In this document: positions 1 through 64,000 of the stretch, one piece after another
Layout of the letters: every line of letters starts with the position of its first letter
How positions within the stretch are numbered: position 1 is the first letter of the stretch
Origin: Heterodontus francisci
Taxonomy: Eukaryota
Reading direction: 5' to 3'
Assembly (NCBI RefSeq): GCF_036365525.1
Contig: NC_090403.1
Span: forward strand, 35,845,461 to 35,909,460
Length of the DNA: 64,000 nucleotides
Notes under the pieces: generated by a model
The model's input: only the letters and a program-made list of their open reading frames with translations
Told to the model about the DNA's origin: nothing
Databases searched by the model: none
Position numbers and translations under genes: made by a program

Positions 1-85
1 CATTAGCTCAGTAGAAGATACTGATTAGCAGTGTGAAAAAACCTTAGGTTCCTTCAAAAACTGAAGGTCACTTACTTCCTTCACT

Positions 86-1278
86 GGGAGACGATGGTGT
101 AGTGCTAATATTAGCAATCCAAAAGCCTAGGCTAATGCCCTGGGGACATGGGTTCAAATCCCACCACAGCAGCTGGTGGAATTTAAATTCAATTAATTGA
201 TAAAAATCTGGAATTGAAAACTAGTCTCTGTAATGGTGCCATGAAAGGAAATCTGTCGTCCTTACCCGTTTTGACCTACATGTGACTCCAGACCCACAGC
301 AATGTGGTTGACTCTTAACTGCCCTCTGAAATGACCTAGCAAGCCACTCAGTTGTCAAGGGAAATTAGGGATGGGCCTATGGGAAAAGGAAACGGTGGAT
401 CCTGTCGGATGGTTCCCCGAGCAGACCGTCAAAGTCATTTGGCGGAATGCCTCATCACCAGAACTTTCAAACAAGCACCAAGACGTAGCTTGGCTGGTGG
501 TGAGAAGGGCCCTCCCCGTCAGATCCTTCATGCACACCCGAAGTCTCGCCCCCTCCGCACAGTGCCCCCGCGTTGGCTGTGGTGGGGAAGAGACGGTCGC
601 CCACCTCCTCCTGGAATGTGCCTTTGCAAAGCAGGTGTGGAAAGAGATGCAGTGGTTTTTGTCAAGGTTCATCCCAAGCAGCTCTGTAACACAGGAGTCT
701 GTGCTCTACGGGCTGTTCCCAGGGACGCACACCGAGACAAACATCAACTGCTGCTGGAGGACTATCAATTCGGTGAAAGACGCCCTTTGGTCTGCCCGAA
801 ACTTGCTGGTCTTCCAGCGCAAAGAGTTGTCCACCGCCGAATGTTGCATACTGGCACATTCCAAGGTCCAGGACTACGAGCTGAGGGACGCACTAAAGCT
901 TGGGGCAGCCGCAGCAAAGGCTCAATGGGGAAAGACCACAGTGTAAGGTTCCCCCACCAAGCTGGACTGAGGGGCTGGATCCATGGGAAACCCCTCGAAC
1001 TGTATCGTTAATATTCTCAATTGCTGTAAATGTAAAACTGTAATTGACATGACAATTGTGAAACAGAAGGGTTGGGAAGAAACTCATGACAGTATTGAAG
1101 GAAACTGATCTCCCTTGCAATGTTTGTATTTTTTGGTGCTGTTTGGAAACTGTTTGGCAATGTAATTTTTACAGATTTTTATGAATAAAGTATATTTTGG
1201 AAATAAATAAAAAAAATTAGGGATGGGCAACAAATGCTGGCCTTGCCAACGACACCCACATCCCAGGAAAGAATAAAA
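86..1278 (+). mobile_element. tRNA-headed SINE (head shared with LINE 5' end at 41789-42087, tail shared with LINE 3' end at 48101-48248), interrupted by a Tx1/L1 insertion
   Basis: A-box-like TGGTGTAGTG near 95-104 and B-box GGTTCAAATCC at 151-161. Body is similar to 16159-16568 and 18501-18851. Tail AATTAGGGATGGGCAACAAATGCTGG...GAATAAAA resumes at 1214. Confidence 0.85.
377..1213 (+). mobile_element. 5'-truncated Tx1/L1-group non-LTR retrotransposon (ORF2 C-terminus, 3' UTR, A-rich tail)
   Basis: Stop-free 191-aa frame 371-946 with zf-RVT-type motif CPRVGCGGEETVAHLLLEC and LWSARN. AATAAA at 1184-1189, then an A-rich tail. 15-bp TSD AAATTAGGGATGGGC at 362-376 and 1214-1228. Confidence 0.88.
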
Positions 1279-1864
1279 GATCTTTCAATTGGCTCCTCCA
1301 GCGTACTCAGCTTCTCACATGTGGCAGGTAAGTCTCTTGTAATTCCTCATTGGATCCTTTCCAGAATCATCTGAATAGTATACACACCGCACTACCTGTT
1401 CCTTGGAAGTGCTAGAAACCTTAGCTCTTCTCTGATGTTCCAACTGTGGTGCCTGAAATGATGAAGCAAGAGGGATAAACAAAGCAAGACCAAAGAAGGC
1501 TCTTGGCAGTTAACTATAATACCTGGGCTTAACTTGCTCACTCACAGCTCATTTGTGTTTTAAATACTCTCTTGCTTTCCAAACTTCATTCTGCCTGGTA
1601 TGCTTGATAGGGTGTTGGCTATTCTTTTGTACTTTTTACAAATAGCCATTCTTTATCTTTGCACTAGACAGCAAGTTTCAGAAAGCTATTTGGCTGTAGA
1701 GAGCATCACAGCCAAGTCTGATCCTGTCTTTAACCTGACTTTCAAGTGGATAGTGATCAGGAGCAGGAACCCTGAGTGTGTTCCCCATCACCTCCATAGA
1801 ATAATGAGGCCAACTGTTGGGTCCCACTACTGGCCCAGCTGAGCTTGGTGCCTAACTAGTGCCA

Positions 1865-2436
1865 CTGAGCATTTCCAGGAGACGGGAGCAGCTGCAGAGC
1901 ATGAGCGGACCAGGCAGACGTTAGCTGTGATCGGGCCTGCCACTGCTCCTTAGAGAGGCAGCAGCATAAAACAACAAGACGGAGTTCAACCATCCGTAAC
2001 TGAGGGAATGCACATGATCCTGTGCAAGATCTCCAAGGGCCTCATAATTTTTAACCTCAAAAAAAATGTTTCCCTTCACCCCGCTGTGAACCCAAAGGCT
2101 TGCACTAATGTGCACTAGACTGTTCGAGTTCGCCGGAATCCAATTTGGAAATTCCAGTGCCGACCTCCCCAGTCCTTTAACAAGCTCCTCTAGGAGCTTA
2201 ATGGGTTGTTAATTGGAGGCGAGTGGGTTCCCCGTTCCCTCTCCCCTGCTCTCACTTTAAAAGTTGTAGTCTATCCAGGAGGCATCGGGATCCAGAGACG
2301 CCCTCCGGGACCACCATTTTTAAATCACATCTGCACCCAGTCCAGACCCCGCCGGAACTTGAAAATACAGCCCATGGTCTCAGTGAGATTTTAACTCACT
2401 CAAAACCCATTCACTTACACAGTTAAAATCAGGCCC
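1865..2436. mobile_element. Non-autonomous Harbinger-like DNA transposon fragment (one terminus visible)
   Basis: GC-rich block ending in GTTAAAATCAGGCCC, the same terminus as the mini-element at 63763-63820. Left boundary uncertain. Confidence 0.5.
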
Positions 2437-5400
2437 ATAATATGTCTCAGTAGCACACAATTTGCTGCATTTCTCTACAAACCATTGATGGAAGCAATTA
2501 TTCACATTGCTGTTTCTGAGTGATGGATATGATAAATGACTGATAGTAAGTTAATAAACTATTTTAGAAATACAAAATTACAATAGACAGGAAAACCATT
2601 AAATCATATAATGAGACACTGTCAGTGACTGTTGTCATTTGTATATCTGTTCACACTGAAGACTCCAGTCACCTTCATTTCAATTGAAGTACTGCTTGTT
2701 GTATATTTTGTCCTGAAGCAAGTTTCAATACCTTTTACTATTAATATGTTCATAATTCCATTATTAGAAATAAATGAGATACGCAAATGAGTTTGGAGGT
2801 TGTCGTGTTATTTAACACTGATCAATTACCGATAGCTGGAAGCTAGTTGAACCCTCTTGCAGACCCATTGTCTTCCTGCCAGGCTTGCTATCACTGTTTT
2901 TTTCTTACCAGAGTAAGCTGGTGTACAATATAGAAGAACTTCTAACATTTGAAGTGCAAAGGACAGTGTCACACTATTGAAAATTTTTCCAAGTTCTGCA
3001 GCCGCCAGTAACTAATTTTTAAAAAACACTTGTAGAGCAACTGGTATCAAAGATGAAAAAAGACAGGTTATCCTTCTTTGATCCATGGAATGTTCACACG
3101 GCAGCTGAGATCACTGGCAAGATCTCCATTGTGAGGAAAATTTCAAGCCTATAATCTACTTTTCTTATTCTATTTGGTAGCCTTGCAGGTTTATCAATTG
3201 CTGATTGGTCAAGGGCTGTGAACTGTGACCTGTGGACTGAGGAATTGTAATATTTTTCCTCAATACTTAGTTTTATTTATATTAGATTAGAATCTATCAT
3301 AACCTATTTTTCTCATGTTTGACACAACTTTAAAACTGAAAGGGAGGCAGGGGTGGGAAACACAAACAACCAGCTGTAGAAATCGGATACAAAAACAGAC
3401 CACAGAAATTAGCCTCCGCAAAACATTGCGGTACTTTGGACAAAATAAATACAGAGGGCAGTATGGTCCTTCAAAGAGGATGAAGGAAGCTGTATTGTCT
3501 TTCAGATCCTTACAGATTTGTGTATTTCCAGCATTTTCTGTTTTTATAAATTAATGACTTGTTTTGTGCAACAATGGCTTTAACAATCAAACAGGTTTTA
3601 CTGCATGAGAAGCAGCAAAGAATAACACAAATAAATGCCACAAAAGTAAATGCAAAAGCATAAGTGCTTCTTATTTGCTGGACCCCATACAATGGGACTA
3701 AATAGATTATGCAAAGTGTTAAATCATAAAGCAGGAATTTCTGTAGCCATTGTGTGGCTCTGTAAAGAGGCAACACTACAAGAGATTCTTTTTTCTTTGG
3801 CATTTTCATAGACATATTATGCTTCAACAAGCATTTTAGGAGATAAGCATCTCCCTTACCATCTATAAATCACAGAAACTTTAGAGATTCAAAGGCCTGA
3901 ATTGTTTTGTGTGTGTTTTCCACAGGACCTGGGGTTGTTGCCATGACACAGGTGTCAAGCACTTCTGAAAGAGGAAGGTTGATGGACATGCAAGGGAGAG
4001 ACAACGACTGATAAAGAGTTTCTCAGGTGGACAGAGGCTTGTTTTGTGATGTTCTTCCCTGATGACAGGTAGCAGCAGCCCTCGGGGCCTGTAGAAAAAC
4101 AGGCCAGCCTATGCTGATGAAAGGCCTGTCATGTATGCAAAAAAGGGAATTGAGGGACGTGACTTCAGGGCAAAAGTTTGCAGGAGGAGCACATTATAAT
4201 TAATGATGAGGTAAGAGGCCCGGTTTATTGAAACCTTTCCTTTCCTTTGAATTGGTGACCTGCTTAACCCATAATGCTTATCTTTCATCTGCTAAATTGT
4301 GCTGTAAATGTCATATTTTAATATTGTATTCTTGGATTTGCTGGTGGAGATAAATCAAGCAGTGTAACTGGAGGTATTGAATGACAAATATTGAAACATG
4401 AGAAGTTTGCTTAAAGATGTTCCATTTTAACCCATTCACTGCTTTATTTTTGACCAAAAGTTGCTCGATTCCAGTCATCTCTGAATTGTGTATGACACTC
4501 TGCACATTTTAATGCCATTTTTGGTAACAATCATCTGTTCTCACTGTGAAATGTATAGCAGTGTTCCAAGATTCTATAATCAGAAATAAAGTTTATGCAA
4601 TTTACACATTTCTCATATTGACATTTAATTATATTGCTAGTTCCATAATTACAGTTTAGTCCTCTTAATTTCAAGTTTTTTAATTCAAGTTATCTGATTT
4701 TTAACATTAGATTCTCCCTTTGATGCATTATTTATGTTGTTTAAATCAAATGATGGGATCATTCCAATTTTTTAAATGCAAAAATGATTGAGTTACCAGC
4801 GGCAGACTGTAGTTAGGTTTAAACTCTGCATTCTGAAATCTCATCCCTTCACTTTGGTTTTCAATACCAATAATTAAATTTGGAGGGTAAATAACTGGGA
4901 TATGCAGTCTAGATTCTAAATCTCACAAAGGATTCAGTGTGTGTTAGTGAATATTTCAACTGATAATTCTTGGCTTCTTACATATGTTGGACAATGATGA
5001 AATATTGAAGGCAGGAAAACTGTTTACAGTATCATCAGAACACTGCTCTGAATGTGAACACTGATTGTTCATATTGTGTTGCACAGCATAAAGTAACAAA
5101 AAAATTGTACAAGGAAATTTCAGAAACCACTACTGTGAGAGGAGGAGATTACGTGAATTTTAGGAAACTATGACATTCACCACCTCCCCAAAGCATCCCC
5201 CCCACCCCCAATTGATCTTATAGGCTTTGAAGAGACCTCTGCAAAAAATGAAATTTCTCTCCTGTAAAAAATAAGCTGCCTAACCTAGTTATGTATCCTT
5301 GAAATGTAATTATTGATTTTGAAAAGCCAAAGTATGAGGCAAGACCCAAGATGCAGAGTTGAAACGTAACTACTATCCACTCCTGATAACAGTCATTTTC

Positions 5401-7715
5401 TTTACACTGAAATAAAATTTATTGCAGTACATAAGGCACTGCAGCAATAACTAAAGAAAATATCAGCCCTGTAGGATTCGAGTAAATTGGTTTCAATCAG
5501 TGCATATGTGACAGGGTGCGTATTTTACACAGTCACTCAAGTCCCATAAAGTCAGTTTGGTTGTGAAATTTATAGTTTCTTAAAAACCATGTAAATTACT
5601 TCTTTGAAAAACATTGGGTATCTTCAATGTGGCTGGATTGAAGTTAGTTGTGCAAAAAATGATCCCATTAAAACATACAGGCCTAAAAGTAATATCAATA
5701 ATAAGACACACACTGGAGCACTGATGGGCTGCAACAGCAGCAGTGAAATGAAGGATTGCACCTGTGATTTGCTTGTCTGTTGCCATCAACGATAGGCATT
5801 AGTCAAAGGTAAAAGGGAAAACAAGGAAGGGGATAAACTAGAGGTAGATGCACCCTTATGCCTAGCTGGCATCGACCATTAGCAAAGGCCTGGGAGTAGT
5901 AGTTAAAGAACATCATGCGCACAAAAAATAAGACTAAGGAACAGGGGAGAAAAAAACAACTAAAAGATGGTGGCCGAAAACAAAACTTAAAAAGACAGGA
6001 AACATAGCCACGTGCATTGATCCAAAACACCATGGTACCAGAATGGTTAAGCTGGTTTCTTCATTCCTTTGTAATTGGATTTGCATTATGCGCAAAACCT
6101 AGTCACCCAACTCGTGTTAAATTTCATCACTTGTTAGCAATGCCAGGTGAGAAAGTTTCTCACCATGGGAAAAAAAGCTTAGTGAAAACAGTTTTTCTGC
6201 AACACAGATGTGCTTCTTGTCTGAGTCCTGTTGTGGGCAGCCTAGGCATTTAAAACACAAAGCAAATGGGAACCTAATCTTTAAGAAAGGCAGAGAGAGT
6301 GAAGGAGAAGAAATGAAATGAAGCAGGGGAACAGGTTAGAGAAAAAAATTCTAGTTCAAAAGAACAGAATTGATATATGTGCCAAGGCATAAAAAAAGAA
6401 AGTGTATGTTACAATCTTTCTTAATTTTCTTTTAAAAACAAATATACTTGAATCTGACAACCAAATCAGCCAATTATGGTTGATGTTATGCTGATAAACA
6501 AGCAATAACACTGACATTAACCAGGACTTGTCAGTAACTGCAAGGCCAGCCCTTGAAGTGAAAATGTTGCAGAATTATTCTAACTCTTTTATAAATGTTT
6601 GCTTAGTCCAACAAAGCTGTAATGCATGTCATCAGTAAAGGCCACTCACTCATCACGAGACCTGTTAGCTCATTTTGTTGAGCAGCAGACTCAAGATCAG
6701 ATGGGTTTTGGGTTTTCATTCTGCGGGGTTCACTTATCTTTTTAAGATGGATATAGTGAGTACCATGGTACACATTGCAGGGGGAAAGCAGGAGATTGTA
6801 GGGACTGGGAAGTGGTTACTATGCTGTTGGCTAAGTAAAGGCTGCCCAAATCCAGCCCGGGAAACTCTGCCTTTTAATTGATGCCTCCCACCCACAGAAA
6901 CAGATGTGTTGGTGATGTGGTTGTAAAGACGTTTCTTTTTTTAAAAAAAAACACAAACAGCGCTACTGGTTTTCTCAACAGGCATGCACCAGGCTGCCAC
7001 ACACTACCTGCCCCCGGCAGTGCTGCATCCGGTAGTGCTGCTCCTAGCCATGCTGTTCCCATCCTCCAGTTGAGGCCTAACACTACTGCAGGCCCCAACT
7101 GAAAAAAATAAGCAGCCCTGTGGGAAATGGGAGAGGTGTGTGTCACCCAGAGCATTCCTGCTGCTGGCAAGCTATTCAGAGTTGAGCATTTCATGAATAT
7201 TGTCACCTCACCTCACTTATCCATGACTCTTTGCTAGGACTGGGAATGGAAAGGAAGACATCAATGCTTGACAAATACATTTTGGAACAATTGATGCATG
7301 TAGGTTCATAATGGCCGAACCTGTGAATGGCAGAATACCTGTTCCACTGCCGTGGGAAGGGGATGAGGTGTCGGGGATAATGGAGGAGTGGACCAGGGTG
7401 TCGCTTTCCACAACAGCACTTTGATACGTCTTCCTTTTTCCTCAAACCAGGATTCCTCCCCAATGTGGTTGACAGGGCCTTCAATCGTGTCCAGCCCATT
7501 TCCTGCACTTTTGCCCTCACGCCGTCCCCTGCCTCCCAGAACTGCAACAGAATTCCCCTTGTCATCACTTTCCACCACACCAGCCTCCACATCCAGAGGA
7601 TCATCCTCTGCCATTTCCGCCACTTCCAGCGTGATGCCACCACCAAACGCATCGTCTCCTCCCCTGTCAGCATTTGGAAGGGATCGTTCCCTCCACGACA
7701 CCCCAAACACAGATT

Positions 7716-8060
7716 GTCATAGAGTCATAGATAGATACAACACTGAGACAGGACCTTCGGCCCACCGGGTCTGTGCCGACCAACAACCACCCATTTATAC
7801 TAATCCTACATTAATCCCATATTCCCTACCACATCCCCACAATTCTCCTACCACCTACTTACACTAGGGGAAATTTATCATGGCCAATTTACCTATTAAC
7901 CTGCAAGTATTTGGCTGTGGAAGGAAACTGGAGCACCCAGTGGAAAACCACGCAGTCACAGGGAGAACTTGCAAACTCCGCACAGGCAGTACCCAGAACT
8001 GAACCCGGGTCGCTGGAGCTCTGAGGCTGTGGTGCTAACCACTTCGCCACTGTGCTGCCA
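7716..8060 (-). mobile_element. HE1-type V-SINE (tRNA head, CR1-like tail)
   Basis: Reverse complement of the family at 21514-21848 and 40731-41082. A/B boxes, central body, tail GGGCCGAAGG..CCTGT..GTATCT. Confidence 0.85.
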
Positions 8061-8583
8061 CCCCCCAGCCGCCCCCCCCACCCCCCCATTGTGCGGCCAC
8101 TTTGCTGAACACCTCCGCTCAGTCTGAAAGCATGACCCCGAGCTTCCGTTTGCTTGCCATTTCAACACTCCCCCCTGCTCTCATGCCACATTTCTGTCTT
8201 TGACCTGCTCCAGTGTTCCAGTGAACATCAATGCAAGCTCGAGGAGCAGCACCTGATCTTTCAATTAGGCACTCTCCAGTCTTGCGGACTGAACATTGAG
8301 TTCAATAACTTCAGAGCATGACTGGCCTTTTTTTAATATTTAATTTTTTAACCATGTGCCTGCTTTTAATGTAGTCAGAGCTGCTCATTATTCCACTATT
8401 AACACTCTCTCTGGACTAATGCTTTGTCTTTCACCACAAGCATCAACACATGCTTTGCCTTGGTCCCAGGACAGCTTTGTTACTTAATCTCCCTCTGCCC
8501 TATCCAACACCTTCCCCTTTATTATCTCCCCCACTCCCCTCTCCTTCACTTGCTTAAAATCTAATTCTTTTCTGGCCTTTGCC

Positions 8584-8620
8584 AGTTCTGATGAAAGGTC
8601 ACAGACCTGAAACGTTAACT
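8584..8620 (+). ncRNA. Minimal type I hammerhead ribozyme motif in Penelope pLTR
   Basis: AGTT-CTGATGA-A-AGGTC(aca)GACCT-GAAAC-GTT-AACT. Helix I AGTT/AACT, canonical core, 5-bp helix II, palindromic AACGTT in place of helix III. Confidence 0.75.
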
Positions 8621-8719
8621 TTGCTTCTCTCGCCACAGACACTGCCTGACCTGTTGAGTATTTCCAGCACTTTTTGTTTTGTTTCAGATTTCCAGCATCT
8701 GCACTATTTTGCTTTTACA

Positions 8720-8935
8720 GTAATGATTAGGTTGTTCAAGACAATGGTTGGGCCACAGTTAGCTTATTACATGCAGTTTGGAGTGCCCCATAATAGAAAG
8801 GCATTTAAAGCCATGGAAAATATACAACATAGATTCATCAGGATGTTGACAAAGATACACAACTATATTTAGGAGGAGAGACTTGAACTGCTGGACCTAT
8901 TTCTACCGGAGCAGAGAAGCCTAATAGGGTTCCAG
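8720..8935 (+). mobile_element. Old CR1 LINE fragment
   Basis: LFKTMVGPQLAYYMQFGVPHNRK..MENIQHRFIRM matches the CR1 ORF2 C-terminal motif LYK.LVRPHLEYCVQFW.P..RKD..LE.VQRRFTRM. Confidence 0.65.
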
Positions 8936-9979
8936 GAATTTAATCTAATCATGGTTCTGTCTGCTTCGACTGATTTAATCAGGCATAGTCCACTCACTAA
9001 TCTTGTCACAAGGATGACACCCACACCTCCAACATGGGCAGCATTCTCCTCGCAGTTTACAACCAATAGGAATTCTATGCCTAATAAATAGTGTCCTCTA
9101 AGGGTAATCTTTCTTTCTCTTCCCCCATTCCATAAACTGTGTATCATGAAACTCTTAACTCACCCAGCTCCACTGGTCTACTATTCAGCACTGTACCCAT
9201 AATAGTATTTCACTTTCACATTACAGTATAATGTTCAATCCCTGGTAAATACAATTAACAAAGGAATTGTAAAGAAACAATTAACAAAAGAAATGTAAAT
9301 TTATCAAAGTTTTAAAATGTTAAAAAATTCAATCAACAATTAAATCTTTCCAGTATACAGTTTTCAAAATACATTATAATGGTCAATGTTTGTATATTTG
9401 AGCAAAACCTGTTCAAGTATCTTGGAAATGATGAAAGAAGAATGACAGGGACCATGAACTCCTCTGATCATTGGCCCAGATTATGTAATTGTAATGATGG
9501 AAAAACTGTCAGTGTGGGAGCACACATGAAACTCGCCCAACCTGAGAGGAAAGGAACAGAGCTGGGAACTGGGAAATGTTGATATACGGAGTACAAATGC
9601 TGAGGTGAGAACTGTACAGACGTATAGGCTGATTGCACATGCCCAAATGTCAAATTTCTGACTTTATGGGCTGAATCTTGCGGTCAGACTGAAGGTCTCG
9701 CCACCAGGACTGGAAGCGGGAGCCACAGTCGCCTGGGTGGGGGTGGGCTGGTGATCAGTACTCTGTGGTGGCCAGCCAATTAGCTGCCGGGAGGCAGAGA
9801 AGGTGTCCACTAAGGTCAATCCAATGGAAGTGCTAGCGCCATATTTAAAGGGCTCCCAGTACTCATTGAAATCAACCCAAGCACTGAAAAGATGGAGTGG
9901 CAGACCTGAGAAACAAGGCCTGTGAAAAGATGAGAGAGGGAAGATCCTGGATGGCCTCAAGGTTTTGCACTGCATCCCT

Positions 9980-11710
9980 ACAGGTTCTCCTCTAGACTGC
10001 TCATGCAAGGCAGGTGGTCCTCTTCCCCCGGGACGAGAGTAGGAGACCTGCCCGCTAGACCAAACAAGCCTGGATGTAGATTGTAGAGGAGGTCAGCAGC
10101 TGTGGGGTGGTCCCTTGAATCTGGCTGCAGTGCCACAACTGTGTTAATGACCTCATGCAGTCCGCCAAGTTAAGTGCACCACACATTGCTTTCCTTAGGG
10201 GCCTGCATGTGGCTATGCATGAGGGTGAGCTTGCTGGAAAAGGAATGCCAACTCAGTCACTAGCAATGGGGCCAGGCAGCAATATTGCCTATCATAGGCA
10301 TGGCAGCTTCTCGGTGAATAGCCCCGATCCATCAGAGTTGACTCCTACACTGCCACTTCTGAGTGGCCACATGCAGGAGACAATCCTGTGGCACCATCAT
10401 GGACAGTCAGGCAACTGCCAGAATAGGCATTGTGTGGGTCTTTGGCAATTAACAATGGTCATCTATGTGCTTGCAGGAGAAGACTGCCCACAATGCCAAG
10501 GAAAGGTGAACAGTGGTGTCCTTTTCATTGCAATCCTGACCCCCATGGAGGAGCAGGCACTAGAAATTGGAGGACAGCATGGGGCAGTTCCATCACAGAT
10601 GGTGAGACAGGAGTGGAAACACGAGAGAGCGAGTGGCCGAATGGATGGGCACAAGAGAGCCTCTGGAGAACATGAGGCATGGTTCTCATGTGTTCACCAC
10701 AGGTCAATTGGAGCTCCACACTAGGAATAGGCTGAAGGATGTGATGGAATGTGCATCATCCTCTCACATGGGTCGGAGATAAGAGCAGACAGCTCCAGAG
10801 ACCCTGAGGGACAGCTGTCCACTTCTGAGGAGGAGGAGGAAGCTTCAGAGGACGCACTGTCACATCATTCCCCCACACCCTCCATCAGTGCAGATACTCT
10901 CATATCAGTGGGTATCTGTTTGGAGTAGATTTGGGATAACAATCTGGTGAGCACAGCACAGACGGGCCTGAGCAGCTGATGGAGGCTATGTCGGCCGAGG
11001 CCACCAACACTCGGAGGACTGTGGGAGGGCCTGGCAATGCTGACTCTCAGGCTGATGATATGCCTCTGGAGCAGTCAGCAAGGCAGCATTTGCTGGAGCT
11101 ACAGCGTGAGGTGAGGGAACATCAGGCAGAGCTTCCAGAGGCTTTGCGCACCCAGGCATGGACGATGGAGGAGTCCATCCAGGCCTTAAGTGCCACCATG
11201 TCTCTTGCGTATGTGCACTAGGCTTTGTCCACTGAGAGATTGGTGACCCTTATGAAGAGTCATATCCAGCAAAGTACCCAGTGGATGCTGGAGATGGGCA
11301 CAGACCTGCATGCCATTGCCAATTCCATGATTTTTGAGCAGCAATGGCTGGGCAAGAGGTGGGGGAGAGGCACCTGGACTCACCACCAGATCCTTGCACT
11401 CCTCAGGTGAAGAGTGGGGTACTAGGGTGCCTTGGAAGGGTAGAGGAGCAGCTGCCTGATGCATCTGAGGACTCGTCTCAGGGTGCTCCTGGTGTGAACA
11501 GTGGCTCCTCAGCCCCTCTGTCAGTGACCCAAGTGCCTCACTTAGCCACGATGAGAGAGGAGGCCCTCCAGGCCCCTGGCAGCCAGAGGACGATGGCCAA
11601 GGTCATTCCGAGCCACTGGACAGCAAGGTCTGCAGCCTGCCTTCACTTTAGCTGACAGCGTGGTGTGAGCACAATGTAGCAGCACACATAAGAAATTTAA
11701 GAAGAGCACT
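9980..11710 (+). pseudogene. Harbinger Myb/SANT-like DNA-binding protein pseudogene (spliced)
   Basis: 10014-10169 reads VVLFPRDESRRPAR*TKQAWM*IVEEVSSCGVVP*IWLQCHNCVNDLMQSAK. A second exon after TTGCAG at ~10477 reads EKTAHNAKER..ILTPMEEQALEI. Coiled-coil-like remnant at 10979-11410. Many stops. Confidence 0.72.
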
Positions 11711-12049
11711 TAGCTGCGCTCAGGGTTCACAGGTTAAAATTTTGTTCAAGCATGCTGCCTCGCAATTTTTCCGTTTGCTAGTGTAAGTGTGATGTGGCAG
11801 GCAAGTGGTATCCCTGCATTTCTTGCCAACCACTAGGACTTCAGGAGTATCCAGGCTCCCTCAAAGGGTGTGATGAGTGTGACTAAACAGTGTGAGGTTG
11901 ATGCATTCCCCATGCCACAGTGTAATGTCACACTGGGTGCAGGTAAATAGCCAGGTCTATAAAGGACACGACAATAGGGGTGCAGTGGGCAGACACTTCA
12001 TTGAATTGCATGGATCTATCATCAAGGATCATGTGAAATGTGCCTGTAT

Positions 12050-13160
12050 TAGTGCAGCTTTCCTTGTGCATATCTCATGGCACCTTCCCTTTAATCCCAG
12101 CATCCAGCACCTAGACATCATCTTCCTCCACATCCTTATTGTCGGAGGAGGCATCGCGCTCCAGGATGTCCTCATTGTTCAAAGCTTCTCCCCTCTGTAG
12201 TTCCAGGTTGTGCAGTGCACAGCGTACCACCATTATTTGCAAGACCCTTGCTAGGGCATACTGAAGGGCTCTATCAGATCTATCAATGCATCCGAACCAT
12301 ATCTGCTCAATGGTCACACGAGTTGTCCCATGGCTGGTGTTGTAGCTCTCCTCTGCAGCAGTGCTAGGTTCTCTCACAGGCGTCAGTAGCCATGTCCTCA
12401 GTGGATCGTCCTTGTCACCCATTATCCATCTTTGAAAGCACAGAGGGGGGTATGAAAAGGTCTGGCACCTGGGACTGCCTTAGTATGTAGGCGCCAGGGC
12501 TACTTCCTGGGAACTGTGCACACACCTGCAGGAGCTATTTAAGGTGGTCGCAGACCAGTTGTACATTGAGCGAGTGAAGTCCTTCCTGGTCAGTGGGAGC
12601 CTTGATGGCCACATGCATGTAGTCAATGACACCCTGCACCCATGGCCCTCTCAGCTTGACTGTCTGGATCGGTGCAGAAGTGCATGTATTGGCTGGCCCT
12701 CATGAAGATAGCATTGGTGACCATTTTAATGCAGCGATGAGTCACAGACTGGGAGATCCCACACGTATCTCCAGTGGATCCCTGGAATGAGCCTGACGCA
12801 TAGCAATTCATCACCTTGGTGACCTTCAGCGCCACTGGCATTGGGTGGCCACCACTTCCCATGGGGCTCAGCTCGTCCTCCATCACTGCACACAGCTCTG
12901 TGATGGCCTCCCTGGAGAGGCAGAGTCTTCAGCGACACTGCTGCTCTGACATTGGAAGTCAGCTGAGCCTTAGTCAGTGGACCCTCTGTGGCAGGTAACC
13001 TCTTCTTCACACAGGAGGCTGGTTGCATGTCCCTCTGTGCCCTTTTCCTGCATTCCCTGTCTGCCTAAAGCTGCTGCTCCTTCTGCCCTGCTACCTCTGG
13101 CTGCAGCTCTCTCCCACTTTGATTCTCCTCCTCACTGGAGGACCTGAAGCCTGAATGCAT
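12050..13160 (-). pseudogene. Harbinger (DDE_Tnp_4, HARBI1-like) transposase pseudogene
   Basis: PMPVALKVT..NCYASGSFQGSTGDTCGISQS.THRCI; GDKDDPLRTWLLTPVREP..YNTSHGTTRVTIEQ..CIDRS..ALQY..HN. Frameshifts and stops. Confidence 0.88.
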
Positions 13161-14202
13161 AAGGCTGGTAGCTGCACTCACTCTCCAAGCCTCTTACCTG
13201 CCCCCCCTCCCCACTGCTTTACGCATACAAGTGCCAGCTCCGATATGGCACTCTGGCGGTATGCCCCCGCAGTTCTGGCAACTTTTCCCCTCCTCCCGAC
13301 TGACAGTGGAAATGCCCGTCCTGTTAAACCTATCTAGGATTGGCTGACCGCTAGCTCATCACCTTCTTATACTGAGGAGGTTCTGAACCCCCGTGCAATT
13401 GGAAAAAATCTGAAAACCGTGGGAAAATTGAAGTTAATTGCTTGGTGAACATGCTTAGTTACCTTGCTGCCATGTGTGAGTGCAAGGTCTTCCCACCATG
13501 CTGGGTGCCCTTCAGAATATCTGGTTGTGGCATGAAGACGTTGCCTTCTGTCCCGAGGCCTTCAGTCCTGATATTCTGACTCCTCTCAGATCCCAGCCCA
13601 ACCCCAACGGAGTTGGAAAATTCCGCCCTACTTTTTTTGGTACTCATTTCTTGAATGTCAAGACAAGGCAATGGCATGAAAACCATATTTCTACTTTGTA
13701 TGGATGGCAGTCCACTTGCAGGCAAACAAAATGGTGGTCGTACAGAAATGGTGGTTTCTCTCCAGAGGTACTTAAGCCCCTTTTCTTGCATTGTAGATTT
13801 TCCTTCAAATATTCCCTTCCTCCTGGATATCTTAATAGTCTTTTGAGGGTGAAAATAAACTGCAAAGAGTTTCCACAAGGAGCACTGGAACACAATCTTG
13901 CTTCGATGGTGATTCAAAGCACTAATGCATTTTTTTTTGCTGTACATGAATTCTTTGTTTTTTCTAACAAAGTGATCCATGTCTTATTAGGCATTTAAGT
14001 AACTGCTGCCTCTCAGGATTTGCTGCAGCAGTGCCATTCACCTATTGTTTCATGGGAATTAAATGAACAGATCTGTATAAGCCTAAGAGACCCAAATCAG
14101 TTCAAGTTACAATTGCTCTAATAGACCTTTAAAACACCTTGTCAGTGCTTGAGATCTGGAGGTTGCCTAGAATAATAATATTGCTTGAAGTCACTGAGAT
14201 GA

Positions 14203-14960
14203 GGGCGGGATTTTGTGCCCCCCACCCCTGCACACCCCCCGGGAGTGGGCTAGGAGACAGTGGGGGCTGTAAATTCGAGTGGAAGGCCAGGGGGTTGGTG
14301 CCATGCCTGTCATCTACCTGCCCCGTTGCTACTTCACCAGTGACGAGGGAAGTGGCAAGCAGCCCATCTGCCCTTAGGCCAATTGAGGGCCTTAAGAGGC
14401 CAGTTAATGGCCACCTAAGGGCCTCTTCCCGTTGCTGCTGGTATTTTACCAGAGGCTGTCGGCCACCGCCACCTGAGGAGGTCATCCAGTAATACTTGGC
14501 GTCCTCTTTGTAGGCTGGGGGTGGTGGGTGCCCTCCCCATTGGGAACCCTGTGCCCCATGGAGGCTACCTCCCTGAAACTAACCCCCCTAATGCTGCTTT
14601 CCAACCCACAACAACCCCCCTCCCACCCCCTCACTGGGGCACAGCCAATTGTCCCCAGCAAGGCCTGACCCCCACTTACGTCTTTGAAGGGTGACATCCA
14701 TTGCTCCTCTTCATGCTGGGTGCAGTTCCAGCAGTGGCAACCGCTCCCAGTGGCACTGCTGGGACTGAAAAGCTGCCAGCCCTCTGATTGGCCAACAGCT
14801 CTTAGAGGTGGGATTTCCTACCTCAGAGGGGCGGAAGTCCTGACTTATTCCAGTTAAGGGGCTGGGCCAGGCAAAATACCAGCAGGCCCAGCAGAGGTGG
14901 GCTCACCACCCCCAAATTTCCAGCCAGTGAGCAGGACTACCGCCTCATGAAATCCCAGCC
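14203..14960. mobile_element. Harbinger-like MITE (~760 bp)
   Basis: Termini GGGCGGGATTTTGTG and CATGAAATCCCAGCC are imperfect inverted repeats resembling the TIRs of the neighbouring Harbingers. No coding capacity. Confidence 0.62.
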
Positions 14961-15483
14961 AAGGGGTTTTCTTCTAGGTATACAAGAAAAGCTACTTACT
15001 GTTGTATAGGGCACATGTAAAGGACTAGGGGTAGACCAAAATAATAAGATAAATGACACAATATGAAAGATAAGGGCCACAAAATTCGACTCCTTAGTGC
15101 CTGTGATTTTCACACTATGGTTGCCGTTTTGGTTCTCGAATGCCAGCCGCACTGCACATGGACACTTCCAGCACAGCTTGTACCAGATGCCATTTTGGCG
15201 AGGGTGTTAGCACGGGTGTTAGGAGCCTGCATTGGAAGTATGCAGAGTAGGTAGATTGTGATGTCAGTCAGCAGCAGGAAGGACTCTCCTAGCCTTGCTA
15301 TTTAGGGAGATCATCAACTACTTTCGGGTTGGTTGCTAATTGATTTCTACTGGCTCTGCCTGAGTTTGTAGAAGTGCTGTGAGTTTTCTGCTGCTGGTTA
15401 AATTTGTTGATGTCGACAGGGAGTGGTAGAGAAGGCCTTGGTTCTGACTTCAAGAGTTCTGGTCAGACCAGTTGCTTCCAGTT

Positions 15484-16940
15484 GTGGGTGCTGTAGTTAC
15501 CATCCCTCTTGGCCTGCAGCATAACAAGGAGATGGAGCAGAGGCAGCACAGAAGAAGACAAGCTGGTCACGGAGGGAGGGGGAGAAGGGCTTTCAGCAGG
15601 AGACTTGATCCAGCTAGGGTCTTTAGGTAGCATTTCTCACGTCAACCGAAGCCAGGAACATTCTGTCCACTATCTCTGTTTTACGAAGGGTGCTCACAGA
15701 AATCTGCCACCTCTTGCAGGTAGTCCTGCAGCCTGGAGAGAAGGGCAAGGATGGCACTGCCAGTGGCTGTGATGGTGACCGTCGCCATGAGCATCTTCAT
15801 TTCGGAATCCTTCCAGACTGGAGCACACGACATCGCTAACATTTCCCAGCTTTCCATCCACTGCTGCATAAGGAAGGTGACTGACACTCTTTGTGCTAGG
15901 AGAGGGGAGTACATTGTGTTCTCTCTGACCAGGCAGAGCGTGCAAGTGGCTGTGCCAGGATCATGGGGTTCCCTGTGATACAGAGTGCCATCAACTGCAC
16001 ACACATGGTTTTGCAGGTGCTGAGTCAACAAAGGTTCCACTCCCTGAATGTGCAGTTGGTGTGTGACCATGGTCAGCACTTCATGTAGGTGAATGACACC
16101 CAGTCAGGTTGCCTTCATTCTGCGCCAGTCCACTGTTCCCTCAGTATTTGAGCCACCCGGGAGATGGTGGCGTGGTGTTAATATCACTAACCGAGTAATC
16201 CAGAGGCCCAGGCTAATGACCTGTGGACATGGGTTCAAATCCCACCACAGCAGCTGGTGAAATTTGAATTCAATTAATTAATAAAAATCTAGAATTGGAA
16301 GCTAGTCTCAGTAATGGTGCCATGAGAAACTAGCATCGTTTTCTGTGTAAAAACTCATCTGGTTCATTAATGTCTTTTTGGGAAGGAAATCTGCTGTCCT
16401 TACCCGGTCTGGTCTACATGTGACTCCAGCCCCACAGCAATGTGGTTGACTCCTAACTGCCATTTGAAATGGCCTAGCAAGTCACTCAGTTGTCAAGGGT
16501 AATTAGAGATGGGCAACAAATGCTGGCCTTGCCAGTGACGCCAAAATCCCATGAAAGAATCAGAAAAACACATCAAAAGTGGCTGCTGGATGACCGGGTG
16601 ATCTGCTGCCCACCTGGCTTCTCAACCCAACCACATGGCCAGCATTCACATACTGAGAGCCATGCCGCCACACGAAACATCGTAGAGCAGAGCATTGGTG
16701 TGTTAAAACAATAGTTCTGCTGCCTGGACCGCTCTGGAGGAAAGCTATAGTATTCACTGGAGTATGTGCCATGATTCGTTGGGGTCTGCATAACCTTCTC
16801 ATCATGAGGATACAGCCTTTGCCACCAGGGTTATGGCAAGCAGCTGAGCAAGAGGTGAGGGAGTAAGAGTATCAGAAGGAAGGGAAAAAGCAATCAGTAC
16901 ATCCCCTTCTGGCCAGACTGTTATGATCATTTTACAACAG
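15484..16940 (+). pseudogene. Harbinger transposase pseudogene
   Basis: ALPVAVMVTVAMSIFISESFQTGAHDIANISQ..IHCCIRKVTDTL; QSAINCTH; FHSLNVQLVCDH; HAATRNIVEQSIGVLKQ*FCCLDRSGG. Interrupted by the SINE at 16159-16568. Confidence 0.85.
16159..16568 (+). mobile_element. tRNA-headed SINE, full-length copy (LINE head + LINE tail family)
   Basis: TGGCGTGGTG A-box-like, GGTTCAAATCC B box, same body and tail as 86-1278. Confidence 0.85.
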
Positions 16941-17129
16941 TTCCAAGGGAACACCACCCCATCCCCCATTCTACAACAGTCTCACACCTTACAATCCCTC
17001 TGTCACTGACAATCACAGCTTTCCCTTGGCCACAATGCTGAAATAAAGCCACCACAAAATAACCATTCCAAACCAACTTTATTAATCAAACCATCCAATA
17101 TTCCATGCAAAACTCTGTGCATTCCCTTT

Positions 17130-19110
17130 GCCTGGCCTAGTGCTCCTATGCAGTTCTGCCCCAGTGGCTGCAGCATGGGTGGTGGAAGGCTGCTGACTTT
17201 CGGTAGGGGAGGCTGCAGACAGCCTTGCGAATACCCACAAGCAGCTCTGGGCCTGGAAGGCCTCACGTTGGACTGCACCATCTCCGCGTGGCAGCAATCC
17301 GGGCTGACTGGCTGTCAGGCAACAGCAAGGGCAGTGACAGAGTGGAAATGGGGGGAGGCCGAATGCTGTCATCCTGAGAGAGGACAGCAGGTTTGCACAG
17401 CACGGAGCCTCAGCAATCCTTGTAATCTGTTGGAGCACAGAATGTTGGGCTGCTGTGAAACTCTACAAGCCTCTTTAAACACTGGTATCTGCAGCTGTAA
17501 TAGCAGCAGTCTGAGCCTGAATGGCAGCAAGCTGAGAGTGCATGACCTCCATCTGAGCTTCCACTGCATAACTCAGACATCGCATAGCTTCTGCTTATGC
17601 TGCAATGAAAGCTGAGACATTGGCCATCAGATGTTGCATCATGGTTCCGTCTTCAAGTGGAAAGGATGGGCTCCAAGTTCTGTGCAAAGCCCTGTGCCAA
17701 GTTAGTGCCGGACTCCTCCATGCTCCTTGAAAGAGACAGCAAACTTTCTGGCAGGTCTGCCAATGCACCAGCTGTGGAGAGCTGGAACTTGCACTACTCT
17801 TTCCCCCTGCCCTGGCTACAGGCCTCTCGTGTCCTGTGACTCACCACATGCAAATCACCTCCATGCTGTCCTCTAAAGTACGCACTGTACCAGTATCTGA
17901 GCTGATAGCTCTGTATGTGAGATCGAGTAACGGTGTTTCATCATCATCAGTCTCCTGTTCCTCTTGGACTTCATATTCCTGCGCCATTTCCTGGCCAGGT
18001 GGCAGTTTTTCTGAAAGGAGAAAGACACAAGGGTATGGTTGCAGGGAGGGAAGGTTGGGAAAGCAAGAGGTGCATGCTTAGACCATCTGCAGCTTGCAAA
18101 TCATAAGAGATTGTAGGAGGAGGGGGAAACGGGATGTGAGAGCGTGGGTTAGGCAGGAACATACTGTGACCTTTTATGGTTGCAGCCCTGCCGCTGGCCC
18201 ACACTGGGTTAGGTGCTGCTGCCTGCAGTTGTGCGCCACTTGTCCTGCAAGAGAGAAAGAGGTGCATCAGATAGTGTGCTGCACTGTGTTCAGGTGATGT
18301 GGCTGTCATAGTTGAATAGCTGGCAGTGTGTGCAAGCTGTGAGATCTGGGTGTGAGGCTTGCAACAGTGCTAAAGGTGTGAGGGTGAGGTGAAGCTGTGA
18401 ATGCTTGGTATGAGTCATGCTTGGTAGAGAATGATGGTGGATGAGTGAAGGGTGTGATGAATGGAGCAGTGTGAGGCTAATGGTTCATTTGCAAGGATAA
18501 GGTTCAAATCCCACCACAGCAGCTGGTGGAATTTAAATTCAATTAATTAATAAAAGTTCAATTACTTAATAAAAAATCTGGAATTGAAAGCTAATCTCAG
18601 TAATGTTTCTATGAAACTGTCATTGATTGTCGTAAAAACTCATTTGGTTCACTAATGTCCTTTAGGGCAGGAAATCTGCTGTCCTTACCTGGTCTGATCT
18701 ACATGTGACTCCAGACCCACAGCAATGTAGTTCACTCTTAACTGCCCTCTGAAATGGCTCAGCAAGCTACTCAGTTGTCAAGGGCAATTTGGGATGGGCA
18801 ACAAATGCTGGCTTTGTTAACACCCACATCCCATGAAAGAACACAAAAAAAGGCATTTGAAGATGGATTCACTGAGCTTGACCACTCATGTGAGGTCATT
18901 AAGCTTCTTCCTGCACTGCATATAGGTACTCAGGGCTTGACTGCTTGCATTGACAGAAATGGTTACGTGCTCCCACTGCCTTCCCAGTGTCTGCCTGAAG
19001 GACTTCCTGGACCCCTGCGGGTAGAGGACCTCTCTCCTCTTGTTCACCTCCAGGGCCTCCAGTGCTGCGTCTGAGAACCTTGATGCACCCTCTCGGCCCT
19101 GTTGCACCAT
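17130..19110 (-). pseudogene. Harbinger Myb/SANT-like protein pseudogene (spliced)
   Basis: MVQQGREGASRFSDAALEALEVNKRREVLYPQG...WEHV..SVNASS...MQCRKKLNDLT (18886-19110). Downstream exon remnants near 18150-18247 and below 18012. Confidence 0.78.
18501..18851 (+). mobile_element. tRNA-headed SINE, 5'-truncated at the B box
   Basis: Begins GGTTCAAATCCCACCACAGCAGCTGG. Same body and tail as 16159-16568. Lies in the intron of the Myb pseudogene. Confidence 0.85.
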
Positions 19111-21513
19111 TCTCTTCTTCCTGCTCAGAATGTCTTCTGCAGGCAGTTCCAGCACTTGCTTTAGCCAGAATGCATCTCCCCTTTAAATGATGCGGCCTGG
19201 CTTTAAGAAGTGCAGGCTAGCTTTAAGTGGTGCTAGTCTCACATGAACTTGGGCCCCCTGCTCAGCCATGCAACCACTCAGCAAGCAGCATATTTACTGC
19301 ACGCTACTATCATTTAAATTGGCAGGCAGCACAAAGTTTGCATGCTGCCTGCATCAGAACAAATGAGTGCAGATTAATTGCGCATCACGGTCCCCGTGCC
19401 TGTTTTTGGGCCTAATCCAACTTTTCTTCCAAGACCTGTCACATGCCACAAGTCCAATTAAGGATGGTGGGCGGGCTCTTGAAGCTGCAGGGCCAATAGG
19501 AGGTCCGCCAGTATGGAAGGAGCTGCTGCCTGCCGTTCTAGGTAAGGGAGAGAGAGGCTGCCTCTATTTTGAGGAACCCTTTCAGCAAATTTAAAGAAAT
19601 TGAAATAAAAAATGGCCACAGCTGCTGGTGGAAGGGGCCGCCTATGGCCGCAGCTGTGCTCAGGTAGGCGGGAGGGCCTCAAAGCCTGCTTGGAGTGCAA
19701 ACCCTCCAGTCTGTCGCCAGGAGGCCGTGTCCAGATAGAGTCGACCTCTGATAATTGGCCTAATTGGCTTTTAACTTAAATTAATTGGTTACCCGCGGTG
19801 TGCAAGTGTGAAATTATGTGCCCACCTACCTCTGTTCTCGCCCCTATATCTGGGTGGAGTTCAGTCCCATATTGTAGTCAATTCCAACAAAGATCGCTGA
19901 ATAAGATGGGCAAAGGGCAAGTCTCTTATAGCCTGATGAGTGGAGCAACACGAAATGTGCTCATGTTTGCATGGACCCATAGAATTGGGTTAATTTTCCA
20001 ATTTCAGCTTCACAAATCTAGAAATTTATACTTTTGCAAAATACTCCCAGACACTGATCCAAATGCATGGTACTTGGAAAGTTGCAGCCACTAGGTCACT
20101 GGGGCAAGTTACTTTCCAGATTTGCCAGGTTGGAAAGGAAGGCTATTTATCCTCTTTGTAAATAACACAAATGCATTTCTTCTTCAGTCTAAACTTCTTC
20201 ATTGTTTCCCTCACTGTGCTTTACCCTTTGCACTCTATATCAGCAGTTTTCCAAGTCTGATAAATCTTAATCCCCAAATAATATCTTGTCTTCTTTTTTC
20301 CTAGGATGCTGGGAGGAAACCATCTTGGATAAATTGAAAAGGAAACTATCCATTCATCAAGCAAGTGATAAAACAAGTTAAAAACTGGACCAGACTTGAA
20401 TACATAACACTAAGATTAATCTATCTTCACCTCAATGAACTTCATGGCATGATATGAGGAAATCTTTGCCCACAGATGCATAGCAGGCAACGTTGGAAAA
20501 GATTGAACAAAGGAAACTACAGAAAGCCTCTTCCTCCTCCTCCATTCATAGGATGCATTTATAAGTTAACTTTGTGGTGGAAATATTCCAGCAAAGCAGT
20601 AGTTTGATGTGTACAATGTAAATTTGGCATCATCCATATGGCTCCCAGAATATTGATCTCTCCCTGCTGGGTAATCTTATACACAACATAAAAACAACAT
20701 CCTACCAGCACTTCCTCATCAATGTTTTCGAAGATGTGTTTGCCCCTCTGTCTTTGGATTTAGATTGATCACATCTGCTATCTTAGTCTTGGAGTCATCA
20801 CTTCAATTGCTCCAAAAATATCATACAGATTGGGTGAATTGGATTTTTGCCATCTGGCACTAGAGACCATTGTCCTGTTGCACTAACAGTAAAATCTTGT
20901 CAGTGTGCAATATTAGAGGCAGACAGAACTATTGGACTTCCACTGGACAAGCTGACAGAATAATATTTTAAAAAAGCCTGCAAAACTCAGCTCCATGTGT
21001 CCCAATCATTATTGCTTTAAAAGCTTTTGTCCACAATTTGATGGAATATTTGGCCTTTTTTAGCAAGCAACTCATATAAATCGATATCTTGTCCCTGATA
21101 CAGGTGAAGCCAAATGCTTAAGCACAGCTTGTTGTGCTAAAACCTGGGTAATATATATTCCTTAGCCATTTTCTCCTTTGGTTATACTTTGAAATGTTTC
21201 CCTTTATTAAAGGCATTCGTAATGTTATTGCTGTCACTGTGCTTCCATTTTCTTCTGTGATTTTATTGACATCAAGATACAGAATAATGTAAGGTACTGA
21301 GGCTTATTTACAATAGTTGTCAGTTAATTAGAACATCTTAAAATTCTGCTCCATAATCTGTATTTTTTGTACACTAAGCCATCGTGAACTACAGTAGAAC
21401 TCCTGCACCGCATTCAGAAATAACTAGCAATTACTAGAGCAGGCTCTTAATATTCCTAAGAGTACAATATAAATACTGACATCTTTGATTGTGTTTTTAA
21501 TTCTTTATTATTC

Positions 21514-21848
21514 GGGCGGCACAGTGGCGCAGTGGTTAGCACCGCAGCCTCACAGCTCCAGTGACCCGGGTTCAATTCTGGGGACTGCCTGTGTGGAGTT
21601 TGCAAGTTCTCCCTGTGTCTGCGTGGGTTTCCTCCCACATGCCAAAGACTTGCTGGTTGATAGGTTAATTGGCCTTTATAAATTGCCCCTAGTATAGGTA
21701 GGTGGTAGGGAAATGTAGAGACAGGTGGGGATGTGGTAGTAATGTGGAATTAGTGTAGGATTAGTATAAAATGGGTGGTTGACGGTCGGCACAGACTTGG
21801 TGGGCCGAAGGGCCTGTTTCAGTGCTGTATCTCTAAACTAAACTAAAC
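21514..21848 (+). mobile_element. HE1-type V-SINE
   Basis: GGGCGGCACAGTGGCGCAGTGG A box, GGTTCAATTC B box, (TAAAC)n tail. Nearly identical to 40731-41082. Confidence 0.9.
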
Positions 21849-22221
21849 TTCTACAGAAATTAATTCTTCGTTCTGGTTTGCTAAAGATAACATTTAAAAT
21901 GTGTACAATAGGATTTTTAAAAATCAAATACATCCTTCTGTCTTCGTCCAGTTAACAGAAACTAATAACAATCAATATGAAATGTATGAGTATGAAATAT
22001 TTTTTTAAAATCTATATTAAATAAGATGCAGTTTTTTCCCCCCCCTGAAGTGAACAGCTGTTTTGACTGGTCAGTTAGTTAAGTTGGAACTTCCAGGTAC
22101 CACTCAGGGCTTGATGAGTTTTACTCATTCTCAGCCAGGCTGCAAGTTGGAGCACCCCCAGGGACTAGACCATGTGACATCAATAAAAGAGTGATTAAAA
22201 TTACATCCTCTAATCTATGAT

Positions 22222-22391
22222 GTGTCAGCTGTGGCTCAGCTGCTAGCACTTTCACATTATCAGATTGCTGTTTGTAAGTTGGCTGTCACATTTCCTACAT
22301 TACAACAGTGACTGCACTTCAAAACTACTTCATTGGATGTCCTGAGGTTGTGAAAGGCGATATATAAATGCAAGTATTTCTTCTTTTCTTT
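22222..22391 (+). mobile_element. Internally deleted DeuSINE (SacSINE1-like)
   Basis: Head GTGTCAGCTGTGGCTCAG joined directly to the tail ...AAAGGCGATATATAAATGCAAG plus T-rich end. Confidence 0.7.
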
Positions 22392-23162
22392 CTGTAATTC
22401 TGCAGACTTCACTAACGACATGTCTAAAATCCATTCCCTTTTGCATATTTTGTATTAATTGTTCATGATATGGCCATCTAACTCATGAGCAAACCTAATG
22501 TAAAACCACATGTACACACTGTGACATCATCTTACTATTTCATTTGTGCACTGTTTCTCCTATGAGTTTGCAGATTTAAAAAAAAGATCTGACTTCTATT
22601 CTTGGCTGTTCATTTAGAATTACTGGGGAAGAAGATCTCTTTCTCTTTACAAAATAATGGGTTTAATTTATGCCAGATGTGCGTCACTGCTTGTTTGATT
22701 CAGCCTGACATATCAGAGCCTTGAATAATGCCAGTGCAGTTCAACATTTGCTTATTGTTTTGCTTCAGTTAGTTCGTGCCTAAAATGAGTGAAGATGTCT
22801 TTAGAAAAACATGAGCCTTCGTTTTACGTGAGAAAAGTTAATGTAAACCTAATTATAACATTACTGACCATCTTAAACCAGGAGAGAGCCCTTCATCAAA
22901 GTCCGTTATTAAAATAGATGCAAGCCTCCCTCTACTGACAGTGCACTCATAGAGCTGTCTTCCTTATTTTAGGCAACACACAGGTGAGAGATTTTTTTAA
23001 ACAAATAAACAATGATAATGGGATAAAGGTTAATCTAGTGGAAACCTGAAAAAGCTATTTGTGTGAAACAATTGTCTGATTTTGAGATAACACATTGTTG
23101 TACAATTCAGCACACAAGTCTTCTTTGCATAAAAATACGAAATTATTTTTCCATGTTATATA

Positions 23163-25760
23163 TAGAATCATAGAAAGTTTAAGGCACAGAAAGAGGCCAC
23201 TTGGCCCATCATGTCTGTGCCGGCCAAAAAACAATCCACCTATTCTAATCCCACCTTCCAGCATTTGGTCCATAGCCCTGCAGATTACGACACTTGAGGT
23301 GCATATCCAAACTCATTTTTAATGAGTTGAGGGTTTCAGGCAGTGAGTTCCAGACCCCCAGCACCCTCTGGGTGAAAAAGTTTTTCCTCATCTCCCCTCT
23401 CATTTTTCTGCCAATCACTTTAAATCAATATCCCCTTGACACTGACCCCTCTGCTAAGGTGAATAGACCTTTACTGCCACTCTAACCAGGCCCCTCAAAA
23501 TTTTGTACATTTCAATCAGATCTCCCCTCAGCCTTCTCTGTTCCAAGGAGAACAACTCCAGTCTATCCAATCTTTCTTCATGGATGCATTTTTCCAGTCC
23601 TGGCAACATCCTTGTAAATCTCCTCTGTACCTTCTCTCGTGCAATTACATCCTTTCTGTAATGAGGTGACCAGAAATGCACACAGTACTCAAGATGTGGT
23701 CTAACCAATGAGTTATACAGTTCCATCATAACCTCCCTGCTCTTATATTCTATACCTCAGCTAATAAAGGAAAGGATTCCATATGCCTTCTTAACCATCT
23801 TATCGACCTGTCCTGCTACCTTCAGAGATCTGTGGACATTCACTCCAAGGTCCCTCACTTCCTCTACACTTCTCAGTATTTTCCCATTAATCATTTATTC
23901 CTTTGCCTTGTTGTTTCTTCCAAAATGTATCACTTCACAATTACCACATTAAATTGCATCTGCCATGTGTCTGCCCATTTCACCACTCTATGTCCTTCTG
24001 AAGTCTGTGACAATCATGCTTAATAGTTACTATGAACATACGAACATACAAATTAGGAACAGAAGTAGGCCATTCGGCCCCTCGAGTCTGCTCCGCCATT
24101 CAGTAAGATCATGGCTGATCTGTTGTGTTTCGAACTCCACACTCCCATCTACCCCCGATAACCATTGATTCCCTTGCCTAACAGAAATCTATCTACCTCC
24201 GCCTTAAAAATATTCAATGACCCCACCTCCCCCACCTCCACCACCTTCTGAGGCAGACAGCTCTAAAGTCGCACAACCCTCAGAGAAAAAATTTCGCCTC
24301 ATCTCTGTCCTAAAAGGGCGACCTCTAATTTTAAAACAGTGCCTCCTAGTTGTGGACTCACCCACAAAAGGAAATATCCTCTCCACACCCACCTTGTCGA
24401 GACCGTTCAGGATCTTCTAAACTTCAATTAAGTCTCTCCTCACTCTTCTAAACTCCAGTGAAAATAAGCCCAGTCTGCCTAACCTTTCCTCATAAGGCAA
24501 CCCGCTCATTCCAGGTATCAATCTAGTAAACCTCCTCTGAACTGCCTCCAATGCATTTACATCCTTCCTTAAATATGGAGTCCAAAACTGCACACCGTAT
24601 TTGAGATGTGGTCTCACCAATGCCTTGTATAACTGAAGCAAAACATCCTTACTTTTATTTTCAATTCCTCTTATAATAAAGGATAGCATTCCATTAGTCT
24701 TCTTTATTACTTACTGTACCTGCATACTAACTTTTTGTGACTCCTGCACTATAACACCTTGATCCCTCTGCACTTCGGAATACTGCAGTCGTTCTCCATT
24801 TAAGTAATATTCTGCTTTTTCATTCTTCCTGCCAAAGTGAACAACTTCACATTTTCCCACATTATACTCCATCTGCCAGATTTTTGCCCACTAAGTTGCC
24901 AAGTGCTGTATTGTTCACAAACTTAGGAAGTGTACTCAAGATCAGGTCATTCATATATAACAAGAAAAGCAATAGTTTTAATACTGACCCCGGGGTATCC
25001 CACTGCATACTTCTCCCCAGTCAGAAAAGCATCCATTCACTACTACTCTCTGCCTCCTATCCCTTAGCCAGTTTCATGCCCAAGTTACCACCATCCCTTT
25101 AATACCATGTGCATCTATTTTCCAACTAAGTATGTTATGAGGTACTTGATCAAATGCCTTTTGCAAATCTGCACATACAACTCCTACTGTACTACCTTCA
25201 TCAGCCCTCACTGTCACTTCATCAAAAACTTCATCAGGTTAGTCAAATTTGTCTTTAGCAAATCTGTGCTGACTGTTCCTTATTAGTGCATGCTTCTACA
25301 AATGCTAATTGATTTTGTCCTTGACAATGGTCTCTGGTAGTTTTCTCACCACTGACATTAGACTAATTTGACCTGTAGTTATTAGGTTTATCCCATTTTC
25401 CCCTTTTTTGAATAGGGATGTAACATTTGGAATCCTCCAGTCCACTAGCACTGCTACAATATCCAAGAAGGATTGAAAGATTGTTGTCAGAGCTGCTGCT
25501 ATCCCCATCCTAGCTTGCTTCAGCAACCTATGATATATCCCATCTGGTCCAGGCGGCTTGTTAACTTGGAGTGATGCCAATCCATTTAGCACCTCCTTCC
25601 TATTTTTATCCTATCCAATATCTCTATTCCTCCCTCCTCTGCTCCAACATTAAATTCATCCTCTTCTTTTGTGAAGACAGGTGCAAAGTATTCATTCAAT
25701 ACCTCAGTCATGCCCTCTGCCTCCACAAGAAAATTTCCTATTTTGGTCCCGAATCACCCC
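23163..25760 (-). mobile_element. Nested CR1 LINE fragments (a copy at ~24033-24892 lies inside another CR1)
   Basis: LYNSLVRPHLEYCVHFWSPHYRKD..VQRRFTRM (23454-23729); LYKALVRPHLKYGVQFW (24417-24689); KPPGPDGI..DWRIPNVTSLFKKG (25305-25592). Two separate 3' tails at ~23163 and ~24033. Confidence 0.85.
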
Positions 25761-26000
25761 ACCATTTCTTTAACTATTCATTTAATGATATGAAAAGTAG
25801 TTCACTGAGAAATCTCTGAAGCCACATGCTACAGATTTATGGTTTATTATATTTATATGTATTCTAATAGTGGAAAAACCTACAACTTTTAATTTAAAAA
25901 AAAGTTGATGGTAAATGAGTAAAGGCAGAAGTAGAATACTCAGTTGTGTATCTACTCTGCAAATATAATAGTTCTAGAACAAATTCAAATAACTTCTCAG

Positions 26001-26836
26001 TGTTACAACTGGGTGAGAAAGGTGTCTGGGGTCCCTCTCAACCTTCACCTGGTCTTGCTGTAACAGGGTTTAATTTTAAACACACTGTTTTTAGCTCCTC
26101 CTTGGTGAATCCTTGTTCACTGCTTTCCAATTTTAAGGCAAAGAAACCAGCACAAACAGGCTTTCTTAGGTTTAAAGAAGAAAAGTTGAAATTTATTAAA
26201 CTTAAACTCTAATTCAGTTGACGCCTACGGATACACGATGTGCCCAAACTAGCATGCATACGCGATATATGCGTGTAAATAGAGACAGAAAAGAGCAGAA
26301 GAAAAAAATAAAGTGAAAAGTTTGTGGCAATATCTGAAGAGTTTTTGTTACAATTCTTCGAGCTCACTGTAGAGTCCTTGATTGTAGGTAGATCTTGCTT
26401 TTCGTTGAGGCCCAGTATTCTTCTTAAACCTTGTTTGCTGTAGGAGACTTTTCTCTCTTGGGGTTCAAGTGTCTTTAGTGGATTCAGAGGCTTGTGAGAA
26501 AGAGATGGGAGCAGACAGGGGAGATCTTCTCAGTGCAGGAGCAAACACCCTTTCTGAGTTCAAACTCTCTGTGGCTAGTTCAAAAGAAAACCCTGGAACA
26601 GCCAGTCAGTCATGTGACCAGCTGGTCTAACCAGTCCTGGCCCTTGTGGATTGTATCCTCCTCAGTGGGCCCTGGAATGCGTTTCCTCACCTTCGATGTC
26701 TGTTAGTATGTAAATGTTTTTTTCCACCAAGGATGATCTGTTTAACAAGTCATTTCCTCGCTTCAACAACAGTTAAAAATCAATGTTGACAAAATCGATG
26801 TGCCTCATTCTTGGCAGGTGGGGGTCTAGCATGACA
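26001..26836 (-). mobile_element. Solo LTR (836 bp)
   Basis: TG...CA termini (TGTTAC / ATGACA) and a perfect 5-bp TSD CTCAG at 25996-26000 and 26837-26841. AATAAA on the minus strand near 26192-26197. Confidence 0.85.
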
Positions 26837-27234
26837 CTCAGCATATAGCCTCATAATGAAGAGATTGTGAGGTACCAGAGAAGATGTATGTCTTGCTCCC
26901 AGTGCAGAATGCTCTGTGTACACTTGTGCTTCTAATGCTTGTTAATGTAAGAGAGGACTGACCTATGGCCTATGTGTGACTTGATCAGGTATTAAAGAAA
27001 CAAATTTAGCCTGACACTTAAATACAACTATAAAATTAATGCAATCTTTACATTGACACAATGCTCAAGTCTCAGAATCTTACTGCAAAAATTCTATTTC
27101 ACCCACATTTCGTGTGATATGCTTATTTCTCAACATGGATATGCTTACCTCACTAGTTTACTGATTTGTTTTATATCAAACAGAATATCTGAAAGATTTG
27201 TGAACCATCCAAAGCTTTTGGTATCTAAAGCAGC

Positions 27235-28039
27235 CTGATGTTTTTGGTCCCCACCACAAACTCTGTTCCCTAGCCACTGGCTCCATCCCTCTCCCTGGCT
27301 ACTGTTTGAGGCTGACCCAGACTGACCTTGGTGTGGTATTAGACCCCAAGATGAACTTTTGATCACATATATGCACCATCAGTAAGATGCCTATTCCCAC
27401 CTCCATAACATTGCCTGACTCTGCCCCTGCCTCCACGCATCTGTTGCTGGAAACCTCATCCATGCCTTTGTTACCTCTAGACTTGACTATTCCAACGCAC
27501 TTCTGTCAGCCTTCCATCTTCCACCCTCCATAAACTCAAGCTCATCTAAAACTCTTCTGCCCATACCCTAACTCGCACCAAGTTTCATTCACACATAATT
27601 CCTGTGCTCACTGACCTACGTTGGTTTCTGGTTAAGCAACGACTGAATTTTAAAACTCTCATCCTTATTTTCAGATCTCTCCATGGCCTCACCACTCCCT
27701 ATTTCTGTAAGCTCCTCCGACCCTACAACCTTCTAAGCTTCTCTAATTCTGGCTTCTTGTGCATGACCAATATTAATCGCTCCACCATTGGCAGTTGTGC
27801 CTTCAGCTGCCAAGGCCATAAGCTTAGGAATTACCTTCCTAAGTACTTCTGCCTTTCTACCTCTCTTTCATCCTTTCAAGAAGCTGCTTAAAACATAGCT
27901 CTTTAACCAGGCTTTTGATCATCTGTCCTAATATCTCCTCAAGTGGCTCAGTGTTAAATTTTGTTTGATAATGCTCCTGTGAAGTGCCTTGGGATGCTTT
28001 ATTTAAAGGCGCTATATAAATGCAAGTTGGTGTTGTTGG
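27235..28039 (+). mobile_element. L2 LINE 3' fragment
   Basis: LIHAFVTSRLDYSNA; LTDLRWFLVKQRLNFKTLILIFRSLHGL. Tail AAAGGCGCTATATAAATGCAAG(TTG)n. Confidence 0.85.
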
Positions 28040-29181
28040 AATTTCTTCATGCTTGATTGAGTCTCCGTTGTCAGGAAGATGTTCCTCTGTTCTGTTGTTA
28101 ACCCAGGAGCAGTTTCACCACCATAAAACTGGTTTTGAAAGGACTTTAGTGCATGAGGACAACAACCAACTGACTATCTCAGAAACGTTAGAGAAGCAAG
28201 ATAACTGTGTGTCAGTTTGGATCAGTTGGTTTTCAGCCCCACATCTGGTATGAGCTCATAATCTCGGCAAATACTCATTGCTGTTGGTACAGTTCCCTTG
28301 TTGAGATAGTCAGCCAAGTCCATGCCTAGCTGTTCAGGTGGTTGGAATGGAGGATCCAGATCTAATGACACTATTTGAAGAAAAGTAAATGTTTCTTCTG
28401 ATGTCCTGACCAGGATATCTTTTGCAACCAATTCAGTCCAAAAACTGATGAATTGACCATTCATTTCATTATTGTTTGTAAGATGTCTTTGGTTGCTGTG
28501 CTTGCTTATATAACAATAGTCACTACATCTCAAAAGTAATTAATTGTAGAAGTTCTTTGAGTCATTTCAGTTAAATAAGCTGTCATATAAATGCAAATAT
28601 TTGTTAAATTACATTTTTTATGTTTAAACAGAAAGTGGAGTTTAACATCAATTTTAAAAGCAAATAAAAGATTTATAAATTTAAATACAGTTTAAGCATT
28701 TGCACATTGATTCTTCTTTCAGGTTCAATGATTACACTTTATATTTTTGTCTTATAGGGAAAAAAAATTGTTATGCTGGAGCTTCATGAGCAGTGTATCG
28801 GGTCACATGTCCACTGACTGTAATGGAAAATTGCACAGCAGGTGCTTCATGTAACAACTATCATTACTTATCTGCCCACCAGTAGCAAGTTGCAGTCTTT
28901 AGGTGTCCAAGCAGCCTTTTTTTTTTACATATTCCCAAGTGTGGATGAGTAGACTGTTCATACAAGTGGAAATAAATGCTTATGAACAAAATGGTAACCT
29001 TTACTTTAAGGTTCACAAGCTACTGCAGTGTGTTATGAAAACCATTTTGTAAGATGGTCTAAGACATAGAGAATTATTTTACCTCCCAAACGCTGTTATT
29101 TATCTGTAAAATAAAATATATACTGGGGTTTTCTGAGCATCTGTAAAATCAGTATATGAGTGTTATCCTTTGTAAAATATA

Positions 29182-29305
29182 GGGGTAGAAATTTGTCTCG
29201 GGCAGTGACGCAAAACGGGCAATATCGGATCAGCGCCCGATATTTAACTCCATTGACTGCAGCGTGGCGGGAAAGCTGTTCAAAGGCAGAGCATTAAATT
29301 CCCCC
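29182..29305. mobile_element. Short Harbinger-like MITE remnant
   Basis: Termini GGGGTAGAAATTT and AAATTCCCCC. A related terminus CAAATTTCTACC occurs near 49720-49731. Confidence 0.5.
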
Positions 29306-29467
29306 AATGATTTGTTCTCGTGAATGCTACTGACACATGCAATAGTCCAACTTCTTTTTGTGAATAAATGCAGGATTGTACTGTTACTCATTGAACATCA
29401 TACTAATGATAGATGCAGGAAGGGGCAGGAAGGCTCTAATAATGGAATCCAAATGTGTTATTGATAA

Positions 29468-29603
29468 TAAAAGCAAAATACTGCAGATGCTGGAAATCTG
29501 AAATAAAAACAAGAAATGCTGGAACCACTCAGCAAGTCTGGCAGCATCTGTGGAGAGAGAAACAGAGTTAACGTTTCGGGTCAGTGACCCTTCTTCGGAA
29601 CTC
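29468..29603 (-). mobile_element. Short Penelope-tail insertion with hammerhead-like motif (29565-29603)
   Basis: Reverse complement reads GAGTT-CCGAAGA-A-GGGTC(act)GACCC-GAAAC-GTT-AACTC followed by the Penelope tail. 8-bp TSD ATTGATAA at 29460-29467 and 29604-29611. Confidence 0.8.
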
Positions 29604-29850
29604 ATTGATAAGACACTTGGGCATGCGTCTTCAAAACAGTGAAACTCTCTTTGTGGTTGTAGGTGTTCATTAAACAGCTCAAGCTTCAGTTTTGCACTTT
29701 AAAGTATTATAAACCCTTCAGGTTTGTTGCAGCTTTAGAGCATCCTTCAACCTTCATTTAATCAGCATGTAAAGTAAATACGCAAGATTATTATGTGTAG
29801 GTTTCGAGTAAATGTATTTTTGAAAAAGTTTAAAAATGCAGTTACGTCAC

Positions 29851-32010
29851 CTTCTTCTTCGGCCTCCTTGTCTCGAGAGACAATGGGTAAGCGCCTGGAG
29901 GTGGTCAGTGGTTTGTGAAGCAGTGCCTGGAGTGGCTATAAAGGCCAATTCTAGAGTGACAGACTCTTCCACAGGTGCTGCAGATAAAATTGGTTGTCGG
30001 GGCTGTTACACAGTTGGTTCTCCCCTTGCGCTTCTGTCTTTTTTCCTGCCAACTGCTAAGTCTCTTCGACTCGCCACACGTTAGCCCCGTCTTTATGGCT
30101 GTTCGCCAACTCTGGCGATCGCTGGCAACTGACTCCCATGACTTGTGATCAAAGTCACAGGACTTCATGTCGCGTTTGCAGACGTCTTTAAAGCGGAGAC
30201 ATGGACAGCCGGTGGGTCTGGTACCAAAGATGAGCTCGCTGTACAATGTGTCTTTGGGGATCCTGCCATCTTCCATGTGGCTCACATGGCCAAGCCATCT
30301 CAAGTGCCACCGGCTCAGTAGGGTGTAAATGCTGGGGATGTTGGCCGCCTCGAGGACTTCTGTGTTGGAGATACGGTCCTGCCACCTGATGCCAAGGATT
30401 CTCCGGAGGCAGCGAAGATGGAATGAATTGAGACGTCGCTCTTGGCTGACATATGTTGTCCAGGCCTCACTGCCGTAGAGCAAGGTACTGGAGGACACAG
30501 GCTTGATACACTCGGACTTTTGTGTTCCGTGTCAGTGCGCCATTTTCCCACACTCTCTTGGCCAGTCTGGACATAGCAGTGGAAGCCTTTCCCATGCGCT
30601 TGTTGATTTCTGCATCGAGAGACAGGTTACAGGTGATAGTTGAGCCGAGGTAGGTGAACTCTTGAACCACTTCCAGAGCGTGGTCGCTGATATTGATGGA
30701 TGGAGCATTTCTGACGTCCTGTCCCATGATGTTCGTTTTCTTGAGGCTGATGGTTAGGCCAAATTCGTTGCAGGCAGCCACAACCCTGTCAATGAGTCTC
30801 TACAGAAACTCTTTAGTGTGAGATGTTAAAGCAGCATCGTCAGAAAGAGGAGTTCCCTGATGAGGACTTTCCGTACTTTGGTTTTTGCTCTTAGATGGGC
30901 AAGGTTGAACAACCTCCCATCTGATCTTGTGTGGAGGAAAATTCCTTCTTCTGAAGACTTGAACGCATGTGAGAGCAGCAGGGAGAAGAAGATCCCAAAC
31001 AGTGTAGGTGCGAGAACACAGCCCTGTTTCACGCCACTCAGGATAGGAAAGGGGTCTGATGAGGTGCCGCTATGCTGAATTGTGCCTTTCATATTGTCAT
31101 GGAATGAGGTGATGATAGTTAGTAGCTTTGGTGGACATCCGATCTTTTCTAGTAGTCTGAAGAGACCACGCCTGCTGATGAGGTCAAAGGCTTTGGTGAG
31201 ATCTATGAAAGCAACGTAGAGGGGCATCTGTTGTTCATGACATTTCTCCTGTAGCTGGCGAAGGGAGTACAGCATGTCAAAGGTCGATCTCTCTGCTCGA
31301 AAGCCACACTGTGCCTCAGGGTAGACATGCCCAGCCAGTTTCTGGAGCCTGTTTAAAGCGACTCAAGTGAAGACTTTCCCCACTATGCTGAGCAGGGAGA
31401 TTCCACGGTAGTTGTTGCAGTCACCTTGGTCACCCTTGTTCTGATAGAGGGTGATGATATTGCCATCACGCATGTCCTGTGGTACTGCTCCCTTGTCCCA
31501 GCACAGGCAAAGCAGTTCATAGAGCGCTGAAAATATAGCAGGCTTGGCACTCTTGATTATTTCAGGGGTAATGCCGTCCTTCCCAGGGGTTTTTCCGTTG
31601 GCTAGAGAATCAATGGCATCACTGAGTACGGATTTTGTTGGCTGTACGTCCAGCTCATTCATGACTGGCAGAGACTGGGCTGCATTGAGGGCGGTCTCAG
31701 TGACAACATTTTCCCTGGAGTACAGTTCTAGGTAGTGCTCCACCCAGCGGTCCATTTGCTTGCGTTGGTCAGTGATTGTGTCCCCTGATTTAGATTTGAG
31801 GAGGGGCGATTTTCTTTATGGTTGGCCCAAAAGCTCTCTTAATGCCATCATACATTCCTCTGATGTTTCCGGTGTCAGAGGCCAGCTGAATATGACTGCA
31901 TAGGTGTTGTCAGTCGTCATTTGCGCAGCGCCTGGCTGTTCTTTGTGCAGTACTTCTGGCTGCTTTAAGTGCTACGGATGTTAACTCACTGGGGGCTTTC
32001 TTGTCGTTCA
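29851..32010 (-). mobile_element. 5'-truncated RTE-clade (BovB-like) LINE
   Basis: NYRGISLLSIVGKVF; LRQLQEKC.EQQMPLYVAFIDLTKAFD; GVKQGCVLAPTLF; LLYGSEAWT; C-terminal FICSTCGRVCHSRIGLYSH. (GAA)n tail. A few frameshifts. Confidence 0.92.
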
Positions 32011-32367
32011 CCACTTCTGCATTAATTGTAGCAGGAGCTGCTGTATATTGATTCCAGCATGGCAGCATAACTCCAGACTCAGGTCCTGACATGGACACAA
32101 TTGGCCAAATGGCTGCCTTTTGTGGTGTAAATCTTTCTTTATTTCTATGACCTGACTGCATAATGCTGCCATGTGGAACCCACTTGGGAAGCCCATCTCA
32201 CAAAAGTTGAGCTCGATACAATCGATTATATCTCTGGTACAGGGCAAAACTGGGCTATCCATGCATGCATGTCCCACGTGTAATTCGCAGTCCTCCAGAT
32301 AAAACACATCTTTCTGCTTGTGAATCACACTCTGCACCCGTCAGTCTCTAGGGAGTAGCAGAGTATA

Positions 32368-32790
32368 AAGAAAAAAAGAAAGATGTGCATTAATATAGTG
32401 CCTTTCATGATCACAGGATGTCCCAAAGCACTATACAGCCAATGAAGTACTTTTGGAGTTCGGTCAATGTTGTAATGTAGGAAATGCAACAGCCAATTTT
32501 TGTACACAGCAAACTCCAGCACGCAGAAATGAGATAATGACCAGATAATCTGTTTTTGTGATATTGATTGAGAGATAAATATTGGCCAGGACACCTGGGA
32601 TAACTCCTCTACTCTTCTTAGAAATAGTGCCGTACAATCTTTTACATCCATCTGAAAGGGAAGATGGGGTTACACTTTAACTGCACTGGAACGTCTTGAT
32701 TTTTGTGCTCAAGTCTTGGAGTTGGTTTTGAACCCACAACCTTCTGACTTGGAAGCAAAGGTGCAACCAACTGAACCAAGGCTGATGCTT
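32368..32790 (-). mobile_element. DeuSINE (SacSINE1-like)
   Basis: Minus-strand tRNA head (GGTTCAAAACC), Deu-type body GGTGTCCTGGCCAATATTTATC, L2-like tail. Confidence 0.8.
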
Positions 32791-33826
32791 AAATGCATCA
32801 CACTGTAATGTTGAGGGGATTCTATATCCTTATGCTATTGTTTTAAACTCATTTAATACTCAATGATGGAAACATTGTAGTTTTATGGCTGATAAATTTA
32901 TAGTTTTTTACCAAATATCTCAGTTGCTGCTCTGTTGAAAATGCCTAATGCTCAATAACTTATTGCTTTATCTTTATTTAAAGTTTACAAATTACTTAAG
33001 GTTTAACTGTTTCAATTCCTTATGTTGCTACATCAGTAAAAAAGTAATGCCAAATCCACTTTTTTGTATACTGTTAAACATTGGCGAGGAAACAACTACA
33101 ATATATCCACTATATCTATTTTTCAATGAATTATTCTTCCTTCCTGTGCCAGTTTTTCTCAATTTTTAACTGCTGTATTTAGATGGGAGCAGATCTTTAT
33201 GATGCCTACTGCTAGGTTAATGATTTCATTATGGACTCTTCCCTGTTGCTAAGGTAATGACTCCCAATACACCTTCGTAACAGGAAATGGTTAAGAATGT
33301 CATGGTGGATTTGCTTCTCTATGTATTGAGTTGTCTGCTAATCCCATGATAAAGCAATATGGATTTAAAAGAATAACAGAATTTTAGTTCAACTATTAGT
33401 AACAGTCTGGGTTCTGGCACCAATAGTGTTTGAAATTAGTCCCAGCATTAAAAATAAACTTGTTAATATGGCGTGGATAATGTTGCTCATAGTTGACAGC
33501 TTACTTTACAATTTAATTTGTATTTCAACTGGCTTTTGTGTCATTGCTACTGTTTGCTTTGGGGCAGCAGGGAGAACTATATTCGAAAATGCAAGCCCTT
33601 CTTTGCTTCCACTTCCCCAAGATGCTAAAATGAATTGCATACAATTTCTTGGACACAAACTATCTGCCAATCCCTCACCCGAAGGTCTGTTCTTTGTATT
33701 TGAGTCAAGACAGTACACGTCAGCAGGTTCTGTTTTATCATGGGAGCATTACAACTGATCCCAAAGCTGGTCTTCCCGATGTCTACCAAGGGCACTTTTT
33801 CTTTCCCCTTCTATCTTAGGGGCAGG

Positions 33827-34165
33827 TATTTTATTTTATTTAGAAATACAGCACTGAAACAGGCCCTTTGGCCCACCGTGTCTGTGCCGACCATCAGCCA
33901 CCCATTTATACTAATCCTACATTAATACCATATTCCTACCACATCCCCACCTTCCCTCAATTCTCCTTCCTATACTAGGGGCAATTTATAATGGCCAATT
34001 TACCTAGTAACCTGCAAGTCTTTGGCTGTGGGAGGAAACCAGAGCACCCGGAGGAAACCCACATGGTCACAGGGAGAACTTGCAAACTCCGCACAGGCAG
34101 TATCCAGAATTGAACCCGGGTTGCTGGAGCTGTGAGGCTGCAATGCTAACCACAGCGCCACTGTG
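33827..34165 (-). mobile_element. HE1-type V-SINE
   Basis: Reverse complement of 21514-21848, with a (TAAAA)n tail. Confidence 0.88.
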
Positions 34166-34560
34166 GCTAATGGTATTATGGTTGCCCTGGCTAAGGCCAG
34201 CTAACTGGGAACTTGGAATCTGTAAGGCTCACTTCCACACTGGGACAGTTACTTCATCAAGTCAATCATTGAGGGAGAGCAACAGCAGTATTTAAGTACC
34301 TAAATGATTATGTGCCATTTCATTGTCCAGAGATAAATACCATTCAGAAGATCTGCCAAATGGGCAATGAAACACAGACATAGAAACAGAAGACAATGGA
34401 AAATTGTATTGAAGGCACTTGGCATGCAACAAGTGGATTTTCCTAACCTCATTCCTGCATTGTGACATGTTGTAAAATCCTACCCTTCATTTATGGTGCA
34501 GCTAAAGTACATTGCTCTGTTAAATCACCACTGCCAGTGGCATACCTTTTACAATGCTAT

Positions 34561-34910
34561 GGTGTCAGGTTTGGCTTGTTGTAGCTCTCTCTCTCCCCTG
34601 AGTCAGAAGGTTGTAGTTTCAAGCCCCATTCCAGAGACTTGAGCACAAAATCTGGCTGGTGCTTCATTGCAGTGCTGAGGGAGTGCTGCACTGTCTGAGG
34701 TGCCATCTTTCGGAAGAAATCTGAGGCACTATCTGCCTTTCCAGATAGATGTAAAAGATCCCAGGCACTGTTTGAAAAGCGTTCTCCCAGTGTCCTGGTC
34801 AACATTTATCAATCGACCAATGCCAAAAACAGTCTGGTCCTGTATTTCATTGCCATTTCTGTGTCTTTGCTGGCATAATTTGTTTGCTGCACTTCCCTAC
34901 ATTATACAAT
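34561..34910 (+). mobile_element. DeuSINE (SacSINE1-like), followed by an inverted L2 tail to ~35165
   Basis: Similar to the reverse complements of 32368-32790 and 52002-52456. Confidence 0.75.
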
Positions 34911-36019
34911 ACCACCAACCTTCAATTATGTAGCATCTTTGATCTAGTAAAACGTCCCAAGGTGCTTCACAGGAACATTATCAAACAAAATTTGACACTG
35001 AACCACGCAAGAAAATATTAGAACAGGTGACCAGAGACTGGGTCAAAGAGCTAGTTTATAAGGAGTGTCTTAAAGGAGGAGAGAGCGCTAGAAAGGTAGC
35101 GACGTTTAGGACGGAATTTCAGAGCTTGGGATTGAGGCAGTTAACGGCACAGCTGTCAAAGGTGGAGATTTATTTTTGCTTTCACTTTTTTTTCCCCTGT
35201 TCCTTTTCCTGCTTCCTGTTAGAGTCTCTTCGGAAATACAATTATGATCAGTTGTGAAACCAGCCTCACTTGAGGCTGCCATCAAAAGGCTTGGGATATG
35301 TACCCTTCCACTTTTGCCCACCTCCCCCACTAACCCCAACCCTGCCTCACAACTCCGATTTCCTTCCAGCCTTAAATAACCCAGACTGATGTTGATAGAA
35401 GCTCTCCCTTTCAGAGCCTGAAAGCAGATATCTGTCAAACCTCCAGATCCGAATCCAATAGAAAACCATTGTAGACACCAGACTGCCCACAGAGATAAAC
35501 TCAGTTTAAAAATCAAGCTTTTCGCCAATCACAGTCGCATTGATTGTCAATTTTTTCTCTGCATAAAATGGTTTGAAAGTATCCCTGAACGTAACAAACA
35601 AGATGATAAAGAATGCTGCAAAGGATTGAAAATGTTTGCTTACATTAGAGCAGCTGACAATCAGATGCACCCACCAACATATGCAAAGAGAAGTCAGTGG
35701 AAGCCTACAGAGAACCATACTACAATTGTGCAGTCTATTTTTTATTTGGTGAAATTGGTACGGTATTTATAATGAAATATAAGATTCCTTCAAGAGGAAA
35801 AATGGCTTTAGATTTTACTGTTACCCCATAATAAATTCACCTCCTGTTGGTCTAGTTACACCATGATGTGAGCAGCTGTTGTGGAGTCCTTGGTATTTTC
35901 CAGCATCCTCTCAGTTTAGTGTTACTACTATTCCAGTTTTAGACTGGAAATTACAGTTTGTGAGTAAGCTGTTTAGAAATTTCTAAAATGTAAATTGGAC
36001 ACAAAAAGTCAATTTTCTT

Positions 36020-38058
36020 TAAGAGGATATGTTTCAGGTACGGGCTAGATACATTCCAACAAAGGCAAAAGGTAGGGGAACCAAAGCCAGGACTCCTTGG
36101 ATGACAAGGGAGATAGAGAATATGATGAAACAAAAAAAGAGGGTGTATGATGCATGTCAGATAAATTCTTCAAGCGAGAACCAGGCCAAATATAAGTTAA
36201 GAGGGAAAGTGAAGAGGAAAATAAAACTGGTAACATGGAATAAAATGGCAGTTAATATGAAAGGGAACTCAAGAATCTACCAGCAACAAAGTAGTAAGCA
36301 GGTAGTAAAAGGTTGGGTGGGTCCTATTAGGGACAAAGAGGGTGCAATATACGTAGAGGCGCAGGGCAAGGGCTACAATACTTAATGAGTACTTTGTATC
36401 ATTGTTTACGAAGAAAGAGGATGCTGACAAAATATCGGTAGAAGCAGAGATGGTGGAGGTATTGGTTGGGGTGAAAAGTGAGAAGCAGGAGGTATTGGAA
36501 AGGCTGTCAATCCTGAGTGTAGATAAGTTGCTTGGTCCTAATGGCATGCATCTGAGGTTGCTAAAGGTAGTGAGGGTGGAGATAGCAGAAGGGCTTGTCA
36601 TAATCACCCAATCTTCCCGAGATATGGGGGAGGTGCCAGAAGATTGGAGACAGGCAAATATGACACCCTTGTTCAAGAAAGGGTGTAAGGACATCTCTAG
36701 TAATTACAGGCTGGTCAGTTTAACATCAGTGGGTAAAGTTTTACAAACAATAATCAGGGAAAAGTCAATAGGTTAATTAATGATATACACCACAGATTTG
36801 TAAAAGGCAGATCGTGCTTGTCTAATCTAATTGAATTTTTTGATGAAGTAACAGAGAAGGTTGATGAATGGAATGCAATGGATATTGTCTATGTGGATTT
36901 TAAGGGAATGTTTGACAAAGTACCACATAAAAGGCCCATTAACAAAATTGAGGCTCATGGAATAGAAGGGTCAGTGTCAGCTTGGATTAAAAAAAAATTG
37001 GCTTAAGGACAGAAGGCAGCGGAAATGGTTATTTTTCAGATTAGAGGATGGTAGTCAGTGGTGTTCCCCAAGTGTCAGTGCCAGGGCCATTCTTTTTTTT
37101 GATATATACAAATGACTTGGATATTGGGATACAGAGTAAAATTTCAAAATCTGTTGATACCAAACTTGGAGGTGTGGCCGACATTGAGGATGATACTAAT
37201 CAACTGCAACAGGGCATAGATAGGCCAGCAGAATGTGCTGACAAATGGCAGATGGAATTTAATACAGAAAGTGTGAGGTGATACATTTTGGCAGAAGGAC
37301 CAGGGAGAGGCAATATAGGCTTAATGGAACAATTCTAAAGAGTGTGCAAGGATAAGAGGTATCGTGGGTTCATACGCATAGATCTTTGAAGGTGGCAGGA
37401 CATATTAGAGAGTAATTAACAAAACATATGTGATCTTGGGCTTCATAAATAGAGGTATTGAGTACAAAAGCAAGGAAATTATGCTGAACCTTTACAAAGC
37501 TCTGATTAGACCACAACTATGTATTGCCTCGAGTTCTGGTCATCACGCTTTAGGAAGGATGTGAGGGTCCTTGAGAAGGTGCAGACAAGATTTACCAGAA
37601 TGGTTGCAGACATGATTGATTTTAGCTACAAGGTTAGGTTGGAGCAGCTGGGTTTGTTTGCCTTGGAGCAAGGGAGATTGAGGGAAGATTTGACAGAGGT
37701 ATACAAGATTATGACCGGTTTAGACAAGGTAGACAAAAAGCTGTTCCCATTAGCTGAGCATACATGGACTAGGGAAAACAGATTTAAGGTTTTGGGCAAG
37801 CAATGCAGGGGGATGTCAGGAAGAACTACTTCACGCAGCAAATGGTAATGACCTAGAACACTCTGCCTATGACGATGATGGAAGTGGAGACGATCAAAGA
37901 TTTCAAATGGAAATTGAATGGGCACTTGAGTGAAATAAACTTGCAGGGCTACGGGGATAGAGCAGGGGAATGGGACTGACTGGATTGCTCTACAGAGAGC
38001 TGGCATGGACTTGATGGGCCAAATGGCTGCCTCCTGTGTCATAATGATTCTATGACTC
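36020..38058 (+). mobile_element. CR1 LINE, 5'-truncated, RT to 3' tail
   Basis: VPEDWRQANMTPLFKKG; NLIEFFDEVT..VYVDF..FDKVPH; SGVPQ.SV.GP; FWSSRFRKDVRVLEKVQTRFTRM. Tail ATGGGCCAAATGGC...(ATTCTATG). Many stops. Confidence 0.9.
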
Positions 38059-39364
38059 AAATAGAGACTAATATTTCACACTCCTGTGTCTTATAATGTA
38101 CATGAATTAATTAAGGTTTCAGTGAATTTTCACAATCAGCAATGCCATCATTGGAAGCCGCAATTTCCCCCCTGTCCTGTCCCTATTCTGTCTCTATTTC
38201 TTTGAACTTGGCCAAAGGGATTGAGGAGGATGGTCTGAAAAGTGTGCTAAAAAAATCAATTTGTTGAGTGAGAGTTTATTTTTGTGGCACTGCAACTTGT
38301 AGCTTCTAACCCCTAGATAAAAGAAGTAAACAAGTGTCTGCCTCTTACAAGCAATAAATCTAAGTAGGCTGCATATTTACAGAGCCACCTTAATTCTTTT
38401 GGAGAGGAGGGGCAGTTAGCAAAATGATAGCGAACAACATCTTCACCTTGTCACAAAGTTACAAGTTTTGTTCCCCTGAATCCAATTCTTCCAGTACTTG
38501 CACAGTGCAATTATTGCACTGCCGCCAGAGTGCTTTAGTTAGTTAGCCACTGCCGCAGTAATTCTATAGGATATTTAACATGGGAGTTACTGTACAAATA
38601 CATCTGTTAAACATGTAACCAGTCAATAACAGAACATTCTGTCAAAGTGCTTCTCGGAGGACACAGTTTCCCTTATGAGGTTGAATCATATAGGTTTGGG
38701 AAAAGGATGGTCCAACAATTTATAATCGACTGTCTCAGATCAGTCAGCGCTAAATGGTTGAGACTTGTCTCATAAGCAGCTCAACATGCAATTTGAGCTC
38801 TCCAAAGGCTGTTTCATTGGTTGCTGTGTCCCGACGCGGTGCTACTTCAGGTGTGGTGACAGATGGCTGTGAAACAGACAGGAGGGGGGTGGGAACAAAT
38901 CCAAGTACCTACAAAGCGTGTAATTCTATCCACAGCCATCTGAGTCTGTCCATACAGGTGGAAGGCTTGCTATTGTATAGGCCTCCACTCCCAACTAAAG
39001 AATCAACATTTGGCACCTTTTACTTGATTAATTGTCATGTTAAGTGGCTTCACCTGTGCTTTAAATGTCCATTCAGTTTGGTGGAGGTGGTAATAGTCTC
39101 TTGAGGGGAGCAGTTTACCTCTAGTTTGGTCTCTCTCAATTCTGAGCTACACAATGAATGAACACAAGTCGGACAGGTTTCTCACTCGATGGGAAATACT
39201 CAAATACAACAAAACCTATTGAAAGATGTATTGAAGGGAATTGTATAGAAGTGAGTTTTTTTTGTCAGTTGTATTTATAACTAGAAAATGTTCTTTCCGA
39301 AAACAATATGAGTAAATACCATTTGATGGAAAATAGAAGAGTAATGTACAAAGCCTTTTTCACA

Positions 39365-39408
<44 letters not shown>
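39365..39408. repeat. (TG)4(TA)18 microsatellite
   Basis: Read directly from the sequence. Confidence 0.95.
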
Positions 39409-39412
<4 letters not shown>

Positions 39413-40185
39413 TACACTTTACAAATAAAACCCCACTTGTACTGAGATGAGGAAACCACAATTGGTCCCTGTGTCCCTGAACTAGACAGAGTACAAGTTT
39501 TCCAGGGTTCCCATTCCTGAACTCCATCCAATAAGTCCTGCTTTCCAATGGATGCATGAGGATAGGGTCAGGCTAGACTACAACACCTATTAAAGTTGAA
39601 TACCCACCAGTAGTCATTATGCAGGCTCAAATGTGAAGAATGACCATTTGGGTGAAGTAGCAGAGTGCTGCTGGTCCCTGTGAATTAATAGCTCAGCACT
39701 GAGTTGGCATCTTTAGGGGAGGAGGAAATCAAAGCAAATCCCTTTCACTTTAGAAGGATTTCACTATGTCAAGCATAATGGATGGCTATCAGTGCATTGC
39801 ACGACAATAAACCGATTAAAGGGTTCAGGTGACGTCGTAAACATTATTTGCACCTTGAGATTGAATTACCACCATAATTCACGAACAGCTATTTGCAATT
39901 ATTTTAAAGTTAATGAATTTTTTCATTCATTTTGACATAGTTGCCAATTTCTTTTTTGCTTTTGATCTAATGCTGTGCGACTGCGAATTCCAGGATTTCA
40001 GAATTGTGCCATATGAAAACATCAATTCACTAAACCATCTTATTTTCTGGTTTGCACTGTTTGAATTTCATTGATATACAAGTTCATTCTGAATGGTAGT
40101 CTTATTGCTGTTGCCTCACTGATTGATGATTTCAAAATTAGATCATCAAAATGTTAGTACCAGCAGGTGCTGCCTAAGGAGCCTA

Positions 40186-42087
40186 GGATGTTGATAGTGG
40201 GGATTCAGCGATCATAATGCCATTGAATGTCAAGTCGATGCCGGGCATCTTCCAGTTAGTTGTTTAATTGTCCGCCACCATTCACGACTGGATGTGGCAG
40301 GACTGCAGAGCTTATATCTGATCCGTTGGTTATGGGATCGCTGAGCTCTATCTATCGCATGCTGCTTACGCACTTTGGCACGCAAGTTGTCCTGAGTTGT
40401 AGCTTCACCAGGTTGATACTTCATTTTTGAGGTATGCCTGGTGCTGCTCCTGACATGCCTTCCTGCACTCTTCATTGAACCAGGGTTGGTCTCCTGGCTT
40501 GATGGTAATGGTAGAGTGGGGAATATGCCGGGCCATGAGGTTACAGATTGTGTTTGAGTACAATTTTGCTGCTGCTGCTGATGGCCCACAGCGCCTCATG
40601 GATGCCCAATTTTGCATTGTAGTTCTGTTAGAAATCTATCCCATTTAGCACTGTGGTAGTGCCACACAACACGATGGAGGGTATTTTCAATGTGAAGGCG
40701 GGATTTCATCTCCACAAGGACTGTGCGGTGGGGCGGCACAGTGGTGCAGTGATTAACACCGCAGCCTCACAGCTCCAGCGACCCGAGTTCAATTCTGGGT
40801 ACTGCCTGTGTGGAGTTTGCAAGTTCTCCCTGTGTCTGCGTGGGTTTCCTCCGGGTGCTCCGGTTTCCTCCAACATGCCAAAGACTTGCTGGTTGATAGG
40901 TTAATTGGCCATTATAAATTGCCCCTAGTATAGGTAGGTGGTAGGGAAATATAGGGACAGGTGGGAATGTGGTAGGAATATGGAATTAGGGTAGGATTAG
41001 TATAAAGTGGGTGGTTGATGGTCGGCACAGACTCGGTGGGCTGAAGGGCCTGTTTCAGTGCTGTATCTCTAAACTAAACTAAGTACTGTCATGGACAGAT
41101 GCATCTGCGGCAGGCAGATTGGTGAGGATGAGGTCAAGTATGTTTTTCCCTCTTGTTGGTTACCTCACCACCTGCTGCATACACAGTCCAGCAGATATGT
41201 CCTTTAGGACTCGGCCAGCTCGGTCAGTAGTGGTGCTACCGAGCCACTCTTGGTGATGGACATTGAAGTCCCCCACCCAGAGTACATTCTGTGCCCTTGC
41301 CACCCTCAGTGCTTCCTCCAAGTGGTGTTCAACATGGATGAGTACTGATTCATCAGCTGAGGGAGGGCAGTAGATGGTAATCAGCAGGAGGTTTCCTTGT
41401 CCATGTTTGATCTGATGCCATGAGACTTCATGAGGTCCGGAGTCGATGTTGAGGACTCCCAGGGTAACTCCCTCCTGACTGTATACCACTGTGCAGCCAC
41501 CTCTGCTGGGTCTGTCCTGTCAATGGGACAGGACATACCCAGGGATGGTGATGGCAGCGTCTGGGATATTGTCTGTAACGCATGATTTTGTATGACTATG
41601 TCGGGCTGTTGCTTGACTAGTCTGTGGGCCAGCTTTCCCAACTTTGGCACAAGCCCCTAGATTTTAGTAAGGAGGGCTTTGCAGCATCAACAGGGCTGGG
41701 TTTGCCATTGTCGTTTCCGGTGCCTAGTTCAATGCTGGGTGGTCCATCCGGTTTCATTCTGTTTTATTGACTTTGTCGCAGTTAGATACAACTGAGGGCA
41801 TTTACGAGTCAACCATATTGCTGTGGGTCTGCAGTCACATGTAGGCCAGACCAGGTAAGGACAGCAAATTTCCTTCCCTGAAGGACATTAGTCAACCAGA
41901 TGGGTTTTTACAACAATTGACAATGGTTTCATGGCCACCATTAGACTAGTTTTTAATTCCAGATTTATTAATTGAATTTAAATTCCACTTTCTACTGTGG
42001 TGGGATTCGAACGCATGTCCCCAGAGAAATATCCTGGGTCTCTGGGTTACTAGTCTAGTTACAATATCACTACCCCACCACCTCCCC
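40186..42087 (-). mobile_element. CR1-group (Zenon-like) LINE with tRNA-like 5' head; single ORF starting with AP endonuclease; internally deleted and 3'-truncated
   Basis: Head has A-box-like TGGTGGGGTAGTG and B box GTTCGAATCC (42003-42012). APE motifs RLVKQQPDIVI, LLLITIYCPPS, WVGDFNVHHQEWLGSTTTDRAG. Linker KPGDQPWFNEEC. Post-RT piece LTFNGIMIAESP joined at ~40234. Confidence 0.82.
40731..41082 (+). mobile_element. HE1-type V-SINE inserted in the Zenon-like LINE
   Basis: Full-length copy with (TAAAC)n tail. LINE sequence continues on both sides. Confidence 0.9.
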
Positions 42088-45000
42088 AAATTCAAGTTAT
42101 ATGTAATATTTATGAGCACCTCCATATAATCATTGTACATATCAACTGCTCATCAAATGATAATCAAATCTTCATTTCAAGTTAACTCACACCAACAAAA
42201 AAAGCACTTTTTCTTCAAACTCTAAGACTTCTGTGCAGGTTCATTTCATGCAGAAAAGTCTGATGAAAGGGTTAACTATATGCAACTTCTAGCCCCATTT
42301 TATTCTTACTTACAATGCTTGACAGCAGTCCAAAATGCGCATGGTATTGATTTTCTTGCTGAATTTATAGACAATAGAGGAGTAATTTTTCAAATTCACC
42401 TTTGGGCACATTTTGCCTGCCAAGATGTCAATGATTTAGGGGGATTGAGGCAGGGAGTAGTGGGGGAGGTGGGTGCAAGCTGATGACTAAAGTATATGCC
42501 TGAACTCCCAAATTTGGCTCGTGGCGGACATAGTGATGTGCTTGATGTGCAAATTCAAAAATATCACTGCTCCCATCCCCCTTAAATATAAAACACTTGA
42601 ATCTAATTTAACTCCTTGCAGAAAGGTGGGGAAGGAATTATGGTATGGAAACATTAGAGCTGTTATAGCAATAGAAGATCTATATGATGATACTGGTATG
42701 CATGCCATCTAATAGAGATTATAAATATATGTTTTCAATGTGTTGATTATATTACAGTGGATTCCTCATGTTAGGAACTGATCACACCCCAGCAGCAACA
42801 CTGCAGTACAAGGTTCTGGCTGAAATTGAAGTGCAGGAAGCATGCGTGCCTCAATTATATCACACTTGCAATTTTGTCACTATATGCAGAGATATCAGAT
42901 GATGCGTGCCTCATGAGATCCAAACAAATTAACATCTTGTTTTCGCAGTAATGTCTTTTTTTTGGTCAGGCAGCCGTTTTATTTTAAAAGTCGGGCCAAA
43001 CTGAAATGTGTTGGCTTCTAAAACGTTTTGAAAATTAACTTGTTCAGATGCTAAAAACAGTTACTTGAATTTTAATCAGAAGAAACTATTTCTCAATATA
43101 CGTCCTAAATATACCTTTAGCACAGATGAAGAATTTATCATTGGAATGGGGAAGATGGTAACAAGCAACAAAGGATCAGAGCTTGAAACAGTGGAGGTGG
43201 GAATTGGAGGGATAAACACACTGATGGACTTCACAAGCAACTGTTGTATTGTTTTGTTTCAGCCTCACCAATGTTCAAAGATGACTTGCCCCTGGCTAGC
43301 TGGAGTATGGAATTTTTCACACCCGAAATTGGGTATGCACTATTTTGTGACAAGGACTTGTATTTACCAAGAATTTGAGGGTTGAGCTGGAAAAGAAGGT
43401 CACTACTGACTTTGGGTATGATATTTCTATGGACAAGGTCAATGATGTATAACTGTTAGAGAAAAGGACAATTCAGACAGTTTATCGGTTAGGTCAGATG
43501 CAGATGGATTGTTGAAGCATCCCATAAATTGCAGTAACCATGCAGAGTGCCCTCCAACCCTGAAAAACCGTTCAAACAAAATACAGTGATTACAGCATTG
43601 CCTACATTCCTTGTAAAACTATTTTAGCTGCCTTTGTAATGTTTTGGAGATTTTAGACTGGCAATTATCTAAAAAGTAGAATAAGTCATGCATTAGTATA
43701 ACAGATTTATCTGAAAGCAAAATTTAACATGCACAACTGAAATTATTACACTGAAAATGGCTTAATTATTGTTACATTTTTTTCCCTTTCAATCTTCTCT
43801 CTTCTTTTCTGAAGACAGTGCCACTTAGGTAGGGTTTTGTGGATGCCGCAGATCTCAATCCCACTATTTGTGCCCATTGCAAACGATTGAACCCAGACAT
43901 AAAGTGTTGAAAGGTTAATTCATTGTGGAGGGCATCCTAGCCAGTCCAGGTTCAGATGTGACATCCACACAGGTACACTTTCCCACAGGAGTACCTGTTT
44001 AGCGATCAACAACAAGAACCCCTGCTACCTTTTCTCTTTCCTAGTCCAGAGGGGTTACTTGCACCATTGATACTGCTGTCAAGGCATCAGCAATGTAATT
44101 ATTCTCCTTCAGTCGCATCATGCAAAATCTTACCAGTCGCATTAGTGCTCAGCCAAATCGTACAGGCCAGTGACATGATTTCCTGACTATTGGATAGTAC
44201 CGATTTTCATTAGTTATAGGACAAGCTTTGGTAGCCCTAAATAGTCCCAAATCATGACTTTTAAATGGCTGTAGTTGTTTAATGCTGCTGGTGCTGTAGA
44301 ATTATCATCATGGATGCTGCATCAGTGGGAGCTCAAGGCTATTATAGAATTGCTTCTATCTGAGCTGAATCGGAGATCTAAATGTAGAATAAAAGTATAA
44401 CTGAGAATCTACCGGGGAATACATTTGCTGTCAGTGGACCTACTTAAATACTGCAAGATAAGAATTTGCAATATTGAATGAGTTATTGAAAAATATTTTT
44501 TACCAGATGACTGGATTATTCATACACAATTTGACACAATCTGCAAACTATTCAGCACTACTTGCCATTTTTCAAAATTTGTTACATGTTTTGAACAGTA
44601 TGCTTCAAAGACCCTGCCAGTTTGTCAATATGTTGGCAGCTGCAACCTGCCATATCTGTTCCAAACATTGTATTTGTTGTAGAATAAGTGGTTTAAACCT
44701 TTCTTAAAAAATGAAATACCAGATGCCGTCACCAATCTCATCAAGGTAACCATCTCTGTTTATAAAGGAGGTAAAGTGCTCCACAAGACCCTCAAACTTG
44801 GAAATAATGTGTAATTTTACACACAGCCAGTCCGTAATTTTCCATGCCTAATTTTTAAGTGAAAATAATTTGACAAAAATCCCAAGACGTGTGAATACAA
44901 TTGTTCAGGATAATCCAACATGACAGATGAAATCCATTTAATGCGACAGAAAACAATGAGATAATCCATGCAAATGAGCCATTTTGGAAATTGGTGCAAC

Positions 45001-45499
45001 AAAGGTGTGTTGTTTCATATGACACAGTAACATCTGGAACTCGACAGTCAGCCATGAGACAGTGCTGGGATCACAAAGCTTTTTCACTTTGAAGACTATT
45101 AGCTTATTGCCTTCCAGGTCAGGTATGGTGAGGATCAAAGCCCCTTCTATTACACTCTTGATGCATTCCGATTCTAACTTTTGAAAAACACCCAGATAAT
45201 GCAACACAACACATGAACCACAGAAAGACGAAAGTTGTTTCACTCCATTCAATTCTGTTTCTGTAGATTTCTTCTTCTAAATTATTTCTCGATATCCTTT
45301 ATTCATTTTGCATCCTCTAAGGGACTCGGTGTTGCTTCTCTTTAGACAGATAAATTCATCCAACTCTCAATGAGAGCATGTTTCATCAATGTGGCTGCAG
45401 CATGTACTGCTAAATTCCCAGACCTTTGCTCTCTTCCATCATGCTCAAGGTTGATAGCGTGGAATCACTGAATTCACTCCAAGAGCTTTCCAGATGCAA

Positions 45500-46230
45500 C
45501 AATGATTAGAATCAGAAAGAGGCCATAGCACCTGTATCAGTTTACTAAGGAACTATCCACTTAGTTCCCTACCCTTTCCAATTCAAATATTTATTGTGTT
45601 CCCTTTTATCAACTCTATTTCCGCTGGTATTTTTGGGAGAACATTTCACAATCTTCAATCTGCATTCAAAAAAATTCCCCTAACCTTTTTTTTTGTTTTT
45701 TGGTGATGATCTTAAATTTATGCACTTTCATTATCAAATCACTGACCAGTGATTATTTTCCCCTATTTGACTTATCAAAAAACCTGTGAAATTTTGAGCG
45801 CCTGAATCAGATTTCCTTCGCTGTTCAAGTGTAAAGAACCCCAGTTTCTCTTGTTGCCATTATAATTAAAGCTTTTCATCCCTGTTATCATCTTAGTGAG
45901 TTTCATCTGCACCCTCTCCATGACCTTGACATCTTTCCTAAAGTAAGGCCCCCAAAAATTGCAGGTATTATTTTAACAGCAGTTTAATGAATGATTTGAT
46001 TGAGTTTGGCATTACCTCTTGGCTTTTGTAGCCTTACATAGAATTACAAAGAACTTGTATCACAGAAACAGGCCATTCAGCCTAACTGGTCTACGCTGAT
46101 ATTAATAGTTAACATGAACTTCCTCCCACTCTAATTAGCTCTTCCCACATATTCCTCAACTCCTTCTCCCTCATATGTGCATCAACCCTCCCCTTAAATG
46201 CACTGAGAGTACTACCATGAAGCTGAACCA
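45500..46230 (-). mobile_element. Highly diverged CR1 3' fragments
   Basis: Degenerate CR1 tail motifs (AGAAAGAGGCCAT, AGAAACAGGCCATTCAGCC) and remnant RKDVKVMERVQ. Confidence 0.55.
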
Positions 46231-48100
46231 TACAGAAAATACAAAGGAGACGAATAAAATGGTCAACAATATCAATGATGCAGAGATCAAGATAGGCAAG
46301 AAGGAAAAATGTGCTGCAGCCAGACAACAGCATGCAGTTTGAAACCAGATATTGAATTAAGAGTTCTGAGGCACTATATCGTGCAGCTGGGTGGCAACAA
46401 TGCAGTCAAGCATCTTGGAAAGAAATGGTAGGTTAGAGAAAGGGCCGTAGTATTCCTGGACAAAAGGATCAATGGTAGGTTTCTTAAGCAAGAGTTGATG
46501 ATTGTGATCTTTGAAGGATTGGGAACAAAGCCAGATAAGAGAACAAGGCTGACAATATCAGTGAGCACCTGGTCGAAAAGACAACATTGAATGGTTAAGA
46601 GCTGTGTTAGAAATGGCTCACTGGAAGCATAGAAAAAAAATGAATGAGTGGTGGGGAAAATCTTCGGATTTAGGGGTGACTTGATTTGGAGAGGTACATC
46701 TAGCTTCTGATATTTGCAAGTATGTAGCAAGTGTGCAAGTACTTAAAACTAAAATTATGCCCATAGGGCTAGTAATATAAACATACAGTTCTGTTCAATG
46801 TATTGTTTAACCACATATAGAAAGCTTCGAATCCAGCAGAAGGTTCCATTATGTACAGAACTTCAGAAGCAGTCCAGCTTTTTTCATCACTGTTTTTCAT
46901 GCTGTACCAAGGGACGACCAAAGATCACTTCTGGATTTAACATTGGATTTTTTCACAAATTGCTGTTGAATGAATATGTTTGGGTGACAAAGGGTTAAAG
47001 AAAATACTTGCTAATTATCTCCGCTTGTTATATCTCAGAATAATACCATAAAAATATGAAGAACTGTATTCCAATAACTGTATTCCAATACATGGGCATT
47101 GTATAAAATTGCATTTGCAATCCACTGTGTTCGCAATGATCAATTCTATACAGAACAGTTAGGAAGTGTCATAAGGTGATGGGATGAAATTGATTGCAGT
47201 TGGCAATCTGATTGCAGCATTGAGCTCTCTGTCACATCCTTTTCCCCAGAAATCTAAAGGAGGTCTACTGATGTCCAATAAGGTTCTCCTCTTGAATGGA
47301 GAGCTTTACCATTGACCATTAAGAGGAAAGGAGAAAATTAAAGGGATGGAAAAAGAAAAAAATGTGTATAGAAAAACACAAAACCTGAAGGTATCCATTC
47401 TCCCAATGGCTGGTTCTGTCAAGGTACTGAGGCAAATTTAGGAAGATGAAAATAATCAGTCAGGATTCCTGCTCCTAATCTATCCAGTTCCTCTGCTAGG
47501 GAGTGCCATGTGTTGGAGGCAAAGCAGGACAAAGTGGGTTTGGCTTCAGTTCTCCCCCATTGCCAAATGCCTGTGAGCACAAATGAAAAATGATCACTTG
47601 GGTGAGATAACAGAGGGCTGTCAGTGGGTGTGAGCAGGAGTCAGTGTGTTTGGGAGAAGAAAGGAGAAGAACGTAAGGAAAGAACAAATAGAGAGCTGAT
47701 ACAAGACAAAGAAGACTAACAAATTAATATTACAAGTCACTAGAAAATGTGATTGAAAAACAATTGAAATTAAGAAAACACAGTACAGCCAATGGCCTAA
47801 GTTAACAATTGGATCAGAAGCAAGTTGTCAGAAAATACTGTTATCTGATCTGATTAAGACCAAAATCATTGTATGGATAATGATTCTGGTAATAGTACAT
47901 ATCTCAATTGTCATTTAGCAATCTGCACCACATGTCACTTTAATATTCTTAAACTCAACCTGACCCACAATGTCTATACAATGAATAAAATATTGCATCA
48001 GTGATATTACTCATTGTACTTTGGTTCTTGAAAAAGACCTTCATAACTGTCTTGTGGGATTAAGTCTAATTTAAAATTGTGTTTTGTCGCCTGTCAAGTG

Positions 48101-48248
48101 CTAACAGCACTGTGGGTGTATCTACCTCATATGGACTGCAGCGGTCCAAGAAGGCAGCTCACCACCATCTTCTCAAAGGCAATTAGGGATGGGCAATAAA
48201 TGCTGGCCTAGCCAGCGACACCCACATGCCATGAATGAATAAAAAAAA
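48101..48248 (+). mobile_element. 3' end of CR1-group LINE whose tail is shared with the tRNA-headed SINE
   Basis: Reads NSTVGVSTSYGLQRSKKAAHHHLLKGN* then GGATGGGCAATAAATGCTGGCC...GAATGAATAAAAAAAA, matching the SINE tails at 1214-1278, 16501-16568 and 18781-18851. Confidence 0.75.
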
Positions 48249-48799
48249 GTATAGAATTACCCTTTATACACGTAATGTGTACAGCGTGCATCATTTACAT
48301 TCTCATCAAACTGCACCCCAGTTGAGTTTTATACATCTGAAAATAACATACAGAAATTTTTAACTGGAACATAGATCGTTCTAGACTCAACAGGTGACAT
48401 ACTAAACTTGTGAGCCATTTGTTGTCAAGTTCTCCATATTGTTTTTTTTGAAATTTGGTCTTTGTCTAACAGCTCATGCTCAATTTAACCAGCCTTGGTT
48501 TTCAGCAGCTTGTGTGTGAGCTTGGCTGAATTGGTAGCACTTTCTAAATTACGTGCAGGAGTTTGTGGATTCAAGCCTTATTCAGGGTTTAAGCAATCAT
48601 CTTAGCGGACCCTCCAGTATAATACTAAAGGAAGGTGCCATTGTTGGATATATTGCCTTTAATCCATTTGCCTATTCTAGTGATTCAAGTAGGTTTTGAA
48701 AATCTCAGAGCACTGGAGCAGACAATACTCATGCTACCCTGGCCAACATTCTTCCTTCAGAGAATGCCATCCAAAAGACAAATGACCCTTTTTCATCTC

Positions 48800-48941
48800 T
48801 CAATTGAGTTCTGATGAAAGGTCACAGACATGAAACGTTAACTCTGCTTCTCTCTCCACAGATGCTGCCAGACCTGCTGAGTATTTCCATAACTTTCTGC
48901 TTTCATTTCAGATTTCCAGCATCCATGGAATTTTGCTTTTA
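48800..48941 (+). mobile_element. Short Penelope-tail insertion with hammerhead motif (48806-48844), inside an old DeuSINE
   Basis: GAGTT-CTGATGA-A-AGGTC(aca)GACAT-GAAAC-GTT-AACTC. 12-bp direct repeat CTTTTTCATCTC at 48788-48799 and 48942-48953. Confidence 0.8.
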
Positions 48942-49386
48942 CTTTTTCATCTCCTAGCTGTTTCTGAGATCTTGCTAAAATAGAAACACTGCTGCATTTG
49001 CCGACACATCTGTCATTTGAAAAAACATTGACAAAATTAGATATGATCAGTCACTATTTATATTTAATATTCATCAATAAGATACATATATTTGAAGTAT
49101 TATCTAAATAATCTATTAAAATGTAATCTTTCATTCTGATGTAGAGACGCTGCTACAGACTTTCAAGAGCTTGTCACTATGAAGAGCTCTTTTCACCACA
49201 GCTTTGTAACTCACTGGGACCAATTTTGACATGAATTATCTCCAGACCTTTTCACACCTAACCTAAAAGTAAATGACGTTGGATAAACCATAATAGATCA
49301 GATGCTAAGAAGGGTCCTGTAACTGTTCCAGCATGCATTCTCTGACTAGTTTTCTAGCTCTACAGCCTAACCAACAGTCCTAGAAG

Positions 49387-49488
49387 TAAATAAAAACAAG
49401 AAATGCTGGAATCACTCAGCAGGTCTGGCAGCATCTGTGGAAAGAGAAGCAGAGTTAACGTTTCGGGTCAGTGACCCTTCTTCGGAAC
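49387..49488 (-). mobile_element. Short Penelope-tail insertion with hammerhead-like motif (49454-49488)
   Basis: Same CCGAAGA variant as 29565-29603. 14-bp TSD AACAGTCCTAGAAG at 49373-49386 and 49486-49499. Confidence 0.8.
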
Positions 49489-50364
49489 AGTCCTAGAAGG
49501 GCGCACTGGAGGCCGCAGGAACAAAAAGGTAATTTTAAAATTTTTACTTGTGTTAATGAGGAACCAGGAGGAGCAGGAGTTTCCTCACTCTTCCTCTTTC
49601 CCGGATTTGCCTGCAGGTTGGCCTGGCATCCAATCTGGCCAAAATTGGGAAGGTTCAGATCATCTCCAGGTGCAGGGATCTTTCCCTGCAGATATTTGGT
49701 TCCCAAAAAGTGGCACAGACAAATTTCTACCACATAGTCTCTGCTATATCATCTTAGCATTTTTCCTCACATATTCTGGCAACACCACATTCATAGACAT
49801 GTATTAAGCTTCTATCTTTTAGTTTATAGTGGTATACCCTCTAATCCAAGTGCCAGTTCACAATGTTCTTTTGTACAATGTACTTGTCAAGGCGTAGAAT
49901 TTACTAGGGCAGTATACTGTTATTCCATAGGACTTCATAGCACGGGGCATTGTAGTGTTAAATCCACTAATCTGGAGTTAGTCCTGAACTGAAGATGACA
50001 ATGATTACAAAATGGGGGAAAAAAATGAAATGAAAGGCCACTCAAAAAAGTATGTTAAAATAGTGGTATAGATCACACATGAGATAGGTTGTGTTGTCCA
50101 GAGCTGATACTTGAGCTTGCTAAGATTACAGTGACCACCTCTCTAGTTTTGAACCTTGAATCGCATATGAGATAGATTAAGTTGTTGAATGGTGATAGTT
50201 GGGCTTGCAAAGATTAGAGTGACCACTCGTCTGATTTTTGATCCTTGAACCACACAGTCCGGTTTCAAGGCTAACCACCTATCAATTTTGAGGAATGAGA
50301 ACCAGGCTGTAAATTTTCAGTTTTTGAATGCTGTGTTTTAAGAAATTGACTGTACATGGGTGTA

Positions 50365-50697
50365 AGAATATAAGATTGGAATAGGCCATATAGCCCCTTG
50401 AGCCTGCTCCATCTATAAATAAGATCATGGTTAATCTCGACCTCAACTCCACTTTCCCATTTCTTTCCCATATCCCTTGATTCACTTAATGTCCAAAAAT
50501 CTATCAATCTCAGCCTTGAATATACTCAATGACTGAACAGCCACAGCCCTCTCGGGTAGAGAATTCTAAAGATTCACAACCTTCTGATTAAAGAAATTTC
50601 CCCTTATCTCAGTCCTAAATGGCTGACCCCTTTATCTGGAGAATATGCCTCGTAGTTCTACAGTCTCCATCCAGGGGAAACAGCCTCTTAGCATCTG
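50365..50697 (-). mobile_element. CR1 3' fragment
   Basis: Similar to the CR1 tail at 24033-24400. Confidence 0.75.
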
Positions 50698-52001
50698 TGA
50701 TTGAGCACGTGCCAGTACACCTGTTTGCTTTGCCATAAACAGGATATGTTTAAAATTCCCAAACCTCATGTGCATTGGTCAAACAATGGCATCACTCACA
50801 AAGGTGAGAGTTTTGTTTGCTTTGTCCATTGCCATTTTCACCTGGCTTGTCCTGAAAGCTCTAACTCTTGCTGTGGTACAAGTCATGGGTGTTGGCAGCC
50901 CTCTGATACCTCTCCTTTGTGGCCTTTCTTTGATGTTTGCACATTGGCAGCCTCTTCAGCAGTAGGGAGAACAAAACATCCTCATCCAATTTCCACAAAC
51001 ATGTGCTTTCTTGTAAACTGGAAATATGTGTTTTCTTGTAAACTGGATAGCGGTTAGCAGCAGGCGATTCAGCCTGACTTCCTGACCACCCCACCCCCTC
51101 CAACCATAACCCAACAAATCCTGAAGCCAATGTAGGGATCCCTACTGCTGCCTGGCTGAGGTCAGCTAATTCAGCGTGGTTTGGGGGTCGAACATGGGAC
51201 CTTCCAAGTCTATATGGCTCAATATCATACCAAGCAGTACATGTGCCAGTTGGAGCATTGTTGTGCCAACAAAGATTAAAGGATTAAGAATTGAATTCTT
51301 TCTGTAAACTAACAAATTTACAGAAAGAATGGCGGTTGCATTTTTGTAGAAGTTGAGTTCTTTAATTGTTTGAGGTAGATGTTGCTTTTCTCACCTGCAC
51401 TCTACTCTTGAAAGTGTTGACTCTTTGCTGTGATATGGTCAAATGGCTACAGTTGCCTTGCACAAAAAGAATGTTATTAATTTGTGAGGATGAATGGTGA
51501 ATGTTACCATTATAGTCAATTATGGGTCCCATCATATCTAAGCCCGATCCTTACATGTGGATTCCAGCAGGGGTCACTGGATAGCAATCAAGAATGGGAA
51601 TTTTGCCTGATCAATGCCCTTGTTAATGTGGCCATGTGTGAAGATCCAGCTAAGATTAGCTAACTCTGCACAGCGCAGGGATAAAACTCAAAGTTTTTAT
51701 GATGTGTATAGCTCATGCATTCACTGGATATAATTGCTGAGTTGTTGGAAAGATGCACCAGTTGTGGAGTTGACACATGTATTTTTTGTTTTCCCTGTCT
51801 CCAGTAGATGTTATTAATTGCTGGTGGTATGAGTCCCACTGCCTTCTGTTTCCCAGCTGAAGTGGCATTCATTAGTGTGAGGCTAGATGCTGAGTGCTGT
51901 CAAACTTGTGAGCCCACGTAACAGGTAGTGGGGGGTTTTGGGTATGGGGGGATTTTTTGTGGGTGGTGCATCAGAGCAGAGTTTGATTCTTTCTTCTCTG
52001 A

Positions 52002-52456
52002 AAAGAAAGGCTTGCATTTATATAGTGCCTTTTACAATCATCAGACATCTCAAAGCACTTTACAGCCAATGAAGTATTTTTTGAGGTTTAGTCATTGGTG
52101 TAATGCAGCAAACACGACAGTAGGTATGCACACAGCAAACAGCAATGTGATAATGACCAGATAACCTGTTTTTTTCGTGATATTAATTGAGGGATAAATA
52201 TTGGCCAGGACACCAGGGGTAACTCCCCAGCTGCTCTTCGAAATAGTGCTGTGGGATCTTTTCCACCCACCCAAGCAAACAGATGGAGCCTTGGTTTTAC
52301 ATCTCATCCGAAAGGTAGCACCTCCAACAGTGCAGCACTCCTTTAGTACTGCACAGGAGTGTCAAACTTGATTTTTGTGCTGAAGCACTGGAGTGGGAAT
52401 TAAAACCAGAACCTCATGAGTCAGAGGTGAGAGTGCTACCAACTGAGCCATAGCTG
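52002..52456 (-). mobile_element. DeuSINE (SacSINE1-like), near full length
   Basis: Minus-strand head CAGCTATGGCTCAGTTGGTAGCACTCTC, Deu-type body, tail AAAGGCACTATATAAATGCAAG. Confidence 0.85.
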
Positions 52457-54029
52457 TAACTATTATTTTCCCGATGTCTAAACATACATCCTGCTTGTAG
52501 TTTTGGGATTGTGATCTGAAACATAAAAGGATCATAAGAACATAGAAACATGAGTAGGCTATTCAGCCTTTCCAGCCTGTTCCACCACTCAGTTAGATCA
52601 TGGATGATCTGTAAATTAACTTCATATTTCTGCCTTTGTTCCATCACTCTTAGAATTTGTTAAGCAAGAATATTATCAATTCACCTAATCTGAAAAGCTT
52701 TTTAGGCGGGAGAAATTTCCACTACCCTGTTTTCTTTCCTTCCATACCCCAAAGGTACTGAGGCCAATAGTAACAACTTCTATCTTGGCACAGATAATCA
52801 AGCACAGAGTGGGGATCAAATTAGGACCTTCTGCTCTATATGGCCCATCATCACAGAAGGCAGTAGCTGCGCCCACTAATGAAGCTGAGGAGTTAATGTT
52901 GTCTCATTTCTAAAGCTATATTTAAAACATCGTTAAAACGTCTCTCTGTAGGAACCACAACAACATAAATGGATTCAAAAGCAAGTGAATGACAGGCCTG
53001 CCATCATTAACAAAGGTATTCAAACCTTCTTCTGTCACACTTCTAAAAGCATAATTTCTGTTTTCTATGAGAAATGATGTACTTCCTCAGTAATGTTTCC
53101 TGAAAAGTCACCAAATCCTTTGTATGGAATAGAAATTTAGCAAGGTGTGGAAATTAACCTTGAGGCAAAGTGATTTTGTTGAGGGTGCTTCAGTTCTGTG
53201 CTCATTAGTGCATAATGCTGTAGTAATAGCTATTAATGCACTTAACAAAGACACACAGTAAAATGACACAATGACATAAGAATCCAATGGTTGACCTTAA
53301 GCCACCAGCAGAATGCTATCGGTAGGGACTATTCAGGTCTTTTCTACTGTTTGAACATGTGCAGTGGCTAGCATAGTTTTACCTGGACAACAATAGCCCT
53401 AGTGCAGCAGGGGGTCTCTGGCCTGCAGCTAGAATAAGCATCGGTCAATGTCCGCATGATTGCTTGGCAAACCAGTGTTTACAGAGAATCAGTCACTATC
53501 CCAAGCCCTGCATCCTCAGTGCTTAAAGGTTGTTCATTCCCATGGGGAAGTGGCAGAATTTTAGCAACAGCTTAGAACAGCCTAAGCTGGGCAATAGCTT
53601 GAGGGTCAGGGTGGGGAACATATCAGTACAATCAAAGACCACAAGATAAATACAGATAAGGGAGGCCATTCAGCCATTGTATCCCAGTAAGCCAAAAAAA
53701 ACTTGCTTGTCTCCCATCATGTCCTCTAATTACACCTTGAATGAAAAGCCACTTTTATGCTGCACCAATGCTGCCAATTTCCTCAAATGTCAGTGCAACC
53801 CAAATGTAAAACTGCCAGGGCTTTATAAGACTGTCTGTTGGGAAGACCCAGGTTCAGCCCACTGGTATTAACAGGTCCAAGTGGCTTTATACTTTAGTTT
53901 GCAGCTACCTGCATGAGACCCACAGTTGGGAACCTGATGGTACGAGCATTATATCAAAGCAAATTAAGATTTACATTGCCACTCCTCCACTAATAGGGCC
54001 ATTCCTTAAACCCTCCTCCACATCTTTCT

Positions 54030-54570
54030 CACCTCCAAACATGACTATTCCAATAGTCTGCTTGTTGGCCTCCCATTCTAACCCCTCTGTAAACTTCAGC
54101 TCAGTCAAACTCTGCTTCCTGTATCCTATGTTGCATCAAGTTCTGCTTAGCGTCACCACTGTTGTCGCTGACAAACATTTGGCTCCCATTCCCCCAGTGG
54201 CACAATTTTAAAATTCCTATTTACGTGTTTAAATCCCTTCATGGTCTCGCCCCTCCCTATCTCTGTATCCTCCTCCAGCCCTATAACATCCCCCATCCCA
54301 CCCAGAAAGCTCTTCATTCCTTAAAATCTGGACTCTTGTACATCCTCCCCTACCATCAGGGTTGTGCTTTCAGCCATCTCGACTCCATAAACTGCAATTT
54401 CTTCCCTAGACCGCTCCACTTCTTCACCTCCCTCGTCTCCTTTAAGACTCTACTTTCAACTTAACTCTTCAAATAATTTTATAGTTAGCCATCCTAACAT
54501 GTTCCTCCCTTCTAATAGCTTTTTTGATTACGCCTCTATGAAGCACCTTGGAACACTACTCCACATTAAA
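54030..54570 (+). mobile_element. Older L2 3' fragment
   Basis: WLPFPQ..NFKIPIYVFKSLHGLAPPYL. Similar to 27470-28000. Confidence 0.72.
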
Positions 54571-54764
54571 AGAGATGATGATGTAAAGAAAGAAACAAAA
54601 CTGCAGTATACACTAATCTTTAAATCTAGAAACTACAAGATGCCTGAGCCTGCCACTTTGCTTTTTAGTTGATCCAAAACTGAATACTAATGTTATATTG
54701 ATGTATCTATTCTGCTCTGAATAGTACTTTGATAATTGTATTTCGCATTAAAAAACGGATTAAA

Positions 54765-55170
54765 TAGAAGCAGGAATAGGCCCGTCGAGCCTGTTCTGCC
54801 ATTCAATAAGATCATGGCTGATCTTCTACCTCAACTTCACTTTCCCACCTTATCCCCAGTTCCACTGATTCCCTTAGAGCCCAAAAATTGATCTCAGTCT
54901 TGAATATACTCATTGTCTAAGCATCCACAGCCTATTGGGATCGAGTATTCCAAAGATTTACAACCCTCAGAAGAAATTTCTCCTCATCTCAGTCCTAAAT
55001 GGCTGATCTAGACTATGCAGGGACAACAACCTCTCAGGCATCTACCCTGACAAGCCCTCTAAGAAACATTATAAGTTTCAAAGAAGTCACCTTTCATTCT
55101 CCTAAACTCCAGAAAATATAAGCCCATTCTACTCAATCTGTCCTCATAGGACAACTGCTCATCCCAGAAA
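54765..55170 (-). mobile_element. CR1 3' fragment
   Basis: Similar to 24050-24510 and 50365-50697. Confidence 0.75.
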
Positions 55171-56099
55171 TTATAAAACTCTACAAGATTAAAATAATTG
55201 ATTTTGTATGAATAAAAAAATGCACCCCTTGTCTTTCCTGTCCTCTCTGTAGTAAGCTTTGGAAATATTACATCATGTTCTTTAAATCAAAAAGCAATGT
55301 CATTATGTAACCAAATTATATCCAGTTTCAGGAGAGTGATGCTATAGCAACCTCAGTGCACCAGCCTCCTTCATTAATATCACTCACCCAGTCATCCTCT
55401 CTATAGGTTGCCAATTGGGAATGCAAAGACCCATGAAAAAGAGTCTAATGCTGATGGAAAACAGATCAAGGAGAGTGGGGTGTGAAATGTGTCTTTAAAA
55501 CGGTTTGTTAACTATATAAAACAAAATGTCTCAACTCTCAATGCACTAGCTGTGTTTCTTTTGTGAAGGTCCTGTTAAAACAAGTGGTCAAGAATTTTGG
55601 ACATTTAGCAGAATGTTGTAGACATTAATGATGTTTCAATGAATTGGTGTTGGCTTCATGCAAGATATTAACGTGTGTTCCTGCTGACTGATTCCTGTGA
55701 AGAACTGCCAGGCAAGTACTTATGTACTTATTCTAATCATTGTATGTCAGTATTTATATTGATGAATTGTATCTCATGATATAGCATCTGTTTGTCTAGA
55801 AAACCCTTACTGAAGCATCCAAAAACAAGGTCTACTGATTTTGTTAGGTTGACAAGTTACTTCACAGCATAGGAATTTCAAGGATTAAAAATTGGCCCTT
55901 TTTTGCTGCAAATATCCAGCTCATTTTGAGGTCTGAGATTGAGTCAGGAAGAATTCCATAATATAAAAGCTCACTCCAACAGTAAGACCACAAGATGTCT
56001 GAGCAGATGAATGAAGTCAGGCAAAACTTGCTTCATTAAAAAGAGAGAACTTGCTTTAATATAGTGCCTCATCACACTCTCAGGATGTCCCAAAGTCCT

Positions 56100-57892
56100 G
56101 TATACCAATGGATTAGAAGACTGTATTGACAGAGTGGGCAGTGACAAGTGTCTTACAGAGATAGATTTGTTAAAGGGATACTGGCAAATTCCTTTAGCAC
56201 CCCAAGATAAGGAAGAATCGGTTTTTGTCACACTGGTTGGGGTTTTCCAGTATCAAGTGATACCACACAAGTTAATTAATATTCGCAAAACCTCTCCGAG
56301 CCTAGTGAACCCACTAGTGGCCAGTGTCCTAGCTGTGCAGTTCACCTTGCTGAGGTGCTGGTCGACAGGGACACTTGGAAGGAACACATGAAACAACAGG
56401 AAGACTATGTTCAGAAGGTTGCAATTGGCTGATTGGGAGAACCTTTTTGAAAAAAATTAAAAAAACAAAATGCCAGAGAATTCAGATGGAGTTTATTGTT
56501 GCAGCCTTATCACTTGAAAATTGTACACATTTCAGGAAAAAAAACAATGTTATCGCAGATACTTTGTCACAAATTTAACCTTATTGAGTTACATGAGTAA
56601 CAATGATACAAAGCAAAATTGTATTAACTACCAGTGGAGTGAATGATGGGCATGAATGCGAAAATATGTTTAAAATGTTCTTTCAATTGCTGGTTTACAT
56701 TGTATTGAAATGCATTTAAGAATGGTGTTTCATTGCACCAAGGGTAGAGGTGTCGCAAGAGTTTTTTTTATTTGAAAGCTTAGAATTCTGTGTGTTTTTT
56801 AAAAGGCTGAGAAAAAGGATTTTCTGTGAACATTGAATGCTGAAACTTGGTGTTTGAACTGAGTGGGACAGACGGCAAGACACCTGTTCCAAACAGCAGC
56901 AAGGGAAATGACAGGTCACAGACTTGATTGTTTGAGTTTCAGTTTCATTTCTACATTTATAAAAGACCAATGAACTGTACAGGCAGGAGGCAGAACAAAC
57001 TGGCTGGGACCTGTTTTTCACAGACCAGATAAAAAGACCTCTCCCTGAAAAAGAAGGTTTGCCTCTCTTGTAAAAAGAAATTCTATATTTGAGGTGGTGG
57101 CTGTGGTCTGCCTGGAGAGAGAAAAGACCCCTCAAGAGGAAAAGACCCAGCAAAAGAAGAGTTGCTGCTCTCTGTGGAAAAAGACTCCTTTTCTGAGAGG
57201 AAGTCTTGCATTTTAAAAGGTAGCAGATTCCTATTGCCTCCAGTCTCTGAAAAATATCTGCCTCAGGAATGATTCCTGTTGCCTCTTAAGTTTGGGAGAT
57301 CCTGAAAGCTCAAGAAAGCTTAGATTGCTAGACTGCTATTTTTAAAAACCCAAGTAGCCCTGTTGCTACACCTTTTGCTGAAATACCTGTGTGATGCCTG
57401 CTGGAGACAAAGTGGCTTGAACGCCTACCCATCACAGACTGTTCATCAACCTCATCTGGAGAGATTTCAAGTGGCATCTGACTATTTGACTCTGGGACAC
57501 CTCACCAACCTTGAAATATCCTACCAGAATGTTACAATCCAGTTATTTTATTATTCCTAAGAAACAGCAGTTGTAAACCAAAACATCCTTTTAAAACTGG
57601 TTAATCTTTTTTTTAATGTATGTGTGTGTGCATGAGGGTTAGGAAGAATAAGAAGTTTGAGAAGGATCCTTTCACATATAGAGTTATCTCATTATTGTTT
57701 AAGACTTAGTTTATTAATAAATAGTTAATTTTGTTGTTTAAAGAAACCTGGTTTGGTGTGCTTTATTCTGGGGGACAAATAGAATGTTTGATTTGGCTAC
57801 TTTCTGGAGGTGGGAAACTTTACTAATTTGCTATGACCTGTGGAGTAGTAGGACTGAATTAACAGTGCATTACACCCACCTTGGTCATAGCA
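56100..57892 (+). mobile_element. Gypsy (Gmr1-like) LTR retrotransposon remnant: RT, RNase H end, PPT, 3' LTR (56751-57892)
   Basis: IDLLKGYWQIPL....ESVFVT..GVFQYQV (RT); NVIADTLSQI* (RNase H end). PPT AAGGGTAGAGG at 56740-56750 directly before TGT. AATAAA at 57716-57721. LTR ends ...GGTCATAGCA. Confidence 0.75.
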
Positions 57893-60049
57893 CTAGAAAT
57901 AGCCTCTCAGCGCTGCACTGAAACGTCATCTGGATTATATGGTCAAATCCAGAAAAGGGCTTGAACCCACAGCATTTTGACTTGCAAGACGAGAGTGCTA
58001 CTAATTAAGTCAAGCTGACAGAAGCTAGGATTTTTTTTATGTTCTTGGAAGGAAATGGAGAGATTAATTAACCCCTTTACAAGTTTGGTTCATCACCATC
58101 TATGTTTGCTAATTGCACTATCACTCTGATGCTGAACCATATCCCAAAACCTTTCATGTCATTGTGAAAATGGCAGTATAATGCACAAACAAAAATATAA
58201 ATTACTGGAAAGACTCAGCGGGTCAGGCAACATTGCTGGAGAGAACTGGTAAGTTAATGTTTTGGATGTGAGTCCTTTTCCAAAACTGGATAATATTGTC
58301 AATGAACGGCATTTAAAAAACAGAAGGAAGAAAACCACACCCATGTGCCCACACATCCACACCCTAATATGCTTAAGTGGAGTTATTTACTTTATGACTA
58401 GAAGTCAAGAGTGCTATGAATTGTACGCATTATTTCTCTGTGCATTTCCATCAAGTGAGACACTGCACAAGGACCATAGTTTTTCAAAAAGTTTACCCTT
58501 TAGTGACACAGGAACAGGAGTCAGCCATTTAGACCCTCAAGCCTGTTCCACTGGTGCTTAAGGAGAGCATGACTGATCTGCGACTAACTCGATACACCCA
58601 ACTTTTCCCCTTATTCATTATATTTTTGTGAACCAAAGGTATTATCAATCTCCGTTTTAAAATTAACAATTGACCCAGCATCAGTTTTCCAAGAAAACCT
58701 TTTTTGGAAGCTGTGCATATTGCACAGGTGACGATACTTGAGTTTTCTCATTCTGCCCACTGTGAACCCTTGACCCTGGGTAAGGGAAGTAATGCTGCCA
58801 CCAATTTTCAGGAGTGCCCACATTCAAACGTCTGTACCCCCAAAGTGATCCTATTTATTTTTAAACCATCCTGTTCAGGACCAAGGACATTTGCAATAAA
58901 TTTATCATTGTAACTAAATTTTGAAGGTGTTCTCCGTTTCAAATAGCGATGCTTTGATCTGACTTCTTTCTACCCAGTTCAATCCAAAAATCTCTGTTTT
59001 AAACCTGATTACAACTTAATCACTCATAATGATCAATCAGGCCTCAAGGCTACCATTATAGATATCTCTTTATGTATTGATGTGGCATTCCATTCATTGG
59101 AATCTAGCGATATAACAGTTGCCAGTGAGTTAAAACCACCAGAGTAGAGTGGGCCGCAGCAGTGTTAAGGCCTACTGGGGAGTATTTTCCTGCTTTTTGC
59201 TCCTGGTGTGCAAATGCAATGCTAAATTGGAAAGTTATTCCTAAAGATGCAATGCGCTGAGTTTGATTTCACTGAGAGCTAGTAATAAGATATTGTTAAA
59301 AGATATCAGCTTTTAGTTTATGCACCTACTAATACTATCTTTTGCAAATGCTTGTGTTTGTCAAGGCAATGAATGCGAGTTGGAGGGATGAAACACTTTT
59401 GATTTTGGTATGCAATATCAGGATCAAGGAAATGAGCCTGAGGCTCAGTGCTAACATTCCCAAGTGATGAGTTCAAGCACCACACCATGCAGTCCCGGCG
59501 ACTGGAGATTACAATATGGGGCAGGATTTTTGGGTCCCGATTGGGGCTGAGTGCAGACGTGGGGCAGGTGTGAAAATTAATTCTGCCGGCCAGAGTGTCG
59601 GTTTTATGTCACTGTTTTTGCCGCTGGCGATGTTGTTCAGGATGGAGGTAGGCAGGCCTCAGAACCCCATGCAAGTTGGCCTCTCAAACTCACACCTCAC
59701 AGCACTGCTCGCTATGCCAGTAGCCATCAAAGTCACTGCAGCCTTGAACTTTACCTTTGGCTCTTTCCAAGGATCAGCAGCAGGAGATGAGGCCAACTAA
59801 TCTTGTTAATAAGTCAGCCCATTTAAGGGCCAGTTTGGAATTTTGTTGGGGGTGCACTGGGGTTGCACACTGGATTAGGGACAGTCCAGGTGCACGGAGG
59901 TGGCAACACAGCGGGGACCCAGTCATGGCTGCATCATGAAATTAGATGGGCCTATAAAGAGAGAGACTGAGCCATTGGCACACAGGTACCATCGGGTGAG
60001 CAGAGGTAGCGGAGTGAGTGGTCTGTATTTGTTTGGGCAGTGGAGGGGG

Positions 60050-61330
60050 TCATGATTTTCCTGGCATTGTGAGGCCGTGGAGGGGTTGGGCTCCAGAAAT
60101 TCTGTGAATGCAGCTGAGCAGAAGCAAGGCAACAGCTGGAGATGGAATTACGGTTCTCAGATGTTGGGTCGCGTGGCGAGGAGGATCAATATCCTCATCG
60201 TCAGAGGCAGAGCCCAGGGCTTGAGGAGGGAAGAGGAGAGGAAGGAAGGGCACGGAGGCAAAGAAGGCCATACACTCAGCATTGAGTGTACTGCCAAAGA
60301 CGAAGCTACCTGTACATGTCAGAGAACCAGTGCTGCAGGAGACTGAGATTTGTGCCCTAGTCATGGACAACCTCACACCTCACAGCACTGCTCGCTATGC
60401 CAGTAGCCATCAAAGTCACTGCAGCCTTGAACTTCACCTTTGGCTCCTTCCAAGGATCAATAGCAGACTTAGTGATGTCTCTCAAGCGGCAGCACACCTT
60501 TGCATCTCACAGGTCATTGATGTCCTATTTGTGAGAGCTGGGCAGTACATACAATTTCAAACAGATGGGACCTCACAGGCATAAAGGGCAGTGGGACTTA
60601 CCTCCATCGCTGGATTCCTGCAGGTGCACAGCATCATCGATTACACCCATATGGCACTGAGTGAGCAGCCAATGAGATTCACCAACAGGAAGGGCTTCCA
60701 TCCCCTCAACATTTAACTGGTCTGTGACCACAATAAGAGCTTCATGCATGTGTACACTCACTATCCTGGCAGTTGCCATGACACCTTCATCCTCTGGAAG
60801 TCCAGGGTGCCTCAACACTTCATTCTATCCCCCAAACTTCATGGATGGATTCTAGAGGATGAGGGATATCCCTTGAAGAAATGGTTACTCAACCCATTCA
60901 TGAATCGGAGACAAAACCACAGAGGCAATGCAACCGAAGCCATCTGCTCGCAAGGACCACCATCGAGCAGGTCATCGGGCTTCGGAAGATGTGGCTTTAT
61001 AGCCTGCAGTGCCTAGACCAATCAGGCGGTGCCCTGCAGTACACTCCTGCAAGGGTCTCAAGCATTATGGTGGTCTGCTGTGTCTCCATAACATGGCCCT
61101 CCAGAGGGGTGCAGACCTTGAAGACTGGAAAGACACAGCACATTGGAGGAAAAGGAAGAGTGGGAGGTCAAAAAGGAGGAGGAGGAAGAGGAAGAGGAAG
61201 ATGCAGAGCAGAGAGGTTCCCCAGCTGGATAGAGAGATGGCTGGGGTTGGCGCAGGATTTGAGAGTCTCGCAAGAATGCCAACAAAGTCAGGGAGCATCG
61301 GATGCAGGAATGTTTCAGCTGAGCCTTTCT
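60050..61330 (+). pseudogene. Harbinger transposase pseudogene
   Basis: MPVAIKVTAALNF; SQAAAHLCISQV; IIDYTH; NRKGFHPLNI*LVCDH; YPGSCHDTFIL; GWILEDEGYPLKKWLL; ARTTIEQVIG; CLDQSGGALQY. Confidence 0.88.
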
Positions 61331-61487
61331 AACCCAGGAGGACTGTATGCTCTGGAACTCACTTTGAGCTGCCTGTGAAAATATTCTCATTGAAGACACA
61401 ACCTTGAATGGATCCGTTCTTACTGCAATGAATGATACACATCTGTCCAGTGGTCTCACCGTCCCCCATCTTCCCTTGGCCACCTCT

Positions 61488-61760
61488 TAAACCTGTTTCA
61501 GCACTGCACCCAATTCCTCTGCACTACACTCCTGCTGCTGACAAGTCCAGCCACCTCCAGCAATGCCTATTTTGTTTGGCTGCATGGTCTTCTGCCACCC
61601 TCTGGAAAGACGACCTCCCTCATCTCCCTCACAGCCTCCAGGAGCACCTAAGGTCAGCATTAGTGAAGCGAGTTCCAGCACTGCCTGGGTACCAAGCCTC
61701 TGCCGCCTCCTACTGCTGCCCTGGTGCTTGCATCCTGCTTCCAAATGGCTGCCTCAGTCA
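61488..61760 (-). pseudogene. Harbinger Myb/SANT-like exon 1 remnant
   Basis: RFTNADL / VLLEAVREMREVVFPEGGRRPCSQTK*ALLEVAGLVSSRSVVQRNWVQC*NRF across one frameshift. Confidence 0.72.
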
Positions 61761-63139
61761 TGGTTGTCATGATGCCTTCAAATTGAGCCAGCACTTCAGC
61801 AGTCCCACTTCCATCCCCCACATGCCACCGCTAATTGGTTGCCCAACCTGCCCTCCGGCCAATTAGCATCCCACCTCTGCAAAGATCGTGGGGTGTGACT
61901 ACTAACCTCTCAACCTCCCCCTCCCCCCACTAGGGGCAAGACCCAAGTATGGTCCCGATGTCGCAATCCCGACTTTGGAGGCAAAATTCCTCCCTTGATG
62001 CCCAGTGGGGGTATATGTGTCCGATTGATACAATTGCCTTCCACTTCAATATAAAGAATAGTTGGGGCTCTTTAAACTTGGTCGCAGCTCACCTGGGAGA
62101 AAGTACTCCAAAGATAAAGTGATGGGAAACTACATCAGCTACTCTTCCTTGGCTCAGGAATAAATCATGCATGAGACTGGAGTTAGGACCTGCCCTACGG
62201 CAGAACTCAATCGACAGAATCAGTATCAAGATTCTCCAATCAGGTACAACATAAGGCGAAATTTCTATTCTGCTTCAATAATGTATTTTGAGTTTAGTCT
62301 CCAGTCACTCCCTAGACCTTCACATCTCCCACGTTAACAACCTGCCAAGACAATTTACCCCGAAAGAGTACTAAATTTGAGATGTTTTTGTTCTGTGGAG
62401 TCTCGTCCATTAGGAACCGGGTCTAGAGTGGACAAATTCATTTCACACGCAGCCGATAAGACAAGCGAAGAGATGAGAATCATTTTCCCAAATGCCTGTA
62501 TAATTTACAAACCAGATCTTGGGTGAGAAAGGAGACCATTTCACTCAATTCACAATGAATACATTTTTCAAGAACTCCAATCTTCGAGTGTCAAAAGAAA
62601 AAGCTATGTGCAGCATTGAGAAGTGCAAGACTCCAATCTAAGTTTGTTCTTTTTTATTTGTCCTCGGGATGTGGGTGACACTGGCAAAGCTGCATTTATT
62701 GTCTGCTCCTAGTTGCCTGAAAAAGTGGTGGACCTTCTCTGTGAACTGTTTTCAAAGCCAATGTGCAGTTGTCTCTTCTTAACGGCATCTGTTTCTGTGA
62801 TGTTAGAAAGCTTTGAGCAGAACTTTACCAAATTGCATTGTTTAATTTTTTTTGTAGTAATGTCAATTTGTTAATATTGCATTACCACTTAAAATTGAAT
62901 TGGTTTAATCCAGTTTGGGTATTTATTTATATGCTGGGACTTGCTTTAACTCCATCAGCTACAACAGTACATAATGATCCCAAGGAGCCTATCTGTTTGA
63001 TAATTACATGAACATTGCTTCTTATACCAGGGATCTAGGAAAGGATGAGGAACTGGGAAAGGTAGAGTTAGAAGGCAGAGATGTAAGATGGGGAGGATGA
63101 GGAGGATCAGTGGTAAGCGGGGGCAGGAGTAATGCAAAC

Positions 63140-63570
63140 AACGATGGATAAGCAAAAACCCTAGGCTCCAACCAGCCTGTTCCATACAATGTGTGATACC
63201 TTGTGCATCTCAATATCTCCACCCCATCCAAAAGCATGTCAGCTCCCGAGAGAGGCGAAAGACCGGATTAAAAACCAAGGCTAATTTGGGGAAAAGGAAT
63301 CTGGAAAATTCTTCTCTGACCCCCTTAGGTGATTGTAGCTAGCCCAGAGATCACTCGAGCCCTGATGATTCCATTCAGTAGATACCTTTTGTGTGAGGTG
63401 ATCTCCGCCCCAGCCAGAAACAGTTCCAATTCTCGCTTAAAGGAATTCAGTGAATTGGTGTCCACCACACAAGCCAGAAGCCTGTTCAAGAGATCCACTA
63501 TTCTCTGGCAATAGAACCACCTCCTGATCTCGAACCTAGATCTGACCTTACACCTTGTGATGCCTGGTCT
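63140..63570 (-). mobile_element. CR1-type 3' fragment with a different, longer 3' UTR
   Basis: EIRRWFYCQRIVDLLNRL...TNSLNSFKRELELFL resembles the CR1 C-terminal R..FF.QR.V..WN.LP...FK..LD motif. Confidence 0.6.
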
Positions 63571-63762
63571 TTCCAAATCTATTTTTTAAAAAATTGAAGA
63601 ACACAAACTAGAAAGACGATATTAGATAAATTCTGCCTTTGTACAACAACAAATAAAGGAACCAGGAGGAAATTGAGTGAAAATAAATAAAGAACTCAAA
63701 GAAGATCGTAAATAAGATAAACATACTGGATAATAAATTTGGAGAAAATATTGAAATAATTA

Positions 63763-63820
63763 GGGCCCGATTTTAACTCTGTGCAAGTGGGTGAGTTTTG
63801 AATGGGTTAAAATCAGGCCC
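63763..63820. mobile_element. 58-bp miniature inverted-repeat element (Harbinger-like TIRs)
   Basis: GGGCCCGATTTTAAC ... GTTAAAATCAGGCCC (14/15 inverted match). Interior matches the reverse complement of 2386-2436. Confidence 0.65.
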
Positions 63821-64000
63821 ATATAGAAATGGAAAATGAGCAAGTTTGGTGAGGAAAGAGAAGGGCCCAGATTTTCCTGTCAAAATAATGGTGAGGTTAA
63901 TGGAGTCGCCATATGTAAATGGTACAGCAACTTCAGATGAGGGGCAGATGCGCAATTAAATTCAAATGTCCAAAGGTTGCTGTTCAGGTTGCATCGCTCT

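Follow-up and report, generated by a model that had tools for sequence, protein, structure and literature searches.

RNA polymerase III (Pol III) is normally reserved for short, noncoding RNAs. The LINE R2 has a single frame, and its RNA, which Pol II does not make, is translated without relying on a standard cap and AUG; that RNA is a Pol I cotranscript freed by an HDV-like ribozyme, and the R2 endonuclease belongs to a different class from that of the element described here. By analogy, this element, Zenon, would resemble R2 in being a single-frame LINE with a proposed non-Pol II RNA and translation without cap or AUG, although, unlike in R2, an Rfam search of the Zenon element found no ribozyme. 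Pol III can yield translatable RNA, as stated in the relevant passage of PMC8223928, citing Gunnery and Mathews 1995. In passages of PMC5786205, PMC11481361, PMC6740152, PMC4824008, and PMC3747384, the split between Pol II for LINEs and Pol III for SINEs is kept, or only tails are discussed. A search of the openly accessible full-text literature returned no tRNA-headed or Pol III-transcribed autonomous LINE.

Among the closest described systems are SINEs. SacSINE1 and the DeuSINEs (SacSINE1, SacSINE1-CM, and LmeSINE1) are presented in PMC5499810 and PMC2746220 as a tRNA head, a Deu body, and a LINE-type tail, 463 nt in length, and their partner is proposed there, from the tail alone, to be L2-2_CM or a CR1-4_DR-like element. 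DeuSINEs are noncoding, whereas the Zenon LINE is coding and shares head, body, and tail with SINE forms. Persaeus, from lepidopteran Zenon, comprises nonautonomous derivatives made by repeated internal deletion of a Zenon, as seen here, but according to PMC6740152 it has neither tRNA homology nor a Pol III promoter, unlike the SINE forms here. B2, Dip, and Ves, all T+ SINEs, end in AATAAA, a variable T run, and an A tail, a 3' end like that of Zenon; according to PMC8466645, their Pol III transcripts become polyadenylated, and T runs can also arise after insertion. These SINEs are 150 to 300 nt long, noncoding, and reported there only in mammals, whereas Zenon has a T4+ run in only a quarter of its ends.

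Zenon itself has been reported from elasmobranchs (CarCar, RhiTyp, ScyCan, HypSab, and SquAca; PMC13343379, Genome Biol Evol 2026) as a ~3.3-kb element with no ORF1 and an A tail, and it is the same family as that studied here, an identity based on length and on a match by eye over the first ~400 nt of the supplementary rows. The family is already published; the head, the purge of T runs, and the missing AUG go undiscussed in the main text of PMC13343379, in which tRNA, polymerase, Pol III, Deu, and promoter have 0 occurrences.

The window, a 64,000-nt stretch of the Heterodontus francisci genome, holds on its minus strand (42087 to 40182) a dead, decayed copy of this elasmobranch Zenon LINE. 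The family belongs to the CR1 group and has a single open reading frame for an AP endonuclease and a reverse transcriptase (RT), no ORF1, and a poly(A) tail. We regard the locus as a remnant of a 3.29-kb autonomous LINE whose tRNA-derived head is fixed and whose transcription is likely carried out by Pol III. The copy begins with a head derived from tRNA-Thr(AGT) (41985 to 42087, minus strand), as aligned to the genomic tRNA-Thr; the family 5' end falls at 42087, a boundary that is sharp in other copies. The A-box-like motif, the anticodon-like arm, and the B box of the preliminary description are all present. The A-box-like motif (42067 to 42077) has its first base at family position 11, which is also its place in the SINE forms, and differs here from the family by two mismatches; the 7-nt anticodon loop (42047 to 42053) is identical to that of tRNA-Thr(AGT); and the B box (42003 to 42012) is identified by motif and by alignment to tRNA-Thr. 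Next comes a structured, conserved body common to the SINE forms (41788 to 41910), a putative Deu domain by its fit to the published SacSINE1 layout rather than by an alignment.

The main frame starts without an AUG and encodes an Arg-rich leader and a decayed AP endonuclease (41084 to 41790, minus strand), the latter matching Pfam PF14529 at 41160 to 41519 (E value, 6e-9); as had been proposed, there is no ORF1, and the family majority is one frame. A short AUG-started frame of 46 codons (41617 to 41757, minus strand) overlaps it in another phase. An unrelated, young, ~350-nt tRNA-headed SINE with a short-repeat tail, labeled V-SINE in the preliminary description, was inserted later on the plus strand (40732 to 41083). 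Beyond it, again on the minus strand, lie the main-frame linker (40248 to 40731; family positions 1033 to 1513) and a short remnant of the late RT (40182 to 40234; positions 2572 to 2625), where the copy stops without a tail. The RT core had been considered deleted, and positions 1514 to 2571 are missing, but so is the entire 3' end (2626 to 3286). The tail piece at 48101 to 48248 has no T3, as noted earlier; it lies on the other (plus) strand, however, and comes from another copy of the family, of whose 3' end it holds positions 3138 to 3285 and an A tail. The window also contains, on the plus strand, a SINE form of the family at 16159 to 16568 (head 2 to 311 joined to tail 3207 to 3285) and two further SINE-form copies (86 to 355 and 18501 to 18851). 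Elsewhere in the window, an RTE element (29851 to 32010, minus strand; copies ~95% alike) and a CR1 element (36020 to 38058, plus strand; copies ~80% alike) served as controls. GC-richer stretches at 10000 to 19800 and 59400 to 62000 carry open frames that look, by eye, like a Harbinger-type transposase and Myb-like partners.

To place the copy in its family, we searched the genome with the head plus endonuclease and obtained 12,685 candidates. Eighteen unbroken copies give a majority sequence of 3286 nt with a single 975-codon frame and no ORF1, and natural copies give Pfam matches to PF14529, PF03372, and PF00078, that is, endonuclease and RT. Among 39 fetched copies, 33 reach the A tail, outlining an element of ~3.27 kb with a sharp common 5' end. 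The closest named proteins are from sharks, and in an RT tree built without named Zenon references, the family groups with 16 relatives with a support of 1.0. An unbiased sample, made of eight 50-kb stretches at round coordinates (400 kb in total), has 28,837 of its 400,000 bases (7.2%) covered by the family and contains, besides five headed copies, 12 5'-truncated copies and nine head-plus-tail forms. Contigs of four sequencing runs from four organisms cover 30/30 bins of a full copy, head-to-tail joints included; these contigs are assembled, their RNA status is guessed, and starts, strand, and level are not readable from them. A search for older subfamilies in the genome returned the same young family and isolated none, and the viral contigs searched held no relatives. 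Shark gene models P0002, P0006, P0014, and P0015 contain pieces of the Zenon protein and are probably annotation run-ins or exonized copies.

In the elasmobranch Zenon family, the head is fixed. A pattern combining the loop with the B box matched the genome at four places, and ARAGORN calls two of these as tRNA-Thr(AGT); the Zenon head aligns to the genomic tRNA-Thr(AGT) with an insert of ~20 nt before the B box. ARAGORN called no tRNA gene within the window, and Rfam gave no match to the head of the window copy and only a weak tRNA-clan match (E value, 0.3) to a better family copy. The head-LINE junction, which on an earlier view might have been peculiar to this locus, occurs in 39/39 other scored hits at 84 to 88% identity, in a search whose head-plus-endonuclease query favors such hits, and in 5/5 copies of the random sample that reach the frame start. 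No alternative common 5' sequence was found among 5'-truncated copies, and the 22 truncated pieces include no headless subfamily with another 5' end. The published elasmobranch rows likewise start with the head in 7/7 cases, as compared by eye over the first ~400 nt (PMC13343379 supplement); their A and B boxes vary within the usual degeneracy, and these first ~400 nt contain no T4. Two hagfish rows and one coelacanth Zenon row lack the head and have T4+ runs in their first ~400 nt, the coelacanth 5' end being poorly supported. Like a tRNA-derived SINE, the Zenon family has a head that derives from a tRNA and holds A and B boxes; the other SINE attribute, being short and noncoding, fails for the 3.29-kb LINE and applies only to its deletion forms. 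As to whether the inserted SINE at 40732 to 41083 itself heads a LINE, 0/37 of its head hits in fetched loci run into a frame of their own.

Two observations concern RNA structure. The head insert (family positions 49 to 75) folds into a second hairpin in the young SINE forms and the older ones alike, although their sequences differ, which suggests selection on RNA structure at this place. Separately, 5' truncation points cluster at family positions 185 to 199 (5/38) and 333 to 343 (5/38); both clusters are edges of the predicted structured body and may mark stalling of the RT at RNA structure, although the query may bias the clustering.

To determine how the LINE and the shorter forms are related, their ends were compared. 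The sampled SINE families measure 479 nt (head 1 to 323 plus tail from 3143) and 406 nt (head 1 to 311 plus tail from 3207), with other head/tail breakpoints at 338/3140, 333/3145, and 347/3158. Setting aside a 12-nt gap, the young 479-nt form matches the two ends of the young LINE at ~99% identity, and the LINE and all SINE forms have their first base at the same position. Judged by these joints, the SINE-like families are internal deletions of the Zenon LINE with the same 5' end. The 406- and 479-nt forms correspond to the SacSINE1 layout by its published description, not by sequence alignment. The 3' ends read GAA, a variable T run, and then A, with T4+ before the A tail in 18/72 LINE ends and 17/67 short copies. 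Target-site duplications had been expected outside the head, but 52 LINE copies and 60 SINE-form copies showed none above control, their match lengths being like those of the control, in a comparison that would miss duplications of <4 nt.

The preliminary description had also drawn attention to the absence of sense-strand TTTT. The count is correct: excluding the inserted SINE, the 1545 nt of the window copy have 0 T4+, four T3, and 10 A4+ runs on the sense strand, with only one T3 in 40186 to 41800, and the RTE and CR1 controls of the same window contain four and eight T4+ runs, as stated. Taken from the window alone, however, the absence does not reach significance (base shuffle, P = 0.064; dinucleotide shuffle, P = 0.41). 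The family majority has 0 T4 and nine T3 in 3286 nt and so lacks internal sense-strand T4+ runs, as a Pol III unit should. Its main frame contains five T3 against 13.0 expected under a synonymous-codon shuffle (P = 0.0002) and 0 T4 against 2.1 (P = 0.078), 3.5 (P = 0.027), or 3.9 (P = 0.009) under three nulls, so that T4 alone gives modest support (P = 0.009 to 0.08). There are two 5-mers with four T in the family versus 16 in the RTE element of the same base composition, and TTA accounts for 0/92 Leu codons of the Zenon frame. The RTE and CR1 frames fit their nulls for T runs, and sense-strand T is also low (20%) in the RTE control.

In raw copies (at least 85% identity; 263 pieces, 216 kb, mutually dependent), T4 occurs 40 times versus 316 expected, an 8-fold deficit, while A4 stands at 0.86 of expectation. 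The base-composition rate that would have undercut the earlier proposal is thus not what is seen, and the deficit is absent from the raw-copy controls of the same genome (RTE, 102 versus 108 expected; CR1, 170 versus 96). Other LINE pieces of the genome have T4 at 0.72 to 1.49 of expectation; older Zenon pieces of <85% identity are still at 0.37. A control search for L2 matched only a 240-nt repeat. Among metagenome relatives (74 of 80 loci kept; six with frames of <450 codons left out), T4 is present in 74/74 (1 to 45 each), T3 stands at 0.60 to 1.47 of expectation versus 0.28 in the Zenon family, and Phe makes up 2.8 to 7.0% of the protein versus 1.8%. Conserved Phe residues are nonetheless kept in Zenon at 11/14 positions, like in the relatives. 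None of the 74 relatives has an A/B box pair within 900 nt upstream, where some contigs end short of 900 nt, and ARAGORN found no tRNA in 60 relative loci. As the copies go back to a small number of masters and the head was acquired a single time, the contrast counts as one evolutionary event. A test of T-run creation that set shared against private variants (T3, 37/552 versus 6/103; T4, 5/552 versus 0/103) had no power to reveal continuing selection.

The frame bears the mark of selection. Non-CpG variants have a nonsynonymous-to-synonymous ratio of 1537:411 when private and 138:130 when present in five or more copies; this fall with copy sharing indicates that the Zenon masters were coding and their frame was under purifying selection. 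The first AUG of the main frame does not come before codon 285, and the endonuclease starts at codon ~42. An AUG at family position 342, in an A-rich context, is intact in 63/74 copies and opens the 46-codon frame in the other phase; an AUG at that place is visible by eye in 6/7 published heads (PMC13343379 supplement). In the overlap, shared non-CpG changes are synonymous in 8/12 cases for the main frame and in 2/12 for the AUG frame. This pattern implies that the Arg-rich leader is coding and that its start is likely non-AUG; it disfavors a frameshift joining the 46-codon leader to the main frame. In several close relatives, a basic leader that begins with an AUG occupies the corresponding position.

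That a SINE merely landed beside a LINE fragment of low T content could be argued from the window, where the lack of T4 has a P value of 0.064 and no target-site duplications bound the element. Chance of this kind is refuted, and hardly credible, given the junction in 39/39 scored hits (query biased), 5/5 random copies, and five other species, together with the 8-fold T4 deficit in raw copies. A more serious alternative, which we nevertheless consider unlikely, is Pol II transcription that starts in the captured head or body or arises by read-through, with the T-run deficit a relic of a Pol III phase or a matter of RNA stability and with SINE head exchange keeping the A and B boxes fresh. LINEs, including Zenon and its derivative Persaeus, are taken as Pol II users in a passage of PMC6740152, and the A-rich-context AUG kept in most copies and seen in most published heads (by eye, PMC13343379 supplement) counts in favor of this alternative; yet the AUG frame shows no protein selection by the counts above. 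Pol II is also reported to be able to use Pol III promoters in vectors, which counts against Pol III. The deficit, however, is limited to T runs: pyrimidine tracts (9 versus 5.0 expected) and GT-rich tracts (21 versus 13.3) show no depletion, and AATAAA is present at family positions 119, 331, and 3232, two of them in the 5' leader, which argues against an avoidance of Pol II signals for splicing or polyadenylation. Headless poly(A)-tailed relatives lack the deficit, and the shared first base of LINE and SINE forms also speaks against Pol II.

A division of labor, in which the RNA to be copied is an uncapped product of Pol III and protein is supplied in trans from rarer Pol II or read-through transcripts, would account for the head, the precise 5' end, and the T-run purge without cap-independent translation, and the abundance of the family (7.2% of 400 kb) would suffice to place copies in many Pol II units. 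We think it improbable, as the purifying selection on the frame is simplest to explain when one RNA is both copied and translated, and the frame lacks an AUG start even for a capped RNA. Transcription of the family by Pol III is the likely reading, well but indirectly supported.

Under Pol III transcription, TFIIIC would bind the A and B boxes and Pol III would initiate at the first G, reading all 3.3 kb because terminators have been purged from the coding strand, and would stop at the 3' T run in some copies or in flanking DNA. Through the AATAAA that lies ~45 nt from the end, the transcript could be polyadenylated, as happens with T+ SINEs. Translation of this uncapped RNA would begin at a non-AUG codon, possibly aided by the structured body, which is the weakest step, and the Zenon protein would use target-primed reverse transcription to copy both its own RNA and the SINE forms. 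An older Deu-type SINE, present in the common ancestor of sharks and rays, was probably the source from which the head was captured.

On balance, we favor the view that a 3.3-kb coding retrotransposon is transcribed end to end by Pol III and translated uncapped from a non-AUG codon, its frame recoded against terminators, and that it thrives in sharks and rays while spawning SINEs, with the Deu domain perhaps a translation initiation element. Pol III transcription, if shown, would be categorically new. If true, the family would provide a natural multi-kilobase Pol III mRNA, breaking the division between coding LINEs transcribed by Pol II and noncoding SINEs transcribed by Pol III, and a natural model for the translation of uncapped RNA. 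It would then be recognized as the true partner and parent of the Deu-type SINEs of sharks, and the role of conserved SINE bodies, to which published accounts assign no known function, would become directly testable.
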